Shown here in pieces: positions 1-64,000 of a DNA stretch of 64,000 nt; position 1 is the first letter of the stretch; each line of letters starts with the position of its first letter. The stretch lies in contig CAYZUL010000005.1 of NCBI GenBank assembly GCA_964481895.1, positions 942 through 64,941 on the forward strand. Reading direction: 5' to 3'. Origin of the DNA: an uncultured Nitrospirota bacterium (GTDB lineage: Bacteria > Nitrospirota > Nitrospiria > JACRHA01). The notes beneath the pieces are model-generated. The model had not been told where the DNA came from. It ran no database searches and saw only the letters and a list, made by a program, of their open reading frames with translations. The position numbers and the translations under genes were made by a program.

Positions 1-343
1 CGCCTGCCTCGAAGAGCACCTGGGCTATGTTGTAAAGGCTATGCTTGGCGCCGCAAGAGACTATTATCTGCGATTTTTCATATTCAAGATTATTGTCCTT
101 TTTGAACTTCCCTATTATTGCATCTTTTAGCTCATCTGTCCCGGATGGCGCTGTATACTTTGTGAAACCTGACCTGATGGCCTTTATTGCCTCCTCTTTT
201 ACATCATCAGGGGTATCAAAATCGGGCTCCCCTACCCCAAAATCTATTACATCCACCCCTTGGGCCTTCATCGCCTTGGCCTTTGCAGACATTGCAAGTG
301 TAGGCGAAGGCTTAATCCTTCCTATCCTTTCAGCTAATTTCAT
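1..343 (-). CDS. Class I aminotransferase (aspartate aminotransferase-like), N-terminal portion; the gene runs off the window start
   Basis: Reverse-strand translation from the ATG at rc 343..341 reads [76 protein letters not shown]..., a typical AspC-family N-terminus. Its start overlaps the coaD stop by 1 nt (ATGA). It is absent from the ORF track because it is partial. Confidence 0.7.
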   Translation of the reverse strand, partial: MKLAERIGRIKPSPTLAMSAKAKAMKAQGVDVIDFGVGEPDFDTPDDVKEEAIKAIRSGFTKYTAPSGTDELKDAIIGKFKKDNNLEYEKSQIIVSCGAKHSLYNIAQVLFEAG

Positions 344-834
344 CAATCTCTCCTCTTGAAAATGTCCTTTAATCTCTTTGCTGCTATTGATGGCACAAGG
401 TCTTTCACCTCCCCGCCATAGCTCGCTACTTCTTTTATAAGACTTGACGTAAGATATGAATACTCCTCGCTTGGCATCATAAAGACCGTCTCAATTGTAT
501 CGGAAAGCTTCCTGTTCATAAGGGCCATCTGGAATTCATATTCAAAATCTGAGACCGCCCTCAAGCCTCTTATAATAGCAATGGCGCCCTTCTGCCTTAT
601 ATAATCCACAAGAAGTCCCTCAAAGGGTTCGATCTCTATATTCTGCATCCCCTTGGTAGCCTCTTCTATCATAAAGATCCTCTCGTTGATATCAAAGAGC
701 GGGGTCTTTTTTGGGTTAGGTGCAACCGCAATTATCACCCTGTCAAAGATCCTGAGGGATCTTTTTATGATGTCAATATGCCCATTTGTTATTGGATCAA
801 ACGTCCCGGGATAGACGGCACTCTTCATCTCCAT
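343..834 (-). CDS. coaD: Phosphopantetheine adenylyltransferase
   Basis: 163 aa; contains [14 protein letters not shown] (the T/HxGH nucleotidyltransferase motif); length and sequence are typical of CoaD. Confidence 0.9.
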
Positions 835-1403
835 TACGCCTCATCATCCTTTCCTGATATATAGAGAGAAAGGAGCGTCTCCCCATATCTATATTCATCT
901 TTTAGCTCCATTTTTCCGGAAACAGGCTCCAATCTTTTCTTAAAAAAATGTTCAACTATAATCATACCACCGGGGGCAAGGATCTCTGCGCCTCCCAGCA
1001 GCGGCCAGATCTCCCTTTCAAGGATATCTGATTTATAGGGCGGATCTAAAAAGATAATATCATATCTCCTCCCCTCTCTTGCTGCCTTCCTTATATACTC
1101 CAAAGCCCCTGATAAAATTATCTCTCCCTTAACCCCGATCCCAAGGAGCGACAGATTCTCCCTGATAATTCTCAGGAACCTGGGATTATTTTCGACAAAT
1201 ATAACCTCCGAGGCCCCCCTGCTTAATGCCTCTATGCCGACACTCCCTGTGCCCGAAAAGAGGTCTAAAAACCTGCTCCCCTCTACTCTGTCCATTATGA
1301 TATTAAAGAGGGACTCCTTTACCCGGTCTGAGGTGGGTCTTAATTCCAACCCCTTTGGGGCCCTGATCCTTCTGCCTCTTGCAATACCGGATATGATCCT
1401 CAT
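834..1403 (-). CDS. rsmD: 16S rRNA (guanine966-N2)-methyltransferase RsmD
   Basis: 189 aa; RsmD-like motifs [19 protein letters not shown] and IFLDPPY; 1-nt start/stop overlap with coaD. Confidence 0.8.
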
Positions 1404-2506
1404 AGCGTTACCTTTGAAGGAGATCTCCTCCTATAAAATGGCCTCCTCACTATAATAGCCGGCACCACCCTGCCCCTTATATCAACAAGAACCTCTATCC
1501 CAGGTTTTGCATATTCTGGCAGGACATAACCGATCCCTATCCCCTTATTCAGCATGGGTGAAATATTACCGCTGGTTACAAGGCCTATCTCCTTACCATC
1601 AGAGAAGATCCTAAAATCCTTTCTTGGGACCCCCTTCTGCAGGAGTTCGAAGAATATCAGTCTCCTTTTGGGGCCATTCTTCTTCTGTTCCAGCATGGCC
1701 GCCTTCCCGATAAAATCATCCTTACTGAAGTCTACTACCCATTCAAGACCTGCCTCAATGGGCGTTGTATCATCATTTATGTCATTTCCATATAATGAAT
1801 AGCCCATCTCAAGCCTTAACGTATCCCGCGCTCCCAGCCCGCATGGTTTGATGCCAAATTCCTTCCCGGAATCCAATAAAATATCCCAGACCTTCCCGGA
1901 ATAGACTCCATCCATTATTATTTCGTATCCAACCTCACCGGTATAACCGGTCATTGATACAAGACAGGGCAGACCCCCGAACTTAACCTCTTTGAGTCGC
2001 CATGGTTTAATAGAGGAGGCAGGGCCTGATATTGCTCTTTCCAGGACAGAAGCGGACATTGGTCCCTGGAGGGAGATCATACCTGTGTCATCTGTAATAT
2101 CTTTTATCTTAAATTCAAACCTGGCGCCATTCTCCATTATCCAGTCTATCACCTTTTCCCTGTTTGCCGCATTTACACAGAGCATGTATCTGTCCTTCTC
2201 CCTCCTCGAAATAAGGATATCATCCATAATCCCGCCGGAAGGCCCGGATATAAGGGTGTATTGGGCTGATCCTGCGGGCATATTCATAACATCCCTTACA
2301 GTAATCATTTGCAGCATAGACCCTGCGTCTTCTCCACGGATCTCAATCCTCCCCATATGCCCTATATCAAAAACGCCTGCACTCTCCCTTACAGTCCTGT
2401 GCTCATCCGTTACTCCGGAATAGGAAAGAGGCATCTCCCAGCCGGAAAAACCGGTGATCCTGGCCCCTAATTTTTTGTGGATCTCAAAAAGATGGGTCCT
2501 CCTCAT
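1400..2506 (-). CDS. gcvT: Glycine cleavage system T protein (aminomethyltransferase)
   Basis: 368 aa; begins THLFEIHKKLGARITGFSGWEMPLSY..., with GcvT-typical sequence across the full length. Confidence 0.85.
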   Translation of the reverse strand: MRRTHLFEIHKKLGARITGFSGWEMPLSYSGVTDEHRTVRESAGVFDIGHMGRIEIRGEDAGSMLQMITVRDVMNMPAGSAQYTLISGPSGGIMDDILISRREKDRYMLCVNAANREKVIDWIMENGARFEFKIKDITDDTGMISLQGPMSASVLERAISGPASSIKPWRLKEVKFGGLPCLVSMTGYTGEVGYEIIMDGVYSGKVWDILLDSGKEFGIKPCGLGARDTLRLEMGYSLYGNDINDDTTPIEAGLEWVVDFSKDDFIGKAAMLEQKKNGPKRRLIFFELLQKGVPRKDFRIFSDGKEIGLVTSGNISPMLNKGIGIGYVLPEYAKPGIEVLVDIRGRVVPAIIVRRPFYRRRSPSKVTL

Positions 2507-3219
2507 GCCGATGCCCTCTCTCCAAGATAGGCCTCTTTCACCTTAGGGTCCTGCAGCAGGATTTCCGCCCTGTCGGTCATGACTATCCTCCCTGTTTCCA
2601 TTACATAGCCACGATTGGCAAGTTCCAGGGCAGCCCTGGCGTTCTGTTCTACAAGCAGGATCGTATTCCCCTCGCTATTTATCTTTCTTATTATCTCAAA
2701 GATCCTTGTTACCATTATAGGCGCAAGACCAAGTGAAGGTTCATCCAATAAAAGCAATCTTGGTTTCGCCATCAATGCCCTTCCGATTGCAAGCATCTGC
2801 TGTTCACCGCCACTCAGTGTACCACCAGCCTGAGCCGATCTTTCCTTTAGTACAGGGAAGTAAGAATAGACCATCTCAATCCGGTTTAACAACTCTTTTT
2901 TATTCTTCACCATATATCCGCCAAGTTCAATATTTTCAAGGATAGTAAGCCCCGGAAATATCCTCCTCCCCTCCGGTACCTGCGATATACCCAACCGGAC
3001 AATCTCATGGGGCTTAAGCCCGTCTATCCTTTTTCCCTTGAACTCTATTAAACCGCTTCTGGCCCTGAGCATCCCTGAGATGGTCATCAACATCGTTGTC
3101 TTTCCCGCGCCGTTGGCACCTATCAGCGCAACAATCTCCCCTTCCTCAACCTCCATGGAAACGGACTTTAGCGCCTCGATAGATCTATAGAAGGTGCGGA
3201 GATCCTTGACCTTAAGCAC
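2503..3219 (-). CDS. livF: Branched-chain amino acid ABC transporter ATP-binding protein LivF-like
   Basis: 238 aa; Walker A GANGAGKTT, ABC signature LSGGEQQ, LivF-like C-terminus; overlaps livG by 8 nt. Confidence 0.8.
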   Translation of the reverse strand: MLKVKDLRTFYRSIEALKSVSMEVEEGEIVALIGANGAGKTTMLMTISGMLRARSGLIEFKGKRIDGLKPHEIVRLGISQVPEGRRIFPGLTILENIELGGYMVKNKKELLNRIEMVYSYFPVLKERSAQAGGTLSGGEQQMLAIGRALMAKPRLLLLDEPSLGLAPIMVTRIFEIIRKINSEGNTILLVEQNARAALELANRGYVMETGRIVMTDRAEILLQDPKVKEAYLGERASA

Positions 3220-3982
3220 CTGTCATCTCTCTGCCCAGATAGGCCTCGATTACCTTTTCATCCCTCTGGATCTGATCAGGCATCCCCTCCGCTATCTTGA
3301 CCCCATGATCGAGCACCACAACCATGTCCGAGATCCCCATTACAAGACGCATATCATGTTCTATCAGGAGGACCGTTATCCCCCTTTCCCTAATTCGCCT
3401 GATTAGGTCCATCAACATCTTGGTCTCCATCGGGTTCATTCCGGCGGCCGGCTCATCAAGTAGAAGGAGTTCAGGATCACTGGCAAGGGCCCTTGCTATC
3501 TCTGCCCTCTTTTGATCCCCATAAGAAAGACCTCCTCCAAGGGTATGCGCCACATTCTTTAACCCGACAAAATCAAGCAGCATCTGTGCTTTATCAAGGA
3601 GATCCCTCTCTTCTCTGATAACCCCTTTTGTTCTGAGGAGTGAACCCAGAAACCCGCCCCTTGTCCGGCAATGGGCCCCCACCATAACATTCTCCGCACA
3701 GGTCATGCCGGCAAAGAGTCTTATCCCCTGGAAGGTTCTCGCAATGCCGCCTTCAGTTATCTTGTGGGGTTTTAGCCCTACGATATCCCTACCCTTAAAT
3801 CTAATCTCCCCTTTTGTAGAGCGATGTACCCCTGTTACACAGTTAAAGAAGGTGGTCTTCCCTGCACCATTTGGGCCTATAAGTCCGGTTATATTCCCTG
3901 ATGATACAGAAAGGTCTATCCCCTCAAGGGCTACAAGCCCGTCAAATGCCTTGGTAAGGCTTTTTGTTTCAAGAAGCGTCAT
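3212..3982 (-). CDS. livG: Branched-chain amino acid ABC transporter ATP-binding protein LivG-like
   Basis: 256 aa; GPNGAGKTT and LSYGDQKRAEIARAL with the LivG-specific insert; no permease or binding-protein genes lie adjacent. Confidence 0.8.
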   Translation of the reverse strand: MTLLETKSLTKAFDGLVALEGIDLSVSSGNITGLIGPNGAGKTTFFNCVTGVHRSTKGEIRFKGRDIVGLKPHKITEGGIARTFQGIRLFAGMTCAENVMVGAHCRTRGGFLGSLLRTKGVIREERDLLDKAQMLLDFVGLKNVAHTLGGGLSYGDQKRAEIARALASDPELLLLDEPAAGMNPMETKMLMDLIRRIRERGITVLLIEHDMRLVMGISDMVVVLDHGVKIAEGMPDQIQRDEKVIEAYLGREMTGA

Positions 3983-4056
3983 ATTTTATGAAGGCAGATC
4001 CTCTTAAAATATCGATAAAATTATACAATATAGCCCAATACTTCTCAATCCTTATC

Positions 4057-4085
4057 TTGACACCCGATGAGGGATTTGATACCCT
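4057..4085 (+). promoter_or_regulatory. Candidate sigma70-type promoter for tRNA-Lys
   Basis: TTGACA at 4057-4062, a 17-bp spacer, then a weak -10 TACCCT at 4080-4085, about 18 nt upstream of the tRNA 5' end. Confidence 0.25.
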
Positions 4086-4102
4086 TCGGAAAGATTGTAA
4101 GT

Positions 4103-4179
4103 GGGCCGCTAGCTCAGCCTGGTAGAGCACCGCCCTTTTAAGGCGGGTGTCGATGGTTCGAATCCATCGCGGCTCACCA
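4103..4179 (+). tRNA. tRNA-Lys (anticodon TTT), CCA encoded
   Basis: Manual cloverleaf fold: acceptor GGGCCGC/GCGGCTC, D-stem GCTC/GAGC, anticodon stem CCGCC/GGCGG with loop CTTTTAA, T-stem GATGG/CCATC, T-loop TTCGAAT, discriminator A then CCA. Confidence 0.9.
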
Positions 4180-4183
4180 AAGA

Positions 4184-5368
4184 TTATCGATTGTTATTCT
4201 CCTTCACAGCAACAAAAAAGAAGATACCTGCAAACAACAGGCCTATACTAAAGAATCCAAAGGCCACACTGTAACCAAAACCAGCCACCAGTAAACCGGC
4301 TACAATTGGACCGCCTGCATGTCCCATATCTGTTATCGTTCCGAACAGGCCATGTGCAGAACCATAATTATGCCTTTTACACAGGTCTGTAATAAGGGGA
4401 GGTGTGGCAGAGATCACAACGGCAACAGCAAGGCCATATATGACAACAAGGGCAATCAGGCCATAAAATATTCTTACATGCGGAATCATCCAGATAATGG
4501 AGGCACCGCATAAAAGGCCGGCAATAATCTGAGGTCTTCTCCCTATCCTGTCCGACATGGCGCCCATTATAGGCCTGGCCATAAGTGTAGAAACGGTCTG
4601 GACCCCAAAGAGAAAACCAATCTGCCATGGTTTAAGCCCTGCCACCTGCTTTGCATAGATAGGTAGAAACCCCTCAATTGCACCTGTTGCAAAAAACTGA
4701 AGCGCCTGGGTTATGCTTGCCCCAAGGATCGACAGGTTGGATACTACCTCCCTGAGACCATCAATAAATCTGCCTTTTACTATCGATAGGTCACCAGTGT
4801 TAGTTTTGTGGATTGTCTCCGGCCACCTGAGGATAGAAATCAAAGCAGCAATCCCGGCAATACCAGACGCCACAAATGGATAGGTGAATCCCCCTGCTGA
4901 TATGAGTATACCTCCCAGCCACGGGCCAATAGTATTTCCTATCATAGCTGCAGAGCTATAAGTTGCAAGCCGCTCCCCGCGTCTCTCCTTCTCGACAATA
5001 TCAGAGATGATAGCAGAGACAACAGGGCCAAATATGGCAGTAGCTGAGCCATGTATAAAACGGATAACAAGCAGCGATATATAGCCATTTACCAATAGAT
5101 ATAGATATGGGGCAAAGGCAAAGACGAGCAAACCCGCGATCAGGAGGCGCCTTCGGCCATATATATCGGAGAGCCCCCCGGATAAAAATTTCCCAAAGAT
5201 GCCGGTTATGGTAGAGGCTGCAACAATCAGACCTATGGCCTTAGGGCCGACACCGAGGCTCTCCGCATATAGCGGGATAACAGGAAATCTGGAAAGGCTA
5301 TAAGATAAGAAGGCCAAAAATCCGGACAGGCATAACCTTAAAAATAACCTCCCCTTCCTATCCTCCAT
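4184..5368 (-). CDS. MFS transporter
   Basis: 394 aa with about 12 predicted TM helices and the MFS loop motif GGLSDIYGRRR between TM2 and TM3. Confidence 0.8.
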   Translation of the reverse strand: MEDRKGRLFLRLCLSGFLAFLSYSLSRFPVIPLYAESLGVGPKAIGLIVAASTITGIFGKFLSGGLSDIYGRRRLLIAGLLVFAFAPYLYLLVNGYISLLVIRFIHGSATAIFGPVVSAIISDIVEKERRGERLATYSSAAMIGNTIGPWLGGILISAGGFTYPFVASGIAGIAALISILRWPETIHKTNTGDLSIVKGRFIDGLREVVSNLSILGASITQALQFFATGAIEGFLPIYAKQVAGLKPWQIGFLFGVQTVSTLMARPIMGAMSDRIGRRPQIIAGLLCGASIIWMIPHVRIFYGLIALVVIYGLAVAVVISATPPLITDLCKRHNYGSAHGLFGTITDMGHAGGPIVAGLLVAGFGYSVAFGFFSIGLLFAGIFFFVAVKENNNR

Positions 5369-5631
5369 TAGTCTATGGATTCAAACTAATTGTCATGGTA
5401 GTCCGCATTATACCTAACAACTTAAGCTATATCCAGAAATTTCACCCAAAATTTTCCCGACGCTGGACTCTTCATCTCTTTCATTATATAATGCCGGTAT
5501 TCATGCTGTTTGAAATGGCAGAACCCATTGACGGACCGATCGCCACATGTTATTCTTTCCGTCATGCGAATATCGTATCTGTCTCTTATCTCATGCACGC
5601 AGCATCCTTTTCTAGTAGAATCAAACTGCTG

Positions 5632-7260
5632 ATGCGTATATTCTTAATCCATATCCGTGATCCACAGTTTTACGCCCTGCCGGCCAAGACCCGCGCCAAG
5701 AACGGGAATATCCGGGTGATGGGCTTTCCTCCCATCGGCATCATGTCGCTCTCCGCCGTGCTCAAACTGGCGGGTCACGAGTGTGTGATGTTCGATCAGG
5801 CAAATCCCGACACACCCAATGACGTTATTATCGAAGAAATCCGCAAGCAGCGCCCCGCGCTTGTCGGCCTTAGTTTCCTGAGCACAACCAGTTATCCTTA
5901 CGCGAAGATCCTGGCCCGTCAGATCCGCGCGACCGATTCGAAAGTTCGGCTGGCGTTCGGCGGCGTCTTCGCCTCGCTCAACGCGCAGTTGGTCAAGCTC
6001 CAATGTCCCGAGGTCGACTTTGTCTGCCGCGGCGACGGCGAGCAGCTCATCCTGGATCTTATTGAGCGGCTCGACGCTCCCGAGACAGTGGAAAGTCTGA
6101 CGTGGGCCAAGGACGGCCAGGTGATGCAGAACCCCAACCGGACAATGGAGCGTCATCTCAATCAGTGGCCGTTTCCCGACCGTGAGGGGCTGCCTCTTGA
6201 CTTTATCGAGTCGATGCCGCTTGATGTGCCGGCGGTATTGTCGATGGAGCGCTTCACGACAATGCAGACCTCCCGCGGCTGTCCATGGCCGTGTATCTTT
6301 TGCGACATCCCGGTATTCAATGAGGGGAAGTGGCGCTCCCGCACTGCCGATCACGTAGTGGAAGAGTTTAAGCATCTCCAGAATCTCGGCTATGGGGCCG
6401 TTTATTTCGTAGACGATCACTTTCTCCTCCAGCCCAAACGGATCGAAGAAATTTGCCGGGGCATCATCGACGCCGGTGTAACAATCGAGTGGGGTGTTGA
6501 GGGGCGGGTCGACTCCGTTTGCCAACATCTCTTCCCAGTAATGGCAAAGGCGCACTGCCGAACGATCATGTTTGGAATCGAGACCGGCAGCCAGAAGGTG
6601 CTCAACCGGCTGAACAAGGAACAGACCCTGGAAGATGTCGAATCGGCGGTGACGACCGCCAAGAAAGCAGGCATCGAGATCGTACACGGCTTCTTCGTAG
6701 TTGGCACCCCGGACGAGACGGTGGAGGATATGCGGGCTACGTTCGACTTTGCGTCACGGCTCAGGCTCGATACCTTTGCGTTCAATCGACTCTGCGTCTA
6801 CCGCGGGACACCCCTGTGGCAGGAATATGTGCAGCGCGGCCTGGTCAATGACGTGACCGACTGGTACAAGTTTTTTAAGTGCTCGGAGATCGACCCCACC
6901 TGTCTGCCCGGTGAGGTCATTAATGCGGAGCGCAACGCGGGTATGCGCCGCCTATTTGTCTACAAACTGACGCATTACCCGATTCAAATCTTTACGTTGC
7001 TGCGCCGCTTCCTCCGCTTTATGCCTGTGCGTGACGTGATATATCTGATTGTCAAGCCGTTTCTGGGAAAAAAGCGGGGACAGACAAAGGCCGAAACACT
7101 GTCACGTGCCGTTGAGCACGGGGCTCACAAGGACACGGCCGCCGAGCTGACGCAGGTGTCGGATGATAAACTCGAATATGTCATCAATGAGTCGAAGGCC
7201 GAGCGCCTTCGCTCTCAGCAAGAGGCGGAAAAATCGGAAGTCACTGGCCAAGGTGCCTGA
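5632..7260 (+). CDS. B12-binding domain-containing radical SAM protein
   Basis: N-terminal cobalamin-binding-like domain followed by the radical-SAM cysteine triad CPWPCIFCD. The ORF-track start at 5395 is probably too far upstream; the ATG at 5632 (MRIFLIHIRD...) begins the conserved part. GC and codon usage are clearly higher than in neighbouring genes. Confidence 0.75.
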   Translation: MRIFLIHIRDPQFYALPAKTRAKNGNIRVMGFPPIGIMSLSAVLKLAGHECVMFDQANPDTPNDVIIEEIRKQRPALVGLSFLSTTSYPYAKILARQIRATDSKVRLAFGGVFASLNAQLVKLQCPEVDFVCRGDGEQLILDLIERLDAPETVESLTWAKDGQVMQNPNRTMERHLNQWPFPDREGLPLDFIESMPLDVPAVLSMERFTTMQTSRGCPWPCIFCDIPVFNEGKWRSRTADHVVEEFKHLQNLGYGAVYFVDDHFLLQPKRIEEICRGIIDAGVTIEWGVEGRVDSVCQHLFPVMAKAHCRTIMFGIETGSQKVLNRLNKEQTLEDVESAVTTAKKAGIEIVHGFFVVGTPDETVEDMRATFDFASRLRLDTFAFNRLCVYRGTPLWQEYVQRGLVNDVTDWYKFFKCSEIDPTCLPGEVINAERNAGMRRLFVYKLTHYPIQIFTLLRRFLRFMPVRDVIYLIVKPFLGKKRGQTKAETLSRAVEHGAHKDTAAELTQVSDDKLEYVINESKAERLRSQQEAEKSEVTGQGA

Positions 7261-7393
7261 GGCCGATCCTCGCATTCTATCCCTCCCTCCATTCAGCACT
7301 TCTTGAACTGGATAGATATATAAGTAAATCCCAATCTGTTGTATAATTAAACGGATCTATATTATAAATAGACCTAAATAAGGAGACGCTTAA

Positions 7394-8644
7394 TTGAAAA
7401 TATATTTATTCCTGATAGTCATTGCATACATCCTGAAAGAGGCATTCAAATATCTCGTCATCTATATGAACTTAAATCACATGATGAGAAAAGGGGATGT
7501 TGTACCGCCTGAATTTGATGGAAAGATCAATAAGGAAGGAATGAAAAAGGCAGGAGATTATCAGTCGGAGAGGGTCCGCTTCGGCATGATCGCGTCCCTA
7601 TTTAACAATATAGTCATAATCGTCTTTATCTTTGGCGGTCTTCTGAGCCTCTATAATAGATGGATCTCATCCTTAAACCTCCCCTTTATCTTTGCCGGGT
7701 GGCTCTTCTTTATACTCCTATTCTATACAAACGAGATCCTCTCCATCCCTTTTGGCCTATATAGCAGTTTTAAGATAGAGGCAAGGTACGGATTCAATAC
7801 AATGACACCCCGCCTCTGGCTCTCTGACTTTCTAAAGTCGATCTCTATCTCTACTGCCATGAACTCCCTCCTGATATTGGCCGGTCTCCTCTTGATTCAA
7901 TGGGCCCCCGATTCCTGGTGGATCTGGGTATGGACTTTTATTTTGGTCTACAGCATATTCTTTATGTATATATCGCCATATGTGATTGAACCCTTATTTA
8001 ATAAATTCGCCCCCATTGATGACGAATCGCTCAGAGAAAGGATCATCAGACTGACAGATAAGGTGGGCATACATGTCGGCAGGATACTAAAGATGGATGC
8101 CTCAAAGAGGAGCAGACATACAAACGCCTATTTCACGGGAATCGGGAAGACAAAGAGGATAGTCCTTTTTGACACCCTCCTGTCAGGCATGGATCAGGAT
8201 GAGATAATAGCTGTCCTTGCCCATGAGATTGGACACTGGAAGGGCAGGCATATCTTGAAGATGATGGTCATATCCGCTATCGTATCGCTTGTAGCCCTCT
8301 TTTTGACCTTCAGATTGACTCAGAGTGATCTCCTTTTGCGGCTCTTTAATATCAGCACAGACACACTCTTTGTAAAGCTGTTTATTATCTCATTCCTTGC
8401 AGGGATTGTAGCCACGCCCTTAAAGTGGTTTATGAGTTGGCTTAGCAGAAGGCATGAGAGGGAGGCCGACAGGACATCGTATGAACTTACATCAGATGGC
8501 GAGAGGATGGTGAGCGCCCTTGTAAAGCTCTCCAAGGAAAACCTCTCAAACCTCTATCCCCACCCCCTCTATGTCGCCATCTATTATTCCCATCCCCCTG
8601 TCCTGGAGAGGATAAGATATATAAGGTCTCTTTTAAAAGCATGA
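7394..8644 (+). CDS. M48-family zinc metallopeptidase (Ste24/CAAX-protease-like), membrane
   Basis: 416 aa with multiple TM helices and the HExxH motif in LAHEIGHWKGRH; TTG start preceded by AGGAGA. Confidence 0.8.
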   Translation: MKIYLFLIVIAYILKEAFKYLVIYMNLNHMMRKGDVVPPEFDGKINKEGMKKAGDYQSERVRFGMIASLFNNIVIIVFIFGGLLSLYNRWISSLNLPFIFAGWLFFILLFYTNEILSIPFGLYSSFKIEARYGFNTMTPRLWLSDFLKSISISTAMNSLLILAGLLLIQWAPDSWWIWVWTFILVYSIFFMYISPYVIEPLFNKFAPIDDESLRERIIRLTDKVGIHVGRILKMDASKRSRHTNAYFTGIGKTKRIVLFDTLLSGMDQDEIIAVLAHEIGHWKGRHILKMMVISAIVSLVALFLTFRLTQSDLLLRLFNISTDTLFVKLFIISFLAGIVATPLKWFMSWLSRRHEREADRTSYELTSDGERMVSALVKLSKENLSNLYPHPLYVAIYYSHPPVLERIRYIRSLLKA

Positions 8645-8729
8645 AGATGTCAGAATCTAAAAGGAGATTCCAGGGGTGGAGGATCTTTTCTGCCCTAAAA
8701 TGTATCTCGTTTGCAGCTATGTGGCAATG

Positions 8730-10970
8730 CTAAGGGTCAATATCCAGGTCAATTCTGATCCCGGAGGTGGATACCTCCGTATTTAGCTCTTCTATTGATC
8801 TCTTGATGATTTCCTGCACGGGGCGGTCTCCTTTTATGATCATCTGCCATCTGTGCCTTCCCCTTAGTGTTTCAGGATACCCCCTGGCCGGCCCAAGTAA
8901 TTCTGTTCCCTTGGCAAGATTCCTGTGCAGGATCTTGCCAAGCCTTTGCGATCTATCCGCGCATCTGTCCAGGTTGCTACCCTCTATCGTTATTATGGCC
9001 ATCGACGAGAAGGGGGGATACTCTAGTTCTTTCCGAAACCCGATTTCCTTCAGGTAAAACCGGTCAAGTCCCATATTTGATGGGTCAGATACTGCCTCTA
9101 TCGCATGGTGGCTGGGGTTATGGGTCTGGATAATCACCTCACCTTTCCCTGCCAGATCGATCAGCCCACGCAAGAGTTTGTATACCCTGTGGGATATGCG
9201 AAAATCAGGAAGGTGTAGACCTGTATCTGCCGAGACAACCCCAACCAATGCAAAGGGACGGTTGCCGGGACTTCTGAGCACGATATCCGTCCCTATGAGA
9301 ATCTCGCCGCCATTGGTATTGGACTCAACATTTGCATTTCCCTCTTTTTTTGTATCGCTATCCAGCCTTACCCTCCTTACATCCGGGAATTTCTTCCGGA
9401 TCTCCTCCTCCACCCGCTCTGTGCCGATACCGACTTCCCTCAATCTGCTTGACCCGCAATCAGTGCATGTATCAGGGACTCCTGCGGATTTATTGCAATA
9501 ATGACAGGAGAGTCTTTTTAAGCCTTTATAGTATGTCATGGATAGGGCGCAGTCCGGGCATCTGAAGGTATAGCCGCAATCCTGACATATAATGCTATTG
9601 GAAAACCCTCTCTTGTTGACAAAAAGAAGCACCCGGTCTCCCTTTGAAATCCTGTTGGCTATTGAAGAATTAAGCTGATCGGAAAGGATGGTCCTCCCAT
9701 TGGCACCCCTCATATCGACAGTCTTTATTGATGCAACATCTCTTACAATATTTTCATCTCCATTACTGTCATCAACCAGGGTTCTGAGCTTGTATATCCC
9801 TGTCTGTCCGTGGTAGAAGTCCTCCACAGACGGCGCGGATGAACCCAGTATTACAGGGATGTTTAATCTCTCTCCTCTCTTTAAGGCAACTCCTTTTGCG
9901 TTATACCGGAGTCCTTTGTCCTGTTTGTAGGATGGGTCATCTTCCTCGTCCACTATTATCATGCCTGGCAGATCAATGGGGGCAAATATGGCAGACCTGG
10001 TTCCGACAATTATGTCTATCTTCCCTTCCCTTATCCGTGAGAGGATGTCAAACCTCCTGCCTTCTGAGATGCGGCTATGAAGAAGGCCTACCCTTCCACT
10101 GAATGTATCCTCCAGGCTTTTTATCAGGAATAAATTTGGTGATATTTCAGGTATCAATAGCAGGACCCCCTTTCCCCTTTCTATGCACAGAGAAATAAGG
10201 TGAAGGTAGATCCTATGCCTTGTATCCTTATTTATGCCGGCAAGGAGGTAAGGGGTATAAATACCCTTATTTATGAGGTCTTTGACCTCATTTACCAGGT
10301 CCGCTTCCCCTCCGTAAAGAGATGGGAGGCTTGCCGGATGCCTGATGTCACTGGCTGTTTTTTTCTTTTTTCTGGAAGGATCCCTTTTCCCGATTATCCG
10401 GATATCTTCATCCAGTATCCCATCCCTCTTCATATTTGACAGTATCTGGGTAAGGCGGCTTTCATTAAAATCAATGTCAATATCTCTTGAAAGTTCCGAT
10501 AACGTCACCCAATCGGACTTACCCTTAAGGACCGATAAGATCCTGCCCTTAGTGCTGTTAGGATTTGCCTTGATCTTGGTGTCCTGATTTTTTAGCTTGA
10601 AATACTCCCTGGTCTTAATATTATTACCTCCTGGTATGGCTGCCCTTATCATCAGACCTAATGGCTGCATATAGTATTCGGAGGCCCATCTCGCAAGTTC
10701 CAATATCTCGTTATTTGTAATAGGTATATCATCAAGGGCTTCAATTATCTCTTTCAGGTTATGGGATCCGTCTTGTACTGATATCCCTATCAGGTAACCG
10801 GTGATCTTTGACCTTCCAAGAGGGACGAGGAGCCTCATTCCAGGTGAGAGCCTTCCGACAAGCCGCTCCGGGATTGCATAGTTGAGGACCTTGTCAAGCC
10901 TCCTTGGTATAGCTACCAGGGCTATTCTTCCCTTTGAGGTGTCGGAAGGAATTTTCACACTTGAAGACAT
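8730..10970 (-). CDS. priA: Primosomal protein N' (replication restart helicase PriA)
   Basis: 746 aa; helicase motifs (LLHGVTGSGKT-like, DEEHD box) and the Cys-rich zinc region CQDCGYTFRCPDCALSMTYY...CHYCN...CTDCGS. Confidence 0.9.
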   Translation of the reverse strand: MSSSVKIPSDTSKGRIALVAIPRRLDKVLNYAIPERLVGRLSPGMRLLVPLGRSKITGYLIGISVQDGSHNLKEIIEALDDIPITNNEILELARWASEYYMQPLGLMIRAAIPGGNNIKTREYFKLKNQDTKIKANPNSTKGRILSVLKGKSDWVTLSELSRDIDIDFNESRLTQILSNMKRDGILDEDIRIIGKRDPSRKKKKTASDIRHPASLPSLYGGEADLVNEVKDLINKGIYTPYLLAGINKDTRHRIYLHLISLCIERGKGVLLLIPEISPNLFLIKSLEDTFSGRVGLLHSRISEGRRFDILSRIREGKIDIIVGTRSAIFAPIDLPGMIIVDEEDDPSYKQDKGLRYNAKGVALKRGERLNIPVILGSSAPSVEDFYHGQTGIYKLRTLVDDSNGDENIVRDVASIKTVDMRGANGRTILSDQLNSSIANRISKGDRVLLFVNKRGFSNSIICQDCGYTFRCPDCALSMTYYKGLKRLSCHYCNKSAGVPDTCTDCGSSRLREVGIGTERVEEEIRKKFPDVRRVRLDSDTKKEGNANVESNTNGGEILIGTDIVLRSPGNRPFALVGVVSADTGLHLPDFRISHRVYKLLRGLIDLAGKGEVIIQTHNPSHHAIEAVSDPSNMGLDRFYLKEIGFRKELEYPPFSSMAIITIEGSNLDRCADRSQRLGKILHRNLAKGTELLGPARGYPETLRGRHRWQMIIKGDRPVQEIIKRSIEELNTEVSTSGIRIDLDIDP

Positions 10971-11120
10971 GAATCGATTCTATCAGGTAAAGATCGGACA
11001 TGACAATAAGAAAGATATCCTTTGACTTTTATATAGGCGTATATATAATAATCAAACTAATACACAGCGACATAAATAGCATCATGATTATACCCCATCC
11101 CCACCAACGCCCCCTCTCCA

Positions 11121-11160
11121 TCAGGGAGAGGGCTGGGGTGAGGGCTGGGGTGAGGGCGGG
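11121..11160. repeat. G-rich tandem repeat (GAGGGCTGGGGT x about 2.7), candidate G-quadruplex
   Basis: gggagagggctggggtgagggctggggtgagggcggg lies in the priA/bluB divergent intergenic region; seven G-runs of 3 or more on the + strand. Confidence 0.5.
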
Positions 11161-11212
11161 TCAATTCGGATTTATGTCGTTATGTATAATACTGAATAAA
11201 TATAATAACTAA

Positions 11213-11983
<771 letters not shown>

Positions 11984-12001
11984 AGGTTTGGCGTATGACC
12001 A

Positions 12002-13069
12002 ATGGCGGAGATCACAACGGAGCAGGGTGCAATGAATGAGACCCTAAAGATAACGAGTTTGATTTTACCTTTGGCACTGATCGCAGGCGGATATCTCATC
12101 GGGATAATCTTTGAGAAGGTTATATTAAACAAACTAAGAAAGATAGCTGTAAAAACAGAATGGGAGGGCTATGAGATTATAGTCTCAGCCCTTTCACGAA
12201 TGATGATCCTCTGGTTTGTCATTGCAGGTATCTATGGGGCCGTAATCAATATCCCAATGAGAGCAACCTACTTAGGTATCCTTCAGAAGACCCTCATTGT
12301 GATCATCATATTTTCAGTTACTGTAGTTCTGGCAAGGATTTCAGTTAGTTTCGTTAGTCTGTATGCAACCCGAGTGAAGGGTGTATTGCCTTCAACATCA
12401 ATCTTTGTAAATTTAACTAAACTTCTGGTCTTTCTTGTTGGTGTTCTGATCATACTTCAGACTCTCGGTATCTCCGTTACCCCTATTCTGACTGCCCTGG
12501 GGATCGGCGGTCTTGCTGTTGCCCTTGCCCTTCAGGATACGCTTTCCAATCTATTCTCCGGCTTGCATATAATAGTCTCAAGACAGGTAAGACCGGGAGA
12601 TTATGTAAGGCTTGACAGCGGTGAAGAAGGTTATGTCGCAGATATAACATGGCGAAATACGACCATCAGGACACTCCCGAATAATATGGTAGTCGTCCCT
12701 AATTCAAAGATGGCATCTTCCGTAGTTACAAACTTTTTCCTTCCGGAAAAAGAGATGGCCCTCTCTATTGAGGTCGGTGTAAGCTATGAATGCGATCTTG
12801 ATAAGGCAGAGCAGGTAACGACTGAGATAGCAAAAGAGGTTATGAAAAAGGTATTGGGTGGCGTTCCCCAATTTGAGCCATTTGTCAGATATCATTCATT
12901 TGGCGACTACGCCGTGAAATTTACTGTAATCCTGCGTGCAAGGGAGTTCACTGACCAGAACCTGATTAAGCATGAATTCATAAAAAGACTCCATGAGCGG
13001 TACAGGAAAGAGGGGATTAAGATCCCATTCCCGACCCGGACTGTATATATGAAGGGAAGGGAAGATTAA
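12002..13069 (+). CDS. Small-conductance mechanosensitive channel (MscS family)
   Basis: 355 aa; N-terminal TM helices and the MscS pore-helix region ALALQDTLSNLFSGLHIIVSRQVRPGDYV. Confidence 0.8.
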   Translation: MAEITTEQGAMNETLKITSLILPLALIAGGYLIGIIFEKVILNKLRKIAVKTEWEGYEIIVSALSRMMILWFVIAGIYGAVINIPMRATYLGILQKTLIVIIIFSVTVVLARISVSFVSLYATRVKGVLPSTSIFVNLTKLLVFLVGVLIILQTLGISVTPILTALGIGGLAVALALQDTLSNLFSGLHIIVSRQVRPGDYVRLDSGEEGYVADITWRNTTIRTLPNNMVVVPNSKMASSVVTNFFLPEKEMALSIEVGVSYECDLDKAEQVTTEIAKEVMKKVLGGVPQFEPFVRYHSFGDYAVKFTVILRAREFTDQNLIKHEFIKRLHERYRKEGIKIPFPTRTVYMKGRED

Positions 13070-13076
13070 CTACCCA

Positions 13077-15671
13077 TCAGTCCCCTTTAACACCAAGTTC
13101 AAGCCATCCTTTGACTTCTGACCCAGGGATCGGCCGGCTTATAAAATATCCCTGGGCCATATCGCACCTAAGAAGGCCAAGCCTCTTCATTATCTCTTTA
13201 TTTTCTACACCCTCGGCTACGACCTTAAGACGGAGACTATGGGCAAGCTCTATTATTGAATGGACTATGGCAATGCTGTGTTCATCTTCCATCATATTTA
13301 TGACAAAAGATTTATCTATTTTAATTTCGTCAACCGGTAATTTTTGAAGATAGCCAAGCGAAGAGTAACCGGTGCCGAAGTCATCGATAGAAAAATGTAT
13401 ATCTATTGCGGCCAGCTGTGCCAGTATATCCATAGAACGTTCAGGATCTCTCATTATGGTACTTTCAGTTAATTCAAGCCTTAAATTATCCGGAGTCACG
13501 CTGGAGGTGGAGAGCAGTACCTTTATCTGTTCCAATAGTTCCGGAACCTGGAGGTTTTGCATCGAGAGGTTCACAGCCACGCAGACCTGAAGGCCTTCCT
13601 GCTTCCAGGCATGGGATTGTCTTAGCGCCTCTTTTATTACCCATAGGGTGAGATCCTTTATCAGACCTGTATGTTCGGCAAGCGCTATAAACTGATTAGG
13701 CGGAATAACCCCAAGTCTTGGGTGTTGCCAACGGACAAGTGCCTCGACACCCACGGGACTGCCGGTTTTGAGGTCTATCTTTGGCTGATAGAGGAGGAAC
13801 ATCTGGTCAGAGTCTATGGAGTGTCTGAGCTCACCTATAAGTGCAAGACGTTCCGGGCTGTACTGGTTATACTGGGGTGAGTAGATGGTCAGTCCGCTTT
13901 TTGTATTTTTTGCCCTATACATGGCCATATCTGCATATTGCATCAGGGTATTGGCATCATCACCGTATCCGGGAAAGGGTACCATGCCGATGCTTGCGTT
14001 GACATTTATCGCTATCCCTTCCAGGGTAAAAGGTTCTTTTAAGCTTTTCATGAAACTGTCTGCTATTCTATTTGCGTTTTCTGCATCTGTATCAGGCAGG
14101 ATCACCGCAAACTCGTCCCCGCCAGTCCGTGCTAATATAGCAGTTTCAGGCAGGGCATTCCGAAGACGAGCCCCTGCCTGCTTTAGTATGATGTCACCGC
14201 TATGGTGGCCAAGGGTATTGTTGATCTCTTTGAAACGGTCCAGGTCCATAACAAGCAGGACAAGGGGTCTATTTGCGGACTTTGCCTCAAATATGGCCTG
14301 TTGCAGGCGGTCATGGAGCAGCGTCCGGTTAGGAAGGCCTGTCAGGACATCATAATACGCCAGATGCTGGATCATCTCTTCTTCGTGTTTGCGTTCAGTG
14401 ATGTCGCGGGCTATTCCTATAACACCTATTACCTTCCCTTCGTGATTCCGGAATGGTCCTTTTGTAGTGAGGTATGTGTGCTTAATGCCAGTAGCTGCCA
14501 CGAGATCTTCTTCGTATGTCCTCGTCACTCCTGAATCTATAATGCTCCTGTCGCCCTCCATAATTTGCCGGGCTGCCTCAGGGACAAATAATTGGGAATC
14601 ATCTTTGCCTATCACCTCTTCCTTTGTCTTTCCAATGAGACGGGCGCCAGGATCGTTGATCAGTAAATAGCGGCCACGAAGGTCCTTTACAAAAATAGCA
14701 TCGATTATCTCGTCAATTACTGTATGCAGGAGATTATAGCTTGTCTTTAGTTCCTCCTCTGCCTGCCTTCGTTCAGTGATGTCGCGAAAGATCTCAAGCT
14801 TGGATATACTACCGTCATAATTATGCAATGGGGTGTCCAACAAGTCATATGTCTTATTGTTTTTAGCGGAATACCATTCCCATCTCACGGTCTTTCCTAC
14901 AAAGACATCAAGGTTCTTGCACCATGAACAAACCTTATCCCTGCCATGAAAATATTCATAGCATTTCCGCCCTTCCACAGGACCAAACTCCCTTTCAATA
15001 ACAGGGTTGATATATTCTATGTCATAAGCCTGGCTTACAATATATACACCATCCTCCATGGATTGCAGGATATTGATGAGCTTGTCCCGCTCCGCCTTCA
15101 CCGCCCCTTCGGCCTTTACGGTCTGGATGACATGGGCAGTTATGCCGGCAAGGCCCTCCAGCATGGCATCCTCTTCAGGGGTGATAGATTGCTTTGAGAA
15201 GAGCGCAAGAACACCTATAGGTTCGCCATCGGTATCTTGAAGCTTATACCCGGCAAATGAGACAAGGCCAAGTCCCCTGGCCCATTCATGATCCATGATC
15301 TGCGGATCATTTACTGCATCGTTGGTGAGGAATTTGCTTATCTTTCCGGCGGCTACCCGACCCAGCTTATACATGCCAAATGGCATCCGGCTATGAGGGC
15401 CCTCTATATGTGTATAGCGGCCGGAGCTTGCGATAAGGTGAAGGCAACGTTCTCGCAAGCGGCATATCTTATCATTTTCCTTGGCCTTGGCGTGAATACA
15501 GACGGAATCGCAGCGGTCCCCAGGCATGCTAAGCCATATACGACAAAAATCGGCATTAAAGATCTCTACAACACCATCCGTGATCTTTTTGAGCTTTTCA
15601 TCGAGACGCCCAGGGCCAAGCAAGGCCTTTTGAAGTTGGTTGAGTCTTTGCAGGCGATCAGCATTAGGCAT
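13077..15671 (-). CDS. Multidomain c-di-GMP signalling protein (GAF/PAS sensors + GGDEF + EAL)
   Basis: 864 aa; GGDEF core RTGGDEFAVILP, EAL motif EALVRWQHP, and the upstream PAS-like block with FRDITERRQAEEEL. Confidence 0.85.
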   Translation of the reverse strand: MPNADRLQRLNQLQKALLGPGRLDEKLKKITDGVVEIFNADFCRIWLSMPGDRCDSVCIHAKAKENDKICRLRERCLHLIASSGRYTHIEGPHSRMPFGMYKLGRVAAGKISKFLTNDAVNDPQIMDHEWARGLGLVSFAGYKLQDTDGEPIGVLALFSKQSITPEEDAMLEGLAGITAHVIQTVKAEGAVKAERDKLINILQSMEDGVYIVSQAYDIEYINPVIEREFGPVEGRKCYEYFHGRDKVCSWCKNLDVFVGKTVRWEWYSAKNNKTYDLLDTPLHNYDGSISKLEIFRDITERRQAEEELKTSYNLLHTVIDEIIDAIFVKDLRGRYLLINDPGARLIGKTKEEVIGKDDSQLFVPEAARQIMEGDRSIIDSGVTRTYEEDLVAATGIKHTYLTTKGPFRNHEGKVIGVIGIARDITERKHEEEMIQHLAYYDVLTGLPNRTLLHDRLQQAIFEAKSANRPLVLLVMDLDRFKEINNTLGHHSGDIILKQAGARLRNALPETAILARTGGDEFAVILPDTDAENANRIADSFMKSLKEPFTLEGIAINVNASIGMVPFPGYGDDANTLMQYADMAMYRAKNTKSGLTIYSPQYNQYSPERLALIGELRHSIDSDQMFLLYQPKIDLKTGSPVGVEALVRWQHPRLGVIPPNQFIALAEHTGLIKDLTLWVIKEALRQSHAWKQEGLQVCVAVNLSMQNLQVPELLEQIKVLLSTSSVTPDNLRLELTESTIMRDPERSMDILAQLAAIDIHFSIDDFGTGYSSLGYLQKLPVDEIKIDKSFVINMMEDEHSIAIVHSIIELAHSLRLKVVAEGVENKEIMKRLGLLRCDMAQGYFISRPIPGSEVKGWLELGVKGD

Positions 15672-15741
15672 AACGCTTCATTTTCCTTAATAAACCTAGG
15701 GATTAAGTCACCCATAATTGTTTATTATAACATAAAATCGA

Positions 15742-16926
15742 TCAATTTACAGTTCTATTGATACAGGAGAGGAACTCTATGGCTATTTGATCAGCAAGAA
15801 GGATCCCTTTACGGGTAAGTCTTATCCTGCCTGAAGAAAGCGTTATTATGTCTGCGGTGATTAACGTATCTATCTCTTTTCTGAATATCAATAACGGATC
15901 AACATTAAAGCGGCTCCTTATATCATACAGGTCTATCCCCTCTGTCTTTCTAAGCCCAAAGATGATGGCATCTGTCAACTGATCCTCCCTTGTGAGTATC
16001 TCCGCGCTGTTATCCGGACATCCTGAATCAATCAGGCTTATATATTCTTCTATGGAATCTGTGTTGCAGAATCTCCTGTTATTGATATATGAGTGAGCCC
16101 CGGCGCCTATGGCAAGATATTCGTCTCTATCCCAATAGAGCAGATTATGTCTGCTTGATCTGCCAGGGAGGCAGAAATTGGAGATCTCATAATGGAAATA
16201 GCCGGCCCCTTCTAACATTCCGGCGGCAGTCAGATACATCTCGATCTGACTTTCCTCGGATAACGGACTGATCTGACCCTTTTTGAGGCGGTCATAAAGG
16301 AGAGTACCTTCATCAATTGTAAGACAATATATAGAGATATGTTCAGGGGAAAGGGAGATTGCCTCCTCGACTGTTAAAAGCCATTCATTGATCTGCTGGT
16401 CCGGGAGGGCATATATAAGATCAAGGCCGATGTTTTTAAACCCTGTTGACCTGCAGGCCTTAAAGATGCAGCGCGCTTTATCAGCATCATGACTCCTGCC
16501 GAGAAGATTAAGGTATCTGTCAGAAAAGGACTGGACACCAAGGCTTATCCTGTTTATACCTATACGGATCAGGCCATCCAGTTTTTCCCTGTCCAGCGAA
16601 TCAGGATTGGCCTCTATAGTTATCTCGATCCCATCTTCCAGATAAAAAATTCTGCCGCATACATCGATTATATCTTTAATAACTGAGGGAGGAAGAATTG
16701 AAGGTGTACCTCCGCCGAAATATATGGTCTTGAGAGAACGGCCTTCAAGCCTGTATTCCCGGGCCCTTATAACTATCTCCCTTCTGATCGCGTCTATATA
16801 TCTCCGGGCCGAATCAGGGTTGTATGGAACAGAGTTGAATGAACAATAGAGGCACTTGCTAAGGCAGAAGGGAAAATGGATGTATAGACCAATAGTCTTT
16901 GTAGGGGCTCGCTGGTTTTTATACAT
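15742..16926 (-). CDS. hemW: Radical SAM heme chaperone HemW / oxygen-independent coproporphyrinogen-III oxidase-like
   Basis: 394 aa; N-terminal radical SAM CxxxCxxC (FCLSKCLYCSF) and a HemN-like C-terminal domain. Confidence 0.8.
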   Translation of the reverse strand: MYKNQRAPTKTIGLYIHFPFCLSKCLYCSFNSVPYNPDSARRYIDAIRREIVIRAREYRLEGRSLKTIYFGGGTPSILPPSVIKDIIDVCGRIFYLEDGIEITIEANPDSLDREKLDGLIRIGINRISLGVQSFSDRYLNLLGRSHDADKARCIFKACRSTGFKNIGLDLIYALPDQQINEWLLTVEEAISLSPEHISIYCLTIDEGTLLYDRLKKGQISPLSEESQIEMYLTAAGMLEGAGYFHYEISNFCLPGRSSRHNLLYWDRDEYLAIGAGAHSYINNRRFCNTDSIEEYISLIDSGCPDNSAEILTREDQLTDAIIFGLRKTEGIDLYDIRSRFNVDPLLIFRKEIDTLITADIITLSSGRIRLTRKGILLADQIAIEFLSCINRTVN

Positions 16927-17108
16927 ATCTGTTTAATTATACTACAGAATGGGATTTAATATCGGTACTCCCAACCATTTTTGTGCTATCATGAAATTCA
17001 ATCGGAATGACTTATTCTCCTTGACTAGATGAGAGGCCAGAAGGTAAGATTATACATTCAATGTGTTACACCCTTCCAGAAGGTGCCTTTTATAATTGAC
17101 AATAAAAA

Positions 17109-20100
17109 ATGGATAACATGGACAATAAAGAGCAATATAAATCCTTTTTAAAGGAGCATTATCCCTTTAATTTAATTCCTGATCAAATTGTTAATGATCT
17201 GATCTCCTGCATCAAGGAAGAGCATTATGGCACAGGCCAGACTATTTACCGAAAGGGTGAAGATGGGGGCATCTTTAGTATTATCCGTACTGGTGAGGTG
17301 TACGAATTAATTACGGACAAGAATGGGGAGGAGATTATCGTTTCGCTTCTCCGCGAGGGGAACTGTTTTGGCGCGATATCTGTATTAACAGGCGAGCCCC
17401 ATTCAGTAACAACAAGGGCAAAGGGGGATGTGGAGCTATTTGTCATAGAAAGGGGGGATCTGGAGGCATTGCTCTCCCGCCATCCCTCCCTCAATAAATA
17501 TCTGACACGGATCCTCACTGAGAAGATAAGAAACCTATTCCTCTTCTTTGAGACAGAAGGGATAAGGGTATTTGAAAAGGCAAGGAGCATAGATGAGAAG
17601 GAGAGGGAGATCTCATTTCTCAACAGGATTACCAACCTGATCGGTTCTAAGGAGGATTATGAAAAGCTCCTTGATACCATAGTCAGCGAGGTCCGGGGAT
17701 ACACGGGTGCAGATGTATGCTCTGTCTATCTGCTGGATCCGATAACAAACGAACTGATTCTGGAGGCGGCAGACGGTGTAGGGGAGGGGATGGTAAGAAA
17801 GATAAAGATGGATCTCTCCCAGGGGATCACCGGATGGGTTATCCGGAATAGCGAGCCCGTTGCAGTATATGATATCCATAAGGATCCCAGGGTGCATATT
17901 ATCTCTGATATCCAGGAGGATAGGTTAAAGTCGCTTTTATCCCTGCCTCTTGTCATAAGGGGGAAAAGCATAGGCGCACTCAACCTGGCTAATGTGAACT
18001 ATAGGGACTATTCATATAATGATATTCAGAGCATGGGGATTATTGCCAATCATATAGCCATGGCTATCTCAAATTTCAGATTGCGGAAGAGGATATTTGC
18101 CGCCACTGGAGTTTCAAGTTCACGATTGGGCGGGCTGGATCATTTTGTCGGTGAAACAAGTTATGTGAGGGGCATAAACAGATTTATAGATCTGAATGCA
18201 CAGTATGACGGGCATGTCCTCTTAAAAGGAGAAGAGGGGACGGGGAAGCATCTCCTGGCATCGCTGATTCATAGAAGGAGCAGGCGGGCAAAGGGGGCTT
18301 TTATAACAGTAGACTGCGAATCAATCCGAAAGGAATCGTGGGGAGAAGAGCTCTTTGGTGATGACCGGGATCCATCATCGGGTGAGATTTCGTTCGGGTT
18401 TCTTGAACTGGCCCATGGCGGGACTATCCTCTTGAGAAATATAGAGTCGCTTAATCAGGCGAATCAGATAGCCATCTACAAGTTCCTGAACGACGGGCGG
18501 TTTGTCCGGGTGCACGGACACGATACGATCTACTCAAACACCAGGGTTATTGCCACTGTTAATGGAGACACAAAGACTGATGACAGGATAGATCTGAACA
18601 AGGAACTTTATGATCTTCTATCAGCAAACTCATTTTCTATGGTACCCCTCAGGAAGATGCGTAAGGACATACCTGTTCTTTCCACACACCTCTTAAAAAA
18701 TATCAATGACGAACTCCATAAAGGGATCATGGAGATATCAGGGAACGCCATGGAGAGACTTTTGAGCTATGACTGGCCGGGGAATGTTCTTGAGCTTGAG
18801 AACGTCTTGAGAAGGGCGGTAATCCTTGCCAATGAGGGAACGATACTCTCCAATCAGATATTTTTCGGCATCCCCAGGATAGAGAAGAGATGGGAGTTTA
18901 ATCTGTTTTCAATAGAACCAATAAAAAGATTTTTCTACACAACTCGCCTTCAAAAGGGGGTCCAGGTCGCAGCCATAATAATCATGTTTTTTGTAATCTA
19001 CTCCCTCATCTCGCATAAAGGGACTGGATATAGTCTCACAAATATCATGCTATGGTCTTTCGGTTGGTTCGGCCTTTTTGTCTCTGCCTTCTCTATCGGG
19101 AGGATATGGTGCGCTGTGTGTCCATTTTCAAGTTTCGGGGAATTTCTTAAAAGGATAAAGCAGAAGAAGATTCCGATCCCAAGCGATGCGGGCAAAAGGA
19201 GCGAGAAATACCTTGTCGGACTGATACTCCTTGTGCTTTTTGCAGAGGGTATCACTGTGATGCCTGCCGTTCCATTCTATACAGGACTGCTTATACTATT
19301 TATACTGATCGGGGCCATAGTATCTTCAATCCTTTATGATAAGAGGGTCTGGTGCCGGTACCTATGCCCGCTTGGCGGATTATTAGGGATCTACTCCCTT
19401 GCGTCCTTTGTAACGATAAAGGCTAACAGAAAGCTCTGTTTGAGTCAGTGCACGACACATGAATGTTATCTCGGCAGGGATGGGATGGAGGGGTGTCCAA
19501 TGCTCCTTCACCCCTATGGTGTTGAAAACAGCCAGAACTGCACCCTTTGCGGCAGTTGCGTCAGGGCATGCGGGCACAACTCGCTTCGCCTTTCCCTCCA
19601 CCTCCCGACTACGGGGGTAGAGGATATAGATATATTCAGCCTCCCCTTTTCATTTCTTGCCTCTGCCCTGGCAGGAATTTTATTGGTAGAGAACGGCTCC
19701 ATACTTTCAAGGACGTCATCCTTGTTTAGATACATAAATGATATAATAAAGATAGATCCAAACATCCTCTATGCAATAGTTTTCATTGGAGTAATGACTC
19801 TCCCTTTTCTGTTAATTATCTCCTTAGACCTATTGATGAACAGATGGTCTAAAGAGGGGATAAAGGAGTACCTTGCCAATCTGCCTTACTCTTTCATGCC
19901 TCTTGCTTTGCTTGGGCATATAGCCCTCTATGGGAAGGAGCTTATCTTAGATCTGCCAAAGATTGGTAATATTGTCATGGAAAGGATAGGGATTACGATG
20001 ATATTCCCGCCTGTAGGCGTAAAAGGTCAGACATGGGTGGAGATATTGCAGGTACTCCTTGTTGTCTTTGGTGCGGCAGAGAGTATATACCTTCTTTTCA

Positions 20101-20219
20101 GGATCTATAAGAAATCAGAACATAAGAACCTGCCAAAGAGGAGGACATTGCCGATCTATGTCGGGATGATATTGTTCTTTGCGGTCATCTATATGGTATC
20201 GTTCCTTGGTATGTCATAA
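17109..20219 (+). CDS. Unusual fusion: cNMP-binding + GAF + sigma54-interaction AAA+ domain (degenerate GAFTGA, no HTH) + NapH/CcoG-like membrane polyferredoxin
   Basis: Single 1036-aa ORF. A CAP-type cNMP-binding domain sits at aa 20-140 and a GAF domain at aa 170-320. The AAA+ domain has Walker A GEEGTGKH, but the loop where GAFTGA is expected reads DPSSGE. The last ~430 aa have about 8 TM helices with two NapH-type CxxCP/CxxxCP motifs (CAVCP, CRYLCP) and 4Fe-4S motifs (CTLCGSCVRAC; CLSQCTTHEC). Confidence 0.8.
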   Translation: MDNMDNKEQYKSFLKEHYPFNLIPDQIVNDLISCIKEEHYGTGQTIYRKGEDGGIFSIIRTGEVYELITDKNGEEIIVSLLREGNCFGAISVLTGEPHSVTTRAKGDVELFVIERGDLEALLSRHPSLNKYLTRILTEKIRNLFLFFETEGIRVFEKARSIDEKEREISFLNRITNLIGSKEDYEKLLDTIVSEVRGYTGADVCSVYLLDPITNELILEAADGVGEGMVRKIKMDLSQGITGWVIRNSEPVAVYDIHKDPRVHIISDIQEDRLKSLLSLPLVIRGKSIGALNLANVNYRDYSYNDIQSMGIIANHIAMAISNFRLRKRIFAATGVSSSRLGGLDHFVGETSYVRGINRFIDLNAQYDGHVLLKGEEGTGKHLLASLIHRRSRRAKGAFITVDCESIRKESWGEELFGDDRDPSSGEISFGFLELAHGGTILLRNIESLNQANQIAIYKFLNDGRFVRVHGHDTIYSNTRVIATVNGDTKTDDRIDLNKELYDLLSANSFSMVPLRKMRKDIPVLSTHLLKNINDELHKGIMEISGNAMERLLSYDWPGNVLELENVLRRAVILANEGTILSNQIFFGIPRIEKRWEFNLFSIEPIKRFFYTTRLQKGVQVAAIIIMFFVIYSLISHKGTGYSLTNIMLWSFGWFGLFVSAFSIGRIWCAVCPFSSFGEFLKRIKQKKIPIPSDAGKRSEKYLVGLILLVLFAEGITVMPAVPFYTGLLILFILIGAIVSSILYDKRVWCRYLCPLGGLLGIYSLASFVTIKANRKLCLSQCTTHECYLGRDGMEGCPMLLHPYGVENSQNCTLCGSCVRACGHNSLRLSLHLPTTGVEDIDIFSLPFSFLASALAGILLVENGSILSRTSSLFRYINDIIKIDPNILYAIVFIGVMTLPFLLIISLDLLMNRWSKEGIKEYLANLPYSFMPLALLGHIALYGKELILDLPKIGNIVMERIGITMIFPPVGVKGQTWVEILQVLLVVFGAAESIYLLFRIYKKSEHKNLPKRRTLPIYVGMILFFAVIYMVSFLGMS

Positions 20220-20239
20220 TAAGACAGACTTCGTGAGAA

Positions 20240-20641
20240 TTATATGGGAACGACAGAAGGTTCCATATGCCGCCTCATGAAATATTCCCAGTCCTGATAT
20301 CTCCCCAGAACTCTTCCTTCAAAAACAATTCGTGATTCTTCATCTTTATTTAAAATAAGCATACCTTTACTTATGATCTCAAAGCCTAAAAGCGGGTTAT
20401 CAAGGCTATTTAATACAATAGTCTCTACAGAATCTGTCTTTAGGATGACAGAGATCTCATTCTCTATTTTGAATTTTTGCCAGATGGGATTTTTCTCAAG
20501 AAGTTCATCCCTGATATAGATGGCAATATCCCAATCGCTCATTTCAGATACCTTTCCGCTGACCCTGGAACCGAAGAGGTATGCAAAAGAAACCAGCGGG
20601 TCCTTGAAAAGGATAGATTTAATGGCCTCAATTTCAGTCAT
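20240..20641 (-). CDS. mntA: Minimal nucleotidyltransferase (MntA-type antitoxin)
   Basis: 133 aa; pol-beta NTase motif FGSRVSGKVSEMSDWDIAIY (GS...DxD); ATGA overlap with the upstream HEPN gene. Confidence 0.7.
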   Translation of the reverse strand: MTEIEAIKSILFKDPLVSFAYLFGSRVSGKVSEMSDWDIAIYIRDELLEKNPIWQKFKIENEISVILKTDSVETIVLNSLDNPLLGFEIISKGMLILNKDEESRIVFEGRVLGRYQDWEYFMRRHMEPSVVPI

Positions 20642-21045
20642 CCCTTCTCCTCTATCAGACGTAAAAACCTTTCCACGTCAGCCAGCTTAATATTTAAGAA
20701 GTCCTCAAGGGTGGGGATAGTTTCCTTGAGGTACTCATGGGCCAGGAAATTTCTTAGACCAGCAATGTAAACAAAATTATAAGCAAAATCTTCAGGAATA
20801 ATCTTAAACTCTCCCAAATCATGTATAGCCTCTCTATATGTGGCTGGCTTTGGAAAACCACGTTTTACAATAATAAGGTCGGCAATATCCAATACCATCT
20901 CGGCACATAAGAAAACTGACCTTTCCACTATTTTCCTGTTATCAATAGAGCTCCTTATTCCCTTAAGGAATCTATCCCTATTTGCTTTTAAATAGAGTAC
21001 CTCCTCTTTAAGTCTTTGAACCTTTTGAAATAAAACATTACCCAT
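20638..21045 (-). CDS. hepT: HepT-type HEPN toxin (DUF86)
   Basis: Rx4HxY motif RNFLAHEY. Start trimmed to the internal ATG at 21045, which has an upstream GGGAGAAGG RBS; the track ORF extends to 21153 through an AT-rich, non-coding-looking stretch. Confidence 0.7.
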   Translation of the reverse strand: MGNVLFQKVQRLKEEVLYLKANRDRFLKGIRSSIDNRKIVERSVFLCAEMVLDIADLIIVKRGFPKPATYREAIHDLGEFKIIPEDFAYNFVYIAGLRNFLAHEYLKETIPTLEDFLNIKLADVERFLRLIEEKG

Positions 21046-21238
21046 AATAGAAGCCTTCTCCCTAGTATCTCTTCTTCGTATACTTAGGAAAGATGATAGC
21101 AGAATGGAAAAGGATAAAACAAGATAAAATTTGTTAATTGTCTCGCTCAGCAACGGATGGCAAATCAGTAATGATTTTCTCTATCTTCCCCTCACAGTTA
21201 TGACAAATCATGATATCCACATTTCGACAAAAACCTTC

Positions 21239-22216
21239 TTATAAATAGCACACCCTCTTCACCGCCTCGATAACACGCTCCTTGCTGGGGAGAATGGCCT
21301 GTTCTAAGTTCCTTGCATAAGGCATGGGAAGGTCAAGGCTTGTAACCCGCTCAACGGGTGCATCGAGATCGGAAAAGGCATTATCATAGATAATATTGGC
21401 TATCTCCGCCCCAACACCTCCAAAGCGCCATCCCTCCTGAACAATTACTGCCCTCCCAGTCTTCTTTACAGAATCAACTATGGTCTTTACATCAAGCGGC
21501 CTTATGGTCCTTGGGTCTACTACCTCTGCATCTATGCCCAGAGTTTCAAGCTCCTTTGCTGCATCCAATGCCAGGTGGAGCATCTTGGAGTATGCAATTA
21601 TCGTTATGTCCTTTCCTTTGCGTTTTACATCGGCAACACCGATCGGGACAATATATTCTTCTTCGGGGACCTCGCCCTTGAGGCCATACATAAGCTCCGC
21701 CTCGATAAATATAACGGGATTATCATCCCGGATGGCGCTTTTTAAGAGCCCCTTTGCATCATAAGGCGTAGAGGGGATTATCACCTTTAGGCCGGGGATA
21801 TGGGCAAAGTATATCTCGAGGGACTGGGAGTGCTGGGCGCCAAGCATATGTGCTGCCCCTCCAGGTCCCCTGATTACCATCGGGACTTTAAATTGCCCGC
21901 CTGACATATACCTTATCTTTGCGGCATTGTTTAAGATCTGATCCAGCGCAAGGATGGAGAAGTTAAAGGTCATCACCTCAATGATCGGCCTTAGCCCAAC
22001 CATGGCCGCCCCGATGCCGACACCTACAAAGCCGAGTTCAGTTATAGGCGTATCTACCACCCGCGTGGTGCCAAATTCCTCAAGGAGGTTTTTGCTTACC
22101 TTGTAGGCCCCCTGGTAGAAGCCTACCTCCTCACCGATGAGGAATACATGCTCATCCCGACGCATCTCCTCCCTCATCGCCTGATTTAGGGCCTCTCTAA
22201 GGTTTATCAAAGGCAT
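21239..22216 (-). CDS. pdhB: 2-oxoacid (pyruvate/acetoin) dehydrogenase E1 component beta subunit
   Basis: 325 aa; transketolase-like E1-beta sequence (VFLIGEEVG...YKVSKNL..FG..RVVDTPI.E.GF.G.GIGAA). Confidence 0.85.
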   Translation of the reverse strand: MPLINLREALNQAMREEMRRDEHVFLIGEEVGFYQGAYKVSKNLLEEFGTTRVVDTPITELGFVGVGIGAAMVGLRPIIEVMTFNFSILALDQILNNAAKIRYMSGGQFKVPMVIRGPGGAAHMLGAQHSQSLEIYFAHIPGLKVIIPSTPYDAKGLLKSAIRDDNPVIFIEAELMYGLKGEVPEEEYIVPIGVADVKRKGKDITIIAYSKMLHLALDAAKELETLGIDAEVVDPRTIRPLDVKTIVDSVKKTGRAVIVQEGWRFGGVGAEIANIIYDNAFSDLDAPVERVTSLDLPMPYARNLEQAILPSKERVIEAVKRVCYL

Positions 22217-22225
22217 GAATAGTCC

Positions 22226-23218
22226 TTAAACGTATAGGTCATCATATACTGATTCAATAGGAGGGAATGGAGATGAGTCTGCAAATGCGACCGCCTCGGC
22301 CACAATCTTCTCGATCTCGACTCCAATGGCCTTGACCATATTATCATCCAGCAGGCCTTCAGATCTCAGCCTCTCCTGGATAAAATTGATCGGATCAGAT
22401 TTCTTCTGCTCTGTCAGCTCTTCCCTTGTCCTGTAATGCCCATGGGCAGGATCAGCCATAGAGTGCCCCATAAACCTATAGGTCCTGATCTCAATAAATG
22501 TGGGAAGGCTCTTCTCCCGCGCCCTGTCCACGGCCTTCTTGACATGCTCCCTGACCTCGTTGAAATCGGCCCCATCTATGTGTTCGTGTTCCATGTCGTA
22601 TGCAGAGCCCCTTTGTGAGATGTCGTATATGGCAGACGCCCTCTCAATTGGTGTGCCCATGCCATAACGGTTATTCTCGCATATGAATATCACGGGAAGT
22701 TTCCAGAGGGCCGCCATGTTGAGCGACTCATGGAATGCCCCCGCATTTACCGCCCCCTCGCCAAAGAAACAGAGGCAGACCTTGTCTTCCTTGCGATACT
22801 TAATCGCAAAACCCACGCCTGTTGCCAGGGGTATATGCCCACCGACAATTGCAAAACCTCCAAGGAGGTTTTTCTCCTTATTAAAGAGGTGCATAGAGCC
22901 GCCTTTTCCCTTGCAGATACCTGTTGCCTTGCCAAAGAGCTCCGCCATCACCAGTTTCGGGTCTGTCCCTATAGCCAGGGCATGGCCATGATCCCTGTAT
23001 GCAGTGATCACATAGTCGTCCTTCCTTATGGCTGCCAACGCCCCAACAGCAACTGCCTCCTGGCCTATATAGAGGTGACAAAAACCTCCAATCTTGCCAA
23101 GGGTATACATCTCCGCCGCCTTCTCCTCAAAGCGCCTGATAAGGAGCATGTCCTTGTAGTATTTTATTAGTGTGTCATTATCCATATTTGGCTTAGGTAT
23201 TAAGCACAAGATCGCCAT
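22226..23218 (-). CDS. pdhA: 2-oxoacid dehydrogenase E1 component alpha subunit (TPP-binding)
   Basis: 330 aa; YRDHGHALA and GKGGSMH motifs. The start is ambiguous (23218 or 23185); 23218 overlaps the leuD end by 26 nt. No E2/E3 genes are adjacent. Confidence 0.8.
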   Translation of the reverse strand: MAILCLIPKPNMDNDTLIKYYKDMLLIRRFEEKAAEMYTLGKIGGFCHLYIGQEAVAVGALAAIRKDDYVITAYRDHGHALAIGTDPKLVMAELFGKATGICKGKGGSMHLFNKEKNLLGGFAIVGGHIPLATGVGFAIKYRKEDKVCLCFFGEGAVNAGAFHESLNMAALWKLPVIFICENNRYGMGTPIERASAIYDISQRGSAYDMEHEHIDGADFNEVREHVKKAVDRAREKSLPTFIEIRTYRFMGHSMADPAHGHYRTREELTEQKKSDPINFIQERLRSEGLLDDNMVKAIGVEIEKIVAEAVAFADSSPFPPIESVYDDLYV

Positions 23219-23696
23219 GATTTTTCAGGTACTCTATCATCCCGCCCTCGTTCAGGATTGTTGTCATAATCGTCGGAAGTGGAGGGAATGTGAAACTAGT
23301 CCCCTTTGTGGCATTAAGCAAGACACCCTTTTGAAGATCAAGCTCCAGGATATCCCCATCATCTATCTTATCTGTATCCACCTCGATCACAGGGAGGCCG
23401 ATATTAATGCAGTTCCTGAAAAAGATCCGGGCAAAGCTCTTTGCAATTACCGCAGATGTCCCGCACAACTTAATTATAATGGCGGCATGCTCCCGGCTGG
23501 ACCCAAGGCCAAAGTTCCTGCTCCCAACTACAAAATCACCCCTCTTTACATTGGGCGCAAAATCGGCCCTTGCATCTTCCAGGGTGTGCTTTGCAAGCTC
23601 AGGCAGATTTGACCTCAGGTGGGCATACCTCCCCGGTGCAATCAGGTCTGTACTGATATTGTCATTAAACTTCCATGCCCTCCCTTTCTGTATCAT
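23193..23696 (-). CDS. leuD: 3-isopropylmalate / (R)-2-methylmalate dehydratase small subunit
   Basis: LeuD-like (MIQKGRAWKFNDNISTDLIAPGRY...). Start moved to the internal ATG at 23696, directly abutting the leuC stop. Confidence 0.8.
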   Translation of the reverse strand: MIQKGRAWKFNDNISTDLIAPGRYAHLRSNLPELAKHTLEDARADFAPNVKRGDFVVGSRNFGLGSSREHAAIIIKLCGTSAVIAKSFARIFFRNCINIGLPVIEVDTDKIDDGDILELDLQKGVLLNATKGTSFTFPPLPTIMTTILNEGGMIEYLKNHGDLVLNT

Positions 23697-24952
23697 ATGA
23701 ACCTCCTTGGATCTGTTATCTTTCCTGTTATCGCAGATATGGCACACACTGCAGGGCTTGCAAGATAGATAAATGAATTGGGGTTCCCCATTCTTCCCTT
23801 AAAATTCCTGTTCATGGTGGAAAGGCACCTCTCGCCGTCTCCCAGTATCCCTGTTTGGGCACCAGGGCAGGCACCGCAACCTGGGCTGTTTACAGCCCCT
23901 CCAGCCTCGACAAATATATCAAGGAGACCGGCCCGCATTGCCTTTTGATATATGTCCTTTGATCCCGGTGTTATGACCAGTCTTGTCCCCTCTTTGACAT
24001 GCCTTCCTTTTAGGATATCGGCAGCTACCTTGAGATCCTCAAACCTGCCATTTGTGCAGGTGCCGATATATACCTGATCGATATTGACGTCGGCGCAGTC
24101 AGGATGCGAGATTGCCCTGACATTATCTACTGTATGGGGAAAGGCGATTATCGGTTCAAGTATTGATGCGTCTATCTCAATCTTTCTTTCGTATACAGCA
24201 TCAGGATCAGGCGCTATCTCTTTATAATCCCCCTCCCTCCCATATTCTGCAAGATAGGCCTTTGTTTTAATATCTGAAGGGAATATCCCGCATTTTGCCC
24301 CTGCCTCGATGGCCATATTTGCCAAAACCAGCCTCTCATGCATCGGGAGATTCTCTGTTGTCTCGCCTACAAATTCCAAGGACTTATAAGACGCTCCGTC
24401 AGCGCCGATCTTACCGATGAGATACAGCATCAGGTCCTTGGCATAGACACCTTTCTGGAGCTTACCCTTAACCTCTACCTTGATAGCATCAGGTACCTTA
24501 AGCCATGTCTTGCCGAACGCTATCGCAACCGCAACATCCGTGGAGCCCATCCCCGTTGCAAGGGCGCCAAATGCGCCACCCATACATGTATGTGAATCCG
24601 CTCCGATTATAAGGTCCCATGGCCTTGCAAGCTTCTCTGCAACAATTACATGGCATACGCCTGATCCGACATCAAAGAGTTTACATCCTGTATTCCTGGC
24701 AAACTCCCTTAATCCTATATGGGATGTAGCTATCTCCTTGGCTGAGCTTGGGGAGGAGTGGTCAATGAATATGGCAACCCTGTCCGGATGCTTTAGCTCC
24801 TTGAAACCCATCTCCCTGATCTGGCTTATCGCAAGAGGGCCTGTCCAGTCCTGGACATAAGCGAGATCAACATCAACAATCGCGAGCTCACCCGCCACAA
24901 CCTCCTTGCCGGCATGTCTTCCAATGATCTTCTCCACCATCGTCTTACCCAT
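23693..24952 (-). CDS. leuC: 3-isopropylmalate dehydratase large subunit (archaeal-type, 419 aa)
   Basis: Aconitase-family sequence with the Fe-S cysteine ligands (CTNGR, GCGAC). Confidence 0.85.
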   Translation of the reverse strand: MGKTMVEKIIGRHAGKEVVAGELAIVDVDLAYVQDWTGPLAISQIREMGFKELKHPDRVAIFIDHSSPSSAKEIATSHIGLREFARNTGCKLFDVGSGVCHVIVAEKLARPWDLIIGADSHTCMGGAFGALATGMGSTDVAVAIAFGKTWLKVPDAIKVEVKGKLQKGVYAKDLMLYLIGKIGADGASYKSLEFVGETTENLPMHERLVLANMAIEAGAKCGIFPSDIKTKAYLAEYGREGDYKEIAPDPDAVYERKIEIDASILEPIIAFPHTVDNVRAISHPDCADVNIDQVYIGTCTNGRFEDLKVAADILKGRHVKEGTRLVITPGSKDIYQKAMRAGLLDIFVEAGGAVNSPGCGACPGAQTGILGDGERCLSTMNRNFKGRMGNPNSFIYLASPAVCAISAITGKITDPRRFI

Positions 24953-24960
24953 TTACCCTC

Positions 24961-25806
24961 CTAGTTCGCAAGTCCCCTTAATGTTTTGAGATTAACTACA
25001 TCTTCCTGCATATCTTCACCCTTCGGCGTCTCAAGCACTTTTGGTATATCAGAAAACCTCCCGTCATTCATAATCAGTCTGAACCCCTCTCTGCCTATGA
25101 ATCCCTCCCCTATATGCTGGTGCCTGTCTACCCTGCTTGAATATGCCTTCAAGGAATCGTTCAGGTGGAAAAGCTTAATCTTTTTAATCCCGATAATTTG
25201 ATCAAACTCATCAAAGGTCTTATTATATGCCCCTTTGTCTCTTATATCATATCCTGCGGCGAATATATGGCATGTATCAAGGCAGATGCCTATGCTTTCC
25301 GGGACATTCAACTGATCTATTAAACTCCTGATCTGCTCAAATCGATAACCAAGACCCGTTCCCTGGCCGGCAGTGGTCTCGATCAGTATCATCATCTTAA
25401 AGCCTGTTGTCCTTTCATGAAGGATATTAAGGGCCCTGGCTATCTTCTTAATGCCTGTCTCCTCACCGGAGTCCTTATGCGAACCAGGATGGGTTACAAG
25501 GTATGGGATGCCTAATGTCTCGGTCCTGACCATCTCCTGATGGAAGGCCTCAATAGATTTTTCCCATAACGTCTCATCCGGCGATGCGAGATTAATCAGG
25601 TAGGAATCATGTACCGCTATAGCCTCTACCCCTGTCTTGTCTCGAGTTTCTTTGAAAAGCGCAGCCTCTTCTTCTTTTATAATCCTCTCTTTCCACTGGG
25701 TAGAGTTCTTTGTGAAGAGCTGTATTACATCACATCCAACTGCCTTGCCTCTTTCAAGGGAAAGATGCAGACCTCCTGATATCGACATATGGGCGCCTAA
25801 CCTCAT
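24961..25806 (-). CDS. nfo: Endonuclease IV (apurinic/apyrimidinic endonuclease)
   Basis: 281 aa; MRLGAHMSISGGL..., a TIM-barrel AP endonuclease 2 sequence with conserved His/Glu/Asp metal ligands. Confidence 0.85.
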   Translation of the reverse strand: MRLGAHMSISGGLHLSLERGKAVGCDVIQLFTKNSTQWKERIIKEEEAALFKETRDKTGVEAIAVHDSYLINLASPDETLWEKSIEAFHQEMVRTETLGIPYLVTHPGSHKDSGEETGIKKIARALNILHERTTGFKMMILIETTAGQGTGLGYRFEQIRSLIDQLNVPESIGICLDTCHIFAAGYDIRDKGAYNKTFDEFDQIIGIKKIKLFHLNDSLKAYSSRVDRHQHIGEGFIGREGFRLIMNDGRFSDIPKVLETPKGEDMQEDVVNLKTLRGLAN

Positions 25807-25809
25807 ACA

Positions 25810-26358
25810 TTACTCCATCGACTCCATTGTAAACTCAGGAAAATCGCACCAGTACCCTGAATTGCTCAATGAGTCATATTCTGCGTTTAGGATGGTGAGA
25901 TGCTTTCCCTCCATCTCCACAAGTTTGGAATAGAGGATCTTTCCCTGCGGATCACTGGTCTTCATGCCTGCATCTCTATAAAATACCTGTGCCTCTTCTT
26001 CCTGGCTTATAGCCAGCCTCAATGCGCCAATATCATCTGTATCTTTGCCTATCTGGTTATGTCCTTTTTTATGTTTTTTAACTGGTTTAGTGAAGACCTC
26101 CTTCTGTCTTTTTATCTCTTGCGGATCGACCCCCTTTAATATCTCGTTGTATGGGATCCAGCCTCCTTTTTCCTTCAACGAATTGTATTGGGCGATAAGA
26201 AGGTTGGCATGCCTTGTCTCATCTTTGGCAAGCTGGCTAAAGAGGGCCTTCCCCTTTATATTTTTTGTCCTTTTTCCCGTCCTTTCGTAAAAATCGTGGC
26301 CTTCGATCTCGAACTGTATCGCCTTCGCTAGGATCTCAATAGATGTTCCCTTGTCCAT
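25810..26358 (-). CDS. Ferritin-like diiron protein (rubrerythrin family, no rubredoxin domain)
   Basis: 182 aa; two E...ExxH half-sites (EIEGHDFY..DETRH and EEEAQVFY..EMEGKH). Confidence 0.55.
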   Translation of the reverse strand: MDKGTSIEILAKAIQFEIEGHDFYERTGKRTKNIKGKALFSQLAKDETRHANLLIAQYNSLKEKGGWIPYNEILKGVDPQEIKRQKEVFTKPVKKHKKGHNQIGKDTDDIGALRLAISQEEEAQVFYRDAGMKTSDPQGKILYSKLVEMEGKHLTILNAEYDSLSNSGYWCDFPEFTMESME

Positions 26359-26505
26359 AACTCTCCATTCTTAATATTTTAGCATACATGTGAATATCCT
26401 TTAAGACCTTATTAATTCTAGGAAAACTGCCTTAAAAAAATTATATTTCAAGATCATGCAGGGAGTCAAAGATAATTTTTAAGGATGGTTGGATAGGATG
26501 TTATA

Positions 26506-26997
26506 TTACTCCTGCTTAGGTTTCACTCTCCGCTGCTCTGTCTCGATCTCAAGCTGTTGAAGCCTTAAGAGGCTCTCTTCCAATTGTTTTGTCTTGGCCT
26601 GCTCGTCGATGAGCTGCTGCTTTTGTGCAAGCAGCGACGAAAGAAGAGAGATCATGTTTTCCGACTCCCTGCGGTATGGTGACTTCGGGTATCTGGATGC
26701 TGCCTTCTGGTACTCCTTCAGTGATGCGGCATAATCCTGTTGGGGATTTTTATAATAACATAAGGTGAAGGCCAGGAGGTACTGCGCTTCTGCTGCCTCT
26801 GGTTCGGGTGGCGTCTCTTTCAGGATCTTCCTGTAAGCTTCGGCAGCCTCAGAATATTTTCCTGACTTAAAAAGTGACTCTGCCTGTTCAAGTGCAGGGC
26901 CTCGTACGTCTATGCGTATGGCAGGGAAGTTATTGCAGCCCGAGACAATAGAAAAGACAAGAAGTAAGACTGACGCACATTTAGTTGTCTTTGTCAT
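26506..26997 (-). CDS. TPR-like lipoprotein
   Basis: Lipobox FSIVSGC after the signal peptide; helical TPR-like N-terminal half and a coiled-coil C-terminus; 17-nt overlap with the upstream GGDEF gene. Confidence 0.5.
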   Translation of the reverse strand: MTKTTKCASVLLLVFSIVSGCNNFPAIRIDVRGPALEQAESLFKSGKYSEAAEAYRKILKETPPEPEAAEAQYLLAFTLCYYKNPQQDYAASLKEYQKAASRYPKSPYRRESENMISLLSSLLAQKQQLIDEQAKTKQLEESLLRLQQLEIETEQRRVKPKQE

Positions 26998-28342
26998 CTT
27001 GGGGCCCCTTATGGACTACATAGGCGCTCCGGTGAAGGCTCTTGGCATATTGCTTGAGTTGTGCAGCGATCACTGCTACTTCTGACGGTTCGCGGAGAGG
27101 GGTCTGCTCGTTGGTTATCACTGCTATTGAGATCGTCATGATAGGGAAGGAATCCACATTATCCTTCCTGTCTTTTGAGATGATGTATCCCCTTCCCCTG
27201 TCTTCTTCATCGTAATAAGAGGGGATTGCCTGATCAAACTCCTTTATCACCCTTTCGCTCAATGTCTGGATATATCGGGGCTCGGTGATCAGAACAAAGT
27301 CATCCCCGCCAATGTGACCCACGAAATCATCCGGATTGCCGAATATCTGTACAGCCTCTACCAGTATCTGCGAGACTAACATGATGACTTCGCTTCCTTT
27401 TGAAAAACCATAGCGGTCCCCAAAGGCCTTGAAGTCTTTAAGGTCTATGTAGCAAAAGGCGAAGATGTCCTGACCCCGGAGCCTTTTTATGAGCTCGCGT
27501 TCCACGGCAATGGTTCCGGGAAGCTGCGTAAGGGGATTAGCGTCAAGCTTCATCTCTCCTATTTCTTTGAGCTGTTTGGTCATCCATCGGATCGAATCGC
27601 CAAGGCTCCTTGTAACATAATCGGTCTCCAAAGGAGGAAGACGGTCAAATTCGCCTTGCCCGATTCTTCTCGTAGCCTCACTTAGCTGTTGGACAGAACG
27701 GCTGATCCTGTGGGCGGCAAAGGATGCAAAACCAAGACCAAGGGCAAGACTGGCAAGGGAGATTATGAGGGCAATCTTCCAGCTCTCTTCGCTCCTGCGG
27801 TTTGTGAGCATGAGCTTCTGTTGTTGATCATCCCTGGCCTGCTGTTCCAGTTGGCGGAGAAGCCGGAGCTGTTCATCCATATTCATCTGAAGCGGGGCAC
27901 TTAAGGATTCTGTAAATGCGAGCCCCCCTTTTTTAAGGGTGGTTAATGCCAACTCCTGTTTAAAGATATTATTGTACTCATCATGAAGCCGTGTCAGCCT
28001 TTCCCTGAGGTGAGTGTAGCCGCCTTTTATGAAGGCAGGGTTGGAGATCTGCTGTTCAAATTCTGTGCTGCGGCCCCAGAAAAGAGTCTCCGTGTAATTA
28101 TCTTTTAAGATCGCATATTTCCTTGCATATATGTCCTGGGCTGTCAGGGTCTCGATCATGGCATGTGACGCCTCTATCAGAGGGAGATCGACCTCCACTA
28201 TCCCCTTATTTATCTGTCTTAGCTCATTGAGACTGATAATGGCATATACGCCAACAAAGACAGTAAGGGCCACCATGATTAGATATCCGAGAAAAAGCCT
28301 TTGGGTAAGGGTGGGTTTATTTCTAGATTGTTTTGAACCCAT
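26981..28342 (-). CDS. Membrane sensor protein with HAMP-like linker and GGDEF domain (variant motif GGDDF)
   Basis: 453 aa; two TM helices flank a periplasmic region; the GGDEF-domain block reads PLTQLPG...DLKDFKAFGDRYGFSKGSEV...HIGGDDFVLI. Confidence 0.7.
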   Translation of the reverse strand: MGSKQSRNKPTLTQRLFLGYLIMVALTVFVGVYAIISLNELRQINKGIVEVDLPLIEASHAMIETLTAQDIYARKYAILKDNYTETLFWGRSTEFEQQISNPAFIKGGYTHLRERLTRLHDEYNNIFKQELALTTLKKGGLAFTESLSAPLQMNMDEQLRLLRQLEQQARDDQQQKLMLTNRRSEESWKIALIISLASLALGLGFASFAAHRISRSVQQLSEATRRIGQGEFDRLPPLETDYVTRSLGDSIRWMTKQLKEIGEMKLDANPLTQLPGTIAVERELIKRLRGQDIFAFCYIDLKDFKAFGDRYGFSKGSEVIMLVSQILVEAVQIFGNPDDFVGHIGGDDFVLITEPRYIQTLSERVIKEFDQAIPSYYDEEDRGRGYIISKDRKDNVDSFPIMTISIAVITNEQTPLREPSEVAVIAAQLKQYAKSLHRSAYVVHKGPQDDKDN

Positions 28343-28441
28343 GTCAGCCTGAACTCTATCAGGAACGGTTTTGGGTTGTCAATAAAAGGAGCTGCTTGAT
28401 CTCCTTGACTATATCTACCTAAGATCATAAGATATATTAAA

Positions 28442-29608
28442 ATGGAGTCGAGGCCAGATCCTATGGATTTTGAACTCACCGAGGAACAAAAACTATTACA
28501 GAAGACAATAAGGGATTTTGCAGGGGACAAGGTAGCACTTGACGCTAGGGAGAGGGATGAGAAATCGATATTCCCCTCTGATATAATTAGGGAGCTTGCA
28601 GGTCTTGGTATCATGGGGGCAATTATCCCGTCTGAATATGGCGGATCGGGACTTGACTACATTAGTTATGCAATCATCATCGAAGAGATTGCAAGGATAG
28701 ACGCATCGGTTGCGATCATAATATCCTCACATAATTCACTCTGCACAAACCATATATACACATTCGGAACAGAAGAACAACGCAAAAGATATGTCATCCC
28801 CCTGGCAAAGGGGGAGAAGCTTGGCTGCTGGGCGAATACCGAACCCGGGGCCGGGAGCGATGCCGGAGGTATAGAAACCACAGCAACATTAAAGAACGGT
28901 GAGTGGATCCTTAAGGGGACAAAGCTATTCGCGACACAAGGTTCTGTTGCCGATGTTATTGTAATCATGGCTGTAACAGACCCCTCGAAGGGGAGCAAGG
29001 GGATCTCGGCCTTTATAGCGGAAAAGGGGACTCCGGGTCTCCGTCCGGGAAAGAGGGAGGATAAGCTTGGTTTTAGATCGAGCGACACCTCGGAGCTGAT
29101 ATTGGATGATGTAAGGATACCGGACGGAAACCTTCTTGGAAAGGTAAATGAAGGGTTTAAAGATGTAGTAAAGATACTGGAGGGTGGGCGGATAGGGATA
29201 GGTTCTATGGCAGTCGGCATTGCCAGGGGAGCATTTGAAGAGGCGACAAGGTACGCAAAAAAGAGGATGCAGTTCGGAACAAGGATAGCCGAGTTCCAGG
29301 CTATTCAATGGATGCTATCCGATATGGCTACTGGCATTGACGCGGCAAGACTCCTTGTCTATCATGCCGCATTTTTGAAAGATCACGGTGAGAGATGCTC
29401 AAAGGAGGCATCTATGGCCAAGCTCTTTGCCTCTGAGGTGGCGATGAATGCGACAACAAAGGCGATCCAGATCTTTGGCGGCCATGGATATATCAAGGAC
29501 TACCCTGTTGAAAGATACTTCAGGGATGCAAAACTCTGTGAGATAGGGGAGGGGACGTCAGAAATACAAAGGTTGATCATAGCAAGAGAGACACTCGGAA
29601 GGGAATAA
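28442..29608 (+). CDS. Acyl-CoA dehydrogenase (short/branched-chain type)
   Basis: 388 aa; canonical ACAD N-terminus MDFELTEEQ..., the catalytic-base region near the C-terminus ([23 protein letters not shown]) and FAD-binding segments. Confidence 0.85.
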
Positions 29609-30547
29609 ATGGATCTTGTCGATATGGTCTTAAAAGGTAATACCCGTTCTGTATCAAGGCTGATTAGTCTTGTAGAGGATAATTCCCCAGATGCATACGC
29701 ACTACTTAAGATCCTCTATATGCATACAGGCATGGCATACAGGATAGGTATAACAGGTATGCCGGGAAGCGGAAAGTCTACCATAATAGACAGGATGATT
29801 GAGGGTTTCAGGGAAAGGGGTATCAGCGTCGGGGTAATAGCTGTCGACCCATCGAGTCACATCACATCGGGCAGTCTTCTCGGTGACAGGATAAGGATGC
29901 AGAGGCATGCAATAGACGAGGGAGTCTTTATAAGGAGCATGTCAACGAGGGGACATCTGGGCGGGATAGCAAGGGCAACAAGGGATGTGGTGAATATCCT
30001 GGATGCAGCGGGTAAAGAGACCATAATAGTTGAGACTGTAGGTGTTGGTCAGGACGAGGTGGATATCGCCTCAATCGTTTATACCACTGTGGTTATCCTG
30101 ACCCCTGATTTTGGAGATGAACTTCAGACACTAAAGGCAGGGTTATTTGAGATAGGGGATATATTTGTTATAAACAAGAACGACCTTGGCAGGGCGGATG
30201 AACTTGAGCAAGACATAAATGGGGCCCTTGATATTACAGGCCAAAGGGATGGATGGCGGCCTGTTATTGTTAAGTCCTCTGCCTTAAAAGATGAAGGGAT
30301 CAATGAGATAACAGCCGGGATAGAGAAGCATAAGGCCTATCTATACGAGTCTGACAGGATCTCCCGGAAGAAGGAGGAGATAAGCGAAGGGGAGATCAGG
30401 AATATTTTTGGGGATATTATCCGGGAGAGGGCATTCAAGAAGATCTATAAAAAGGAGATCTTTGGGGAATATCTTAAGATGGCGGCAAAAAGGGAGATCG
30501 ATCCCTACTCTGCCGCGGAAGATATGGTAAAAAAGGCCGGCTTTTAG
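29609..30547 (+). CDS. meaB: Methylmalonyl-CoA mutase-associated G-protein MeaB/ArgK
   Basis: 312 aa; P-loop [12 protein letters not shown] and the typical MeaB sequence; starts immediately after the ACAD stop. Confidence 0.85.
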
Positions 30548-30582
30548 GGGCTGTTTTAGGATACGCAGAAAAAGGAAGGAAT

Positions 30583-32127
30583 ATGTCGGATCAGAAAGAA
30601 AGATTAAAGAGGCTAAAGGAAGAGGCCCTGGATGGGGGAGGAAAAGAGAAGATCAGGCAGCAGCATGAAAAGGGAAAGCTTACTGCAAGGGAAAGGATCG
30701 GGCTGCTCCTTGATGAAGGCTCTTTCCAGGAACTTGACATGCTTAAGACCCACAGATCCCATGAGTTCGGGATGGCGAAAAAGATTATAGCCGGTGATGG
30801 TGTTGTAACCGGATATGGCACCATTAGCGGGACAAAGGTCTGTATATATTCTCAGGATTTTACCGTCTTTGGCGGGGCATTAGGTGAGGCCCACGCAGAA
30901 AAGATTTGCAAGGTAATGGACCTTGCCATGAAGACAGGGGTGCCAATAATAGGCCTCAACGACTCCGGAGGCGCAAGGATACAGGAGGGAGTCATAAGCC
31001 TTGGGGGTTATGCCGAGATTTTTTTAAGAAACACTATGGCCTCAGGGGTTATACCTCAGATCTCTGCTGTTATGGGTCCATGCGCAGGCGGGGCAGTATA
31101 CTCACCTGCCCTTACAGACTTTGTCATTATGGTGGATCATACAAGCCATATGTTCCTGACAGGGCCTGCAGTAGTAAAGGCAATGACAGGAGAGGATGTC
31201 AGTTTCGATAAGCTTGGGGGGGCAGAGGTCCATGGGATGAAATCCGGGGTAGCCCATCTTATTGCAAAAAATGAGAAGGAGGCATTCTACTATATCAGGC
31301 GGCTTTTGAGCTTTATCCCGTCGAATAATACGGAGCAGCCCCATGAAGGGGATTGCAGGGATGACCCCGGCAGGACTGAACTTGCCCTTGACCGGATCAT
31401 CCCGGAAGATCCGAAAAAACCATATGACATGAAGGAGGTTATCAGGCTCATTGCTGATGACGGGGATTTCTTTGAGATACATCCCGGTTTTGCCGGGAAT
31501 ATCATTGTGGGATTTGCAAGGTTAAAGGGGATGAGTGTCGGCATCGTTGCAAACCAACCTCTCTCCCTTGCCGGGAGCCTCGATATTGGTGCATCTGTCA
31601 AGGGCGCAAGGTTTGTAAGATTCTGCGATGCCTTTAATATCCCAATCATCACCTTCGTAGATGTACCCGGTTTTCTTCCCGGGACTGCCCAGGAGCACAA
31701 GGGGATAATCCTGCATGGCGCAAAGCTCCTTTATGCCTTCTGCGAGGCAACAGTGGCAAAGATTACAGTGATTACACGCAAGGCATATGGAGGCGCATAT
31801 GATGTGATGAGCAGCAAACATATAAGGACAGATATAAATTATGCCTGGCCTACAGCAGAGATAGCAGTCATGGGATCTGAGGGTGCGGCCGAGATCATAT
31901 TCAAAAAAGAGATCGAGGCGTCGGAAGACCCAAAGAAGACCCTGACAGAGAAGGTTAGTGATTACCGGGAAAAATTCGCCAATCCCTATATTGCCGCAAA
32001 GATGGGATATATAGACGAGATAATCGAGGCCTCGAATACAAGGCCGAAACTGATATCAGCACTTGAGCTCCTGAAGAATAAGCGAGATTCAAACCCTCCA
32101 AAAAAGCACGGGAATATGCCCCTTTAA
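30583..32127 (+). CDS. pccB: Acyl-CoA carboxylase carboxyltransferase subunit (propionyl-CoA carboxylase beta / methylmalonyl-CoA carboxyltransferase)
   Basis: 514 aa; PccB/MmdA-family sequence throughout ([12 protein letters not shown]..., GGARIQEG, two carboxyltransferase halves). Confidence 0.85.
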
Positions 32128-32136
32128 TTGGAGATA

Positions 32137-32200
32137 TTCGAGGCTGTTGAGCCGGAAAAAAGATAAATCGGAAAGAGAGGAGGAACTAAGGTAAGATCCG
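32137..32200 (+). repeat. 64-nt conserved leader element, copy A (upstream of uspA-A); copy B is at 54452..54515
   Basis: ttcgaggctgTtgagccggaaaaaagataaatcggaaagagaggaGgaactaAggtaaGatccg matches 54452-54515 at 60/64 positions. Both copies are intergenic and lie 5' of stress genes (uspA here, ftsH there). Confidence 0.6.
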
Positions 32201-32261
32201 ACATAAATTAATAACAAATATTTTTGCAACTTAGTGCTAGTTAACGGGGAAGGGGGTTGAT

Positions 32262-32714
32262 ATGAAGGGGCAAAAGAGGAAGTTATTGAGTATCAGGAAG
32301 ATCATGGTCCCTACCGATTTTACAACATATTCAGACCATGCGATTGAATATGCAATCATGGTTGCCAGGAAATTCAAGGCAAAGATGCTGCTTGTCCATG
32401 TGATCGAACCGCTAGCTTATAGTGTAACTGATACTATGCAAGTTTTTGATCATTATACGGCATTAAAGACAGTCGCCAAACCGATCCTGGAAAACCTTCA
32501 AAAGAGGTTGTTAAAAAAAGGCCTTAAGGTAGACAGTATCCTTCTCGATGGGAATCCCTATCTTGAGATAGTCAAAAAATCCCGCGAGGCTGGGGTGGAT
32601 CTGATTATCATGGGGACCCATGGCCGTACGGGCATCGAGCATATCCTTATGGGGAGTGTGGCTGAGCGGGTCGTCCGCCTGGCATCGTGTCCTGTGGTGA
32701 CTGTGAGGGGATGA
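32262..32714 (+). CDS. uspA: Universal stress protein (UspA family), paralog A
   Basis: 150 aa; USP fold motifs (ILVPTDFT..., GTHGRTG...GSVAE); about 80% aa identity to the ORF at 56454..56906. Confidence 0.8.
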   Translation: MKGQKRKLLSIRKIMVPTDFTTYSDHAIEYAIMVARKFKAKMLLVHVIEPLAYSVTDTMQVFDHYTALKTVAKPILENLQKRLLKKGLKVDSILLDGNPYLEIVKKSREAGVDLIIMGTHGRTGIEHILMGSVAERVVRLASCPVVTVRG

Positions 32715-32814
32715 TTAATAGAAGTTCTTTATGGGAGATCCGGTTTGGAAAAAGCAGATAAAAAATTCCCCTTAGTCTTTTGACAAAAAAAGGAGGAAAG
32801 AGTAAGCTAATTTT

Positions 32815-33183
32815 ATGGGGAGCAAGAAACCGTTTTTTCTTTTATTTCTAATCTTATCGTTTTCCATCTGGCTGATCTGCCCATGGAATAATCTATCCCT
32901 GGAGGCCTCATCATACGCTTCAACTCATACAGCCCATGGCCATCCTTCTGCCCACGAGGATGAGTCTCATCATGCCTCTAAAGGCATTGATCATGGCTGC
33001 ACGAACCCATTTTCCTACAGCAAGGAGGATACATCTTCTAAGATCTCATCGTCCTATATCGAAGCCCTGGAGATCGAGTCCTCCACTCATCAGGCAACAA
33101 CTGTCACAATTCAACTCTTCGATCCCCATCCCCCAAAGTTTCTTATCCATTTATACCAGATATATTCAGTCTATCTTCTTTGA
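32815..33183 (+). CDS. Hypothetical small secreted His-rich protein (uncertain)
   Basis: Signal-peptide-like N-terminus then a His/Ser-rich segment (THTAHGHPSAHEDESHHASKGIDH). RBS spacing is poor (18 nt), so this may not be a real gene. Confidence 0.25.
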   Translation: MGSKKPFFLLFLILSFSIWLICPWNNLSLEASSYASTHTAHGHPSAHEDESHHASKGIDHGCTNPFSYSKEDTSSKISSSYIEALEIESSTHQATTVTIQLFDPHPPKFLIHLYQIYSVYLL

Positions 33184-33269
33184 TTTTCATATCTTAATTT
33201 AAGCCTTAGATAATAGAAAGCCTGCTGGAATCTTATTGCAGGATAATTACAAGATATTGAGGATCAGAG

Positions 33270-34364
33270 ATGAACTGCAAAAAATTATTTAAATATTCCA
33301 TAACATCCATTTGTCTGCTCATTTCCATTTTCATCACGACCAATGTAATGGCCCATGAGAAGAGGGATCGTATCTTCTATCTTCCAGGGGAATACAACTT
33401 CGCCTTCTACAATAAACACCCTAAGGTCTATGGCACGGTGGGCGCTGATCACTATATCCACGCCATAGCCTTTGAGATCCTGTTTAGGTATGGGAGTGAG
33501 AATGACCTGCTTGAAAAAGAGATTTATGATAATGCGATTAGAGTCTGGTCTCATCCGCCAAAGTTTGGACTTACCATGGAGCTTATCTCCCCTGAATTCT
33601 CAAAGCTTGTCTGGAAGGCGACTAATATCTTTGACTGGGCAGACGCGCTCCATGAGCAGCTTTACGATATCCTGGCAGATGAGAGGATCAAGGATAAAAA
33701 GAAGGCATATGAGGAGGCTATTGCCTATTACCTTTCAGTGCCTGACCTTGCGCTATCGCCGGAACCGATCCCCATGGATGTTATGGACAACCAGTACTAT
33801 TCCGGCGCCTTCCGTATCAATTACCCCAAATTCAATGCCCTCCTTTGGGCATTTCATTGGCTTGAGCCTGTCTTCTATGAGGGGCTCTTTCTATTCGACG
33901 ACCCTGCTAAAAGGGAAAAGATATTGCAGATGTGGATAGAGGAGAATAATGACTGGTTTAAGAACCCGACCCAGAGGATGCCCCTTATGCGTGATTCTGC
34001 CTTCCAGTGGTCTAAGTTTGCCCCTGCAGCGGCAAACATATTCGACAATGTCCACACCCTGCACGGGATGATAGCCGATATTATGGCCTCCCCGAAGGTA
34101 AATGATAAGCAGGCAGAGATAACCAGGGCTATCAAGCTAATGCAGACACTGCCGGGATCGGATTCTAACAACAGGATGACCAAATTCCTTCCTTTAAGAC
34201 GTGATGGTAGCTACTGGAAGGATACATCTATGATGCAAGAGATGTTGAAGATGGGTCATGACCCGGTGGCCCAGATGCGCCAGGAGATGGAGGAGGAGAT
34301 GAAGAAGATGGAAGAGAATGCAGAAAGGATAAAAAAGATACCATACATTGAAAAAGGAGAATGA
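33270..34364 (+). CDS. Secreted protein of unknown function (Met-rich C-terminal tail)
   Basis: 364 aa with a good RBS (GAGGA, 7-nt spacing) and an N-terminal signal peptide. I recognised no family. The C-terminus reads MMQEMLKMGHD...QMRQEMEEEMKKMEE. It overlaps the next gene (ATGA). Confidence 0.55.
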   Translation: MNCKKLFKYSITSICLLISIFITTNVMAHEKRDRIFYLPGEYNFAFYNKHPKVYGTVGADHYIHAIAFEILFRYGSENDLLEKEIYDNAIRVWSHPPKFGLTMELISPEFSKLVWKATNIFDWADALHEQLYDILADERIKDKKKAYEEAIAYYLSVPDLALSPEPIPMDVMDNQYYSGAFRINYPKFNALLWAFHWLEPVFYEGLFLFDDPAKREKILQMWIEENNDWFKNPTQRMPLMRDSAFQWSKFAPAAANIFDNVHTLHGMIADIMASPKVNDKQAEITRAIKLMQTLPGSDSNNRMTKFLPLRRDGSYWKDTSMMQEMLKMGHDPVAQMRQEMEEEMKKMEENAERIKKIPYIEKGE

Positions 34365-35164
34365 CGATGGGATCGAAGATCTTTACGATTTTACTGATAT
34401 TGCTTACTTGTTGGCCCTTGTCATTATCTGCACAGGTAGATTTCAGGAATTCTGACCGGGGGAGGCCTATATTAATTGAGGATGCGTACCCTATAGAGTA
34501 TTTAGCCTTTGAACTGCAAGGCGGAATTCAATATGAGAGAAGAGAGGGAGAGAATGGGTTAGGTTTTAAGCCTGAGTTCAGGTTTGGGGGCTATAAGAAT
34601 CTACAGATAGGGGTTGAGGCTGACTATAATAGCCTGTGGAATGAAAAAAGCAGATCAGGCATCTCCGATACCATTGTTCATCTCCTCTACAACTTTAATC
34701 AGGAGGGGCTTAATGTCCCCGCCCTGGCGGTCAGGCTTGATGGAGGGTTGCCAACAGGGGGACTTGGAACCGATAATTTTCATGCAAGCGGCGCCGTCCT
34801 GGCAACCAAGACATTAGGATACTTAAGGCTCCATTCAAATCTATCCTATACCCTGGGCCCAACGTCCTCAGAGGGCCAGGGATTGGATATCTCCAGATAT
34901 TTTTATGGTATAGGCTTTGACTATACCTGGCCCTTGAGATTTATCATGATAATGGGGGATGTTGTGGCAAAGAAACCTATTGATGGCGAAAAGGCTGAGG
35001 TAGCACTGGAGTTCGGGACAAGGATGCAGTTCCATCCTAAGTTCGTATTTGATGTTGGGATCGGAACAGGCGCCCTTAGGGAAGATGGAAGCAATGTCAT
35101 TGCCACAGTAGGGCTAACGTACATCTTTGGGGTCAGGAGGGTCTCATTGGGTAGCATAAAATGA
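34361..35164 (+). CDS. Predicted outer-membrane beta-barrel-like protein (family uncertain)
   Basis: 267 aa; signal peptide (LLTCWPLSLSAQ) and alternating hydrophobic beta-strand patterns; translationally coupled to the preceding secreted protein. The C-terminus does not end in an aromatic residue, so the outer-membrane-protein call is tentative. Confidence 0.45.
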   Translation: MTMGSKIFTILLILLTCWPLSLSAQVDFRNSDRGRPILIEDAYPIEYLAFELQGGIQYERREGENGLGFKPEFRFGGYKNLQIGVEADYNSLWNEKSRSGISDTIVHLLYNFNQEGLNVPALAVRLDGGLPTGGLGTDNFHASGAVLATKTLGYLRLHSNLSYTLGPTSSEGQGLDISRYFYGIGFDYTWPLRFIMIMGDVVAKKPIDGEKAEVALEFGTRMQFHPKFVFDVGIGTGALREDGSNVIATVGLTYIFGVRRVSLGSIK

Positions 35165-35262
35165 TGGGCTGTGGCCGGGTTGGATATCGGGTGGTATACT
35201 TGCTTTAGGATTTATAACTATCCTTACTAACCTAAAGATCTGCAAGCAAAAGTGGTGGCTCC

Positions 35263-36393
35263 ATGGACAAAATGGATCAACCTATAGAAATAGTAGGCGC
35301 CGGACCTTCAGGCCTGGTAGCCGCCATTACCCTGGCGCATCATGGGTACAGCGTGGTGGTGTATGAAGAGAGGTCAGATGTGGGACACCGCTTCCATGGG
35401 GATTTTCAGGGACTTGAGAACTGGAGCAGCGAAGAGGATATTACCAACCTCCTCTCCGGGATGGGGATCAAGATCAATTTCTTCTGTCAACCTTATGCGG
35501 AAGGCGATCTGTATGGACCTAATCTTCGAAGGGTTCCTGTCCGATCTCCCTTACCCCTTTTCTATCTCGTCCGCCGGGGTAGCGGGCAAGGGACATTGGA
35601 CTATGGCCTGAAGGCCCAGGCCGTTGAGGCAGGCGTGAAGTTCCTCTTTGGAAGCCGAAAGGAAAAGCTTCCTGACAGAGGGATTATCGCAATCGGCCCA
35701 AAGGTGGCAGATGCGATAGCAAAGGGGATGCTCTTTGAGACCAGACTGCCGGACATGGCAGCGGTCATCTGGGATGACAGCCTGGCACCAAAAGGATACG
35801 CCTATCTCCTGGTACATGAGGGGCACGCTACGCTGGCAACCGTACTATTCAGGTATTATAGAGATGAGCGTTATTATTTTAACCGGACATTGGAGACATT
35901 TCAAAGACTTTATCCCTTTCAGATGAAATCGCCAAGAGAATTTGGCGGTTTCGGGAACTTCTCGATCAGGTCAACAGGATATCATGGAGGAAAACTTTAT
36001 GTAGGAGAGGCAGCCGGGTTCCAGGACGACCTGTTCGGGTTCGGGATGCGCTATGCAATGACCTCCGGCTATTTTGCGGCCCGGTCAATCATCGAGGGTA
36101 TAGACTATGATAAGTTATGGAAGAGAGAACTCCTGTCGCTGCTTAGGGCTTCGACGGTGAATCGCCTTATCTTTGAGTTTATCGGGAATAGGGGCTATAA
36201 ATTTCTGGTTCGAAGGATATCGTATGCCAGAGACGTTAGGGCCTGGATGCAATGGTTTTACCGGCCATCGATCAGTAAGTCTATTTTGTACCCATTTGCA
36301 GCGCTGATGGGGCGGTACCGGTTGCATTTTAAGGATTATAGTTGCAGTCATGAGGATTGTGATTGCGTCTGGTGCCGCTGCCAACGGGAATAG
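35263..36393 (+). CDS. FAD-dependent oxidoreductase (geranylgeranyl-reductase-like) with Cys-rich C-terminus
   Basis: N-terminal dinucleotide-binding motif IVGAGPSGLVAAITLA; C-terminal tail CSHEDCDCVWCRC. Confidence 0.7.
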   Translation: MDKMDQPIEIVGAGPSGLVAAITLAHHGYSVVVYEERSDVGHRFHGDFQGLENWSSEEDITNLLSGMGIKINFFCQPYAEGDLYGPNLRRVPVRSPLPLFYLVRRGSGQGTLDYGLKAQAVEAGVKFLFGSRKEKLPDRGIIAIGPKVADAIAKGMLFETRLPDMAAVIWDDSLAPKGYAYLLVHEGHATLATVLFRYYRDERYYFNRTLETFQRLYPFQMKSPREFGGFGNFSIRSTGYHGGKLYVGEAAGFQDDLFGFGMRYAMTSGYFAARSIIEGIDYDKLWKRELLSLLRASTVNRLIFEFIGNRGYKFLVRRISYARDVRAWMQWFYRPSISKSILYPFAALMGRYRLHFKDYSCSHEDCDCVWCRCQRE

Positions 36394-36421
36394 AAATTTG
36401 AAGAAATATCTTGGGTCTTCT

Positions 36422-37216
36422 ATGGGTTTGCAGGGCAAAGAGATTTCATCAATGAAGGCCGCAGTAAAGGCGTGCCATTTGTGTGGGGCCTCTATTACCG
36501 GTCTCCCCTTTGTCCGCAAAGGGGAGGTCTGCTGTTGCGAAGGGTGCCTCCTTAAGGAAAAAGAATTCCGGGCGATCAAGGCTGAGAGGGACAACGCCTA
36601 TTTAGCCCTGGCAGAGGCCCTGGTGGCGGCCTTGGATACCAGGGAGCATGAGACAGGCCTCCATTCCAAACGTGTTGCCTGTCATACGCTGGTGCTTGCA
36701 AGACGGTTCATAAGTGAGCAAGACATCTTGCGTCAGGTTTACTGGGGCGCGCTGCTGCACGATATAGGCAAGATTGGTATCCCGGATACGATCCTCATGA
36801 AGGAGGGGTCTCTGACTGACAGTGAGTGGATAGAGATGAGGAGGCACCCTGAGATCGGCTACGATATTCTGAAGCCCGTCCCGTTCCTGACCGGGGCAGC
36901 GGAGATGGTAATAACTCATGAAGAGCGGTACGATGGCGCAGGCTATCCTCGCGGCCTTAAAGGGGAGGGCATCCCTTTTGGGGGCCGGCTCTTTGCTGTT
37001 ATTGATGCTCTGGATGCCATGACCTCAGATCGGCCTTACCGGAGGGGTTTGTCCTTTGATACGGCCAAAATGGAGATTCTCCGCATGTCCGGTACCCAGT
37101 TTGATCCAAAGGCAGTGGAAGCCTTCCTTGCGGAAGAGCCTACCCTCCGGGAAATGGTAGACTTAAAGTGCGGGGATGTGCAGCTTGATCCCGGAATATC
37201 TAAGAAGGGAGGATGA
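36422..37216 (+). CDS. HD-GYP domain c-di-GMP phosphodiesterase with N-terminal Cys-cluster (TRASH/YHS-like) domain
   Basis: HD ([12 protein letters not shown]) and GYP ([14 protein letters not shown]) motifs; the N-terminal cluster reads [25 protein letters not shown]. Start set to the internal ATG at 36422 because the track ORF start (36350) overlaps the upstream gene. The stop overlaps the copA start. Confidence 0.7.
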
Positions 37217-39546
37217 TTATGGCCATAGATCCTGTATGCGGCATGACAGTGGATGAGGAAAAGGCAGTGGGCAGGTCCATTCATGAAGGGACTACCTATT
37301 ACTTCTGTTCCACGCAATGTCTTGGCAAGTTTGAGGCCAATCCCTCCGGTTTTACCCTGTCAGCATCGCATTTGGCAAAGGCGAAGGAGGGAATCCATAC
37401 TATGCCGGTAACAGAGGCCAAATCCTCCAGGGGGATGGCCAAGGATCCCATTTGTGGCATGGTGGTCGATAAGGCGACCGCGCTCAAAACAGAGCAGGGC
37501 GGCCGTACCTATTATTTCTGCAGCGTAGGATGCCTGCACACCTTTGAATCCCCTGAGGCTGAGCTTAAGTCAATGCGGAGACGCGTAATGATTGCCCTTA
37601 CAGGGGTCCTTGCCCTGGCAATATTACGGGCCGCCGCCTTCCTGGCGCTGGCGGCCGGAGCCACAATCGTCACCTGGGCGCCCATTCCACAACTCCCCTG
37701 GTTCACATGGGGGATGTGGCTTTTTATCCTGGTAACACCAGTTCAGTTTATCGGTGGCTGGTCTTTCTACGTAGGAACATGGAATGCTATTCGCACCAGG
37801 ACAATTAATATGGACTTCCTGATCGCCCTTGGTACGACCGTTGCTTACATTTATAGCGTGGCCGTAATATTTTTTCCCTGGGTCTTGCCGATCAAGGTTG
37901 AGGAGCGTGATGTCTATTTCGAGGTCTCTGCCGTCATTATTGCTTTTGTACTCCTGGGTAAATACATGGAGGAGATAATCAAGAAACGCTCCTCTGCGGC
38001 CGTTAGAAAGCTCTTGGATTTAAAACCGGCCACGGCCCGGGTGATCCGGAATAATACTGAGATGGAGATTCCTGCGGAGACCCTGATGGTGGATGAGATC
38101 GTTGTTGTGCGCCCTGGGGAGAAGATTCCGACTGATGGGGTCGTCCAGGAAGGGTCCTCCTCAGTGGACGAATCGATGCTGACCGGCGAATCAATGCCAG
38201 TGGAAAAAAGGCCTGGGATAGAGGTAATCGGCGGCACGCTGAACAGGACGGGTATGTTCCGGTTTAGGGCTACCAGGGTGGGGGCAGATACGGCCCTGGC
38301 CCAGATCATTAAAATGGTAGAGGAGGCGCAGGCCAGCAGTGCGCCGATCCAGCGGCTTGCCGATCAGGTTACCGGCTATTTTGTTCCGGCCGTGGTAGGG
38401 GTGGCCTTCCTTTCCTTTGTCATCTGGTGGCTCCTGGGCAATTTTCCCCAAGGTCTCCTCTCCTTTATTGCGGTGCTCATCATATCATGCCCATGTGCCT
38501 TAGGCATTGCCACGCCGGCAGCGCTCATGGTTGGTGTCGGCAAGGGCGCCGAAGGGGGCATCCTAATCCGGGGCGGTGAGGTGTTGGAACGTGCCCAGAA
38601 GCTAACAGCAGTGGTCTTCGACAAGACCGGGACATTAACCCGCGGGGAACCTGATGTTACCGATATTATCCCGTTTTCTGAATTTCCTGAATCTGAAATT
38701 CTAAAGTCTGCTGCTGCCGTTGAGGCAGGCTCGGAGCATCCACTGGGTGAGGCGATTGTCCGAATGGCCAACCACAGGGGACTTGATCTTTCAAAAGTTA
38801 TTGAGTTCGAGGCCCTCCCTGGCCATGGTATCAAGGGGGTGATTGATGGTCATCGAATTCTCTTGGGCAACCGGCGACTGTTCAGAAAAGAAGGTATCGA
38901 ACTTACAAAAGCGGAAGAAATAATGACGCGCCTTGAATCGGAGGGGAAGACCGCCATGCTGGTGGGCCGAGAGGGTAAATTGATTGGCGTCATTGCAGTT
39001 GCTGATACCCTCAAGCCTGAAGCAAAGGAGGCCGTTGCTTCCCTCCGGGACGAAGGGGTAGAAGTCATTCTCCTTACCGGCGATAACCAGCGTACTGCCA
39101 ATGCCATAGCGAAGGAACTCGGGATCAAACTGGTCATTGCCGAAGTCCTGCCGGGCGACAAGGCGCAGGTTGTAAAGGATCTTCAGAGGCAGGGCAAGAT
39201 CGTAGCCATGGTAGGAGATGGCGTTAACGACGCCCCGGCGCTGGCGGCAGCCGATATTGGTATTGCCATAGGCTCCGGTTCAGATGTAGCCAAAGAGACA
39301 GGAGGGATAATTTTAATCAGGAATGATGTGCGTGATGTGGTGTCCGGCATACGCCTCTCCCGCGCCACCATGCGAAAGATCAGACAGAACCTCTTCTGGG
39401 CCTTTATTTATAATAGCGTGTCTATTCCGGTGGCGGCCCTCGGTTTTTTAAACCCGATCATAGCCGCAGCAGCGATGGCTTTAAGTTCGCTCTCCGTGAT
39501 TGTAAACTCGGCGTTATTGAAGCGGTTAAAGTTTTCTGCAATGTGA
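37213..39546 (+). CDS. copA: Copper-translocating P1B-type ATPase with two N-terminal YHS/TRASH domains
   Basis: 777 aa; two YHS motifs (DPVCGMTVD...YYFCSTQC and DPICGMVVD...YYFCSVGC), the CPC transmembrane metal site ([11 protein letters not shown]) and DKTGTLT / GDGVNDAP motifs. Confidence 0.9.
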
Positions 39547-39596
39547 AAATACGTGCCGATTTATACTTTATCTTTCTAAGATGGGGAGGATAGAAA

Positions 39597-41450
39597 TTGG
39601 AAATAAAAGAGCAGCAGCTCTCCCTCTGGTACTTCCTGGTTGCCTTCTTGATCCTGTTGACCATACAGAATTTTCTTTTAACGCCTCACCTTGAAAACCT
39701 CTCTTATAGTGATTTCAAGGTTCTCCTGAAGGCTGGGAAGGTGGATAATCTGACCCTTAAGCAGCGTGTTATCTCAGGTACGCTGAAAAAGGAAGGACTG
39801 GAAGATATCCTTCCTAAAGAGAAGATTGAAGAGCTTCAAAGGATTAGTAAGGGGGAGCATCGCTTTATCACGGTCAGGGTGGATGACCCATCCTTAATCC
39901 AGGAACTTGAGGCAGCTAAAGTGCGCTTTGCCGGCCAGGTGGAGAGCACCTGGTTTTCGACCATCCTCTCCTGGGTTATCCCAGCCGTTATCTTCTTTGC
40001 ATTATGGATCTTGCTAATGAAAAGGATGGGGGCAGCCAGCGGCATCATGGAGATAGGCAAAAGTAAGGCCAAGGTCTATATGGAAAAGCAGACAGGGGTG
40101 TCCTTTAATGATGTTGCTGGGGTGGATGAGGCGAGAGCTGAGTTGATGGAGGTGGTGGAATTCCTGAAGAACCCTCAGCGCTATCGACGCCTGGGCGGGA
40201 AGATCCCGAAAGGGGTCCTCCTGGTAGGTGCACCTGGGACAGGGAAGACCCTCATGGCCAAGGCAGTGGCCGGAGAAGCGGGGGTTCCCTTCTTTAGCAT
40301 AAGCGGGTCGGAATTTGTAGAGATGTTCGTAGGCGTTGGTGCGGCGCGGGTACGGGACCTTTTCGCCCAGGCCGAAGGAAAGGCCCCTTGCATCATATTT
40401 ATTGATGAGCTTGATGCCCTAGGCAAGGTGCGCGGATTTAATCCAGTTGGCGGGCATGATGAGCGGGAGCAGACATTAAACCAGCTATTGGTAGAGATGG
40501 ATGGGTTTGATACAAACAAGGGGGTCATCATAATGGCTGCAACCAACAGGCCGGAGATCCTGGACCCGGCCCTGCTCCGGCCCGGGCGATTTGACCGGCA
40601 CGTTGCCCTTGACAGGCCGGATCTAAAAGGAAGGGAAAAGATCCTCCATGTCCATAGTAAAGCCGTTAAGCTATCGCCAAAAGTCGATCTCTCTGTCATT
40701 GCCGCCAGGACCCCGGGGTTTGTAGGGGCGGATCTTGCCAACCTTGTCAATGAGGCCGCATTGTTAGCTGCCCGCAAAGGTAAGGATGCAGTAGAGATGG
40801 TTGATTTCGATGACGCGATAGACCGGATCATTGCAGGACTAGAGAAAAAGACGCGGGTGATGAATCCGAAGGAGAAGGAGACCGTTGCCTATCACGAGGC
40901 TGGTCATGCCATAATTGCCGAATCCCGTCCGCACGTAGACCGGGTTTCAAAGATCTCCATCATTCCCCGTGGTGTTGCCGCATTGGGGTATACACAGCAG
41001 CTTCCCACGGAGGACAGATATCTTCTTAAGAGGACAGAACTGCTTGATCGGCTCGATGTGCTTCTTGGAGGCAGGGTGGCCGAGGAGATTGTTTTCGGTG
41101 ATGTCTCTACCGGGGGCCAGAATGACCTCCAGCGGGCCACAGACTCGGCGCGCCATATGGTAACACAGTATGGGATGAGCGAGCGCCTTGGCTTGGCCAC
41201 ATTTGAAGAGCCGCGCACCTCTCCCTTTTTAAATATCCCTATGCCCCAGGGCCAGAGGGAATACAGTGAAAGGACAGCCCAGGCTATCGATGAAGAGATC
41301 CAAAAGCTCTTAAAGGAATCCCACGCGCGCGTCAACGAGACATTGATTTCAAAACGCTCTATGATGGATTCCCTGGCAAAACTTCTCCTTGAAAAGGAGG
41401 TGGTCGACCGGCTAACCCTGGATAAACTAATGGAAACAGATAGAGAATGA
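39597..41450 (+). CDS. ftsH: ATP-dependent zinc metalloprotease FtsH, paralog A
   Basis: 617 aa; AAA Walker [12 protein letters not shown] region, HEAGH zinc motif; TTG start with a GGGGAGGA RBS. Confidence 0.9.
40108..41326 (+). repeat. 1,219-bp block 100% identical to 55066..56284 (ftsH paralog core)
   Basis: Direct comparison of the two ftsH copies: the flanks are about 80-85% identical, the central block is perfect, and one SNP marks each boundary (40107/55065 and 41327/56285). Confidence 0.85.
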
Positions 41451-41493
41451 GACTGACGCCAGGAGTTGAATTTCTATTTCAAGAGGTTTTTGC

Positions 41494-42309
41494 ATGCGTA
41501 ACTTAGTATGGCTTTGCATTTATTTAATGCTGGGGTTTGCAATAGCTATCCAGGCGCTATGGGGCGTTTCTGTCTGGACAGCCATTATTGTAGCCCTCCT
41601 GCTGGTCTGTCCGATAATCATGATATGGGGGGCGATAAAGGTGATGCGTCATCCTGCGGAGCTGCCATTGGAATCTGTTCCAGAGACCCGCGGTATGTCC
41701 CTGAACTGGATGGCCCCTTTTTATGATTGGCTGTGCTTGCGCTTCGGGCTAGGTACACCTTTTCGGAAGGAGACCTTACGTTTTGCGGCGTTGCAGGCCG
41801 GTGAGATGATCCTTGATGTGGGGTGTGGTACGGGCGTCCTGACGCGTATGGCGTCAGAGATAGTTGGTCCGACAGGGAAGGTGATCGGGATCGATCCTGC
41901 GCCAAGGATGATCGGCATTGCGAGAAAGCATGCCGCTCTCTCTGGTAATCAAGCAGAATTCAGGCTGGCAGTCATAGAGCACCTCCCATTTGACGATGAA
42001 ACCTTTGATGCAGTTTTATCGAGCGCCATGATCCATCACCTGCCTTCTGATTTGAAACATGCAGGTTTGCTGGAGGTAAAACGTGTGTTAAAACCAGGAG
42101 GACGTCTGGTTGTGGTGGATCTCGACCGGCCTGCCAATCTTCTATGGTGGTTTCTCGTATGGCCGCTATTGATAATGCCTTCGACCCGCGACCACCTGGC
42201 TGGTCGATTGGTCTCATATTTTATAAAGGCCGGGTTCGACCCGGCAAACAAGGTGGGAGGCTGGCGGGGACTTTTGAGCTTCTGGCTGTTATGCAAACCA
42301 AAAAAATAA
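41494..42309 (+). CDS. Class I SAM-dependent methyltransferase with N-terminal TM helices
   Basis: 271 aa; motif I VLDVGCGTGVLT and a Methyltransf_11-like core; two N-terminal hydrophobic helices. Confidence 0.7.
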   Translation: MRNLVWLCIYLMLGFAIAIQALWGVSVWTAIIVALLLVCPIIMIWGAIKVMRHPAELPLESVPETRGMSLNWMAPFYDWLCLRFGLGTPFRKETLRFAALQAGEMILDVGCGTGVLTRMASEIVGPTGKVIGIDPAPRMIGIARKHAALSGNQAEFRLAVIEHLPFDDETFDAVLSSAMIHHLPSDLKHAGLLEVKRVLKPGGRLVVVDLDRPANLLWWFLVWPLLIMPSTRDHLAGRLVSYFIKAGFDPANKVGGWRGLLSFWLLCKPKK

Positions 42310-42349
42310 ACAGGTGTACCAGGGAAACAATAAACAATAGGAGGGTCAA

Positions 42350-43078
42350 ATGAATACCAGAATGATAGGCGTTTTGTTTTTGGCATTGATGCTTTTGGTC
42401 GGTCCAGTAACCTCTGCGCAGATGATGGGTGATGGGATGATGAAGGGCGGCCAGAAGGAGATGGAGAAAAAGGAAGAGGGCCGGATGCCGATGATGCATA
42501 AAATGATGGATGAGATGATGGAGATGATGAAAGAGATGATGGAGGGAATGAAGGGCATGGCCCAGGATCAGCCGACCAAACAGAAGATGGAAGAGATGAT
42601 GAAAAAAATGGATGAGATGATGAAGCAGCATGATTCCATGATGGGAGGGATGATGGGTGGTTCCGGGATGGGATCCTCTGGGATGAAACCCTCCAAGGAG
42701 GGGGCAGCAGCTTCGTCTCTTGCCACTCAGAAAAACAGTGGTGGTGGTGTTACAGTGGAGGCGACCCTGCTAAATCCGAAAACCATCGGAGAGAAGATAT
42801 CCTTACAGATTAAGCTCGATACCCATAGCGTGAACCTCGATCAGTATGATCTGTCCGGGATTTCAAGGCTTCGGGACGACGAGGGAAAAGAATTCTCAAA
42901 ACCAACACTGGAAAAGCCTGAAGGTGAAGGCCATCACAAAGGCGGGATACTTGCATTCTCCAATAAGGATAAAGATGGTAAGCCTATAGTGACGGCAAAT
43001 ACGAAATATATTGAGCTTATCGTAAAGGATGTGGCAGGTGTGGCCGAGCGGACATTCAGGTGGGAGCTTACCAGATAG
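42350..43078 (+). CDS. Met-rich periplasmic protein, putative Cu/Ag-binding (paralog A)
   Basis: 242 aa; signal peptide then dense MxxM/MMxxMM repeats (MPMMHKMMDEMMEMMKEMMEGMKGM) and a C-terminal beta-rich domain. A paralog begins at 63368. Sits in the copper island. Confidence 0.65.
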   Translation: MNTRMIGVLFLALMLLVGPVTSAQMMGDGMMKGGQKEMEKKEEGRMPMMHKMMDEMMEMMKEMMEGMKGMAQDQPTKQKMEEMMKKMDEMMKQHDSMMGGMMGGSGMGSSGMKPSKEGAAASSLATQKNSGGGVTVEATLLNPKTIGEKISLQIKLDTHSVNLDQYDLSGISRLRDDEGKEFSKPTLEKPEGEGHHKGGILAFSNKDKDGKPIVTANTKYIELIVKDVAGVAERTFRWELTR

Positions 43079-43111
43079 AATTTTAGGTCTTCGTTAACCT
43101 GGAGGATCAGC

Positions 43112-43462
43112 ATGAAAATGATTTTGGCGATCGTACGAAGTGAATGCCTGGAAAAGCTGGAGAAAACACTCCTTAAGATTGGAGAAAAAGGTTTCTCGGT
43201 AAACAAGATCCAGGGCATGGGAGAGCTACGTGAATATGGCTACATAATATTTGACCTGGTGAGTCACATCAGGATCGAGATTATTACTTCAGAGGATCGG
43301 GTAGCTGAAATAAAGGACGCTATTGTTGAGGCCGGCTGGACAGGTTACGCTGGTGATGGGCTGATCGCAGTCCTGCCTGTAGATGAGTTTACCAAGATCC
43401 GTACTGCAAAAAGGGTTGATCCTCCGCGCAAAAAGCGGATAAGTAGGAAAAAAGGGCCGTAA
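43112..43462 (+). CDS. P-II (GlnB)-like family protein
   Basis: 116 aa; ferredoxin-like beta-alpha-beta pattern resembling P-II (ILAIVRSE...FSVNKIQGMGE...). P-II-like genes commonly accompany metal-efflux loci. Confidence 0.55.
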   Translation: MKMILAIVRSECLEKLEKTLLKIGEKGFSVNKIQGMGELREYGYIIFDLVSHIRIEIITSEDRVAEIKDAIVEAGWTGYAGDGLIAVLPVDEFTKIRTAKRVDPPRKKRISRKKGP

Positions 43463-43600
43463 TGCATAGTGAAAATATTTCTAACGCTTAGATGGCTGCT
43501 GTGATGATCATTTGACTACTTGAAGGCGACAAAGAATGCTCAAAGACACTGTCTGCGCGATGTATCTGGATGAGAAGTTGATAATTGGAGGATCGAAGAG

Positions 43601-44680
43601 ATGAAGAGATATTTAAAATTATCTATTAGTTTTATATGGGTATTGTCCTTGTTTTTATGTCTTTATCCAGAAACACTCCTCGCCCTTTCGCAGGAGGAAG
43701 AGGGCAATATCAAGGTCTATGAAGGATCGAGCCCTGGTGTGGTAAACATCATTAATACGGCTGTATCTTATGATTTCTTCTTTAACCCTGTCCCTGAAGG
43801 GGGAACTGGTTCCGGTTCTATCATCGATAAGAAAGGGAATATCCTGACAAATTACCATGTGGTTGAAGGGGCTCAGAGGCTCGATGTCACCCTCTCTGAT
43901 GGGAGCAAATGGGAGGCAAAGGTCGTTGGGGCAGATCCCAGCAATGACCTGGCTGTTATCAGGATAGATGCGCCGCAGGACAAATTAAGGATAATACCCT
44001 TCGGAGATTCAGGCGGATTAAAGGTGGGGCAAAAAGTCCTTGCCATAGGCAATCCCTTTGGACTGGAGAGGACACTCACTATCGGGATAGTGAGTTCTCT
44101 CGGTAGGACAATGAGGGCTACCAATGGCAGGCTTATGAGAGAGATTATCCAGACCGATGCAGCCATAAATCCTGGAAACTCCGGCGGCCCTCTTCTAGAT
44201 AGTAACGGAAAGATGATAGGAGTTACTTCTGCTATATTTAGTCCTGTAGGGGCCAATGTGGGTGTCGGTTTTGCAGTTTCTATAAATGTTGTAAAGAAGG
44301 TTGTCCCCCAGTTGATAGAAAAAGGCCGTGTCATAAGACCCTGGCTTGGTATTACGGGCCAGGATATAGATCCTGAGCTTGCGAAGCTATTAAAGCTACC
44401 ATCAGAAGGGATCCTAATTGCAGAGGTTGTTAATGGGAGTCCTGCTGATAAGGCAGGTATCAGGGGAGGGAAAAAAGTTATATCGATAGGCAACCTCCAG
44501 ATTGCAACAGGGGGCGATATGGTGCTGGCTATCAATGGAAAGGCTGTAAAAACTATGGATGAACTGACAGAGGACTTAGAATCGAGGGCAATAGGCCAGT
44601 CTGTTGATATTGATCTTTTAAGGGATGGTAAAAAGAAGGCAGTAAAGATATTGCTTTCAGAAATGCCGCCCGGGCAATAA
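43601..44680 (+). CDS. Periplasmic serine endoprotease DegP/HtrA family (single PDZ)
   Basis: 359 aa; catalytic-triad contexts (TNYHVV, DLAVI, GNSGGPL) and a C-terminal PDZ domain. Confidence 0.85.
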   Translation: MKRYLKLSISFIWVLSLFLCLYPETLLALSQEEEGNIKVYEGSSPGVVNIINTAVSYDFFFNPVPEGGTGSGSIIDKKGNILTNYHVVEGAQRLDVTLSDGSKWEAKVVGADPSNDLAVIRIDAPQDKLRIIPFGDSGGLKVGQKVLAIGNPFGLERTLTIGIVSSLGRTMRATNGRLMREIIQTDAAINPGNSGGPLLDSNGKMIGVTSAIFSPVGANVGVGFAVSINVVKKVVPQLIEKGRVIRPWLGITGQDIDPELAKLLKLPSEGILIAEVVNGSPADKAGIRGGKKVISIGNLQIATGGDMVLAINGKAVKTMDELTEDLESRAIGQSVDIDLLRDGKKKAVKILLSEMPPGQ

Positions 44681-44734
44681 TCTACTTTCTGCTCTTATTA
44701 CCAGGCTTATATCAGTTGAGGAGGGTACGGATCT

Positions 44735-44986
44735 ATGGATCAAAAAAAGCAGTCCCAGGAAAATGGCTTGTTTAAACAACTTAGGAGTATTGCGCTGCTA
44801 GGGCTTTTTGCTATTATTGCCTTCTTCCTCTTTACTGAGCATAGGGCGCACCTCTTTGGTGTCTTACCATACATTCTGCTTCTGCTTTGCATACTTTTTC
44901 ACCTTTTTGGTCATGGGGGAGAGGGACATACGCCTAAAAGGGATGATAAGGATATCCTATCGGGACCGGGAGGGAAACAATCATGA
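44735..44986 (+). CDS. DUF2933-like small His-rich membrane protein
   Basis: 83 aa; two TM helices; motif LLLLCILFHLFGHGGEGH resembles the DUF2933 C/H motif found in metal-resistance loci; 4-nt overlap with the next gene. Confidence 0.5.
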   Translation: MDQKKQSQENGLFKQLRSIALLGLFAIIAFFLFTEHRAHLFGVLPYILLLLCILFHLFGHGGEGHTPKRDDKDILSGPGGKQS

Positions 44987-45630
44987 ACGACGCACCGGCC
45001 TATGGTCTCTGGATGTTGGTTATCATCAACTCGCTTGTATTTATCATCTTTGCCTTCAGCTTTACGCACCCGCGTACCAGACGGGACTGGCGATCATTCG
45101 GCGCCTTTTCGGCCTTTATTGTAGCGCTATTTACCGAGATGTATGGTTTCCCACTCACCATCTACCTGATCTCGGGTTGGCTGCAAAATCGGTATCCGGG
45201 CCTGGATCCATTCTCCCACAACAGCGGCCACCTCTGGGAAACTCTTTTAGGCTGGAAGGGAGATCCCCACTTTAATCCGATGCATATACTCAGTAATATC
45301 TTCATCTTTGGGGGTTTTATCCTCCTTTCATCTGCCTGGAAGGTGCTCTATGATGCACAGCGAAAACATACGCTTGCGGTTACCGGTCCTTATGCGAGAA
45401 TACGTCATCCGCAGTATGCGGGTTTTGTGCTAATAATGTTCGGCTTCCTGCTCCAGTGGCCTACGCTTCTTACATTGATCATGTTCCCCATACTAATCAT
45501 GATGTATACCCGGCTGGCACATCGCGAAGAACGGGAGGTCCTGGCGGAATTTGGTGAAGAATACGCGCGCTATGCGGCTAATACACCCTCTTTCTTCCCG
45601 CGCTTTGGAACAAGAGAGAAGATGGACTGA
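44983..45630 (+). CDS. Isoprenylcysteine carboxyl methyltransferase (ICMT/PEMT)-family membrane methyltransferase
   Basis: 215 aa with multiple TM helices and the C-terminal motif RHPQY...EE. Confidence 0.65.
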   Translation: MNDAPAYGLWMLVIINSLVFIIFAFSFTHPRTRRDWRSFGAFSAFIVALFTEMYGFPLTIYLISGWLQNRYPGLDPFSHNSGHLWETLLGWKGDPHFNPMHILSNIFIFGGFILLSSAWKVLYDAQRKHTLAVTGPYARIRHPQYAGFVLIMFGFLLQWPTLLTLIMFPILIMMYTRLAHREEREVLAEFGEEYARYAANTPSFFPRFGTREKMD

Positions 45631-45636
45631 ATTTGC

Positions 45637-46407
45637 ATGGAACCGAATAAGAATAGAAAGGTAGTTGGCATTGCCTTTGTTCTTTGGTTTTTTGCTCTTA
45701 CCATTAGCCCGGCCCAGGAGCTTACAGGCCGTGAGATCCTGGGCCGGGTAGAGAGGCTCCTATGGGGCCGGACAAGTCAAGGTCTATCTGAGATGACTAT
45801 TATTACTCCACGCTGGCAGCGGACGCTCCTTATGCGCATCTGGATGGAGCGGCCTGATAAGACCTTCGTCCGGATACTCTCCCCCGCAAAAGAGGCAGGG
45901 ATCGGGTCGCTCAGGATCAAGTCCGAGATGTGGAACTATCTCCCAAACATAGAGCGGGTTATAAAGGTCCCTCCCTCCATGATGCTTCAGCCCTGGATGG
46001 GGTCGGACTTTACCAATGACGACCTTGTAAAGGAGAGCAGCATTGTCAATGACTATACCCATGCAATCCTTGGGATCGAGGAGATGGAAGGGGCACAGGT
46101 TTATAAGATAGAGGCGATTCCGAAACCGGATGCACCTGTGGTCTGGGGGAAACTTATCTATTGGGTCAGGAAGAAAGATCTGATCCCCCTAAAGCAGGAT
46201 TTCTACAACGAGCGTGGGGAGATTATCAAGGTTATGACCTTTACTGATATTAGGCAGATGGGGGGACGCATAATCCCCACCCGTTGGGAGATGCGTTCAA
46301 TGAAAAAAGAGGGGAATGTCACAATAGTCGTCCTAAAAGAGATGGTCTTTGACAAGCCCATCAATCAGGAGATTTTTACCTTGAGGAATCTCCAGAAGAT
46401 CGAGTGA
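45637..46407 (+). CDS. LolA-like outer-membrane lipoprotein-sorting/carrier family protein
   Basis: 256 aa; signal peptide; sequence typical of the LolA-like proteins encoded beside FtsX-type ABC exporters. Confidence 0.55.
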   Translation: MEPNKNRKVVGIAFVLWFFALTISPAQELTGREILGRVERLLWGRTSQGLSEMTIITPRWQRTLLMRIWMERPDKTFVRILSPAKEAGIGSLRIKSEMWNYLPNIERVIKVPPSMMLQPWMGSDFTNDDLVKESSIVNDYTHAILGIEEMEGAQVYKIEAIPKPDAPVVWGKLIYWVRKKDLIPLKQDFYNERGEIIKVMTFTDIRQMGGRIIPTRWEMRSMKKEGNVTIVVLKEMVFDKPINQEIFTLRNLQKIE

Positions 46408-46417
46408 GAGTTCGCCT

Positions 46418-47098
46418 ATGATCATCCTAAGGACCGAAAGGCTGACAAAGATTTATCAGCAGGATAGTGTTTCTGTCCATGCCCTTAATGAGGTTGACCT
46501 TGAGATTAAAAAGGGGGAGTTTATGTCAATTGTGGGGCCTTCCGGATCAGGAAAGACCACACTCCTCAATATGATCGGCGGGCTTGATTCCCCTACATCC
46601 GGCAATATCTGGGTAGGAGATCAGGAGATTGGGGGCCTGTCAAAGGGAAGACTTTCAGAAATACGGCTCAGAAGGATCGGTTTTGTCTTTCAGGAGTATA
46701 ACCTTATCCCTGTCTTAAGTGCGCTTGAAAACGTCGAGTATGTGATGCTCCTCCAGGGGGTGCCTGACAAAGAAAGACGTGAGCGATCCCTGGCGATCCT
46801 GAAAGAGGTCGGCCTTGAAGGGCTTGAGCACCGGAGGCCCAGGGAACTATCAGGCGGGCAGCAGCAGAGGGTCGCTGTGGCACGGGCTATTGTGTCGGAA
46901 CCGATGATCGTCCTGGCTGATGAACCTACGGCCAACCTTGATTCCAATACCGGCGCTTCTTTGCTTGATCTCATGCGCGACCTCAATGAGAAGAGAGAGA
47001 TGACATTTGTCTTTTCCACACATGATCCGAAGGTAATGGAGCGGGCAAAAAGGACTATCCTGCTAAAGGATGGAAGGATCATAGATGAAATTCCTTAA
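46418..47098 (+). CDS. ABC transporter ATP-binding protein (LolD/MacB type)
   Basis: 226 aa; Walker A GPSGSGKTT, signature LSGGQQQRVAVARA, Walker B ILADEPT. Confidence 0.85.
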   Translation: MIILRTERLTKIYQQDSVSVHALNEVDLEIKKGEFMSIVGPSGSGKTTLLNMIGGLDSPTSGNIWVGDQEIGGLSKGRLSEIRLRRIGFVFQEYNLIPVLSALENVEYVMLLQGVPDKERRERSLAILKEVGLEGLEHRRPRELSGGQQQRVAVARAIVSEPMIVLADEPTANLDSNTGASLLDLMRDLNEKREMTFVFSTHDPKVMERAKRTILLKDGRIIDEIP

Positions 47099-49595
47099 GC
47101 TGGCATGGCGGAATATCTTTCGAAATTACAGGAGGTCTTTGATCACTTCCTTTACCATTATAGTAGGGGTGTCTGCTCTGATCTTTATCTGGGGTTATGT
47201 GGACGGGATCAATGAGCAGATGATCGAAAACTCCACCCGTTACCTCTCAGGGCACCTCCAGATCCATCAAAAGGGATACCATGAAGAGAGGGCCCTCTAT
47301 CTGGCATTAGAGTATACCGATGACATTCGCACCATGCTGCTTAAAGAGCCGCATCTTGAATCAATAGCCCCCAGGCTTGAGGATAAGGCCCTTATCAGCA
47401 GGGGAGATAAATCTATGGGGATCATAGTTGTAGGCATCGATCCTGAAGAGGAGGCAAAGATCACAACCCTTTCTCTTACAGTCAAAAAGGGTAAATACCT
47501 CGCTTCAGGGGATAAGGATGCCATTCTCCTGGGGGATAAAACAGCTAAGATCCTGAATGCTTCTATCAATGATGAGGTGGTGTTGATTACCCAGGCGTCG
47601 GATGGCTCTATCGGGGCAGGTCGCTACAGGGTTAAGGGGGTCTTTGATACCGGGATAGACATGATAGATGGGGCCTATGTATTTTTGCCCATCAATACAG
47701 CACAGGAACTCTATGTGCTGCCTGGACGTGTGACAGCCCTTGCTGCCCGGCTTGATAGCCGTCAGGCCTCCTCAGAGGTATCTGCACGTCTTGGAGTCCA
47801 ATTAGGCCCCTCCTACGAGGTATTAGGTTGGAAAGAGCTGCTCCCCTCTGTTGTGGCAAGCGCCGAGTTGCATGAGGTTGTCGCATATATAATTCTGATA
47901 GTGGTCTTTCTGGTGGTAGGGGTTGGTATTACAAATACAATCCTTATGGCGGTAATGGAGCGGACCCGAGAATTCGGCGTTATGATGGCGCTTGGAACCA
48001 AAAGGGGTCAGATCATTCTCATTGTCCTCTATGAAGCCATGCTCCTGGGTCTCTTCGGCCTTCTCCTTGGCAATATAATCGGGGTCACAATCCTCCTCTA
48101 CTTTGCAAAAGAGGGGATTGATCTTGGCCAGTATGTCCGTGCCATGGAGACGATGCCTGGCCTCTCCGGCCTTGTCTACCCCCTCCTCCGGATTGATCGC
48201 CTTCTGGTGATATCCGGTCTGGTCTTTATAGTCGGTCTTGCCGCATCCTTTTATCCTGCCTGGAGGGCCTCAAGATTACGGCCTGTTGAGGCGATCCGCG
48301 GGATTGAACGGACAATGAGGATTTCGAGGCCCTACAGATCTAAAAAGGAGGCTGTATGGCATACCAGGCATGTCTTCTTAAAGATTTCTGTCAGGGCCAT
48401 TGCCAGGAATCCGCGGCGCTCCATCCTTGCGGTCTCTGCTATGACCCTCGGACTTGGCTCTTTCCTCTTTCTTTATGCCTTTGCTGACGGTTTTTTTGAG
48501 CAGATGATCGAGACATCAACGGGCTACATCACCGGCCACCTTCAGATCCAGCACAAAAGGTTTCAGGAGGAGATCTCCCCGGAGTTTTCAATCTCCGAAC
48601 CGGGCGGCCTTTTGGCCAGGATCCGCCTTGATCCCCGCGTTCTTGCCGCGGCGCTCAGGGTAGAGGCAAAGGCAATGGTGAGCAGTCCGGTCAAGTCTGA
48701 AGGCATTCACCTGTTTGGTATTGATCCTGTTGAGGAACAGAAGATCACCATCCTTCATCGTGCCATTAAGAAGGGAAGATACCTGATGCCTGGCAACGAC
48801 AGGGAGATCCTCCTCGGACGAAAGTTAGTTGAAAGATTAGGGATAGAGCTCGGCGAGAAGGTTGTTGTGCTGGTTCAAGCGTCAGATGGCACATTGGGAT
48901 CTGCTGCCTTTATAGTAGGAGGTATTTTCGAGACAGAGAATCAGCTTTTTGACGGGTCCATCGGGTTTACAACCCTTAAGGCAGGACAGGCCCTTCTTTC
49001 TTTAGGAGGGCAGGCATCTTCCATTGTGGTTAAGTTAAGAGAGAGGGAGGAGGTGGAACTGGCCGCGGCCTCCCTAAAGGGTATGCTGTCAGGATCCCCT
49101 TATGTCCTGATTACCTGGAAGGGGCTCCTCCCGGAGGTTGTTCAGATGATGGAGTTATCCAGGATGAACATCAATGTAATACTAATGATTGTGTTCGTTG
49201 TTGTGGCGCTTGGTGTGATGAACACACTCCTCATGTCGGTCATGGAGAGGACAAGGGAGTTCGGGGTTATGATGGCCCTTGGAACCAGGCCCTCCCAGAT
49301 CCTAAAGCTTGTCTTATATGAGTCGATGTTCCTGGGTCTTATAGGGATGGCTGCGGGTTATGCTATGGGTGCGGCATTTATATATTATCTGGGATCGAGC
49401 GGCATAGATCTTTCGGTCTATACAGAGCGTAACGTGACCATTCCAGGCCTGACCGGGGTCATCTATCCCCGCCTCATACCGGCCCATGTCCTGATCCCGT
49501 CGCTTATACTATTTTTGACAAGTATTGCTGCCGCCATTTATCCGGCCCTGAGGGCGGCCCGGTTGGCGCCTGTCAGCGCAATCCGGCATGTTTAG
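47085..49595 (+). CDS. ABC transporter permease with duplicated FtsX/MacB-type domains
   Basis: 836 aa; two repeats, each with an N-terminal TM, a large periplasmic domain and a 3-TM FtsX bundle; the two halves share obvious internal similarity (MERTREFGVMMALGT appears twice). Confidence 0.8.
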   Translation: MKFLKLAWRNIFRNYRRSLITSFTIIVGVSALIFIWGYVDGINEQMIENSTRYLSGHLQIHQKGYHEERALYLALEYTDDIRTMLLKEPHLESIAPRLEDKALISRGDKSMGIIVVGIDPEEEAKITTLSLTVKKGKYLASGDKDAILLGDKTAKILNASINDEVVLITQASDGSIGAGRYRVKGVFDTGIDMIDGAYVFLPINTAQELYVLPGRVTALAARLDSRQASSEVSARLGVQLGPSYEVLGWKELLPSVVASAELHEVVAYIILIVVFLVVGVGITNTILMAVMERTREFGVMMALGTKRGQIILIVLYEAMLLGLFGLLLGNIIGVTILLYFAKEGIDLGQYVRAMETMPGLSGLVYPLLRIDRLLVISGLVFIVGLAASFYPAWRASRLRPVEAIRGIERTMRISRPYRSKKEAVWHTRHVFLKISVRAIARNPRRSILAVSAMTLGLGSFLFLYAFADGFFEQMIETSTGYITGHLQIQHKRFQEEISPEFSISEPGGLLARIRLDPRVLAAALRVEAKAMVSSPVKSEGIHLFGIDPVEEQKITILHRAIKKGRYLMPGNDREILLGRKLVERLGIELGEKVVVLVQASDGTLGSAAFIVGGIFETENQLFDGSIGFTTLKAGQALLSLGGQASSIVVKLREREEVELAAASLKGMLSGSPYVLITWKGLLPEVVQMMELSRMNINVILMIVFVVVALGVMNTLLMSVMERTREFGVMMALGTRPSQILKLVLYESMFLGLIGMAAGYAMGAAFIYYLGSSGIDLSVYTERNVTIPGLTGVIYPRLIPAHVLIPSLILFLTSIAAAIYPALRAARLAPVSAIRHV

Positions 49596-50772
49596 CAGTC
49601 TGATAAAAAAGGCCATCTGCTTAGTGCTTGGCTGCGGTCTATTCCTGTATGGTTTATCTGCAAGAGTAGCAGGTGCGGCAGATATTTGGCAGCAAGGAGA
49701 CTCTTCTCTGAAGCTTACAGGCTACTACAAGAATCTCCTGTTCAGCTCAGAGACGTTCTTTCCTGGAACTGAGCAATTTACAGTCGATCTAAACCGCCTC
49801 AGGTTGAAACTGCAGGGAAGGGCAAGGGACTGGGCGGCCCTGGACATCCAGTATGATCATGAGGCCTTCCTTGGGAGTTTTCTTAAGACGGGTCTGTTCA
49901 ATATACAGAAGAATCAAGAACCAGATACCTATCTTGACCTTGAAAATGCCTACTTAGACCAGAACAGAATCTTTGCGCGCCACCGGCTCTACAGGGGATA
50001 TCTGACAATTTATTCTCCCTATGCCGATCTGACAATAGGGCGTCAGAGGATCGCCTGGGGCACGACCCGCTTCTGGAACCCGACAGACCTGCTAAATCCC
50101 TTTAATCCGATCCAACTTGAGCGTGAGGAGAGAAGCGGGGTAGATGCCATTCTGACCGATGTGAATCTGGGGTCACTGTCAAAGCTGAGCCTGGTATATG
50201 CGCCGCAAGATTCCTGGGAGGAATCGAGTTCTGCGGCCCGCCTGCGAACCAACATTTCAGGTTTTGATCTCTCTGTGATGGGTGGATTGTTCAGGAAAGA
50301 CCAGGTTGTGGGGTTTGATTTTGCAGGGGCGATAAAAGATATAGGTGTTCGGGGTGAGGCTACCTACACCTCAGCAGACTTGGAGGATAATTTTATCAGG
50401 GCTGTCTTAGGCGCCGACTATACCTTACCGAACACATTCTCTATTATGATTGAGTATTATTACAATGGCGAGGGCAAGGCCGATGAGAAAGACTATAATT
50501 TTCAGAGGATCTTCTCAGTGGAACTTCTGAGCCTGGCGCGCCATTACATTGGGATCAGTATCGGATACGACCTTACACCCCTTTTAAGATGGGACAACTA
50601 TGCCATTCTCAATCTCAATGACAAAAGCCTCTTCTTCAGCCCCAACCTTACCTATTCGGTCATTGCTGATCTGGACTTGTCATTGGGCATCCAGATATTT
50701 GAAGGATCTGACAGGAGCGAGTATGGAGCTTTACATAATTTATACTATACCCAGCTACAATGGTTTTTCTGA
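49588..50772 (+). CDS. Outer-membrane beta-barrel protein (alginate-export-like family)
   Basis: 394 aa; signal peptide; motif TIGRQRIAWGTTRFWNPTDLLNP; C-terminal aromatic ...QLQWFF typical of outer-membrane beta-barrels; 8-nt overlap with the permease gene. Confidence 0.55.
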   Translation: MFSSLIKKAICLVLGCGLFLYGLSARVAGAADIWQQGDSSLKLTGYYKNLLFSSETFFPGTEQFTVDLNRLRLKLQGRARDWAALDIQYDHEAFLGSFLKTGLFNIQKNQEPDTYLDLENAYLDQNRIFARHRLYRGYLTIYSPYADLTIGRQRIAWGTTRFWNPTDLLNPFNPIQLEREERSGVDAILTDVNLGSLSKLSLVYAPQDSWEESSSAARLRTNISGFDLSVMGGLFRKDQVVGFDFAGAIKDIGVRGEATYTSADLEDNFIRAVLGADYTLPNTFSIMIEYYYNGEGKADEKDYNFQRIFSVELLSLARHYIGISIGYDLTPLLRWDNYAILNLNDKSLFFSPNLTYSVIADLDLSLGIQIFEGSDRSEYGALHNLYYTQLQWFF

Positions 50773-51031
50773 ATAGAAAGCAGTCATTGCGAGCACCCTA
50801 AGGGTGTGTGGCAATCGCAAAGACAATTTCTATATCGGAATCGGGGATGAAGATTTTGCTGTTTTATTTGACATAGGCAATCAGATATGGTAGTTATACC
50901 ATCATTCTATAATTAGTCTATCCCAATGTTGTTGTGAGGAGAAGGCGAAACTGTTTCGTAAAATGCAATGTGAAATAAGGTTATACTGGTGCTGATCGGA
51001 CATTGAAGTATTCAAAGGGTCAAATAGATAG

Positions 51032-51445
51032 ATGAATAGAAGTGATTTAAAACTACTATCACTCATCAGGCTTAGAGAAGCACGGGTACTATTAAAAAAT
51101 AAAAATTATGAAGGAGCTTATTATCTTTGCGGCTATGTTATTGAATGTGGGCTGAAGGCTTGTATTGCAAAGAAAACTAAGAGATATGATTTTCCAGACA
51201 AAAAAGCTGTCAATGATAGTTACTGTCATAATCTTGCAACACTTGTTAATACAGCCGGTCTTAGCATAGAATTAGATAAAGAAAAGAAAAGCTATTCAAT
51301 ATTTGAAAGTAATTGGAGTACCGTTAAAGACTGGTCACAAGTGAGTCGTTATGAAAAACATACTGAGAAAGAAGCGCAAGATCTTTTTTATGCAATCACA
51401 GATAAAAGACATGGAGTTTTGAAATGGTTAAAGCGGCATTGGTAG
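51032..51445 (+). CDS. HEPN domain protein
   Basis: 137 aa; helical HEPN pattern (REARVLLKNKNYEGAYYLCGYVIECGLKACIAKK...SRYEKH); lies in an AT-rich islet. Confidence 0.55.
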   Translation: MNRSDLKLLSLIRLREARVLLKNKNYEGAYYLCGYVIECGLKACIAKKTKRYDFPDKKAVNDSYCHNLATLVNTAGLSIELDKEKKSYSIFESNWSTVKDWSQVSRYEKHTEKEAQDLFYAITDKRHGVLKWLKRHW

Positions 51446-51490
51446 AATAAGATATACAAGAGCCAGTTCAAGTTCAGGAGGCAGTTCAAA

Positions 51491-51880
51491 ATGTTTGTTA
51501 AAGCTGCATTGGTAAAAGAAGATTTACACGATGGCAAGAGATTAATTGAAGCGTTGGATAAAGCAAACTTTAAAGTCCAAGCCGCGCTATGGTTCTACTT
51601 GGCTGATTCTGATGAATGGCGGCTTTATATTTCTTCCCCATTTGTAGAAAAAGAAGGGCCTAGAAAATCTTATAATTTTATTCAAAAAATCTTGGCAAGG
51701 CTTGCGCCACCTTCTAGTTTCTCTTTAACAGACATTACAGTTCTAAGTCCTTCTAGCAATTTGGTTAAACTAATGAGAGTAGCGGTCCGGACTGGGCCTG
51801 GCATATCGGGCATCCGATTTACTCGAAATGTTATAAATAATACTTTGATAGAGGATGCATATATTTATCGTATTGTGTGA
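51491..51880 (+). CDS. Hypothetical protein, partner of the HEPN gene (no recognisable motif)
   Basis: 129 aa, same strand, 45 nt downstream of the HEPN gene. It lacks the GS..DxD nucleotidyltransferase motif expected of an MNT partner. Confidence 0.4.
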   Translation: MFVKAALVKEDLHDGKRLIEALDKANFKVQAALWFYLADSDEWRLYISSPFVEKEGPRKSYNFIQKILARLAPPSSFSLTDITVLSPSSNLVKLMRVAVRTGPGISGIRFTRNVINNTLIEDAYIYRIV

Positions 51881-52227
51881 ACCATTTTAATGCTACTTTT
51901 CACAACACACGTTTAATGATTGGTCTTGCGTGATCCTTTTATTTAGTGTAAAAATCTTGTCCTGTTATAGTCACCTCACATCTGTCTCTTAAGATATTCT
52001 ATGGCATCCTCTCTCGTAGTCAATATACCTAAGATCTGTTTTTCCCTTAAGTCGGCAAGGGGTAAAGGGAGGGGGTAAAGGGGACGGTTCTCGTTAATTT
52101 ACAAAAGTGACGGGAGAGGATAGATTTTAAGCATGCCTAGCATAAGTAGGGACTATAATTTATAGGGACAGCGACCATTTAAGAAGAATTTCTGCTCACA
52201 ACGGTAGATAGCAGAATCTTAACAACC

Positions 52228-52533
52228 TCATGCAATATCATCTAAATTTCGTGACCCATGAACAACTCGGTGAATTTCGATAATTTTACTGCGGACTATG
52301 TAAAATACAAGGTAGGATTCAATCACGAGGATGCGATAGCCTGAATTTTTAAGCTTGTCATCTTTCGGTACCCGGCCAAGAAACGGGTGGGATTTAAGGC
52401 TGCCAATGTGATGATTGAGTTTATCAATAAAAATTGCGGCATTGGCCGGACTGACATTTCCAATCCAGTCTAAGATCGAGACAAGATCGTCAACGGCAAC
52501 AGGAAGGTAACGAAGGGTGTATCTATTAGCCAT
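52228..52533 (-). CDS. parE: ParE/RelE-family type II toxin
   Basis: 101 aa; ParE-like pattern (...YRILVIESYLVFYIVRSKIIEIHRVVHGSRNL); 8-nt overlap with the upstream antitoxin gene. Confidence 0.7.
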   Translation of the reverse strand: MANRYTLRYLPVAVDDLVSILDWIGNVSPANAAIFIDKLNHHIGSLKSHPFLGRVPKDDKLKNSGYRILVIESYLVFYIVRSKIIEIHRVVHGSRNLDDIA

Positions 52534-52792
52534 GCAAGTGTTGCATGAGTTTTTTCATCACTTGCGAATGGGTAAGCCCTTTTTCTCCGCTGGCGGCCTG
52601 GGCCTGAGCAACAGCGAGTTTTTCGAAAAGCTCGACCCTTGCCTTTAGCCTTTCATAGTGTTCGATGCTCATTACAACAAGGTCGCCCTCGCCATTAGTT
52701 GTCAGATAAACAGGTTCATCCTGTTCATGGCACAATGAGGCAATATCTCTTGTTTTATTACGAAGACTTGAGATAGGTTTTATTATCGGCAT
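52526..52792 (-). CDS. phd: Phd/YefM-family type II antitoxin
   Basis: 88 aa; Phd/YefM N-terminal fold pattern (IIKPISSLRNKTRDIASLCHEQDEPVYLTTNGEGDLVVMSIEHYERL). Confidence 0.7.
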   Translation of the reverse strand: MPIIKPISSLRNKTRDIASLCHEQDEPVYLTTNGEGDLVVMSIEHYERLKARVELFEKLAVAQAQAASGEKGLTHSQVMKKLMQHLHG

Positions 52793-52981
52793 AGGTTCTC
52801 CTCTAAATGGATAGTATAGAGATAAATTATCACCTAATTATGATAAAATCAAGAACGAATTATGTGACACATTTTCAGGCGACCGGGTGCGTATAAAAAA
52901 TCAGGCAATTTATTTTTCCGGGTGATATACTATTTTAAGGAAAAAGGATTGAGTCGATAGGTAGCTTCTACAGTCACGACC

Positions 52982-53047
52982 TTAAGCTTCTTACCATTAA
53001 TTGTAAACTCAGTCCTATTGAAGTGGTTAAGGTTTCCTGCTTGTTGA
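52982..53047 (+). pseudogene. Remnant of a copA-like P-type ATPase 3' end
   Basis: 52998-53040 aligns at about 80% with the last 43 nt of copA coding sequence (39488-39531), and the same frame reads ...LSFLPLIVNSVLLKWLRFPAC* versus copA ...[20 protein letters not shown]. There is no upstream coding continuity. Confidence 0.5.
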
Positions 53048-53069
53048 ACACAGATATTTTGAGGAGATC

Positions 53070-54428
53070 ATGATGGAGATCGCTTTTCTTGGTGCAACAG
53101 GTACTGTGACAGGGTCGAAGTATTTACTTGCAATTGGATCTAAGAAGATATTGGTGGACTGCGGCTTGTTTCAGGGATTCAAACAGTTGAGGCTGAGAAA
53201 CTGGGCGCCGCTTCCAGTCGACACGACGGAAATTGACGCAGTCATACTGACACATGCACATCTGGATCATAGTGGTTATCTGCCTCTCCTGGTCAAGGAC
53301 GGCTTCGCAGGCAAGGTGTATTGCAGTCATTCCACACGCGACCTCTGCGCAATCCTGCTGCCGGACAGCGGGCACCTCCAGGAAGAAGAGGCAGAATATG
53401 CCAACAGACATAAATATTCCAAACATGCCCCTGCGCTTCCCCTTTATACCAAAGCGGATGCCGAACATGCGCTGCGCCAACTTTTACCGGTTGATTTTGA
53501 GACCGACATTGATCTGGGTGGAGACGTGACCCTGCGATTCTTACCCGCCGGACATATCCTTGGTTCGTCCTTTGTTTTACTGAGGAATGCCGGTACTGCC
53601 ATTCTTTTTTCCGGAGACCTAGGCCGCCCAAAAGATCTCATTATGAGTGCCCCGGCCTCAATCCATAGGGTGGATTATCTGGTTGTCGAGTCCACCTATG
53701 GAAACCGCCGCCACGACCCTTCAGATTCAAAGGCGGCCCTGGCTGTAATCATCAACCGTACGGTTGAACGTGGCGGGATAATTGTAATACCCGCTTTTGC
53801 CGTCGGTCGCGCCCAGGCGCTCCTTTTTCTTATTTACCGGCTCAAGATTGAAGGTGCTATCCCAGACATTCCGGTCTTTCTTAACAGCCCTATGGCGGCC
53901 GAAGCAACCTATCTTTACTGCAACCATCGGAGCGAACATAGGCTTACCGCCGATGAGTGCCGGGCAATGTGCCGCGCCGCGCATATGATCAACAGCGCGG
54001 AGGAATCCAAAAAGGTCAACAGACTCAGAGATCCAATGATCTTGATCTCGGCAAGCGGTATGGCAACAGGGGGACGCGTACTGCACCATCTCAAGGCCTT
54101 TGCCCCCGATCCGCGCAACACCGTCCTCTTTGTTGGCTTTCAGGCCGGCGGAACCCGGGGCGCAGCCATGGTAAATGGCGTTAAAACGATCAAGATCCAT
54201 GGGGAATACATTCCCGTGCATGCAGAGGTAGCGGTCATGGAAAATCTCTCTGCCCACGCGGACTATACCGAGATAATGGATTGGTTGAGCCATTTCGACT
54301 CACCGCCAACGAAAACTTTTATCACCCATGGCGAGCCTGCTGCTGCTGATGCGCTGAGGCACCGGATTGAGGAGAAGCTGGGTTGGCGCTGCCTTGTTCC
54401 TGAATACCTGGAAAGGGTTTCACTTTAG
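53070..54428 (+). CDS. MBL-fold beta-CASP family RNA-metabolising hydrolase
   Basis: 452 aa; metallo-beta-lactamase motif ILTHAHLDHSGYLP, beta-CASP motifs and a C-terminal RNA-specificity region; GC is higher than in the flanking islet. Confidence 0.8.
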   Translation: MMEIAFLGATGTVTGSKYLLAIGSKKILVDCGLFQGFKQLRLRNWAPLPVDTTEIDAVILTHAHLDHSGYLPLLVKDGFAGKVYCSHSTRDLCAILLPDSGHLQEEEAEYANRHKYSKHAPALPLYTKADAEHALRQLLPVDFETDIDLGGDVTLRFLPAGHILGSSFVLLRNAGTAILFSGDLGRPKDLIMSAPASIHRVDYLVVESTYGNRRHDPSDSKAALAVIINRTVERGGIIVIPAFAVGRAQALLFLIYRLKIEGAIPDIPVFLNSPMAAEATYLYCNHRSEHRLTADECRAMCRAAHMINSAEESKKVNRLRDPMILISASGMATGGRVLHHLKAFAPDPRNTVLFVGFQAGGTRGAAMVNGVKTIKIHGEYIPVHAEVAVMENLSAHADYTEIMDWLSHFDSPPTKTFITHGEPAAADALRHRIEEKLGWRCLVPEYLERVSL

Positions 54429-54451
54429 CGGTTAATGCACGCGTAATGATG

Positions 54452-54515
54452 TTCGAGGCTGCTGAGCCGGAAAAAAGATAAATCGGAAAGAGAGGATGAA
54501 CTATGGTAAAATCCG
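54452..54515 (+). repeat. 64-nt conserved leader element, copy B (upstream of ftsH-B)
   Basis: 60/64 identical to 32137-32200. Confidence 0.6.
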
Positions 54516-54554
54516 CTCAAGAGATCCGGCTGGGAAAGAGGGCAGAATAGAAAG

Positions 54555-56435
54555 ATGGAAAAGAAACAGAAGGAGTTTTCGCTCTGGTACTTCGTAATCG
54601 CCTTCCTGATCCTGATAGCCATTGAGAATTTTCTGTTGTCCTCCCACCTTGAAAACCTCTCTTATAGCGATTTTAAGGTACTATTAAAGGCAGGAAAGGT
54701 GGAGGATCTAACCATTAGAGAAAAGGTTATATCGGGAAAGCTGAAGAAGGAGGAGCTAGAGGGGCTCCTCCCTAAAGAGAAGGTAGAGGAACTTCAAAGA
54801 CTCGGTAAAGGGGAGTATCACTTTATTTCGGTCCGGGTGGATGACCCTTCGTTAATACAGGAGTTGGAGGCAGCGAAGGTGCGCTTTGCCGGTCAGGTGG
54901 AGAGCACCTGGTTCGGGAGCCTCATGTCGTGGGTTTTGCCCGCAGTAATCTTCTTTGCCCTCTGGATCTTTTTTATGAAACGGATGGGTGCGGCAAGCGG
55001 TATTATGGAAATTGGCAAGAGTAAGGCCAAGGTATATATGGAAAAGCAGACAGGGGTGTCCTTTGATGATGTTGCTGGGGTGGATGAGGCGAGAGCTGAG
55101 TTGATGGAGGTGGTGGAATTCCTGAAGAACCCTCAGCGCTATCGACGCCTGGGCGGGAAGATCCCGAAAGGGGTCCTCCTGGTAGGTGCACCTGGGACAG
55201 GGAAGACCCTCATGGCCAAGGCAGTGGCCGGAGAAGCGGGGGTTCCCTTCTTTAGCATAAGCGGGTCGGAATTTGTAGAGATGTTCGTAGGCGTTGGTGC
55301 GGCGCGGGTACGGGACCTTTTCGCCCAGGCCGAAGGAAAGGCCCCTTGCATCATATTTATTGATGAGCTTGATGCCCTAGGCAAGGTGCGCGGATTTAAT
55401 CCAGTTGGCGGGCATGATGAGCGGGAGCAGACATTAAACCAGCTATTGGTAGAGATGGATGGGTTTGATACAAACAAGGGGGTCATCATAATGGCTGCAA
55501 CCAACAGGCCGGAGATCCTGGACCCGGCCCTGCTCCGGCCCGGGCGATTTGACCGGCACGTTGCCCTTGACAGGCCGGATCTAAAAGGAAGGGAAAAGAT
55601 CCTCCATGTCCATAGTAAAGCCGTTAAGCTATCGCCAAAAGTCGATCTCTCTGTCATTGCCGCCAGGACCCCGGGGTTTGTAGGGGCGGATCTTGCCAAC
55701 CTTGTCAATGAGGCCGCATTGTTAGCTGCCCGCAAAGGTAAGGATGCAGTAGAGATGGTTGATTTCGATGACGCGATAGACCGGATCATTGCAGGACTAG
55801 AGAAAAAGACGCGGGTGATGAATCCGAAGGAGAAGGAGACCGTTGCCTATCACGAGGCTGGTCATGCCATAATTGCCGAATCCCGTCCGCACGTAGACCG
55901 GGTTTCAAAGATCTCCATCATTCCCCGTGGTGTTGCCGCATTGGGGTATACACAGCAGCTTCCCACGGAGGACAGATATCTTCTTAAGAGGACAGAACTG
56001 CTTGATCGGCTCGATGTGCTTCTTGGAGGCAGGGTGGCCGAGGAGATTGTTTTCGGTGATGTCTCTACCGGGGGCCAGAATGACCTCCAGCGGGCCACAG
56101 ACTCGGCGCGCCATATGGTAACACAGTATGGGATGAGCGAGCGCCTTGGCTTGGCCACATTTGAAGAGCCGCGCACCTCTCCCTTTTTAAATATCCCTAT
56201 GCCCCAGGGCCAGAGGGAATACAGTGAAAGGACAGCCCAGGCTATCGATGAAGAGATCCAAAAGCTCTTAAAGGAATCCCACGCCCGTGTCAAGGAGACA
56301 TTGATCTCAAAACGCTCCATACTGGAATCCCTGGCAAAGCTCCTCCTTGAAAAGGAGGTGATTGACCGTGCGACGCTTGACCATCTGCTGGAGACACAGA
56401 GGAATGCTGTCGTGATAACAAAAAAAGGAGTCTAA
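54555..56435 (+). CDS. ftsH: ATP-dependent zinc metalloprotease FtsH, paralog B
   Basis: 626 aa; same motifs as paralog A; the central 1,219 bp are identical to paralog A, while the N- and C-terminal regions are diverged. Confidence 0.9.
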
Positions 56436-56453
56436 GGAGAGGAAGGAGATAAG

Positions 56454-56906
56454 ATGAAGGAACAAAAAAGAAAGTTTTTGCCGATCAAGAAGATCCTTGT
56501 GCCGACTGATTTTACAGTCTATTCAGATCATGCAATTGAATATGCAATTATGGTTGCCAGGAAATTCGAGGCAAAAATCCTGCTTATCCATGTAATCGAA
56601 CCGTTTGCTTATAGCGTAACTGATACAGTCCAAATAATTGATCATTATACGGCATTAAAGACAGTGGCACGGCCTATCCTGGACAACCTGCAAAAGAGGT
56701 TGTTAAAAAAAGGCATTAAGGTAGACTGTACCCTTCTCGATGGGAATCCCTATCTTGAGATAGTCGAGAAATCCCGTCAGGCAGGTGCGGATCTGATTAT
56801 CATGGGGACCCATGGCCGTACGGGCATCGATCATATCCTTATGGGGAGTGTGGCTGAGCGGGTTGTACGCCTGGCGCCATGCCCTGTATTAACAGTAAGG
56901 GGCTGA
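56454..56906 (+). CDS. uspA: Universal stress protein (UspA family), paralog B
   Basis: 150 aa; about 80% identical to the uspA at 32262. Confidence 0.8.
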   Translation: MKEQKRKFLPIKKILVPTDFTVYSDHAIEYAIMVARKFEAKILLIHVIEPFAYSVTDTVQIIDHYTALKTVARPILDNLQKRLLKKGIKVDCTLLDGNPYLEIVEKSRQAGADLIIMGTHGRTGIDHILMGSVAERVVRLAPCPVLTVRG

Positions 56907-56987
56907 TGCCCCCAATGTCTGCGGAACATCGCAGGTATTTTGTATTGCATTTTCTAATAAATTACAAACTCATACTGCAAGGGAGGA

Positions 56988-57326
56988 GTGATAAGCATGA
57001 AGAGATCAATCATGTTTTGTTTTATGGGAATAGTCCTTATTGGCATGGCAGAATGCACGTTAGTGCTTGCCGCAGGACCTGAGACTGAAAAGGGAAAGAT
57101 GTTATACGAAGGGAAAAAATGTGGTCTTTGCCATGCCATTAATGGAAAGGGCGGCAAGAAAGGTACTGATCTATCTGATACTGGTAACAAAAGGGACGCG
57201 GGATGGCTGATGAAGTACTTGAAAGATCCAAAAGGGACCTTGCCTGGCGCTAAGATGATGCCTGTTAAGGCCTCTCCGGAAGAACTATCGGCGCTTATTG
57301 ATTACATGTTATCGCTTAAGAAATAG
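56988..57326 (+). CDS. Periplasmic monoheme cytochrome c (class I)
   Basis: 112 aa; signal peptide, CGLCH heme-binding motif, distal Met candidates (KMMPVK). Confidence 0.75.
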   Translation: MISMKRSIMFCFMGIVLIGMAECTLVLAAGPETEKGKMLYEGKKCGLCHAINGKGGKKGTDLSDTGNKRDAGWLMKYLKDPKGTLPGAKMMPVKASPEELSALIDYMLSLKK

Positions 57327-57375
57327 GAGAGACTTACCGATTTATATAAAAGACACTATAGAGCGGAGGTTACAA

Positions 57376-58596
57376 ATGGACGTACGATTTCTTTCCAAGG
57401 GTTTATTATGGTTTTATGTGTTCATTTTTATTTCCATATTTTTTGAGGCCTTATATCCCGCCAAGGCCCATGCCATTCCGGCCTTTACCAGAAAATATAA
57501 TGCAGACTGCTCTATGTGCCACTATCCAAATCCACCCAGACTTAATTCCTTTGGACAGGAATTTCGCCGGGCAGGCTTCAGGACACCGGATGAATTCAAT
57601 AAAGATCAGGACATTTCCAAGGTCGGGGACTTCTTGTCTGTTCGTGGCAGGGCCCGCTATGAATATGTAAACCCTGAAGGAAAGCCCGTCGAGAGCCAGT
57701 TTAAATGGAATGACACTACATTCTTTTATGCAGGGGCCTTGACCAAAAATCTAACCTCTTTTACTGAATTAGAAGTTGCGCCAGAAGGAAAGGAAACTGA
57801 GGTGGAGTTGGTGGCCTCCATCGGAGGGGTCTTCGGACAGCCGGATCATTACTCTACTTTCAGAGTGGGACAGTTCCATGCTTTGACACGGGTAGGTTTT
57901 GGGGGGTTCGATCGGCCAACAGGGATCAGCACGGCCTCTGCCCTCTCTTCAGATCTCACCACAGGAGGTGTCCCTTTTAAGATCAACACAGACCAGAGGG
58001 GACTGGAATTAACCCATGTCTTCAAAAAATCCAGGATGATCGCCCAGATCCTAAATGGAATAGATGAGGGGGGGAAGGGGACGGTGGATGACACCAATAC
58101 TGCCAAGGATTATTCCATTGCCTATGAAAGGATCTTAGATGACCTGGCATCAGGCTTTACCATCTATGGTTACTGGGGTAGCTGGTTTAATAACGATGAC
58201 CCAGCACTAGGCCAGAGGGCCGGGTTTGCACGGTATGCATTAACGGGAAACAAGATCTTCCCTGGTATCCTCGCCGGAAATTTTGAGGTAATGGCAGGTT
58301 ATGTGCGAAGCCAGGATGCTGCGCCTTCTTCACTCGGCGGGAATGTCCAGGGCAATGCCTTCTTTGTGGAAATCGAGGATTATTTTGAGCCTCATAATTT
58401 TACTCTCCTTGTCAGATACGATTTCATTGATCCCGAAGATGATACCGGAAATGACAGGAAGGAGAAATGGACTATAGGTTATGTCCGGACATTTCAAAGT
58501 TACTTGAGGCTGGCAGTGGAGGCAAATACATCACGAGACGACAAAAAAGATACAACTGATTACGGCGTAACAGGGGAGCTTATGATTAACTTTTGA
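57376..58596 (+). CDS. Cyc2-like fused monoheme cytochrome c / outer-membrane porin
   Basis: Start set at the ATG at 57376, which has a GGAGG RBS at 6-nt spacing; the track start at 57298 overlaps the upstream gene. Signal peptide ...PAKAHA, then a CxxCH (ADCSMCH) about 15 aa into the mature protein. The remaining ~370 aa show an amphipathic beta-strand pattern and end ...GELMINF. Confidence 0.6.
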   Translation: MDVRFLSKGLLWFYVFIFISIFFEALYPAKAHAIPAFTRKYNADCSMCHYPNPPRLNSFGQEFRRAGFRTPDEFNKDQDISKVGDFLSVRGRARYEYVNPEGKPVESQFKWNDTTFFYAGALTKNLTSFTELEVAPEGKETEVELVASIGGVFGQPDHYSTFRVGQFHALTRVGFGGFDRPTGISTASALSSDLTTGGVPFKINTDQRGLELTHVFKKSRMIAQILNGIDEGGKGTVDDTNTAKDYSIAYERILDDLASGFTIYGYWGSWFNNDDPALGQRAGFARYALTGNKIFPGILAGNFEVMAGYVRSQDAAPSSLGGNVQGNAFFVEIEDYFEPHNFTLLVRYDFIDPEDDTGNDRKEKWTIGYVRTFQSYLRLAVEANTSRDDKKDTTDYGVTGELMINF

Positions 58597-58639
58597 CAGA
58601 AGTTAGCGTTCGTCCACTTATGAAAGTTCGGAGGGAGGC

Positions 58640-59359
58640 ATGAACTTAAGGACTCAGGGTCTGCCCGTTAAGATCCTCTTTACCTGTTTTCTCGGCACCA
58701 TCGGGATCGCTTATCTCTCTGCCATTACCTATCTCTTTTTAATAGATATTGAGCCGCATGCCAAAGGTAATTTGGGTATAGTCCACGCCGTGATTATCAA
58801 GTATTATGGTCAAAGGGGGACTACCCGGCTGGAAGCAGCCCTGGATGGGGGCATGGGTGAAAATATCACCCCTGCCCAGAAAAAACAGATCTCTGAATGG
58901 ATCCGTAAAGGGGCGCTTCCATCAGGTTTTGAATCGATAAAACCAATCTTTCTTAATAACTGCACTGTTTGCCACAGCAAGGAGTCGGGCATGCCCATTT
59001 CTCCACTTACCAGCTTTGATGAGGTGGCCGCCTATACCCAGATTGATATAGGCCAATCAGTAAAAAGCCTGGTGCGCGTATCACATATACATCTCTTCGG
59101 GATGAGCTTTCTCTTCTTGCTTACAAGCTGGATCTTTGTACTGAGTGAAATTGCCGTCAAATGGCGCGCCATCCTGGTATCGGTCCCTTTTGCAGCCATC
59201 TGGATAGATATAGGATCATGGTGGTTTACAAAATTTGAGCCCCTTTTTGCCTATTCAGTAATCGCCGGAGGTGCCTTGATGGGTCTCTCTCTGGCAGCGC
59301 AGATCATAATTTCACTCTGGGAGATGTGGCTTAAGGAAGGGAAAATAATAGAGGTCTAG
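58640..59359 (+). CDS. Four-TM membrane protein with a c-type heme-binding loop (CTVCH)
   Basis: 239 aa; TM1 then a soluble loop containing NNCTVCHSKESGMP, then three further TM helices. No family recognised. Confidence 0.5.
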   Translation: MNLRTQGLPVKILFTCFLGTIGIAYLSAITYLFLIDIEPHAKGNLGIVHAVIIKYYGQRGTTRLEAALDGGMGENITPAQKKQISEWIRKGALPSGFESIKPIFLNNCTVCHSKESGMPISPLTSFDEVAAYTQIDIGQSVKSLVRVSHIHLFGMSFLFLLTSWIFVLSEIAVKWRAILVSVPFAAIWIDIGSWWFTKFEPLFAYSVIAGGALMGLSLAAQIIISLWEMWLKEGKIIEV

Positions 59360-59394
59360 CCGGCTAAAAACATCGGTCTCGTGGGATTGGATTT

Positions 59395-59889
59395 TTATTT
59401 ATGAATATGCTCCTCTGCTTTTCCCCCATGGGAGAAGGTATGGGTATAGGCGATCACCTTCCAGATCTGATCTTCTTTGAGTTTCCCCTTCCATGGCGTC
59501 ATCGGGGTTTGCGGCACTCCTTCTGCGGTCCGCCAATACATATAACTATCTGTCATCTTACTTACATATTCTGCATCCCTGAGATCACGCGTACCAGTCA
59601 GAAGAGGCCTTCCATCACGTCCATGGCATGCAGCACATACCACATCCGGATCTACCATCCCATCATAGATCTTTTTCCCTTCAGTGATCACCTTGGGATC
59701 TGTCCACCATCCTTTCGGCATATGTTTGTCCTCGTATTCCTTAGGAATCTTGTCCAATGCCGGCATCTTGGGCTTCTCGCCGAACGCCACCATCATTGTA
59801 AAAAAGACAATCAGAAAAGATATTCCGATCATACATAGGTTTCGCATCTGTCGCCCCCTTTTATAAAAAGCCCATTTTAAAGACCTCAT
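59395..59889 (-). CDS. Membrane-anchored monoheme cytochrome c
   Basis: 164 aa; N-terminal signal anchor and a CAACH heme motif. The alternative start at 59847 has a better RBS (GGGGG). Confidence 0.7.
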   Translation of the reverse strand: MRSLKWAFYKRGRQMRNLCMIGISFLIVFFTMMVAFGEKPKMPALDKIPKEYEDKHMPKGWWTDPKVITEGKKIYDGMVDPDVVCAACHGRDGRPLLTGTRDLRDAEYVSKMTDSYMYWRTAEGVPQTPMTPWKGKLKEDQIWKVIAYTHTFSHGGKAEEHIHK

Positions 59890-59914
59890 TTTTTCTCTTA
59901 TTTTCTAAAATTCT

Positions 59915-60709
59915 TTAGTTTCCCTCTTTTTTGGGTGGAAAGATAGGTTTTGGCGAATTTCCTGCCGGATCTTTAAGGGACATGAGATATGCTACTAGTG
60001 CGTCCCGCTCCACTTCGCTCATAAGTCTAGGATAATTTTCCGGCATCACCACCTTCTTGTACTCATTTTCAAACCCTTCGGCATACCATGCCATGGGGTC
60101 CCAGAGTTTATCTTTTAATTGCCCGGCCATAAGCAGATTGCCGATATTGTCCAGCGCAGGCCCCCGGCGCTTCACTCCCCCTTTTCCGCCAACCTTGTGG
60201 CAATTATAACACTCATAGTCTTTGTACACCTGTTTTCCAAAGGCGATCTGTTTTGCAACGTTTTCTGCTAGAGCAGGCCCGCCGGGGGGAATCTTTTTGG
60301 TCGCTCGGGTCATACCTTCCTTTTCCAATTCTGCAAGGAGTTCTTTCTTGGCGGCCTCGACTGCTTCGGTTATGGCCGTTTTTTCCTTCTCTTTCTCCTG
60401 CTCGATAGTCATATGCTGGATCCGCCGGATTTTTTCTATCTCGATCCCTGGATCATACTGTGGGAGCAACATACCTGCAAGGGTTATTATGAACGATGCG
60501 GCGAGAAAGAAGGTGGCGATTGCAAGAATAGGGCTTTTCGGCAGGCGCATGGCCTTAGCATCAAGGAGCAAAAAGAATGAAAACCCCAACAGCACATAAC
60601 CTACGAAGAAGATCCTGAAGATAACAGGGAAACCAACCCAACTGCTGCCCGACCATACTACTGTACTCAAAATCAGGGTCCAGACGAGTTTGTATCTCAA
60701 CCTCTTCAT
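59915..60709 (-). CDS. Membrane-anchored (3 TM) monoheme cytochrome c
   Basis: 264 aa; three N-terminal TM helices, a coiled-coil linker (EQEKEKEKTAITEAVEAAKKELLAELEKE) and a C-terminal cytochrome-c domain with CYNCH. Confidence 0.7.
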   Translation of the reverse strand: MKRLRYKLVWTLILSTVVWSGSSWVGFPVIFRIFFVGYVLLGFSFFLLLDAKAMRLPKSPILAIATFFLAASFIITLAGMLLPQYDPGIEIEKIRRIQHMTIEQEKEKEKTAITEAVEAAKKELLAELEKEGMTRATKKIPPGGPALAENVAKQIAFGKQVYKDYECYNCHKVGGKGGVKRRGPALDNIGNLLMAGQLKDKLWDPMAWYAEGFENEYKKVVMPENYPRLMSEVERDALVAYLMSLKDPAGNSPKPIFPPKKEGN

Positions 60710-60720
60710 AAGAGTATCCT

Positions 60721-62280
60721 TTACGAATCGCCGCCTTCAATTCGCACCTTTAATGCTTTTGTCCTTCCAAGACCCAGACTGATCCAGATGCAGAATCCGA
60801 TCATCAGGAAGAATAAAAGGGAGATCAAAGTCACCAAGAGGCTGGACCATGCAAGGGTTGGTGTGTAAGCATCCGGGGTCATATCCTTCATGAGGATATA
60901 GATATGGAAATGCTTTCTTCCCAGGGAGCGGACAGCTCCCATAAGGCCCATAGTCCAGATTGCGGCAAAGGCAAGGAAGATCAAGGCATACTGCGATGCC
61001 GGGTCAATTTTACCCCATTGGATGGTCCCCCGTCTGATGGAAACTCTATACAATATATAACTCATCAAGACCACTGCAATGCTCAATCCAGCAGCTATAT
61101 TTTTGATCGGCATCAGCGCCATAAAACCTAGATGAGAGGGGAGTTCCATCTGTGTTACGTACTTGTCGGGATCTGCACCTTCCGGAAGGGCTCCTGGATC
61201 CAATATCATGGTGGCAAAGAAATGCCTTGGTGTCATCCAGATGGCATTGCAGATCAGGATCAGCACAAACCCGGCCCTGATAAGGGGTGCAAAGCGTTCC
61301 GCACCGGTGATCCTTTTCATAGAGAGCCAGATATAGTAGTTGCCGGCAAGATACATAAGACCGATTAGAATCCCCTGCATCTCATAGAACATTGAAAGCC
61401 TGTCGGACATCATATAGATCCCCAGGGAGGCATCATATTGATAAATTTCATAGCCATAGAGATAGCCTGGAAAAGCCAGAAGCATGAAGGTAACAAGACC
61501 GATCAGGTTGCCTATAAATCCCATCCAATCATAGAAGATCCGATCTTCATCGGTCTTAGATGTCATGTACATTACGGCAGCGATTAGACAGACAATGAAT
61601 CCACCGAAGGCCACATTGGATATAAAGCGGTGGATGTTAAGCGGCCACCAGGTAAAATTGTTCATCAACTCCCACAGTGTGGCCTTTTCATAATCTTTTA
61701 CCGGTGTATTCATAAAGCTGGTGACGGCATTCATGAGGAACATTACGGCTGTCCCAGTGATATTCAGTAATACCCCGATGGCAATATGAAAACCTTTACG
61801 GTATTTAAGCACATCCCAACTGTATAAATATGTGTACATCAATAGTGACTCTACTATGAATAAAATTGGATAGAAGATAATCCAGAGGGGGAAAAAGTAG
61901 GTCATGAGAAATGTGGAAAGCTTCGGATAAAGGGCAATTAGCAGCAGCGTAAAGAGCCCTCCGGTCAGGGCGGTAAGGCTGTAAGCCACAGCGGTGACCC
62001 TCGTAACCTCCCTGGCCAGGCGCTCATATCGATGATCCTTTTTCTTATAACCGATATATTCGCATATTACCACAAAGATGGGGGCACCTAAGATGAAGGC
62101 AGCAAAATTGAGCATTAGTTGGGCAGCAATCCAGATCACGGTTCGATTACTCACGTAGGGAAGGGTAACCTCTTTGTATTGAATTACCTCTTCTGCTCCA
62201 TAAACAACCGTAGTGGTTGCGGCCAGTGAAATCACTGCCAGTAAAATGGCCGGTTTGCGCAGAGATATCAACGATGCCAT
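60721..62280 (-). CDS. Cytochrome bd-like oxidase subunit (CydA homolog, no Q-loop, no adjacent cydB)
   Basis: 519 aa with about 14 TM helices; collinear with CydA helices. The conserved Glu region reads FPILFIVESLLMYTY, and NITGTAVMFLMNAVTSFMNTP corresponds to N..SALWILVANGWMQNP. The canonical heme His ligands are not all conserved. Confidence 0.65.
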   Translation of the reverse strand: MASLISLRKPAILLAVISLAATTTVVYGAEEVIQYKEVTLPYVSNRTVIWIAAQLMLNFAAFILGAPIFVVICEYIGYKKKDHRYERLAREVTRVTAVAYSLTALTGGLFTLLLIALYPKLSTFLMTYFFPLWIIFYPILFIVESLLMYTYLYSWDVLKYRKGFHIAIGVLLNITGTAVMFLMNAVTSFMNTPVKDYEKATLWELMNNFTWWPLNIHRFISNVAFGGFIVCLIAAVMYMTSKTDEDRIFYDWMGFIGNLIGLVTFMLLAFPGYLYGYEIYQYDASLGIYMMSDRLSMFYEMQGILIGLMYLAGNYYIWLSMKRITGAERFAPLIRAGFVLILICNAIWMTPRHFFATMILDPGALPEGADPDKYVTQMELPSHLGFMALMPIKNIAAGLSIAVVLMSYILYRVSIRRGTIQWGKIDPASQYALIFLAFAAIWTMGLMGAVRSLGRKHFHIYILMKDMTPDAYTPTLAWSSLLVTLISLLFFLMIGFCIWISLGLGRTKALKVRIEGGDS

Positions 62281-62302
62281 CGTTATTCCTTTTAAAACTG
62301 TT

Positions 62303-62863
62303 TTAGAAGAGGGGATGAAATGCTACGCCGAATTGGCCAGGTTCAATAGACTCTGTATCATGTCCGAAGATCTTCCATTCCCCCTCTTCATGGATCAGAT
62401 AATGAACCTCATCGACCCAACCATCAATCCGCTCCTTCTTTCCGGTGCGTGTATTTATGCCGAATACTAAACCGGTACACACAATATATGCCATACGTTT
62501 GGACCGATCAATATGGATCCGATTGAAGGTATGGCCTATAAGTAGTTCCTTATAATCCTGGAAAAGCCTGGTCCAGACCTTTCTTATTTCATTCCGGTCT
62601 GCCCCTAGGTGGGCATAGTTCTTTGAATATGAATTCATCAGCCCATTGAGATTCTTTGATTGGATAGCTTTGTCCGACTTCTCAAAGGTTGACATAAGTT
62701 CCTTAACCTCTTCCGGGAGGGCATGTATCTCGGCATTCTTACCTATGACTGTTTCGGCCATCAGAGGCCCAATAGACCAGAGAATTAGAAATAAAATAAA
62801 AAGTATAATAAAGAATGACCTGCCGGTCGTAAGGCAGGAATTAGGTTTAACATCTAATGTCAT
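62303..62863 (-). CDS. Membrane-anchored hypothetical protein (NTF2/SnoaL-like fold suspected)
   Basis: 186 aa; N-terminal TM anchor; co-directional with and 23 nt upstream of the bd-like oxidase gene. Confidence 0.4.
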   Translation of the reverse strand: MTLDVKPNSCLTTGRSFFIILFILFLILWSIGPLMAETVIGKNAEIHALPEEVKELMSTFEKSDKAIQSKNLNGLMNSYSKNYAHLGADRNEIRKVWTRLFQDYKELLIGHTFNRIHIDRSKRMAYIVCTGLVFGINTRTGKKERIDGWVDEVHYLIHEEGEWKIFGHDTESIEPGQFGVAFHPLF

Positions 62864-62903
62864 CGGGCTTATCCTTTATCAGAATGTCGCATAATCTCAA
62901 CCT

Positions 62904-63104
62904 TTATTTAAACGTCTTAATATAAGCGATCAGATCTTCCATGTCCGTCTTTTTAAGAACACCTACATTCAATCTCGAAGTGCAACATATGCAACCTCGA
63001 GGGGCGTTTTGTAGTCCTGGCATTGACGCCTCCTTACTTACTTTTAATATTATCCCATGAATTAGATTAATACAACCTGGAGCAAGATCTCCACATCTTT
63101 TCAT
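62904..63104 (-). CDS. Hypothetical small Cys-containing protein (uncertain)
   Basis: 66 aa ORF with four Cys (CINL...CICC); no family recognised and coding status uncertain. Confidence 0.2.
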   Translation of the reverse strand: MKRCGDLAPGCINLIHGIILKVSKEASMPGLQNAPRGCICCTSRLNVGVLKKTDMEDLIAYIKTFK

Positions 63105-63367
63105 TAATTTAACAGGTTAAGATTAGTTACCCTAAAGGTCTTTTTACCTGAGATCCTGGCAGCAAAATATCCCACCTGACAGACTCAAAAATATCTTCAA
63201 TATTTCAAAGGATTAGCATCTGTGAAGACCCCTTCTTTGTGGCAGGTCTATATATCTGGTGCTATACTTTCTTTGGGAACTAGTAGCGACTCCCTGATAC
63301 ATTTATTAATTATTTTAGGGAAAGTTTTGTAGATGGCCATAAATAACATAAATAATAGGAGGTTCAA

Positions 63368-64000
63368 ATGAACGTTAAAGTAATTGGAGTTTTGTTATTA
63401 GCATTGATGTTTTTAGTCAGTCCTGTAATCTATGCCCAGATGATGGGTGATGGGATGATGAAGGGTGGCCAGATGGCGGCCGAAGGGGAAGAAGAGGGTC
63501 AGATGCCCCAGATGCCGATGATGCATGGGATGATAAATCGGGTGATGGAGATGATGCAGGAGATGATGGAGGGCATGAGAGGTATGGCCCAGGATGAACC
63601 GACAAAGGAAAAGATGGATGGGATGATGATGGAGATGGACGAGATGATTAAACAGCATGAGGCGATGATGGAAGGGATGATGTCTGGTTCAATGATGGGA
63701 CGCTCTGATGAGATGAAGCCTGTCGAAAAGATGAAAGGGACTATGTCTTCTGCGACACAGAAAAATAGCGGCGGCGGGGTGACAGTAGAAGCGACCCTGC
63801 TAAATCCAAAGGATATTGATGAGAGGGTCACCTTCAGTCTTAAGTTCGATACGCACAGTGTAAACCTCGATGAATATGACCTGGCAAACATCTCACACCT
63901 TAGGGATGACCTTGGAAGGGAACTGCATGGGCCTGTCCTTGAAAAAGCTGAAGGAAGCGGACATCATCGGAGCGCGATAATATCCTTCTCAAATAAGAAT
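63368..64000 (+). CDS. Met-rich periplasmic protein, putative Cu/Ag-binding (paralog B), partial at window end
   Basis: ATG at 63368 with an AGGAGG RBS; the translation MNVKVIGVLLLALMFLVSPVIYAQMMGDGMMKGGQ...MPMMHGMINRVMEMMQEMMEGMRGMAQD...GGGVTVEATLLNPK... parallels the 42350 ORF. It is absent from the ORF track because it runs off the window. Confidence 0.7.
   Translation, partial: MNVKVIGVLLLALMFLVSPVIYAQMMGDGMMKGGQMAAEGEEEGQMPQMPMMHGMINRVMEMMQEMMEGMRGMAQDEPTKEKMDGMMMEMDEMIKQHEAMMEGMMSGSMMGRSDEMKPVEKMKGTMSSATQKNSGGGVTVEATLLNPKDIDERVTFSLKFDTHSVNLDEYDLANISHLRDDLGRELHGPVLEKAEGSGHHRSAIISFSNKN

What the first reader, a model, noticed from the sequence alone, without database searches (positions are those of the whole stretch)
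57376..58596. Cyc2-like fused cytochrome-porin (candidate outer-membrane Fe(II) oxidase)
The 406-aa protein has a signal peptide and a single CxxCH heme motif about 15 residues after the predicted cleavage site (FTRKYNADCSMCHYPNPPRLNSFGQEF). The rest has an amphipathic beta-strand periodicity and ends in ...MINF, the classic outer-membrane-protein terminal aromatic. This is the architecture of Cyc2, the outer-membrane iron oxidase of acidophilic and neutrophilic Fe(II) oxidisers. A periplasmic monoheme cytochrome c gene lies immediately upstream. A membrane c-cytochrome gene lies downstream.
Basis: partly seen in the sequence, partly recalled or inferred. Interest (0 to 1): 0.8.

Follow-up and report, generated by a model that had tools for sequence, protein, structure and literature searches.

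The report
Cyc2-type outer-membrane cytochrome-porin gene
This gene from an uncultured groundwater Nitrospirota bacterium encodes a real member of the known Cyc2 family, a one-heme cytochrome fused to an outer-membrane pore that iron-oxidising bacteria use to take electrons from dissolved metal; the family is already known in this phylum, and whether this copy acts on iron or manganese is unresolved.

Summary

The protein meets the published Cyc2 criteria (Keffer 2021). Its motif is AIPAFTRKY, 8 of 9 consensus positions, and its nearest relatives have all 9. PRL lies 4 residues after CxxCH. The family profile aligns to the A. ferrooxidans Cyc2 clade at 98.6% probability, E 7e-16, but only over the N-terminal third.

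Homologues occur in Nitrospira and Manganitrophaceae, whose copies the literature places in Cyc2 Cluster 3. That cluster's substrate, Fe(II) or Mn(II), is unsettled.

The gene sits in a three-gene module: monoheme cytochrome c, Cyc2, and an uncharacterised 4-TM CxxCH membrane protein (Pfam PF27139). The module recurs in the closest relatives. A bd-like oxidase cluster lies next to it, but that adjacency is not conserved more widely.

In a sister genome this Cyc2 copy is deleted, and a paralogous cassette appears to lie on the other side of the oxidase cluster.

Verdict: a new member of a known kind, of moderate interest.

The parts
56914..56939 (+). Terminator-like hairpin just after the Usp stop codon; a possible boundary before the cyt c-Cyc2-PF27139 unit
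   Evidence: This is a consensus match only, and the number of such sites does not exceed that in shuffled sequence.
56988..57326 (+). Periplasmic monoheme class-I cytochrome c (CGLCH). The likely true start is ATG 56997, giving 109 aa.
   Evidence: PF00034 E 8.7e-10. One CxxCH. Homologues are 108-110 aa. A homologue lies next to the Cyc2 gene, on the same strand, in 42-43 of 80 genome loci.
57365..57369 (+). Shine-Dalgarno GGAGG, 6 nt upstream of the Cyc2 ATG
57376..58596 (+). Cyc2-family fused cytochrome-porin, 406 aa
57376..57474 (+). Signal peptide (residues 1-33, AHA|IP)
   Evidence: Hydropathy and cleavage-site pattern. The model shows a helix at residues 3-25.
57472..57498 (+). Cyc2-specific motif A-I-P-A-F-T-R-K-Y (consensus AXPXFAR[Q/K][T/Y]), 3 residues before CxxCH
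   Evidence: The spacing is the same as in A. ferrooxidans Cyc2.
57508..57522 (+). Heme c attachment site C45-S-M-C-H49
   Evidence: Invariant in 61 of 61 homologues
57535..57543 (+). P54-R-L56 (PXL motif, 4 residues after CxxCH)
   Evidence: Invariant; criterion taken
57634..58593 (+). 16-stranded beta-barrel (residues 87-406) ending in ...MINF
57880..57990 (+). Long loop between strands 5 and 6 (residues 169-205) carrying the most conserved non-heme segment (H168, RVGFGGFDRPTGIS). Its position corresponds to the L3 constriction loop of porins.
   Evidence: Any role in the heme pocket or metal binding is inference.
58640..59359 (+). Inner-membrane protein of Pfam family PF27139 (Aq_1264_TM): 4 TM helices, a periplasmic CTVCH, and invariant H149/H151 in TM2
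   Evidence: No solved relative. Found directly downstream of Cyc2 in the closest relatives.
59395..59889 (-). Monoheme cytochrome c with an N-terminal hydrophobic segment
59915..60709 (-). Membrane-anchored (2 TM) monoheme cytochrome c
60721..62280 (-). Cytochrome bd-like oxidase subunit I homologue (519 aa, about 11 TM helices). Only the N-terminal part resembles CydA.
   Evidence: PF01654 E 6e-20 over residues 51-282. 5doq_A E 7e-11 over residues 49-194.
62303..62863 (-). 186-aa secreted or anchored protein of unknown function, first gene of the minus-strand cluster
   Evidence: 88% identical homologue, plus a paralogue, next to the sister genome's Cyc2 cassette.

Best explanation
The gene encodes a genuine Cyc2-family protein. 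A Sec signal peptide is followed by a roughly 50-residue monoheme c-type cytochrome region, which is fused to a 16-stranded OprP-like outer-membrane barrel.

By analogy with characterised Cyc2 proteins, it is the outer-membrane entry point of an electron-uptake chain. A dissolved reduced metal ion is oxidised at the heme held in or at the barrel; Fe2+ is the most likely substrate. The electron then passes to the co-encoded periplasmic monoheme cytochrome c, and from there to inner-membrane acceptors. The best candidates for those acceptors are the co-encoded PF27139 CxxCH membrane protein and the membrane-anchored c-cytochromes of the adjacent bd-like terminal oxidase cluster.

Shown here: the architecture, the motifs, the fold, homology to A. 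ferrooxidans Cyc2 in the N-terminal third, and conservation of the gene module. Inferred: heme attachment, outer-membrane location, direction of electron flow, substrate, and the identity of the inner-membrane acceptor.
For: - Sequence features: a single invariant CxxCH, the Cyc2-specific motif, the PRL motif, a signal peptide and a C-terminal aromatic residue.
- Homology: hhalign of the family profile against A. ferrooxidans Cyc2 gives 96.7% (E 3e-10), and against its clade profile 98.6% (E 6.8e-16).
- Relatives: full-length homologues at 45-48% identity occur in Manganitrophaceae and Nitrospira MAGs. The Cyc2 copies of those groups are placed in Cluster 3 by phylogeny and FeGenie.
- Activity precedents: a Nitrospirota Cluster-3-type Cyc2 oxidised Fe(II) when expressed in E. 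coli, and the A. ferrooxidans, Leptospirillum and PV-1 proteins have Fe(II)-oxidising activity.
- Redox partner: a small cytochrome c is adjacent on the same strand in 42-43 of 80 loci across several phyla.
- Module: cyt c-Cyc2-PF27139 recurs in the closest relatives.
- Operon signals: the intergenic gaps are 49 and 43 nt with no terminator-like site between the three genes.
- Terminal oxidase candidate: a bd-like oxidase cluster with two c-cytochromes converges on the module.
Against: - No experiment exists for this protein or its immediate clade.
- The function of Cluster 3 is called 'most uncertain' by the family's own curators. Nitrite-oxidising Nitrospira, which are not known to oxidise iron, carry homologues.
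- Sequence homology to characterised Cyc2 could be shown only for the N-terminal third. A barrel-only profile comparison gave 3.5% probability.
- The bd-like oxidase is not adjacent in any of 80 related genome loci, and none is seen on the contigs of the two closest intact homologues, only one of which extends far past the module. That linkage may therefore be incidental.
- A sister genome has deleted this exact copy, so it is dispensable at least when a paralogue is present.
- The rest of the window contains no lithotrophy or carbon-fixation markers.
Confidence: 0.6

Rival explanations
1. The architecture and electron path are the same, but the physiological substrate is Mn(II), or Mn(II)/Mn(III), rather than Fe(II). 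This is the role hypothesised for the Cyc2 homologue of Ca. Manganitrophus noduliformans.
For: Yu et al. list Cyc2 among the core candidate Mn-oxidation genes of Ca. Manganitrophaceae. In a rough neighbour-joining tree, the window protein's group lies nearer to a clade containing a marine Manganitrophaceae MAG than to the Nitrospira clades. PF27139 partner proteins at 68-69% identity are annotated from Manganitrophaceae MAGs. bd-like terminal oxidases are the proposed oxygen reductases in that family.
Against: No Cyc2 has been shown biochemically to oxidise Mn(II). The Manganitrophaceae-specific candidates PCC_1 and TO_2 (MrpD-like subunits) are not present in the window. The Mn(II)/Mn(III) couple is much more oxidising than the heme potential measured for one Cyc2 (208 mV for PV-1). 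The tree has no support values.
Confidence: 0.18
2. It is a Cyc2-family protein that does not serve lithotrophic energy conservation. Possible roles are Fe(II) detoxification, redox sensing, or a general outer-membrane electron conduit that may run outward, so its presence says little about the organism's energy metabolism.
For: Cyc2 homologues are widespread in organisms not known to oxidise iron. This profile finds 3,205 representatives in many phyla. Neighbouring genes are stress- or metal-related: Usp, FtsH, a Cu P-type ATPase, an HtrA-like protease and a Met-rich secreted protein. In L084 an LTXXQ/metal-resistance protein follows the module. The copy is deleted in a sister genome.
Against: The tight, conserved pairing with a periplasmic cytochrome c and a membrane heme protein looks like a dedicated electron-transfer chain. 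The sister genome appears to retain a paralogous cassette rather than losing the function altogether.
Confidence: 0.2
3. It is an ordinary general or anion-selective porin whose N-terminal CxxCH is fortuitous and does not bind heme.
For: The barrel alone matches OprP, Omp32 and PorB strongly, and heme attachment has not been shown.
Against: CxxCH and the flanking 30 residues are the most conserved part of the protein across 61 homologues from several phyla. That region aligns specifically to the A. ferrooxidans Cyc2 heme domain. No Pfam porin family matches. The two cysteines are the only ones in the protein.
Confidence: 0.02

Closest known systems
Cyc2 of Acidithiobacillus ferrooxidans ATCC 23270 (UniProt B7JAQ7; Cyc2 Cluster 2; outer-membrane Fe(II) oxidase of the rus operon)
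   Same: Both have a signal peptide followed by the A-x-P-x-F-x-R-[QK]-[TY] motif, 3 residues, CxxCH and then P-x-L. Both share the 'FYAG' first-strand motif and a 16-stranded OprP/OprO-like barrel. The gene is adjacent to a periplasmic cytochrome c gene in both. Profile-profile probability is 98.6%.
   Different: Pairwise identity is detectable only over about 55 residues (31%), and there is no detectable sequence similarity in the barrel beyond the first strands. This protein is 406 aa against 483-485 aa. The partner is a monoheme cytochrome rather than the diheme Cyc1. There is no rusticyanin or aa3 oxidase operon; instead there is a PF27139 membrane protein and a bd-like oxidase. The host is presumably a neutrophilic groundwater organism, not an acidophile.
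Cluster 3 Cyc2 homologues of Nitrospirota: Leptospirillum Cyt572, Ca. Manganitrophus Cyc2, Nitrospira Cyc2, Ca. Mariimomonas ferrooxydans Cyc2
   Same: They come from the same phylum and have the same architecture. The window protein is 45-48% identical over its full length to homologues in Manganitrophaceae and Nitrospira MAGs. The literature places the Cyc2 copies of those groups in Cluster 3.
   Different: No reference sequences of these named proteins were available, so cluster placement was not tested directly. The window protein belongs to a distinct sub-clade of uncultured groundwater Nitrospiria. Cyt572 is reported to be a long-branch outlier with an unusual heme.
Cyc2 of Mariprofundus ferrooxydans PV-1 (Cluster 1; neutrophilic Fe(II) oxidase, Em 208 mV)
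   Same: It meets the same family definition (Keffer 2021), has a predicted 16-strand porin with a fused monoheme domain, and comes from a neutral-pH setting.
   Different: It belongs to a different cluster. Identities between clusters are typically 17-23%.
Phosphate- and anion-selective porins OprP and OprO of Pseudomonas aeruginosa (PDB 2o4v, 4rjw)
   Different: They have no heme domain, share only 11-13% identity, and act in transport rather than redox chemistry.
Porin-cytochrome complexes (MtoAB, PioAB, MtrCAB, PCC_1 of Ca. Manganitrophus)
   Same: They perform the same overall task of moving electrons across the outer membrane.
   Different: In these systems a separate deca- or dodecaheme cytochrome is threaded through a 26-strand porin. 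Here a single polypeptide carries one heme and 16 strands.

Membership tests
Cyc2 fused cytochrome-porin family (criteria of Keffer et al. 2021, PMC8406198) | N-terminal signal peptide | tested here: met
   Basic n-region, hydrophobic core at residues 9-24, AHA|IP site after residue 33. SignalP itself was not available.
Cyc2 fused cytochrome-porin family (criteria of Keffer et al. 2021, PMC8406198) | A single CXXCH heme c-binding motif near the N-terminus | tested here: met
   One motif, C45-H49, containing the only two Cys in the protein. All 61 aligned homologues have exactly one.
Cyc2 fused cytochrome-porin family (criteria of Keffer et al. 2021, PMC8406198) | Cyc2-specific consensus motif AXPXFAR[Q/K][T/Y] just upstream of CXXCH | tested here: met
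   AIPAFTRKY matches 8 of 9 consensus positions (T38 in place of A). The 3-residue spacing to CxxCH is the same as in A. ferrooxidans Cyc2 (ALPSFARQT-GWS-C). The nearest relatives read AIPAFARKY, a perfect match. Caveat: the literal PXFAR[Q/K][T/Y] filter that Keffer et al. used to build their tree would reject this sequence, and also most of its clade, which reads PAWARKY.
Cyc2 fused cytochrome-porin family (criteria of Keffer et al. 2021, PMC8406198) | PXL motif 4 residues downstream of CXXCH | tested here: met
   H49-Y-P-N-P-P54-R-L56. P54, R55 and L56 are invariant in 61 sequences.
Cyc2 fused cytochrome-porin family (criteria of Keffer et al. 2021, PMC8406198) | Length of at least 365 aa | tested here: met
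   406 aa
Cyc2 fused cytochrome-porin family (criteria of Keffer et al. 2021, PMC8406198) | 16-stranded outer-membrane porin domain structurally similar to OprO/OprP | tested here: met
Cyc2 fused cytochrome-porin family (criteria of Keffer et al. 2021, PMC8406198) | Detectable sequence homology to a biochemically characterised Cyc2 | tested here: met
   hhalign against A. ferrooxidans Cyc2: 96.7%, E 3.3e-10. Against its clade profile: 98.6%, E 6.8e-16 over 138 columns. The signal is confined to the signal peptide, heme domain and first strands; the barrel-only comparison gave 3.5%.
Cyc2 fused cytochrome-porin family (criteria of Keffer et al. 2021, PMC8406198) | Score above the calibrated cut-off of a FeGenie Cyc2 HMM | not testable with these tools
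   The FeGenie HMMs are not among the available libraries. Pfam and NCBIfam have no model that matches.
Cyc2 fused cytochrome-porin family (criteria of Keffer et al. 2021, PMC8406198) | Covalently bound heme, outer-membrane location and Fe(II)-oxidising activity | not testable with these tools
   This requires expression and biochemistry.
Cyc2 Cluster 3 (McAllister 2020 / Keffer 2021 phylogeny) | Placement inside Cluster 3 of the reference Cyc2 tree, or best score to the Cluster 3 HMM | not testable with these tools
   The reference alignment and tree are on figshare and are not held. Indirect support: 45-48% identity to homologues in Nitrospira and Manganitrophaceae MAGs, groups whose Cyc2 copies are reported as Cluster 3.
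Porin-cytochrome complexes (MtoAB/PioAB/PCC) | A separate multiheme (10-12 heme) cytochrome plus a porin of about 26 strands | tested here: not met
   One heme motif and 16 strands in a single polypeptide. No multiheme cytochrome gene lies nearby.
General / anion-selective 16-strand porins (OprP, Omp32, PorB) | Match to a porin sequence family, and no cofactor-binding domain | tested here: not met
   No Pfam porin family matched at E <= 0.1. The protein has a conserved N-terminal heme-binding region that these porins lack. Only the fold matches.

The most novel reading that the evidence does not exclude
The conserved three-gene unit (monoheme cytochrome c, Cyc2, and the PF27139 'Aq_1264_TM' protein) could be a self-contained conduit from the outer to the inner membrane that has not been described before. 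In this reading the uncharacterised PF27139 protein is the missing inner-membrane electron acceptor that links Cyc2 to the quinone pool or to the bd-like oxidase. It has 4 TM helices, a periplasmic CxxCH, an invariant His pair in TM2, and no solved or annotated relative. The conduit would support Fe(II) or Mn(II) lithotrophy in an uncultured groundwater Nitrospiria lineage related to Ca. Manganitrophaceae.
Probability: 0.25. Interest if true: 0.6.

Novelty: new member of a known kind. Interest (0 to 1): 0.35.

Why it matters
Cyc2 is the most widely used genetic marker for microbial iron oxidation, and its Cluster 3 branch is the one whose function is least certain. This locus adds a well-supported member from an uncultured groundwater Nitrospirota lineage.

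More usefully, it shows a compact, recurring gene module (cytochrome c, Cyc2, PF27139 membrane heme protein) that suggests a specific, testable route for the electrons after they cross the outer membrane. That step is poorly defined for neutrophilic Cyc2 systems.

Two near-identical genomes differ in whether this cassette is present. Comparing them offers a natural experiment for linking the gene to a phenotype or a niche.

The finding does not change what is known about the family, and it cannot by itself show that the organism oxidises iron or manganese.

Tried and rejected
- Pfam and NCBIfam scans of the target found no family. No curated model for Cyc2 exists in those libraries.
- A PDB sequence search gave only noise, with E > 1.
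- The AlphaFold-database fold search (afdb50) was not installed, so no match to predicted Cyc2 structures could be sought.
- Reference Cyc2 sequences were looked for in the supplements of Keffer 2021, McAllister 2020, Yu 2022 and the 2026 Antarctic Cyc2 paper and its preprint, and none were held as text. The Yu & Leadbetter Nature paper is not held. Only the A. ferrooxidans sequence was recovered, from Jiang et al.. It is machine-read from a PDF, and its best database match is 94% identical.
- Source names of distant profile hits were uninformative.
- The barrel-only profile comparison with the A. ferrooxidans clade showed no homology signal. Common ancestry of the barrels therefore rests on fold and architecture only.
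- I first considered that the adjacent bd-like oxidase was a conserved functional partner. It is absent from all 80 related genome loci, and none is seen on the contigs of the two closest intact homologues. The linkage is retained only as a lineage-specific possibility, supported by the sister genome.
- Fold search of the PF27139 protein against the PDB gave no hit below E = 1, and its sequence search found nothing.
- The promoter and terminator scans gave nothing above chance.
- The first 53 kb was surveyed for lithotrophy markers. Only housekeeping, signalling and stress or metal-resistance genes were found.
Full report
**Observation**

Window 57376-58596 (+) is an intact ORF of 406 codons. 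A longer TTG-initiated reading frame from 57298 is also open. The ATG at 57376 is preceded by GGAGG with a 6-nt spacer, which supports it as the start.

The product begins with a basic stretch, a hydrophobic core (residues about 9-24) and an AHA|IP cleavage-type site after residue 33. Its only two cysteines form a single CxxCH (C45-S-M-C-H49), 12 residues into the predicted mature protein. It ends in ...GELMINF.

The heme motif is not a chance occurrence. In an alignment of 61 homologues at 37-79% identity, every sequence has exactly one CxxCH, and C45, C48, H49, P54, R55 and L56 are invariant. The 40 residues around the motif are the best-conserved part of the protein.

**Fold**

AlphaFold2 with this alignment gives a confident model (mean pLDDT 91.1, pTM 0.85). 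It shows short helices at residues 36-86 followed by exactly 16 beta-strands from 87 to 405, with a long loop (169-205) between strands 5 and 6.

**Family membership**

Pfam and NCBIfam have no matching model. I therefore used the explicit criteria of Keffer et al. 2021: a signal peptide, one CXXCH, the Cyc2-specific AXPXFAR[Q/K][T/Y] motif upstream, PXL four residues downstream, at least 365 aa, and a 16-strand porin.

All of these are met. The one deviation is a T for A at motif position 6 (AIPAFTRKY). The nearest relatives read AIPAFARKY, and most of the wider clade reads AIPAWARKY.

For a direct test I recovered the A. ferrooxidans ATCC 23270 Cyc2 sequence from the supplement of Jiang et al.. 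The results were as follows.

- BLASTP aligns only the heme region (31% over 55 residues, E 2e-6).
- hhalign of the family profile against that single sequence gives 96.7% probability, E 3.3e-10.
- hhalign against a 33-sequence profile of the Acidithiobacillus/Acidiferrobacter clade gives 98.6%, E 6.8e-16 over 138 columns. Those columns cover the signal peptide, the heme domain and the first strands, including a shared FYAG strand.
- A barrel-only comparison gave no signal (3.5%).

The negative barrel result is consistent with the reported poor conservation of the Cyc2 porin. It also means that common ancestry of the barrels rests on fold only.

The FeGenie HMMs and the reference tree were not available, so cluster assignment is indirect. 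The protein is 45-48% identical over its full length to homologues in Manganitrophaceae and Nitrospira MAGs. The Cyc2 copies of Ca. Manganitrophus and Nitrospira are reported to fall in Cluster 3 by phylogeny and FeGenie.

**Distribution**

The word-indexed search found about 200 homologues, all unnamed or annotated 'hypothetical'. An exhaustive profile search of 1.84 billion cluster representatives found 3,205 at E <= 1e-3 and 123 at E <= 1e-30.

In species-representative genomes the family occurs in Nitrospirota (Nitrospira, Manganitrophaceae and many unclassified MAGs), Gemmatimonadota, Omnitrophota, Acidobacteriota and others.

A rough neighbour-joining tree without support values groups the window protein with two metagenomic sequences, a 'Nitrospiria' MAG and the sister-genome paralogue. 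The next groups out are groundwater Nitrospirae and a clade containing a marine Manganitrophaceae MAG. The Nitrospira sequences form separate clades.

**Gene context**

The upstream gene is a monoheme class-I cytochrome c (PF00034). Homologue lengths of 108-110 aa suggest its true start is ATG 56997. A homologous small cytochrome c lies next to the Cyc2 gene, on the same strand, in 42-43 of the 80 genome loci. Among the 35 loci with at least 2.5 kb on both sides, 21 have one within 2.5 kb, and these span several phyla.

The downstream gene (58640-59359) encodes a protein with four predicted TM helices and a periplasmic CTVCH. It has invariant EPH, VSHxHLFGxSF and DIGSWWFTK motifs. It belongs to the recent Pfam family PF27139 (Aq_1264_TM), which is absent from the local Pfam copy. 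It has no sequence or structural relative in the PDB. It follows Cyc2 only in the closest Nitrospirota relatives: 7 of the 80 loci and both of the closest intact homologues, L083 and L084.

The conserved unit in this lineage is therefore cyt c - Cyc2 - PF27139. The gaps between the genes are 49 and 43 nt, and no terminator-like site lies between them. This is compatible with an operon but does not prove one.

A minus-strand cluster converges on this unit. It comprises a 186-aa protein, a cytochrome bd-like subunit I, a membrane-anchored cytochrome c and a second cytochrome c. The bd-like subunit resembles CydA only in its N-terminal helices. This adjacency was found in none of the 80 genome loci. 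No bd-like gene is seen on L083 or L084 either, although L083 ends about 0.6 kb after the module.

**Comparison with a sister genome**

Contig JACRHA010000180.1 of MAG GCA_016234185.1 (a groundwater 'Nitrospirae bacterium') is 91-96% identical at the DNA level to window 25049-32200 and 54448-61597.

At the Cyc2 locus it carries two deletions. One is 177 bp long and removes the signal peptide and CxxCH of the cytochrome c. The other is 1,162 bp long and leaves only the first 19 and last 40 nt of the Cyc2 ORF; the remnant reads MDVRFL-stop. An independent assembly, L082, shows the same junctions.

Another contig of the same MAG (L001) carries a 76%-identical cyt c - Cyc2 pair plus a p186-like paralogue. 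These lie next to the p186 homologue, at a position where the window has only about 59 bp.

If the two contigs belong to one genome, each genome keeps one intact cassette beside the same bd-like cluster, on opposite sides. That would argue for a lineage-specific functional link between Cyc2 and this oxidase. Binning of L001 is a caveat, because its shared segments are only 84-86% identical to the window.

**Mechanism**

The mechanism is inferred by analogy with characterised Cyc2 proteins. A dissolved reduced metal ion reaches the heme held in or at the barrel and is oxidised. The electron passes to the periplasmic monoheme cytochrome c. It then moves to inner-membrane acceptors, for which the PF27139 protein and the c-cytochromes of the bd-like oxidase are the local candidates.

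The most conserved non-heme segment is H168 followed by RVGFGGFDRPTGIS. It occupies the loop that corresponds to the pore-constricting L3 of porins.

Fe(II) is the favoured substrate, because every Cyc2 tested so far oxidises Fe(II), including a Cluster-3-type protein from Nitrospirota. Mn(II), as hypothesised for Ca. Manganitrophus, and a non-energetic role remain open. The family's curators regard Cluster 3 function as the most uncertain.

**Verdict**

The protein is a new member of a known family in a phylum where that family has already been reported, so the interest is moderate. The points worth following up are the recurrent PF27139 partner and the presence/absence polymorphism between sister genomes.

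Noticed in passing
window 57011-57187 and 57395-58556, compared with L081 9715/9716 and 9918/9919, and with L082: In a sister genome (MAG GCA_016234185.1, flanks 94-96% identical) the upstream cytochrome c and almost the whole Cyc2 ORF are deleted at this locus. A 6-codon stub remains (MDVRFL-stop). An independent assembly shows the same junctions.
   Followed up: yes
L001 1073-3412, corresponding to window about 63092-63149: The same MAG has a 76%-identical cyt c - Cyc2 cassette plus a p186-like paralogue next to the p186 homologue, on the opposite side of the bd-like oxidase cluster from the window's cassette. The window has no remnant there. This may be reciprocal retention of paralogous cassettes. 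Binning of this contig is uncertain, because its shared segments are only 84-86% identical to the window.
   Followed up: partly
window 32133-32200 and 54449-54516, bracketing 32201-54447: A direct repeat of about 66 bp flanks a 22.2-kb segment that is absent from the sister genome, which has one copy of the repeat. The segment carries second copies of Usp and FtsH (86% and 91% nt identity to the sister genome's copies), a YHS-domain Cu-type P-type ATPase, an HD-domain protein, a P-II protein, an HtrA-like protease, a LolA-like/MacB-type ABC system, toxin-antitoxin genes and a beta-CASP RNase. It looks like a stress or metal-resistance island, or a recombination-mediated indel.
   Followed up: partly
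window 58640-59359 (+): The PF27139 (Aq_1264_TM) protein has 4 TM helices, a periplasmic CxxCH and an invariant His pair (H149/H151) in TM2. It has 702 homologues, mostly in Nitrospirota, no functional annotation and no structural match in the PDB. It is a candidate membrane heme protein.
   Followed up: partly
window 60721-62280 (-): The 519-aa 'cytochrome bd-like' protein matches CydA only over its N-terminal helices (residues about 49-282), and no CydB-like gene lies next to it. It resembles the non-canonical bd-like terminal oxidases discussed for Nitrospira and Ca. Manganitrophus.
   Followed up: partly
window 63368-64000 (+), runs off the window end: This gene encodes a secreted protein with an extremely Met-rich region (about 30% Met over residues 25-130, with MxxM/MMxM patterns), followed by a beta-rich domain. 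It is reminiscent of periplasmic Cu(I)-binding proteins. The His-rich ORFs listed on the opposite strand are artefacts of this composition.
   Followed up: partly
window 51032-52792: This stretch holds small toxin-antitoxin-like gene pairs: a HEPN-domain protein at 51032-51445, and two overlapping minus-strand ORFs at 52228-52792 that look like a toxin-antitoxin pair. A nucleotidyltransferase/HepT-like pair lies at 20240-21153.
   Followed up: no
window 17109-20219 (+): An unusually large (1,036 aa) sigma-54 activator combines a cNMP-binding domain, a GAF domain, an AAA+ domain and a C-terminal 4Fe-4S (Fer4_5) membrane-type domain.
   Followed up: no
window 4103-4179 (+): tRNA-Lys (UUU) is the only RNA gene detected in the window.
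   Followed up: yes

Follow-up and report, generated by a model that had tools for sequence, protein, structure and literature searches.

A proposed standalone cytochrome bd-like protein of the OR-N1 type with methionine at the His19 position, encoded together with two cytochromes c in an uncultured Nitrospirota bacterium

The protein encoded by the gene at positions 60721 to 62280 of the minus strand is, judged by its identity to Nitrospira bd-like_1, a member of the OR-N1 subfamily of CydA homologs and not a new kind of protein. Its most unusual feature, which an earlier note on this DNA had missed, is a methionine residue, Met56, at the position of His19 of canonical CydA. The gene is part of an operon that contains two genes for cytochromes c but no cydB. 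With a confidence slightly better than even, we consider the product to be a standalone OR-N1 bd-like cytochrome that would serve as a cytochrome c-oxidizing terminal module and would most likely reduce O2. All positions given here refer to the window, which is the complete 64-kb stretch of DNA that was analyzed. The operon is composed of the following genes, listed in the direction of transcription:

62303..62863, minus strand, protein of 186 aa containing a single N-terminal helix and a weakly matched SnoaL/NTF2-like domain (Pfam SnoaL_3, E 0.006, which misses the cut-off)
60721..62280, minus strand, bd-like cytochrome, OR-N1-type CydA homolog, 519 aa (ORF list, Pfam, PDB searches, alignments, AlphaFold, Foldseek)
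59915..60709, minus strand, 264-aa membrane-anchored monoheme cytochrome c with the motif CYNCH (Pfam Cytochrom_C, E 1e-10)
59395..59889, minus strand, 164-aa cytochrome c with an N-terminal anchor or signal and the motif CAACH (Pfam Cytochrome_CBB3 and Cytochrom_C; conserved synteny)

These genes are separated in this order by gaps of 22, 11, and 25 nt. The operon probably begins with the gene for the NTF2-like protein, and it ends with that for the 164-aa cytochrome c. A homolog of the 186-aa protein (69% identity) was present at the same position in L085, a locus of the small clade that shares Met56 (the Met clade), and absent from the other loci. In the 264-aa cytochrome c, hydrophobic helices at the N terminus are followed by a charged linker and then by the CYNCH domain at the C terminus, and both partner cytochromes c gave partial NCBIfam matches to the c subunits of cbb3 oxidases (CcoO/CcoP type). 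A scan of the operon region for promoters and terminators remained at chance level.

The analysis covers the window, which spans only 1.7 kb upstream of the operon. In these 64 kb, no cydB and no second cydA-like gene were found: all phmmer searches with E. coli CydA and CydB resulted in E values above 0.1 (above 1 in the case of CydB), and Pfam assigned the seven largest other multi-helix membrane proteins of the window to unrelated families only. The window also contained no genes for a Rieske/cytochrome b complex (petABD-like) and no OR-N2 paralog. The earlier statement that cydB is missing is correct for the window, including the region immediately beyond the gene, and the genes downstream of the bd-like gene, where a small membrane-anchored protein had been described in its place, encode the membrane-anchored 264-aa cytochrome c and the 164-aa cytochrome c.

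The open reading frame of the bd-like protein begins at an ATG. Its homology to CydA was evident in the N-terminal half only. Pfam matched residues 51 to 282 to positions 8 to 240 of the 418 positions of Cyt_bd_oxida_I (PF01654; E 6.4e-20), the alignment to E. coli CydA with hhalign covered residues 53 to 282, and the sole phmmer match in the PDB was the Geobacillus CydA (5doq_A, residues 49 to 194, E 7e-11), while a profile built from 70 homologs matched five CydA structures. The C-terminal half could not be aligned with confidence, and the collinearity with CydA that had been claimed for the protein was confirmed for the N-terminal half only. The AlphaFold model (pLDDT 87.4, pTM 0.85) shows 12 helical segments and, in addition, a signal or anchor helix at the N terminus; positive-inside reasoning applied to this model suggests that 11 of the 12 segments cross the membrane, fewer than the approximately 14 transmembrane helices counted before. 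The ten best Foldseek matches of the model in the PDB were all CydA chains (E 1e-7 to 6e-6, TM 0.5 to 0.7). The four-helix heme-binding core of cytochrome bd subunit I is kept. The N..A.W.L.AN.WMQ.P-like segment mentioned in the earlier note was indeed present as 'MNAVTSFMNTP', an N..(W/F)M(Q/N).P segment, and the 519 residues contain no CxxCH motif.

Met56 was assigned to the His19/His21 position by phmmer, MAFFT, and hhalign alike. In this column, His was present in 219 of the 227 family sequences that cover it and Met in the query and four close relatives, and no His that may compensate for the loss had been gained by the query. According to the aligned sequences, Met56 is a peculiarity of a small clade, and His19 is otherwise kept in nearly all OR-N proteins. 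The other ligands of canonical cytochrome bd gave a mixed picture. The b558 ligand His186 is represented by H217, which was invariant in every homolog covering the column, and M390 is probably the Met partner of this b558-like heme: MAFFT placed Met393 one residue away from the invariant M390, where the corresponding helix begins on the periplasmic side, in a region where the alignment is weak. Glu445 was aligned, again with low confidence, to L446, which is located beside the conserved W442 and R455 in a helix without Glu. The equivalents of Met393 and Glu445 were assigned by MAFFT and topology reasoning because hhalign to E. coli CydA failed across the C-terminal half. One His ligand, replaced by Met56, and one Glu ligand are consequently non-canonical, not several His/Met ligands as had been proposed, since His186 is kept and Met393 probably so.

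The Glu-rich helix described as conserved retained Glu107, the invariant E144 of the query, but not Glu99, which is replaced by the invariant Tyr Y137. His126 is kept as H165, and the equivalent of Trp441 is also kept. E144, H165, H217, M390, M447, and R451 were unchanged in all 117 to 120 close homologs that cover the respective column; W442, M444, and H459 were also conserved. The equivalent of S140 is V179 in the Met clade and Thr in the close relatives. This exchange, T179V, at a proton-channel position was considered as a sign of lost catalysis but is weak evidence because hydrophobic residues are common in this column across OR-N proteins. The query and all 117 homologs had a gap where the Q-loop residues K252 and E257 of E. 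coli would be, and in the AlphaFold model, residues 268 to 388 fold into helices and a loop that bear no relation to the Q-loop. This agrees with the earlier impression that there is no obvious Q-loop: the quinol-binding Q-loop is replaced by approximately 120 residues that form extra helices and a loop. The alignment shows neither the complete set of canonical ligands nor a Q-loop.

The OR-N1 subfamily was defined by Murali, Gennis, and Hemp in 2021 and was first noted in Nitrospira in 2010. The query is 47 to 48% identical over the full length to bd-like_1 of N. moscoviensis (NITMOv2_0732) and 36% identical to bd-like_2. After a shift by 2, ten of the 11 key residues of this bd-like_1 are those of the OR-N1 reference of Murali (Table S6); E138 alone differs, for which the table lists G140, and E was invariant in all sequences used here. 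The OR-N1 pattern G104, Y133, Y147/Y149, H162, T184, and H222 appears in the query with matching spacing as G108, Y137, Y151/Y153, H165, T187, and H217, and the residues H52 and T176 of the reference are M56 and V179 in the Met clade. Assignment to OR-N2, for which the conserved E107 and a context rich in cytochromes c had spoken, was dropped because the N. moscoviensis ortholog is bd-like_1, the residues of which agree with the OR-N1 reference. The protein is not an oddity but belongs to a named subfamily; its homologs number more than 1,700. The description of such bd-like oxidases as biochemically uncharacterized is nevertheless true for the group, since no OR-N enzyme has yet been isolated and their reduction of O2 still awaits proof (PMC12342949; PMC10839748); they have been proposed as cytochrome c-oxidizing O2 reductases (PMC10839748; PMC12342949). 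In nitrite oxidizers of global importance (Nitrospira, Nitrospina) and in manganese oxidizers, the OR-N bd-like proteins are assumed to act as the main terminal oxidases.

The combination of the bd-like gene with two cytochrome c genes has been conserved across Chloroflexota, Methylomirabilia, Nitrospirota, Nitrospinota, and a gammaproteobacterium. Where the flank of a related locus was long enough, a homolog of the 264-aa cytochrome c nearly always adjoined the bd-like gene, the two cytochromes c are fused into one diheme protein of 392 to 395 aa in the loci L092 and L093, and cydB was found in none of approximately 90 related loci. In L092 and L087, the module directly follows the genes for a bona fide AioB and AioA (TIGR02694, 160 bits; TIGR02693, 1061 bits), and L007 shows the same arrangement of AioBA followed by the bd-like module. 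AioBA reduces cytochrome c or azurin. In 12 other loci, including L082 and L083 of the Met clade, the module is located after the genes for a Tat-exported Mo enzyme, an FeS subunit, a monoheme c subunit, and a TorD-like chaperone. Classification of this periplasmic Mo enzyme as Arx or Arr was rejected: the diagnostic motifs were absent, and ArrA ranked below formate dehydrogenase, Nap, and Psr in the PDB and NCBIfam searches. In L082, genes for a Rieske/cytochrome b complex directly follow the cytochrome c gene, and Rieske/cytochrome b genes are also present in the Nitrospira loci. Homologs of the bd-like protein also occur in lineages regarded as anaerobic, namely, in an Anammoxibacter MAG (P0082) and in Thermodesulfovibrionia (L024). 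These homologs and the missing Glu445 ligand count against an O2-reducing reading.

Next to the bd-like operon and convergent with it, a module of three genes was found, which encodes a Cyc2-type protein:

56988..57326, plus strand, small periplasmic monoheme cytochrome c, 112 aa (Pfam Cytochrom_C, E 9e-10)
57376..58596, plus strand, Cyc2-type fusion of a monoheme cytochrome and a porin, 406 aa with the ATG at 57376 as start (motif, AlphaFold, Foldseek)
58640..59359, plus strand, membrane protein of 239 aa carrying a single CTVCH motif, last of the three module genes (ORF list, hydropathy)

The Cyc2-type protein contains the sequence AIPAFTRKY-NAD-CSMCH-YPNP-PRL, which deviates once, with T for A, from the Cyc2 consensus AXPXFAR[Q/K][T/Y], a single CXXCH, and then PXL (PMC8406198); the family consensus of the motif preceding the heme site is AIPAWARKY. 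The features used for membership in Cyc2, a signal peptide, this motif, a length of at least 365 aa (406 aa here), and a 16-strand barrel, were all present. The AlphaFold model (pLDDT 88) has 16 strands, and Foldseek matched it to 16-strand porins including OprP and OprO. The gene for the 112-aa cytochrome c is located directly upstream, and the same pairing of cytochrome c and Cyc2 is found in the loci L089 and L090. A homolog of the 239-aa protein that follows Cyc2 in L089 carries the Pfam domain Aq_1264_TM (PF27139). The Cyc2 module has no bd-like neighbor in L089 and L090, and it is deleted in L009, a relative with 96% identity. Because the module occurs elsewhere without the bd-like gene, its link to the operon is adjacency in the source genome only. 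The cytochrome-porin is a candidate for the upstream electron source of the bd-like operon.

If the bd-like protein is a cytochrome c-oxidizing terminal module, the operon would yield a complex of this protein with the anchored NTF2-like protein and the two anchored monoheme cytochromes c, without CydB. Periplasmic or outer-membrane oxidases of inorganic substrates would reduce c-type cytochromes; the neighboring Cyc2 cytochrome-porin chain may do so here, and AioBA or the unclassified molybdoenzyme in the relatives. The two anchored cytochromes c may then pass the electrons to the b558-like heme at His217 and probably Met390. From there, the electrons would proceed to the active-site heme in the bundle of helices 1 to 4, with Met56 instead of His as the predicted ligand in the Met clade, and this heme would reduce the terminal acceptor, most likely O2. 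That the membrane cytochromes c serve as redox partners instead of quinol, an idea already expressed in the earlier note, is likely. Two residues of the proton channel of canonical cytochrome bd have conserved counterparts in Glu144 and His165. The replacement of His by Met could, as far as can be judged from the sequence, abolish or change the O2 chemistry, and this counts against O2 as the acceptor.

An electron-transfer module that is not an oxidase needs to be considered as an alternative. It may connect periplasmic cytochrome c with the quinone pool in either direction, similar to alternative complex III or in reverse transport, with a heme at Met56 that is six-coordinate or for another reason does not bind O2. 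Such a role was raised by Lücker et al. in 2013 (PMC3578206) for the bd-like proteins of Nitrospina, Nitrospira, and anammox bacteria. The occurrence of the family in anaerobic lineages, the loss of the canonical ligand of the O2-reducing heme, V179 in place of the Thr of the close relatives, and the Rieske/cytochrome b complex in L082 agree with it. However, K252 and E257 of the quinol-binding Q-loop are absent and no alternative quinone site was identified, the equivalents of E107 and H126 in the canonical proton pathway are strictly conserved, and V179 is weak evidence, as OR-N proteins often have a hydrophobic residue in place of S140. Moreover, the AioBA-linked locus L092 contains no other gene for a terminal acceptor within 10 kb on either side, so that an oxidase fits better. 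Electron transfer without O2 reduction is regarded as rather unlikely, albeit to be taken seriously. A heterodimeric oxidase of the CydAA' type, in which the protein would be paired with an OR-N2 (Nide0901-like) partner encoded elsewhere in the genome, is improbable. Complexes of OR-N1 and OR-N2 have been proposed for Nitrospirales and Nitrospinota (PMC12342949; PMC10839748), a second paralog is located approximately 4 kb downstream in 47 of 61 Nitrospira-type loci, and the canonical His19 with its heme is positioned at the subunit interface. Against this, the window has no second cydA-like gene, one was present in the analyzed flanks of only 1 of the 27 loci that reach at least 50% identity, several of which extend over 10 kb on both sides, and the operons linked to Aio or to the Mo enzyme look self-contained.

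The loss of the near-universal His and the variable presence of the Cyc2 module among close relatives may also be taken to indicate a decaying or inactive paralog, a remnant or scaffold in which the active-site heme is unbound. Such decay is very improbable: Met56 is common to five sequences from different samples, which are 80 to 83% identical to the query and have kept all other invariant residues, four of these five have an intact reading frame (the fifth, L085, is represented by two overlapping tblastn segments), an exchange from His to Met requires at least two nucleotide changes, the operon partners have been retained, and Met is a competent heme ligand. Public annotation pipelines call the homologs "cytochrome ubiquinol oxidase subunit I," which would be correct if the protein was the canonical quinol-oxidizing subunit with a cydB gene outside of the window. 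This is barely credible, and it is refuted by the missing Q-loop and the OR-N1 residue pattern; His19 and Glu445 are not conserved, the N-terminal half alone can be aligned, the conserved partners are cytochromes c, and cydB is missing from all of the approximately 90 related loci.

The Met56 clade may possibly represent a functionally distinct bd-family enzyme, either a Met-ligated O2 reductase or a bd-fold protein that does not reduce O2, which would act without CydB or CydA' as the terminal module of lithotrophic arsenite- or iron-oxidizing operons; we put this forward as a tentative proposal that is less probable than not. In the first case, if true, it would be the first bd-type oxygen reductase with a Met-ligated catalytic heme, and its unusual redox tuning would suit high-potential donors such as cytochrome c reduced with electrons from Fe(II) or As(III). 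In the other case, the protein would have exchanged O2 reduction for a different reaction or purely for electron transfer across the membrane. Met56 is an exception to the published statement that His19 is kept by all CydA paralogs, and this natural His-to-Met variant is a ready probe of whether oxygen chemistry takes place at the active-site heme. The locus and its relatives are also a simpler test system than the Nitrospira loci, with four genes, a single bd-like subunit, and two cytochromes c, and the module of the relatives is wired directly to arsenite oxidase, a known cytochrome c reducer.

The closest known system is bd-like_1 of N. moscoviensis, which shares with the query the residues G, Y, E, Y-x-Y, H, T, and H, the absence of the Q-loop, and the same two cytochrome c genes. 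The query differs by Met instead of the His19 equivalent, by a length that is approximately 60 residues shorter, by the lack of nearby Rieske/cytochrome b or OR-N2 genes, and by the NTF2-like gene upstream and the adjacent Cyc2-type module. The OR-N1 subfamily has approximately 14 transmembrane helices, and the query with 12 segments plus the N-terminal helix has fewer than the longer Nitrospira proteins. OR-N2 (the Nide0901-like bd-like_2 of Nitrospira, a putative terminal oxidase) belongs to the same OR-N family and has the Y-x6-E-x6-Y-x-Y helix and the C-terminal M-x2-M-x3-R and His motifs in common with the query, but the identity is 36%, the spacing of the key residues differs, and OR-N2 is usually encoded beside an OR-N1 gene, whereas no OR-N2 gene was found here.

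Compared to canonical CydA (E. coli bd-I, 6RKO; Geobacillus thermodenitrificans, 5DOQ), the core of helices 1 to 6 is homologous, the equivalents of His186, Glu107, His126, and Trp441 are kept, and the fold of the model matches with TM values of 0.5 to 0.7. On the other hand, His19 is replaced by Met and Glu99 by Tyr, the position of Glu445 is not occupied by Glu, extra helices are inserted, and the Q-loop with the quinol-binding residues, CydB, and CydX are missing, with cytochromes c as partners instead. OR-C1 proteins of Desulfobacterota, Acidobacteriota, and others likewise have no quinol site, and their electrons are thought to come from heme c; in OR-C, the heme c motifs are inside the CydA-like protein, whereas the hemes c of the query system are on separate proteins. 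The heme-copper catalytic subunit of the cbb3 oxidases (CcoNOP) is unrelated to the bd-type fold of the query, in which no copper site is evident, but these oxidases possess analogous anchored mono- and diheme c subunits that feed a catalytic subunit in the membrane.

The open reading frame at 60721-62280 on the minus strand starts with ATG and encodes a bd-like protein of 519 aa. Residues 51-282 matched positions 8-240 of the 418 positions of the Pfam profile Cyt_bd_oxida_I (E 6.4e-20), only residues 53-282 could be aligned with E. coli CydA by hhalign, and a phmmer search against all PDB sequences had Geobacillus CydA (5DOQ_A) as its sole match (residues 49-194, E 7e-11). A profile built from 70 homologs matched five CydA structures and nothing else. 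The AlphaFold model from a 70-sequence alignment (pLDDT 87.4, pTM 0.85) had exclusively CydA chains as its ten top Foldseek matches in the PDB (E 1e-7 to 6e-6, TM 0.5-0.7), from E. coli bd-I and bd-II, mycobacteria, Corynebacterium, and Geobacillus, followed by far weaker CydB chains. The protein is a CydA homolog with recognizable sequence homology confined to the first six helices; the collinearity with CydA claimed in the earlier note was confirmed in sequence for the N-terminal half (residues 51-282 by Pfam, 53-282 by hhalign).

In the model, a hydrophobic N-terminal helix (2-27, ending VYG/AEE), by its appearance a membrane anchor or signal peptide, precedes six helices at 45-80, 83-117, 119-153, 162-191, 211-240, and 244-267 and six more at 269-290, 293-321, 327-349, 389-417, 428-453, and 476-503. 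Membrane topology was deduced from the sequence by the loop charge distribution. The amphipathic segment 269-290 probably rests on the periplasmic face of the membrane, 293-321 and 327-349 would form an inserted helical hairpin, 350-388 is predicted to be an acidic periplasmic loop (low model confidence), and the last three helices would retain the topology of CydA helices 7 to 9. Model and loop charges yield 11 membrane helices plus the N-terminal one instead of the approximately 14 counted before. About 120 residues in the place of the Q-loop, the quinol-binding loop of canonical CydA, are predicted to face the periplasm as an obvious docking surface for cytochrome c.

Heme ligands and other key residues were mapped by a MAFFT alignment of E. 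coli CydA and 117 homologs of full length, phmmer alignment to 5DOQ, and hmmalign of 270 family sequences.

Counterparts of E. coli CydA residues in the bd-like protein
His186, b558 ligand: H217, invariant
Met393, b558 ligand: aligns beside the invariant M390, where the corresponding helix begins on the periplasmic side
Glu107, proton channel: E144, invariant
His126, proton channel: H165, invariant
Glu99, proton channel/near heme: Y137, invariant Tyr
Trp441, near third heme: W442, Trp in 119 of 120 sequences, one Tyr
Glu445, third heme ligand: L446, in a helix without any Glu
Lys252 and Glu257, Q-loop, quinol binding: gap, also in 117 of 117 homologs

The Q-loop is thus absent, as had been supposed. 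Several canonical His/Met heme ligands had been thought to be missing; His19 is indeed replaced by Met, but His186 is kept and the Met partner probably is (M390). The Glu ligand Glu445 has no Glu counterpart in the alignment, which is weak in this region. The Glu-rich helix retained one of its channel residues, E144, but not Glu99.

More than 1,700 homologs were found at E<1e-5, and clustering at 50% left 853 representatives at E<1e-3; named homologs came from Nitrospirota, Nitrospinota, Chloroflexota, Methylomirabilales, and one anammox MAG. The closest public genome was the groundwater Nitrospirae MAG JACRHA010000180.1 (96% protein identity, gene partial). Such proteins were described as "cytochrome bd-like oxidases" of about 14 helices with an N-terminal part that aligns with CydA, retained heme b ligands, and membrane helices replacing the Q-loop (Lücker et al. 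2013, PMC3578206). The superfamily was divided into qOR, OR-C, and OR-N, with the subfamilies OR-N1 and OR-N2 of about 14 helices (Murali, Gennis & Hemp 2021). Recent comparative papers (PMC12342949, PMC10839748) state that enzymes of the OR-N group "likely use cytochrome c" to obtain electrons and propose that OR-N1 and OR-N2 may make a CydAA' complex of two CydA-like subunits, noting that this awaits experimental confirmation.

The best match in Nitrospira moscoviensis (47-48% identity) was the first bd-like gene in a cluster ordered cytochrome c, bd-like, cytochrome c, Rieske, cytochrome b, 323-aa protein, second bd-like; by locus tags it is bd-like_1 (NITMOv2_0732). The second paralog, bd-like_2 (NITMOv2_0737), is 36% identical to the query and is the proposed terminal oxidase. 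M444, M447, R451, and H459, on or just past the L446 helix, are kept across OR-N proteins including bd-like_2. Ten of the 11 key residues of bd-like_1 (H50, G102, I105, Y131, E138, Y145, Y147, H160, T174, T182, H220) are those of the OR-N1 reference in Table S6 of Murali et al., shifted by exactly two positions, with position 138 as the exception (Glu versus G140). Since the query shares this residue pattern with matching spacing, apart from M56 and V179 at the positions of H50 and T174, and by its identity to bd-like_1, it was filed under OR-N1. An assignment to OR-N2 was dropped because bd-like_1 is the best match and fits the OR-N1 reference. Concerning G140, this Supplementary Table 6 gives Gly at the E107 position of OR-N1, and Glu was present in every examined OR-N1-type sequence covering this column, the N. 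moscoviensis ortholog included; the entry may be a table error or a peculiarity of the reference sequence.

The gene is part of an operon of four minus-strand genes separated by 22, 11, and 25 nt:
gene 1, minus strand, 186-aa single-helix protein with a weak SnoaL/NTF2-like match
gene 2, 60721-62280, minus strand, bd-like protein
gene 3, minus strand, 264-aa membrane-anchored monoheme cytochrome c
gene 4, minus strand, 164-aa cytochrome c

The neighboring membrane cytochromes c noticed before are encoded in the same operon. In tblastn searches of the operon proteins against 80 loci from species-representative genomes, homologs of both adjoined the bd-like gene in most sufficiently flanked loci of several phyla, and in L092 and L093 they were fused into one diheme protein of 392-395 aa, which argues that the two cytochromes work jointly. 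The NTF2-like gene was found again only in the Hainich groundwater contig L085. A 66-aa open reading frame at 62904-63104 (minus strand) has a cytochrome c-like C-terminal helix, EDLIAYIKTFK, without CxxCH; as L085 carries an intact cytochrome c gene at this position, upstream of its NTF2-like gene, it may be a cytochrome c remnant.

The reported lack of cydB was confirmed for the window. With E. coli CydA and CydB as phmmer queries against 56 selected open reading frames of the window, no match better than E 0.1 was obtained except the query itself, and the seven largest other multi-helix membrane proteins belong to unrelated Pfam families (MFS transporter, M48 peptidase, MscS channel, sigma-54 activator with membrane Fer4_5 domain, copper P-type ATPase, MacB/FtsX permease, ICMT-family methyltransferase). 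The window reaches 1.7 kb upstream of the operon. A second cydA-like gene was present in the fetched flanks of 1 of 27 loci at least 50% identical to the query versus 47 of 61 Nitrospira-type loci, so that the OR-N1 protein of this branch appears to function without an adjacent OR-N2 partner.

In L092 and L087 (66% identity), a complete arsenite oxidase AioBA (AioB, 160 bits on TIGR02694, cut-off 96; AioA, 1061 bits on TIGR02693, cut-off 359) is encoded immediately before the bd-like gene and is itself preceded by an AioXSR-type trio of periplasmic binding protein, histidine kinase, and sigma-54 regulator; L007 has the same AioBA arrangement. The stretch at 2305-12687 of L092, and likewise L087 and L007, runs from the trio through AioBA to the OR-N1 gene and the fused diheme cytochrome c, and looks like a self-contained arsenite-to-acceptor operon. 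The literature searched contained no paper tying arsenite oxidase to bd-like proteins and no description of such an operon.

At twelve other loci, from L093 (Methylomirabilales), several Chloroflexota, two Nitrospirota, one Nitrospinota MAG, and L082 and L083, which carry the Met discussed below, the bd-like gene follows a different set of genes. They encode a Mo-bisPGD enzyme of 879-892 aa exported by the Tat system, an FeS subunit of 200 aa with four clusters, a monoheme c subunit of 145-158 aa whose heme motif is CMRCH, and a TorD-like chaperone. The set lies always just upstream (L082, 1255-6149; L093, 5625-10008; L002-L006, L008, L010, L013, L083), with an ArsR-type regulator inserted in the Met-carrying loci. 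Arr and Arx were ruled out for the Mo enzyme by motif and by ranking, and it stays unclassified. Its regulators in L093 are 64-74% identical to those of the Aio locus. In L082, the cytochrome c gene is additionally followed by genes for a Rieske protein and cytochrome b.

In the window, a three-gene module at 56988-59359 (plus strand) is convergent with the operon:
within 56988-59359, plus strand, 112-aa cytochrome c
57376-58596, plus strand, 406-aa Cyc2-type fused cytochrome-porin
within 56988-59359, plus strand, 239-aa membrane protein with one CxxCH, the L089 homolog of which belongs to Pfam family Aq_1264_TM

Downstream of its signal peptide, the 406-aa protein has AIPAFTRKY-x3-CSMCH-x4-PRL, which fits the Cyc2 consensus AXPXFAR[Q/K][T/Y]...CXXCH...PXL (Keffer et al. 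2021, PMC8406198) apart from a single substitution. The model of this protein (pLDDT 88) shows a barrel of 16 strands, for which Foldseek found 16-strand porins, OprP and OprO among them, so that it agrees with the published description of Cyc2-type proteins, which are candidate Fe(II) oxidases and in Manganitrophus a candidate Mn(II) oxidase. The module is conserved on its own in other metagenomic contigs; in one of them, L090, its neighbors are an MtrB/PioB porin and a NiFe hydrogenase. In contig L009 of the groundwater MAG with 96% identity (3040-3246, versus window 57011-58556), two deletions next to an intact bd-like operon took out 57395-58556, the greater part of the Cyc2 gene, and 57011-57187, where the small cytochrome c has its heme-binding core, by either strain-level loss or an assembly artefact. 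Because the module occurs alone elsewhere and Cyc2 is deleted in this MAG, a functional tie to the operon is suggestive only.

Two full-length FtsH paralogs (39597-41450 and 54555-56435, plus strand) are located within 15 kb of each other; after the second comes a gene for a universal stress protein, which immediately precedes the Cyc2 module. A secreted protein at 63368-64000 (plus strand), continuing past the window end, contains 16% methionine with the runs MMGDGMM, MPQMPMMHGM, and GMMMEMDEM and is similar to Met-rich proteins that bind copper; at 37213-39546 lies the gene of a copper-type P-type ATPase with YHS domains. The 1036-aa product of 17109-20219 (plus strand) joins cNMP-binding, GAF, and sigma-54 activator domains to a multi-helix Fer4_5 membrane domain at its C terminus, an architecture unusual among enhancer-binding proteins.

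At the column of E. coli His19, 115 of 118 close homologs carry His, as do 104 of the 109 representatives that are more distant. Met stands there in the query (M56), in P0001-P0003, which are its three nearest relatives in the database (80-83% identity), and in L085; four scattered representatives, two with Pro, one with Phe, and one with Tyr, make up the other exceptions. A compensating gain of His was looked for in the Met clade and not found. This clade has additional Met residues at 148, 266, 378, 464, and 467 in place of Leu or Phe, three of the extra positions being in predicted periplasmic loops.

A periplasmic or outer-membrane enzyme that oxidizes an inorganic substrate and reduces c-type cytochromes, followed by the bd-like/cytochrome c module and no other acceptor, is the theme shared by all these contexts. 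The best-supported reading, to which we give somewhat better than even chances, is a cytochrome c-oxidizing terminal module. Residue conservation and gene associations are what was observed here, and heme content, direction of flow, and acceptor are deduced: electrons would enter via the two anchored hemes c, pass to a b558-like heme (H217, probably M390), and move onward to an active-site heme inside the four-helix bundle, with E144 and H165 placed where the canonical enzyme has two of its proton-channel residues and O2 as the most likely terminal acceptor. Met56 is the chief uncertainty in the oxidase reading. As a predicted ligand, it may raise the potential of the heme with catalysis kept, or it may turn the site into a redox center that does not bind O2. 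The latter would favor a quinone-linked electron-transfer module, an idea first raised by Lücker et al. (PMC3578206), to which we assign about one chance in four; the gap at Lys252 and Glu257 speaks against it.

Alternatively, an OR-N2 partner of the kind proposed for CydAA' may be hidden outside the neighborhood, which is unlikely given 1 of 27 loci with a second cydA-like gene close by. Decay of a paralog, to which the lost His19 might be ascribed, is quite improbable beside invariant H217, E144, and H165, and a canonical quinol oxidase is hardly conceivable with the Q-loop residues in a gap. The cytochrome c-oxidizing terminal module remains the reading preferred.

Compared with known systems, the protein is not new as a kind, because its family has been named and described, although it is still uncharacterized. 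New here are the evidence for an OR-N1 branch that does without a second bd-like protein and has its cytochromes c as companions, the recurrence of the module downstream of arsenite oxidase or a related Mo enzyme and, in this window, its position next to Cyc2, and the clade-specific exchange of His for Met at a near-universally conserved heme ligand. His19 was stated to be maintained by all CydA paralogs (Murali et al. 2021); with Met in its place, the Met clade is an exception to this statement.
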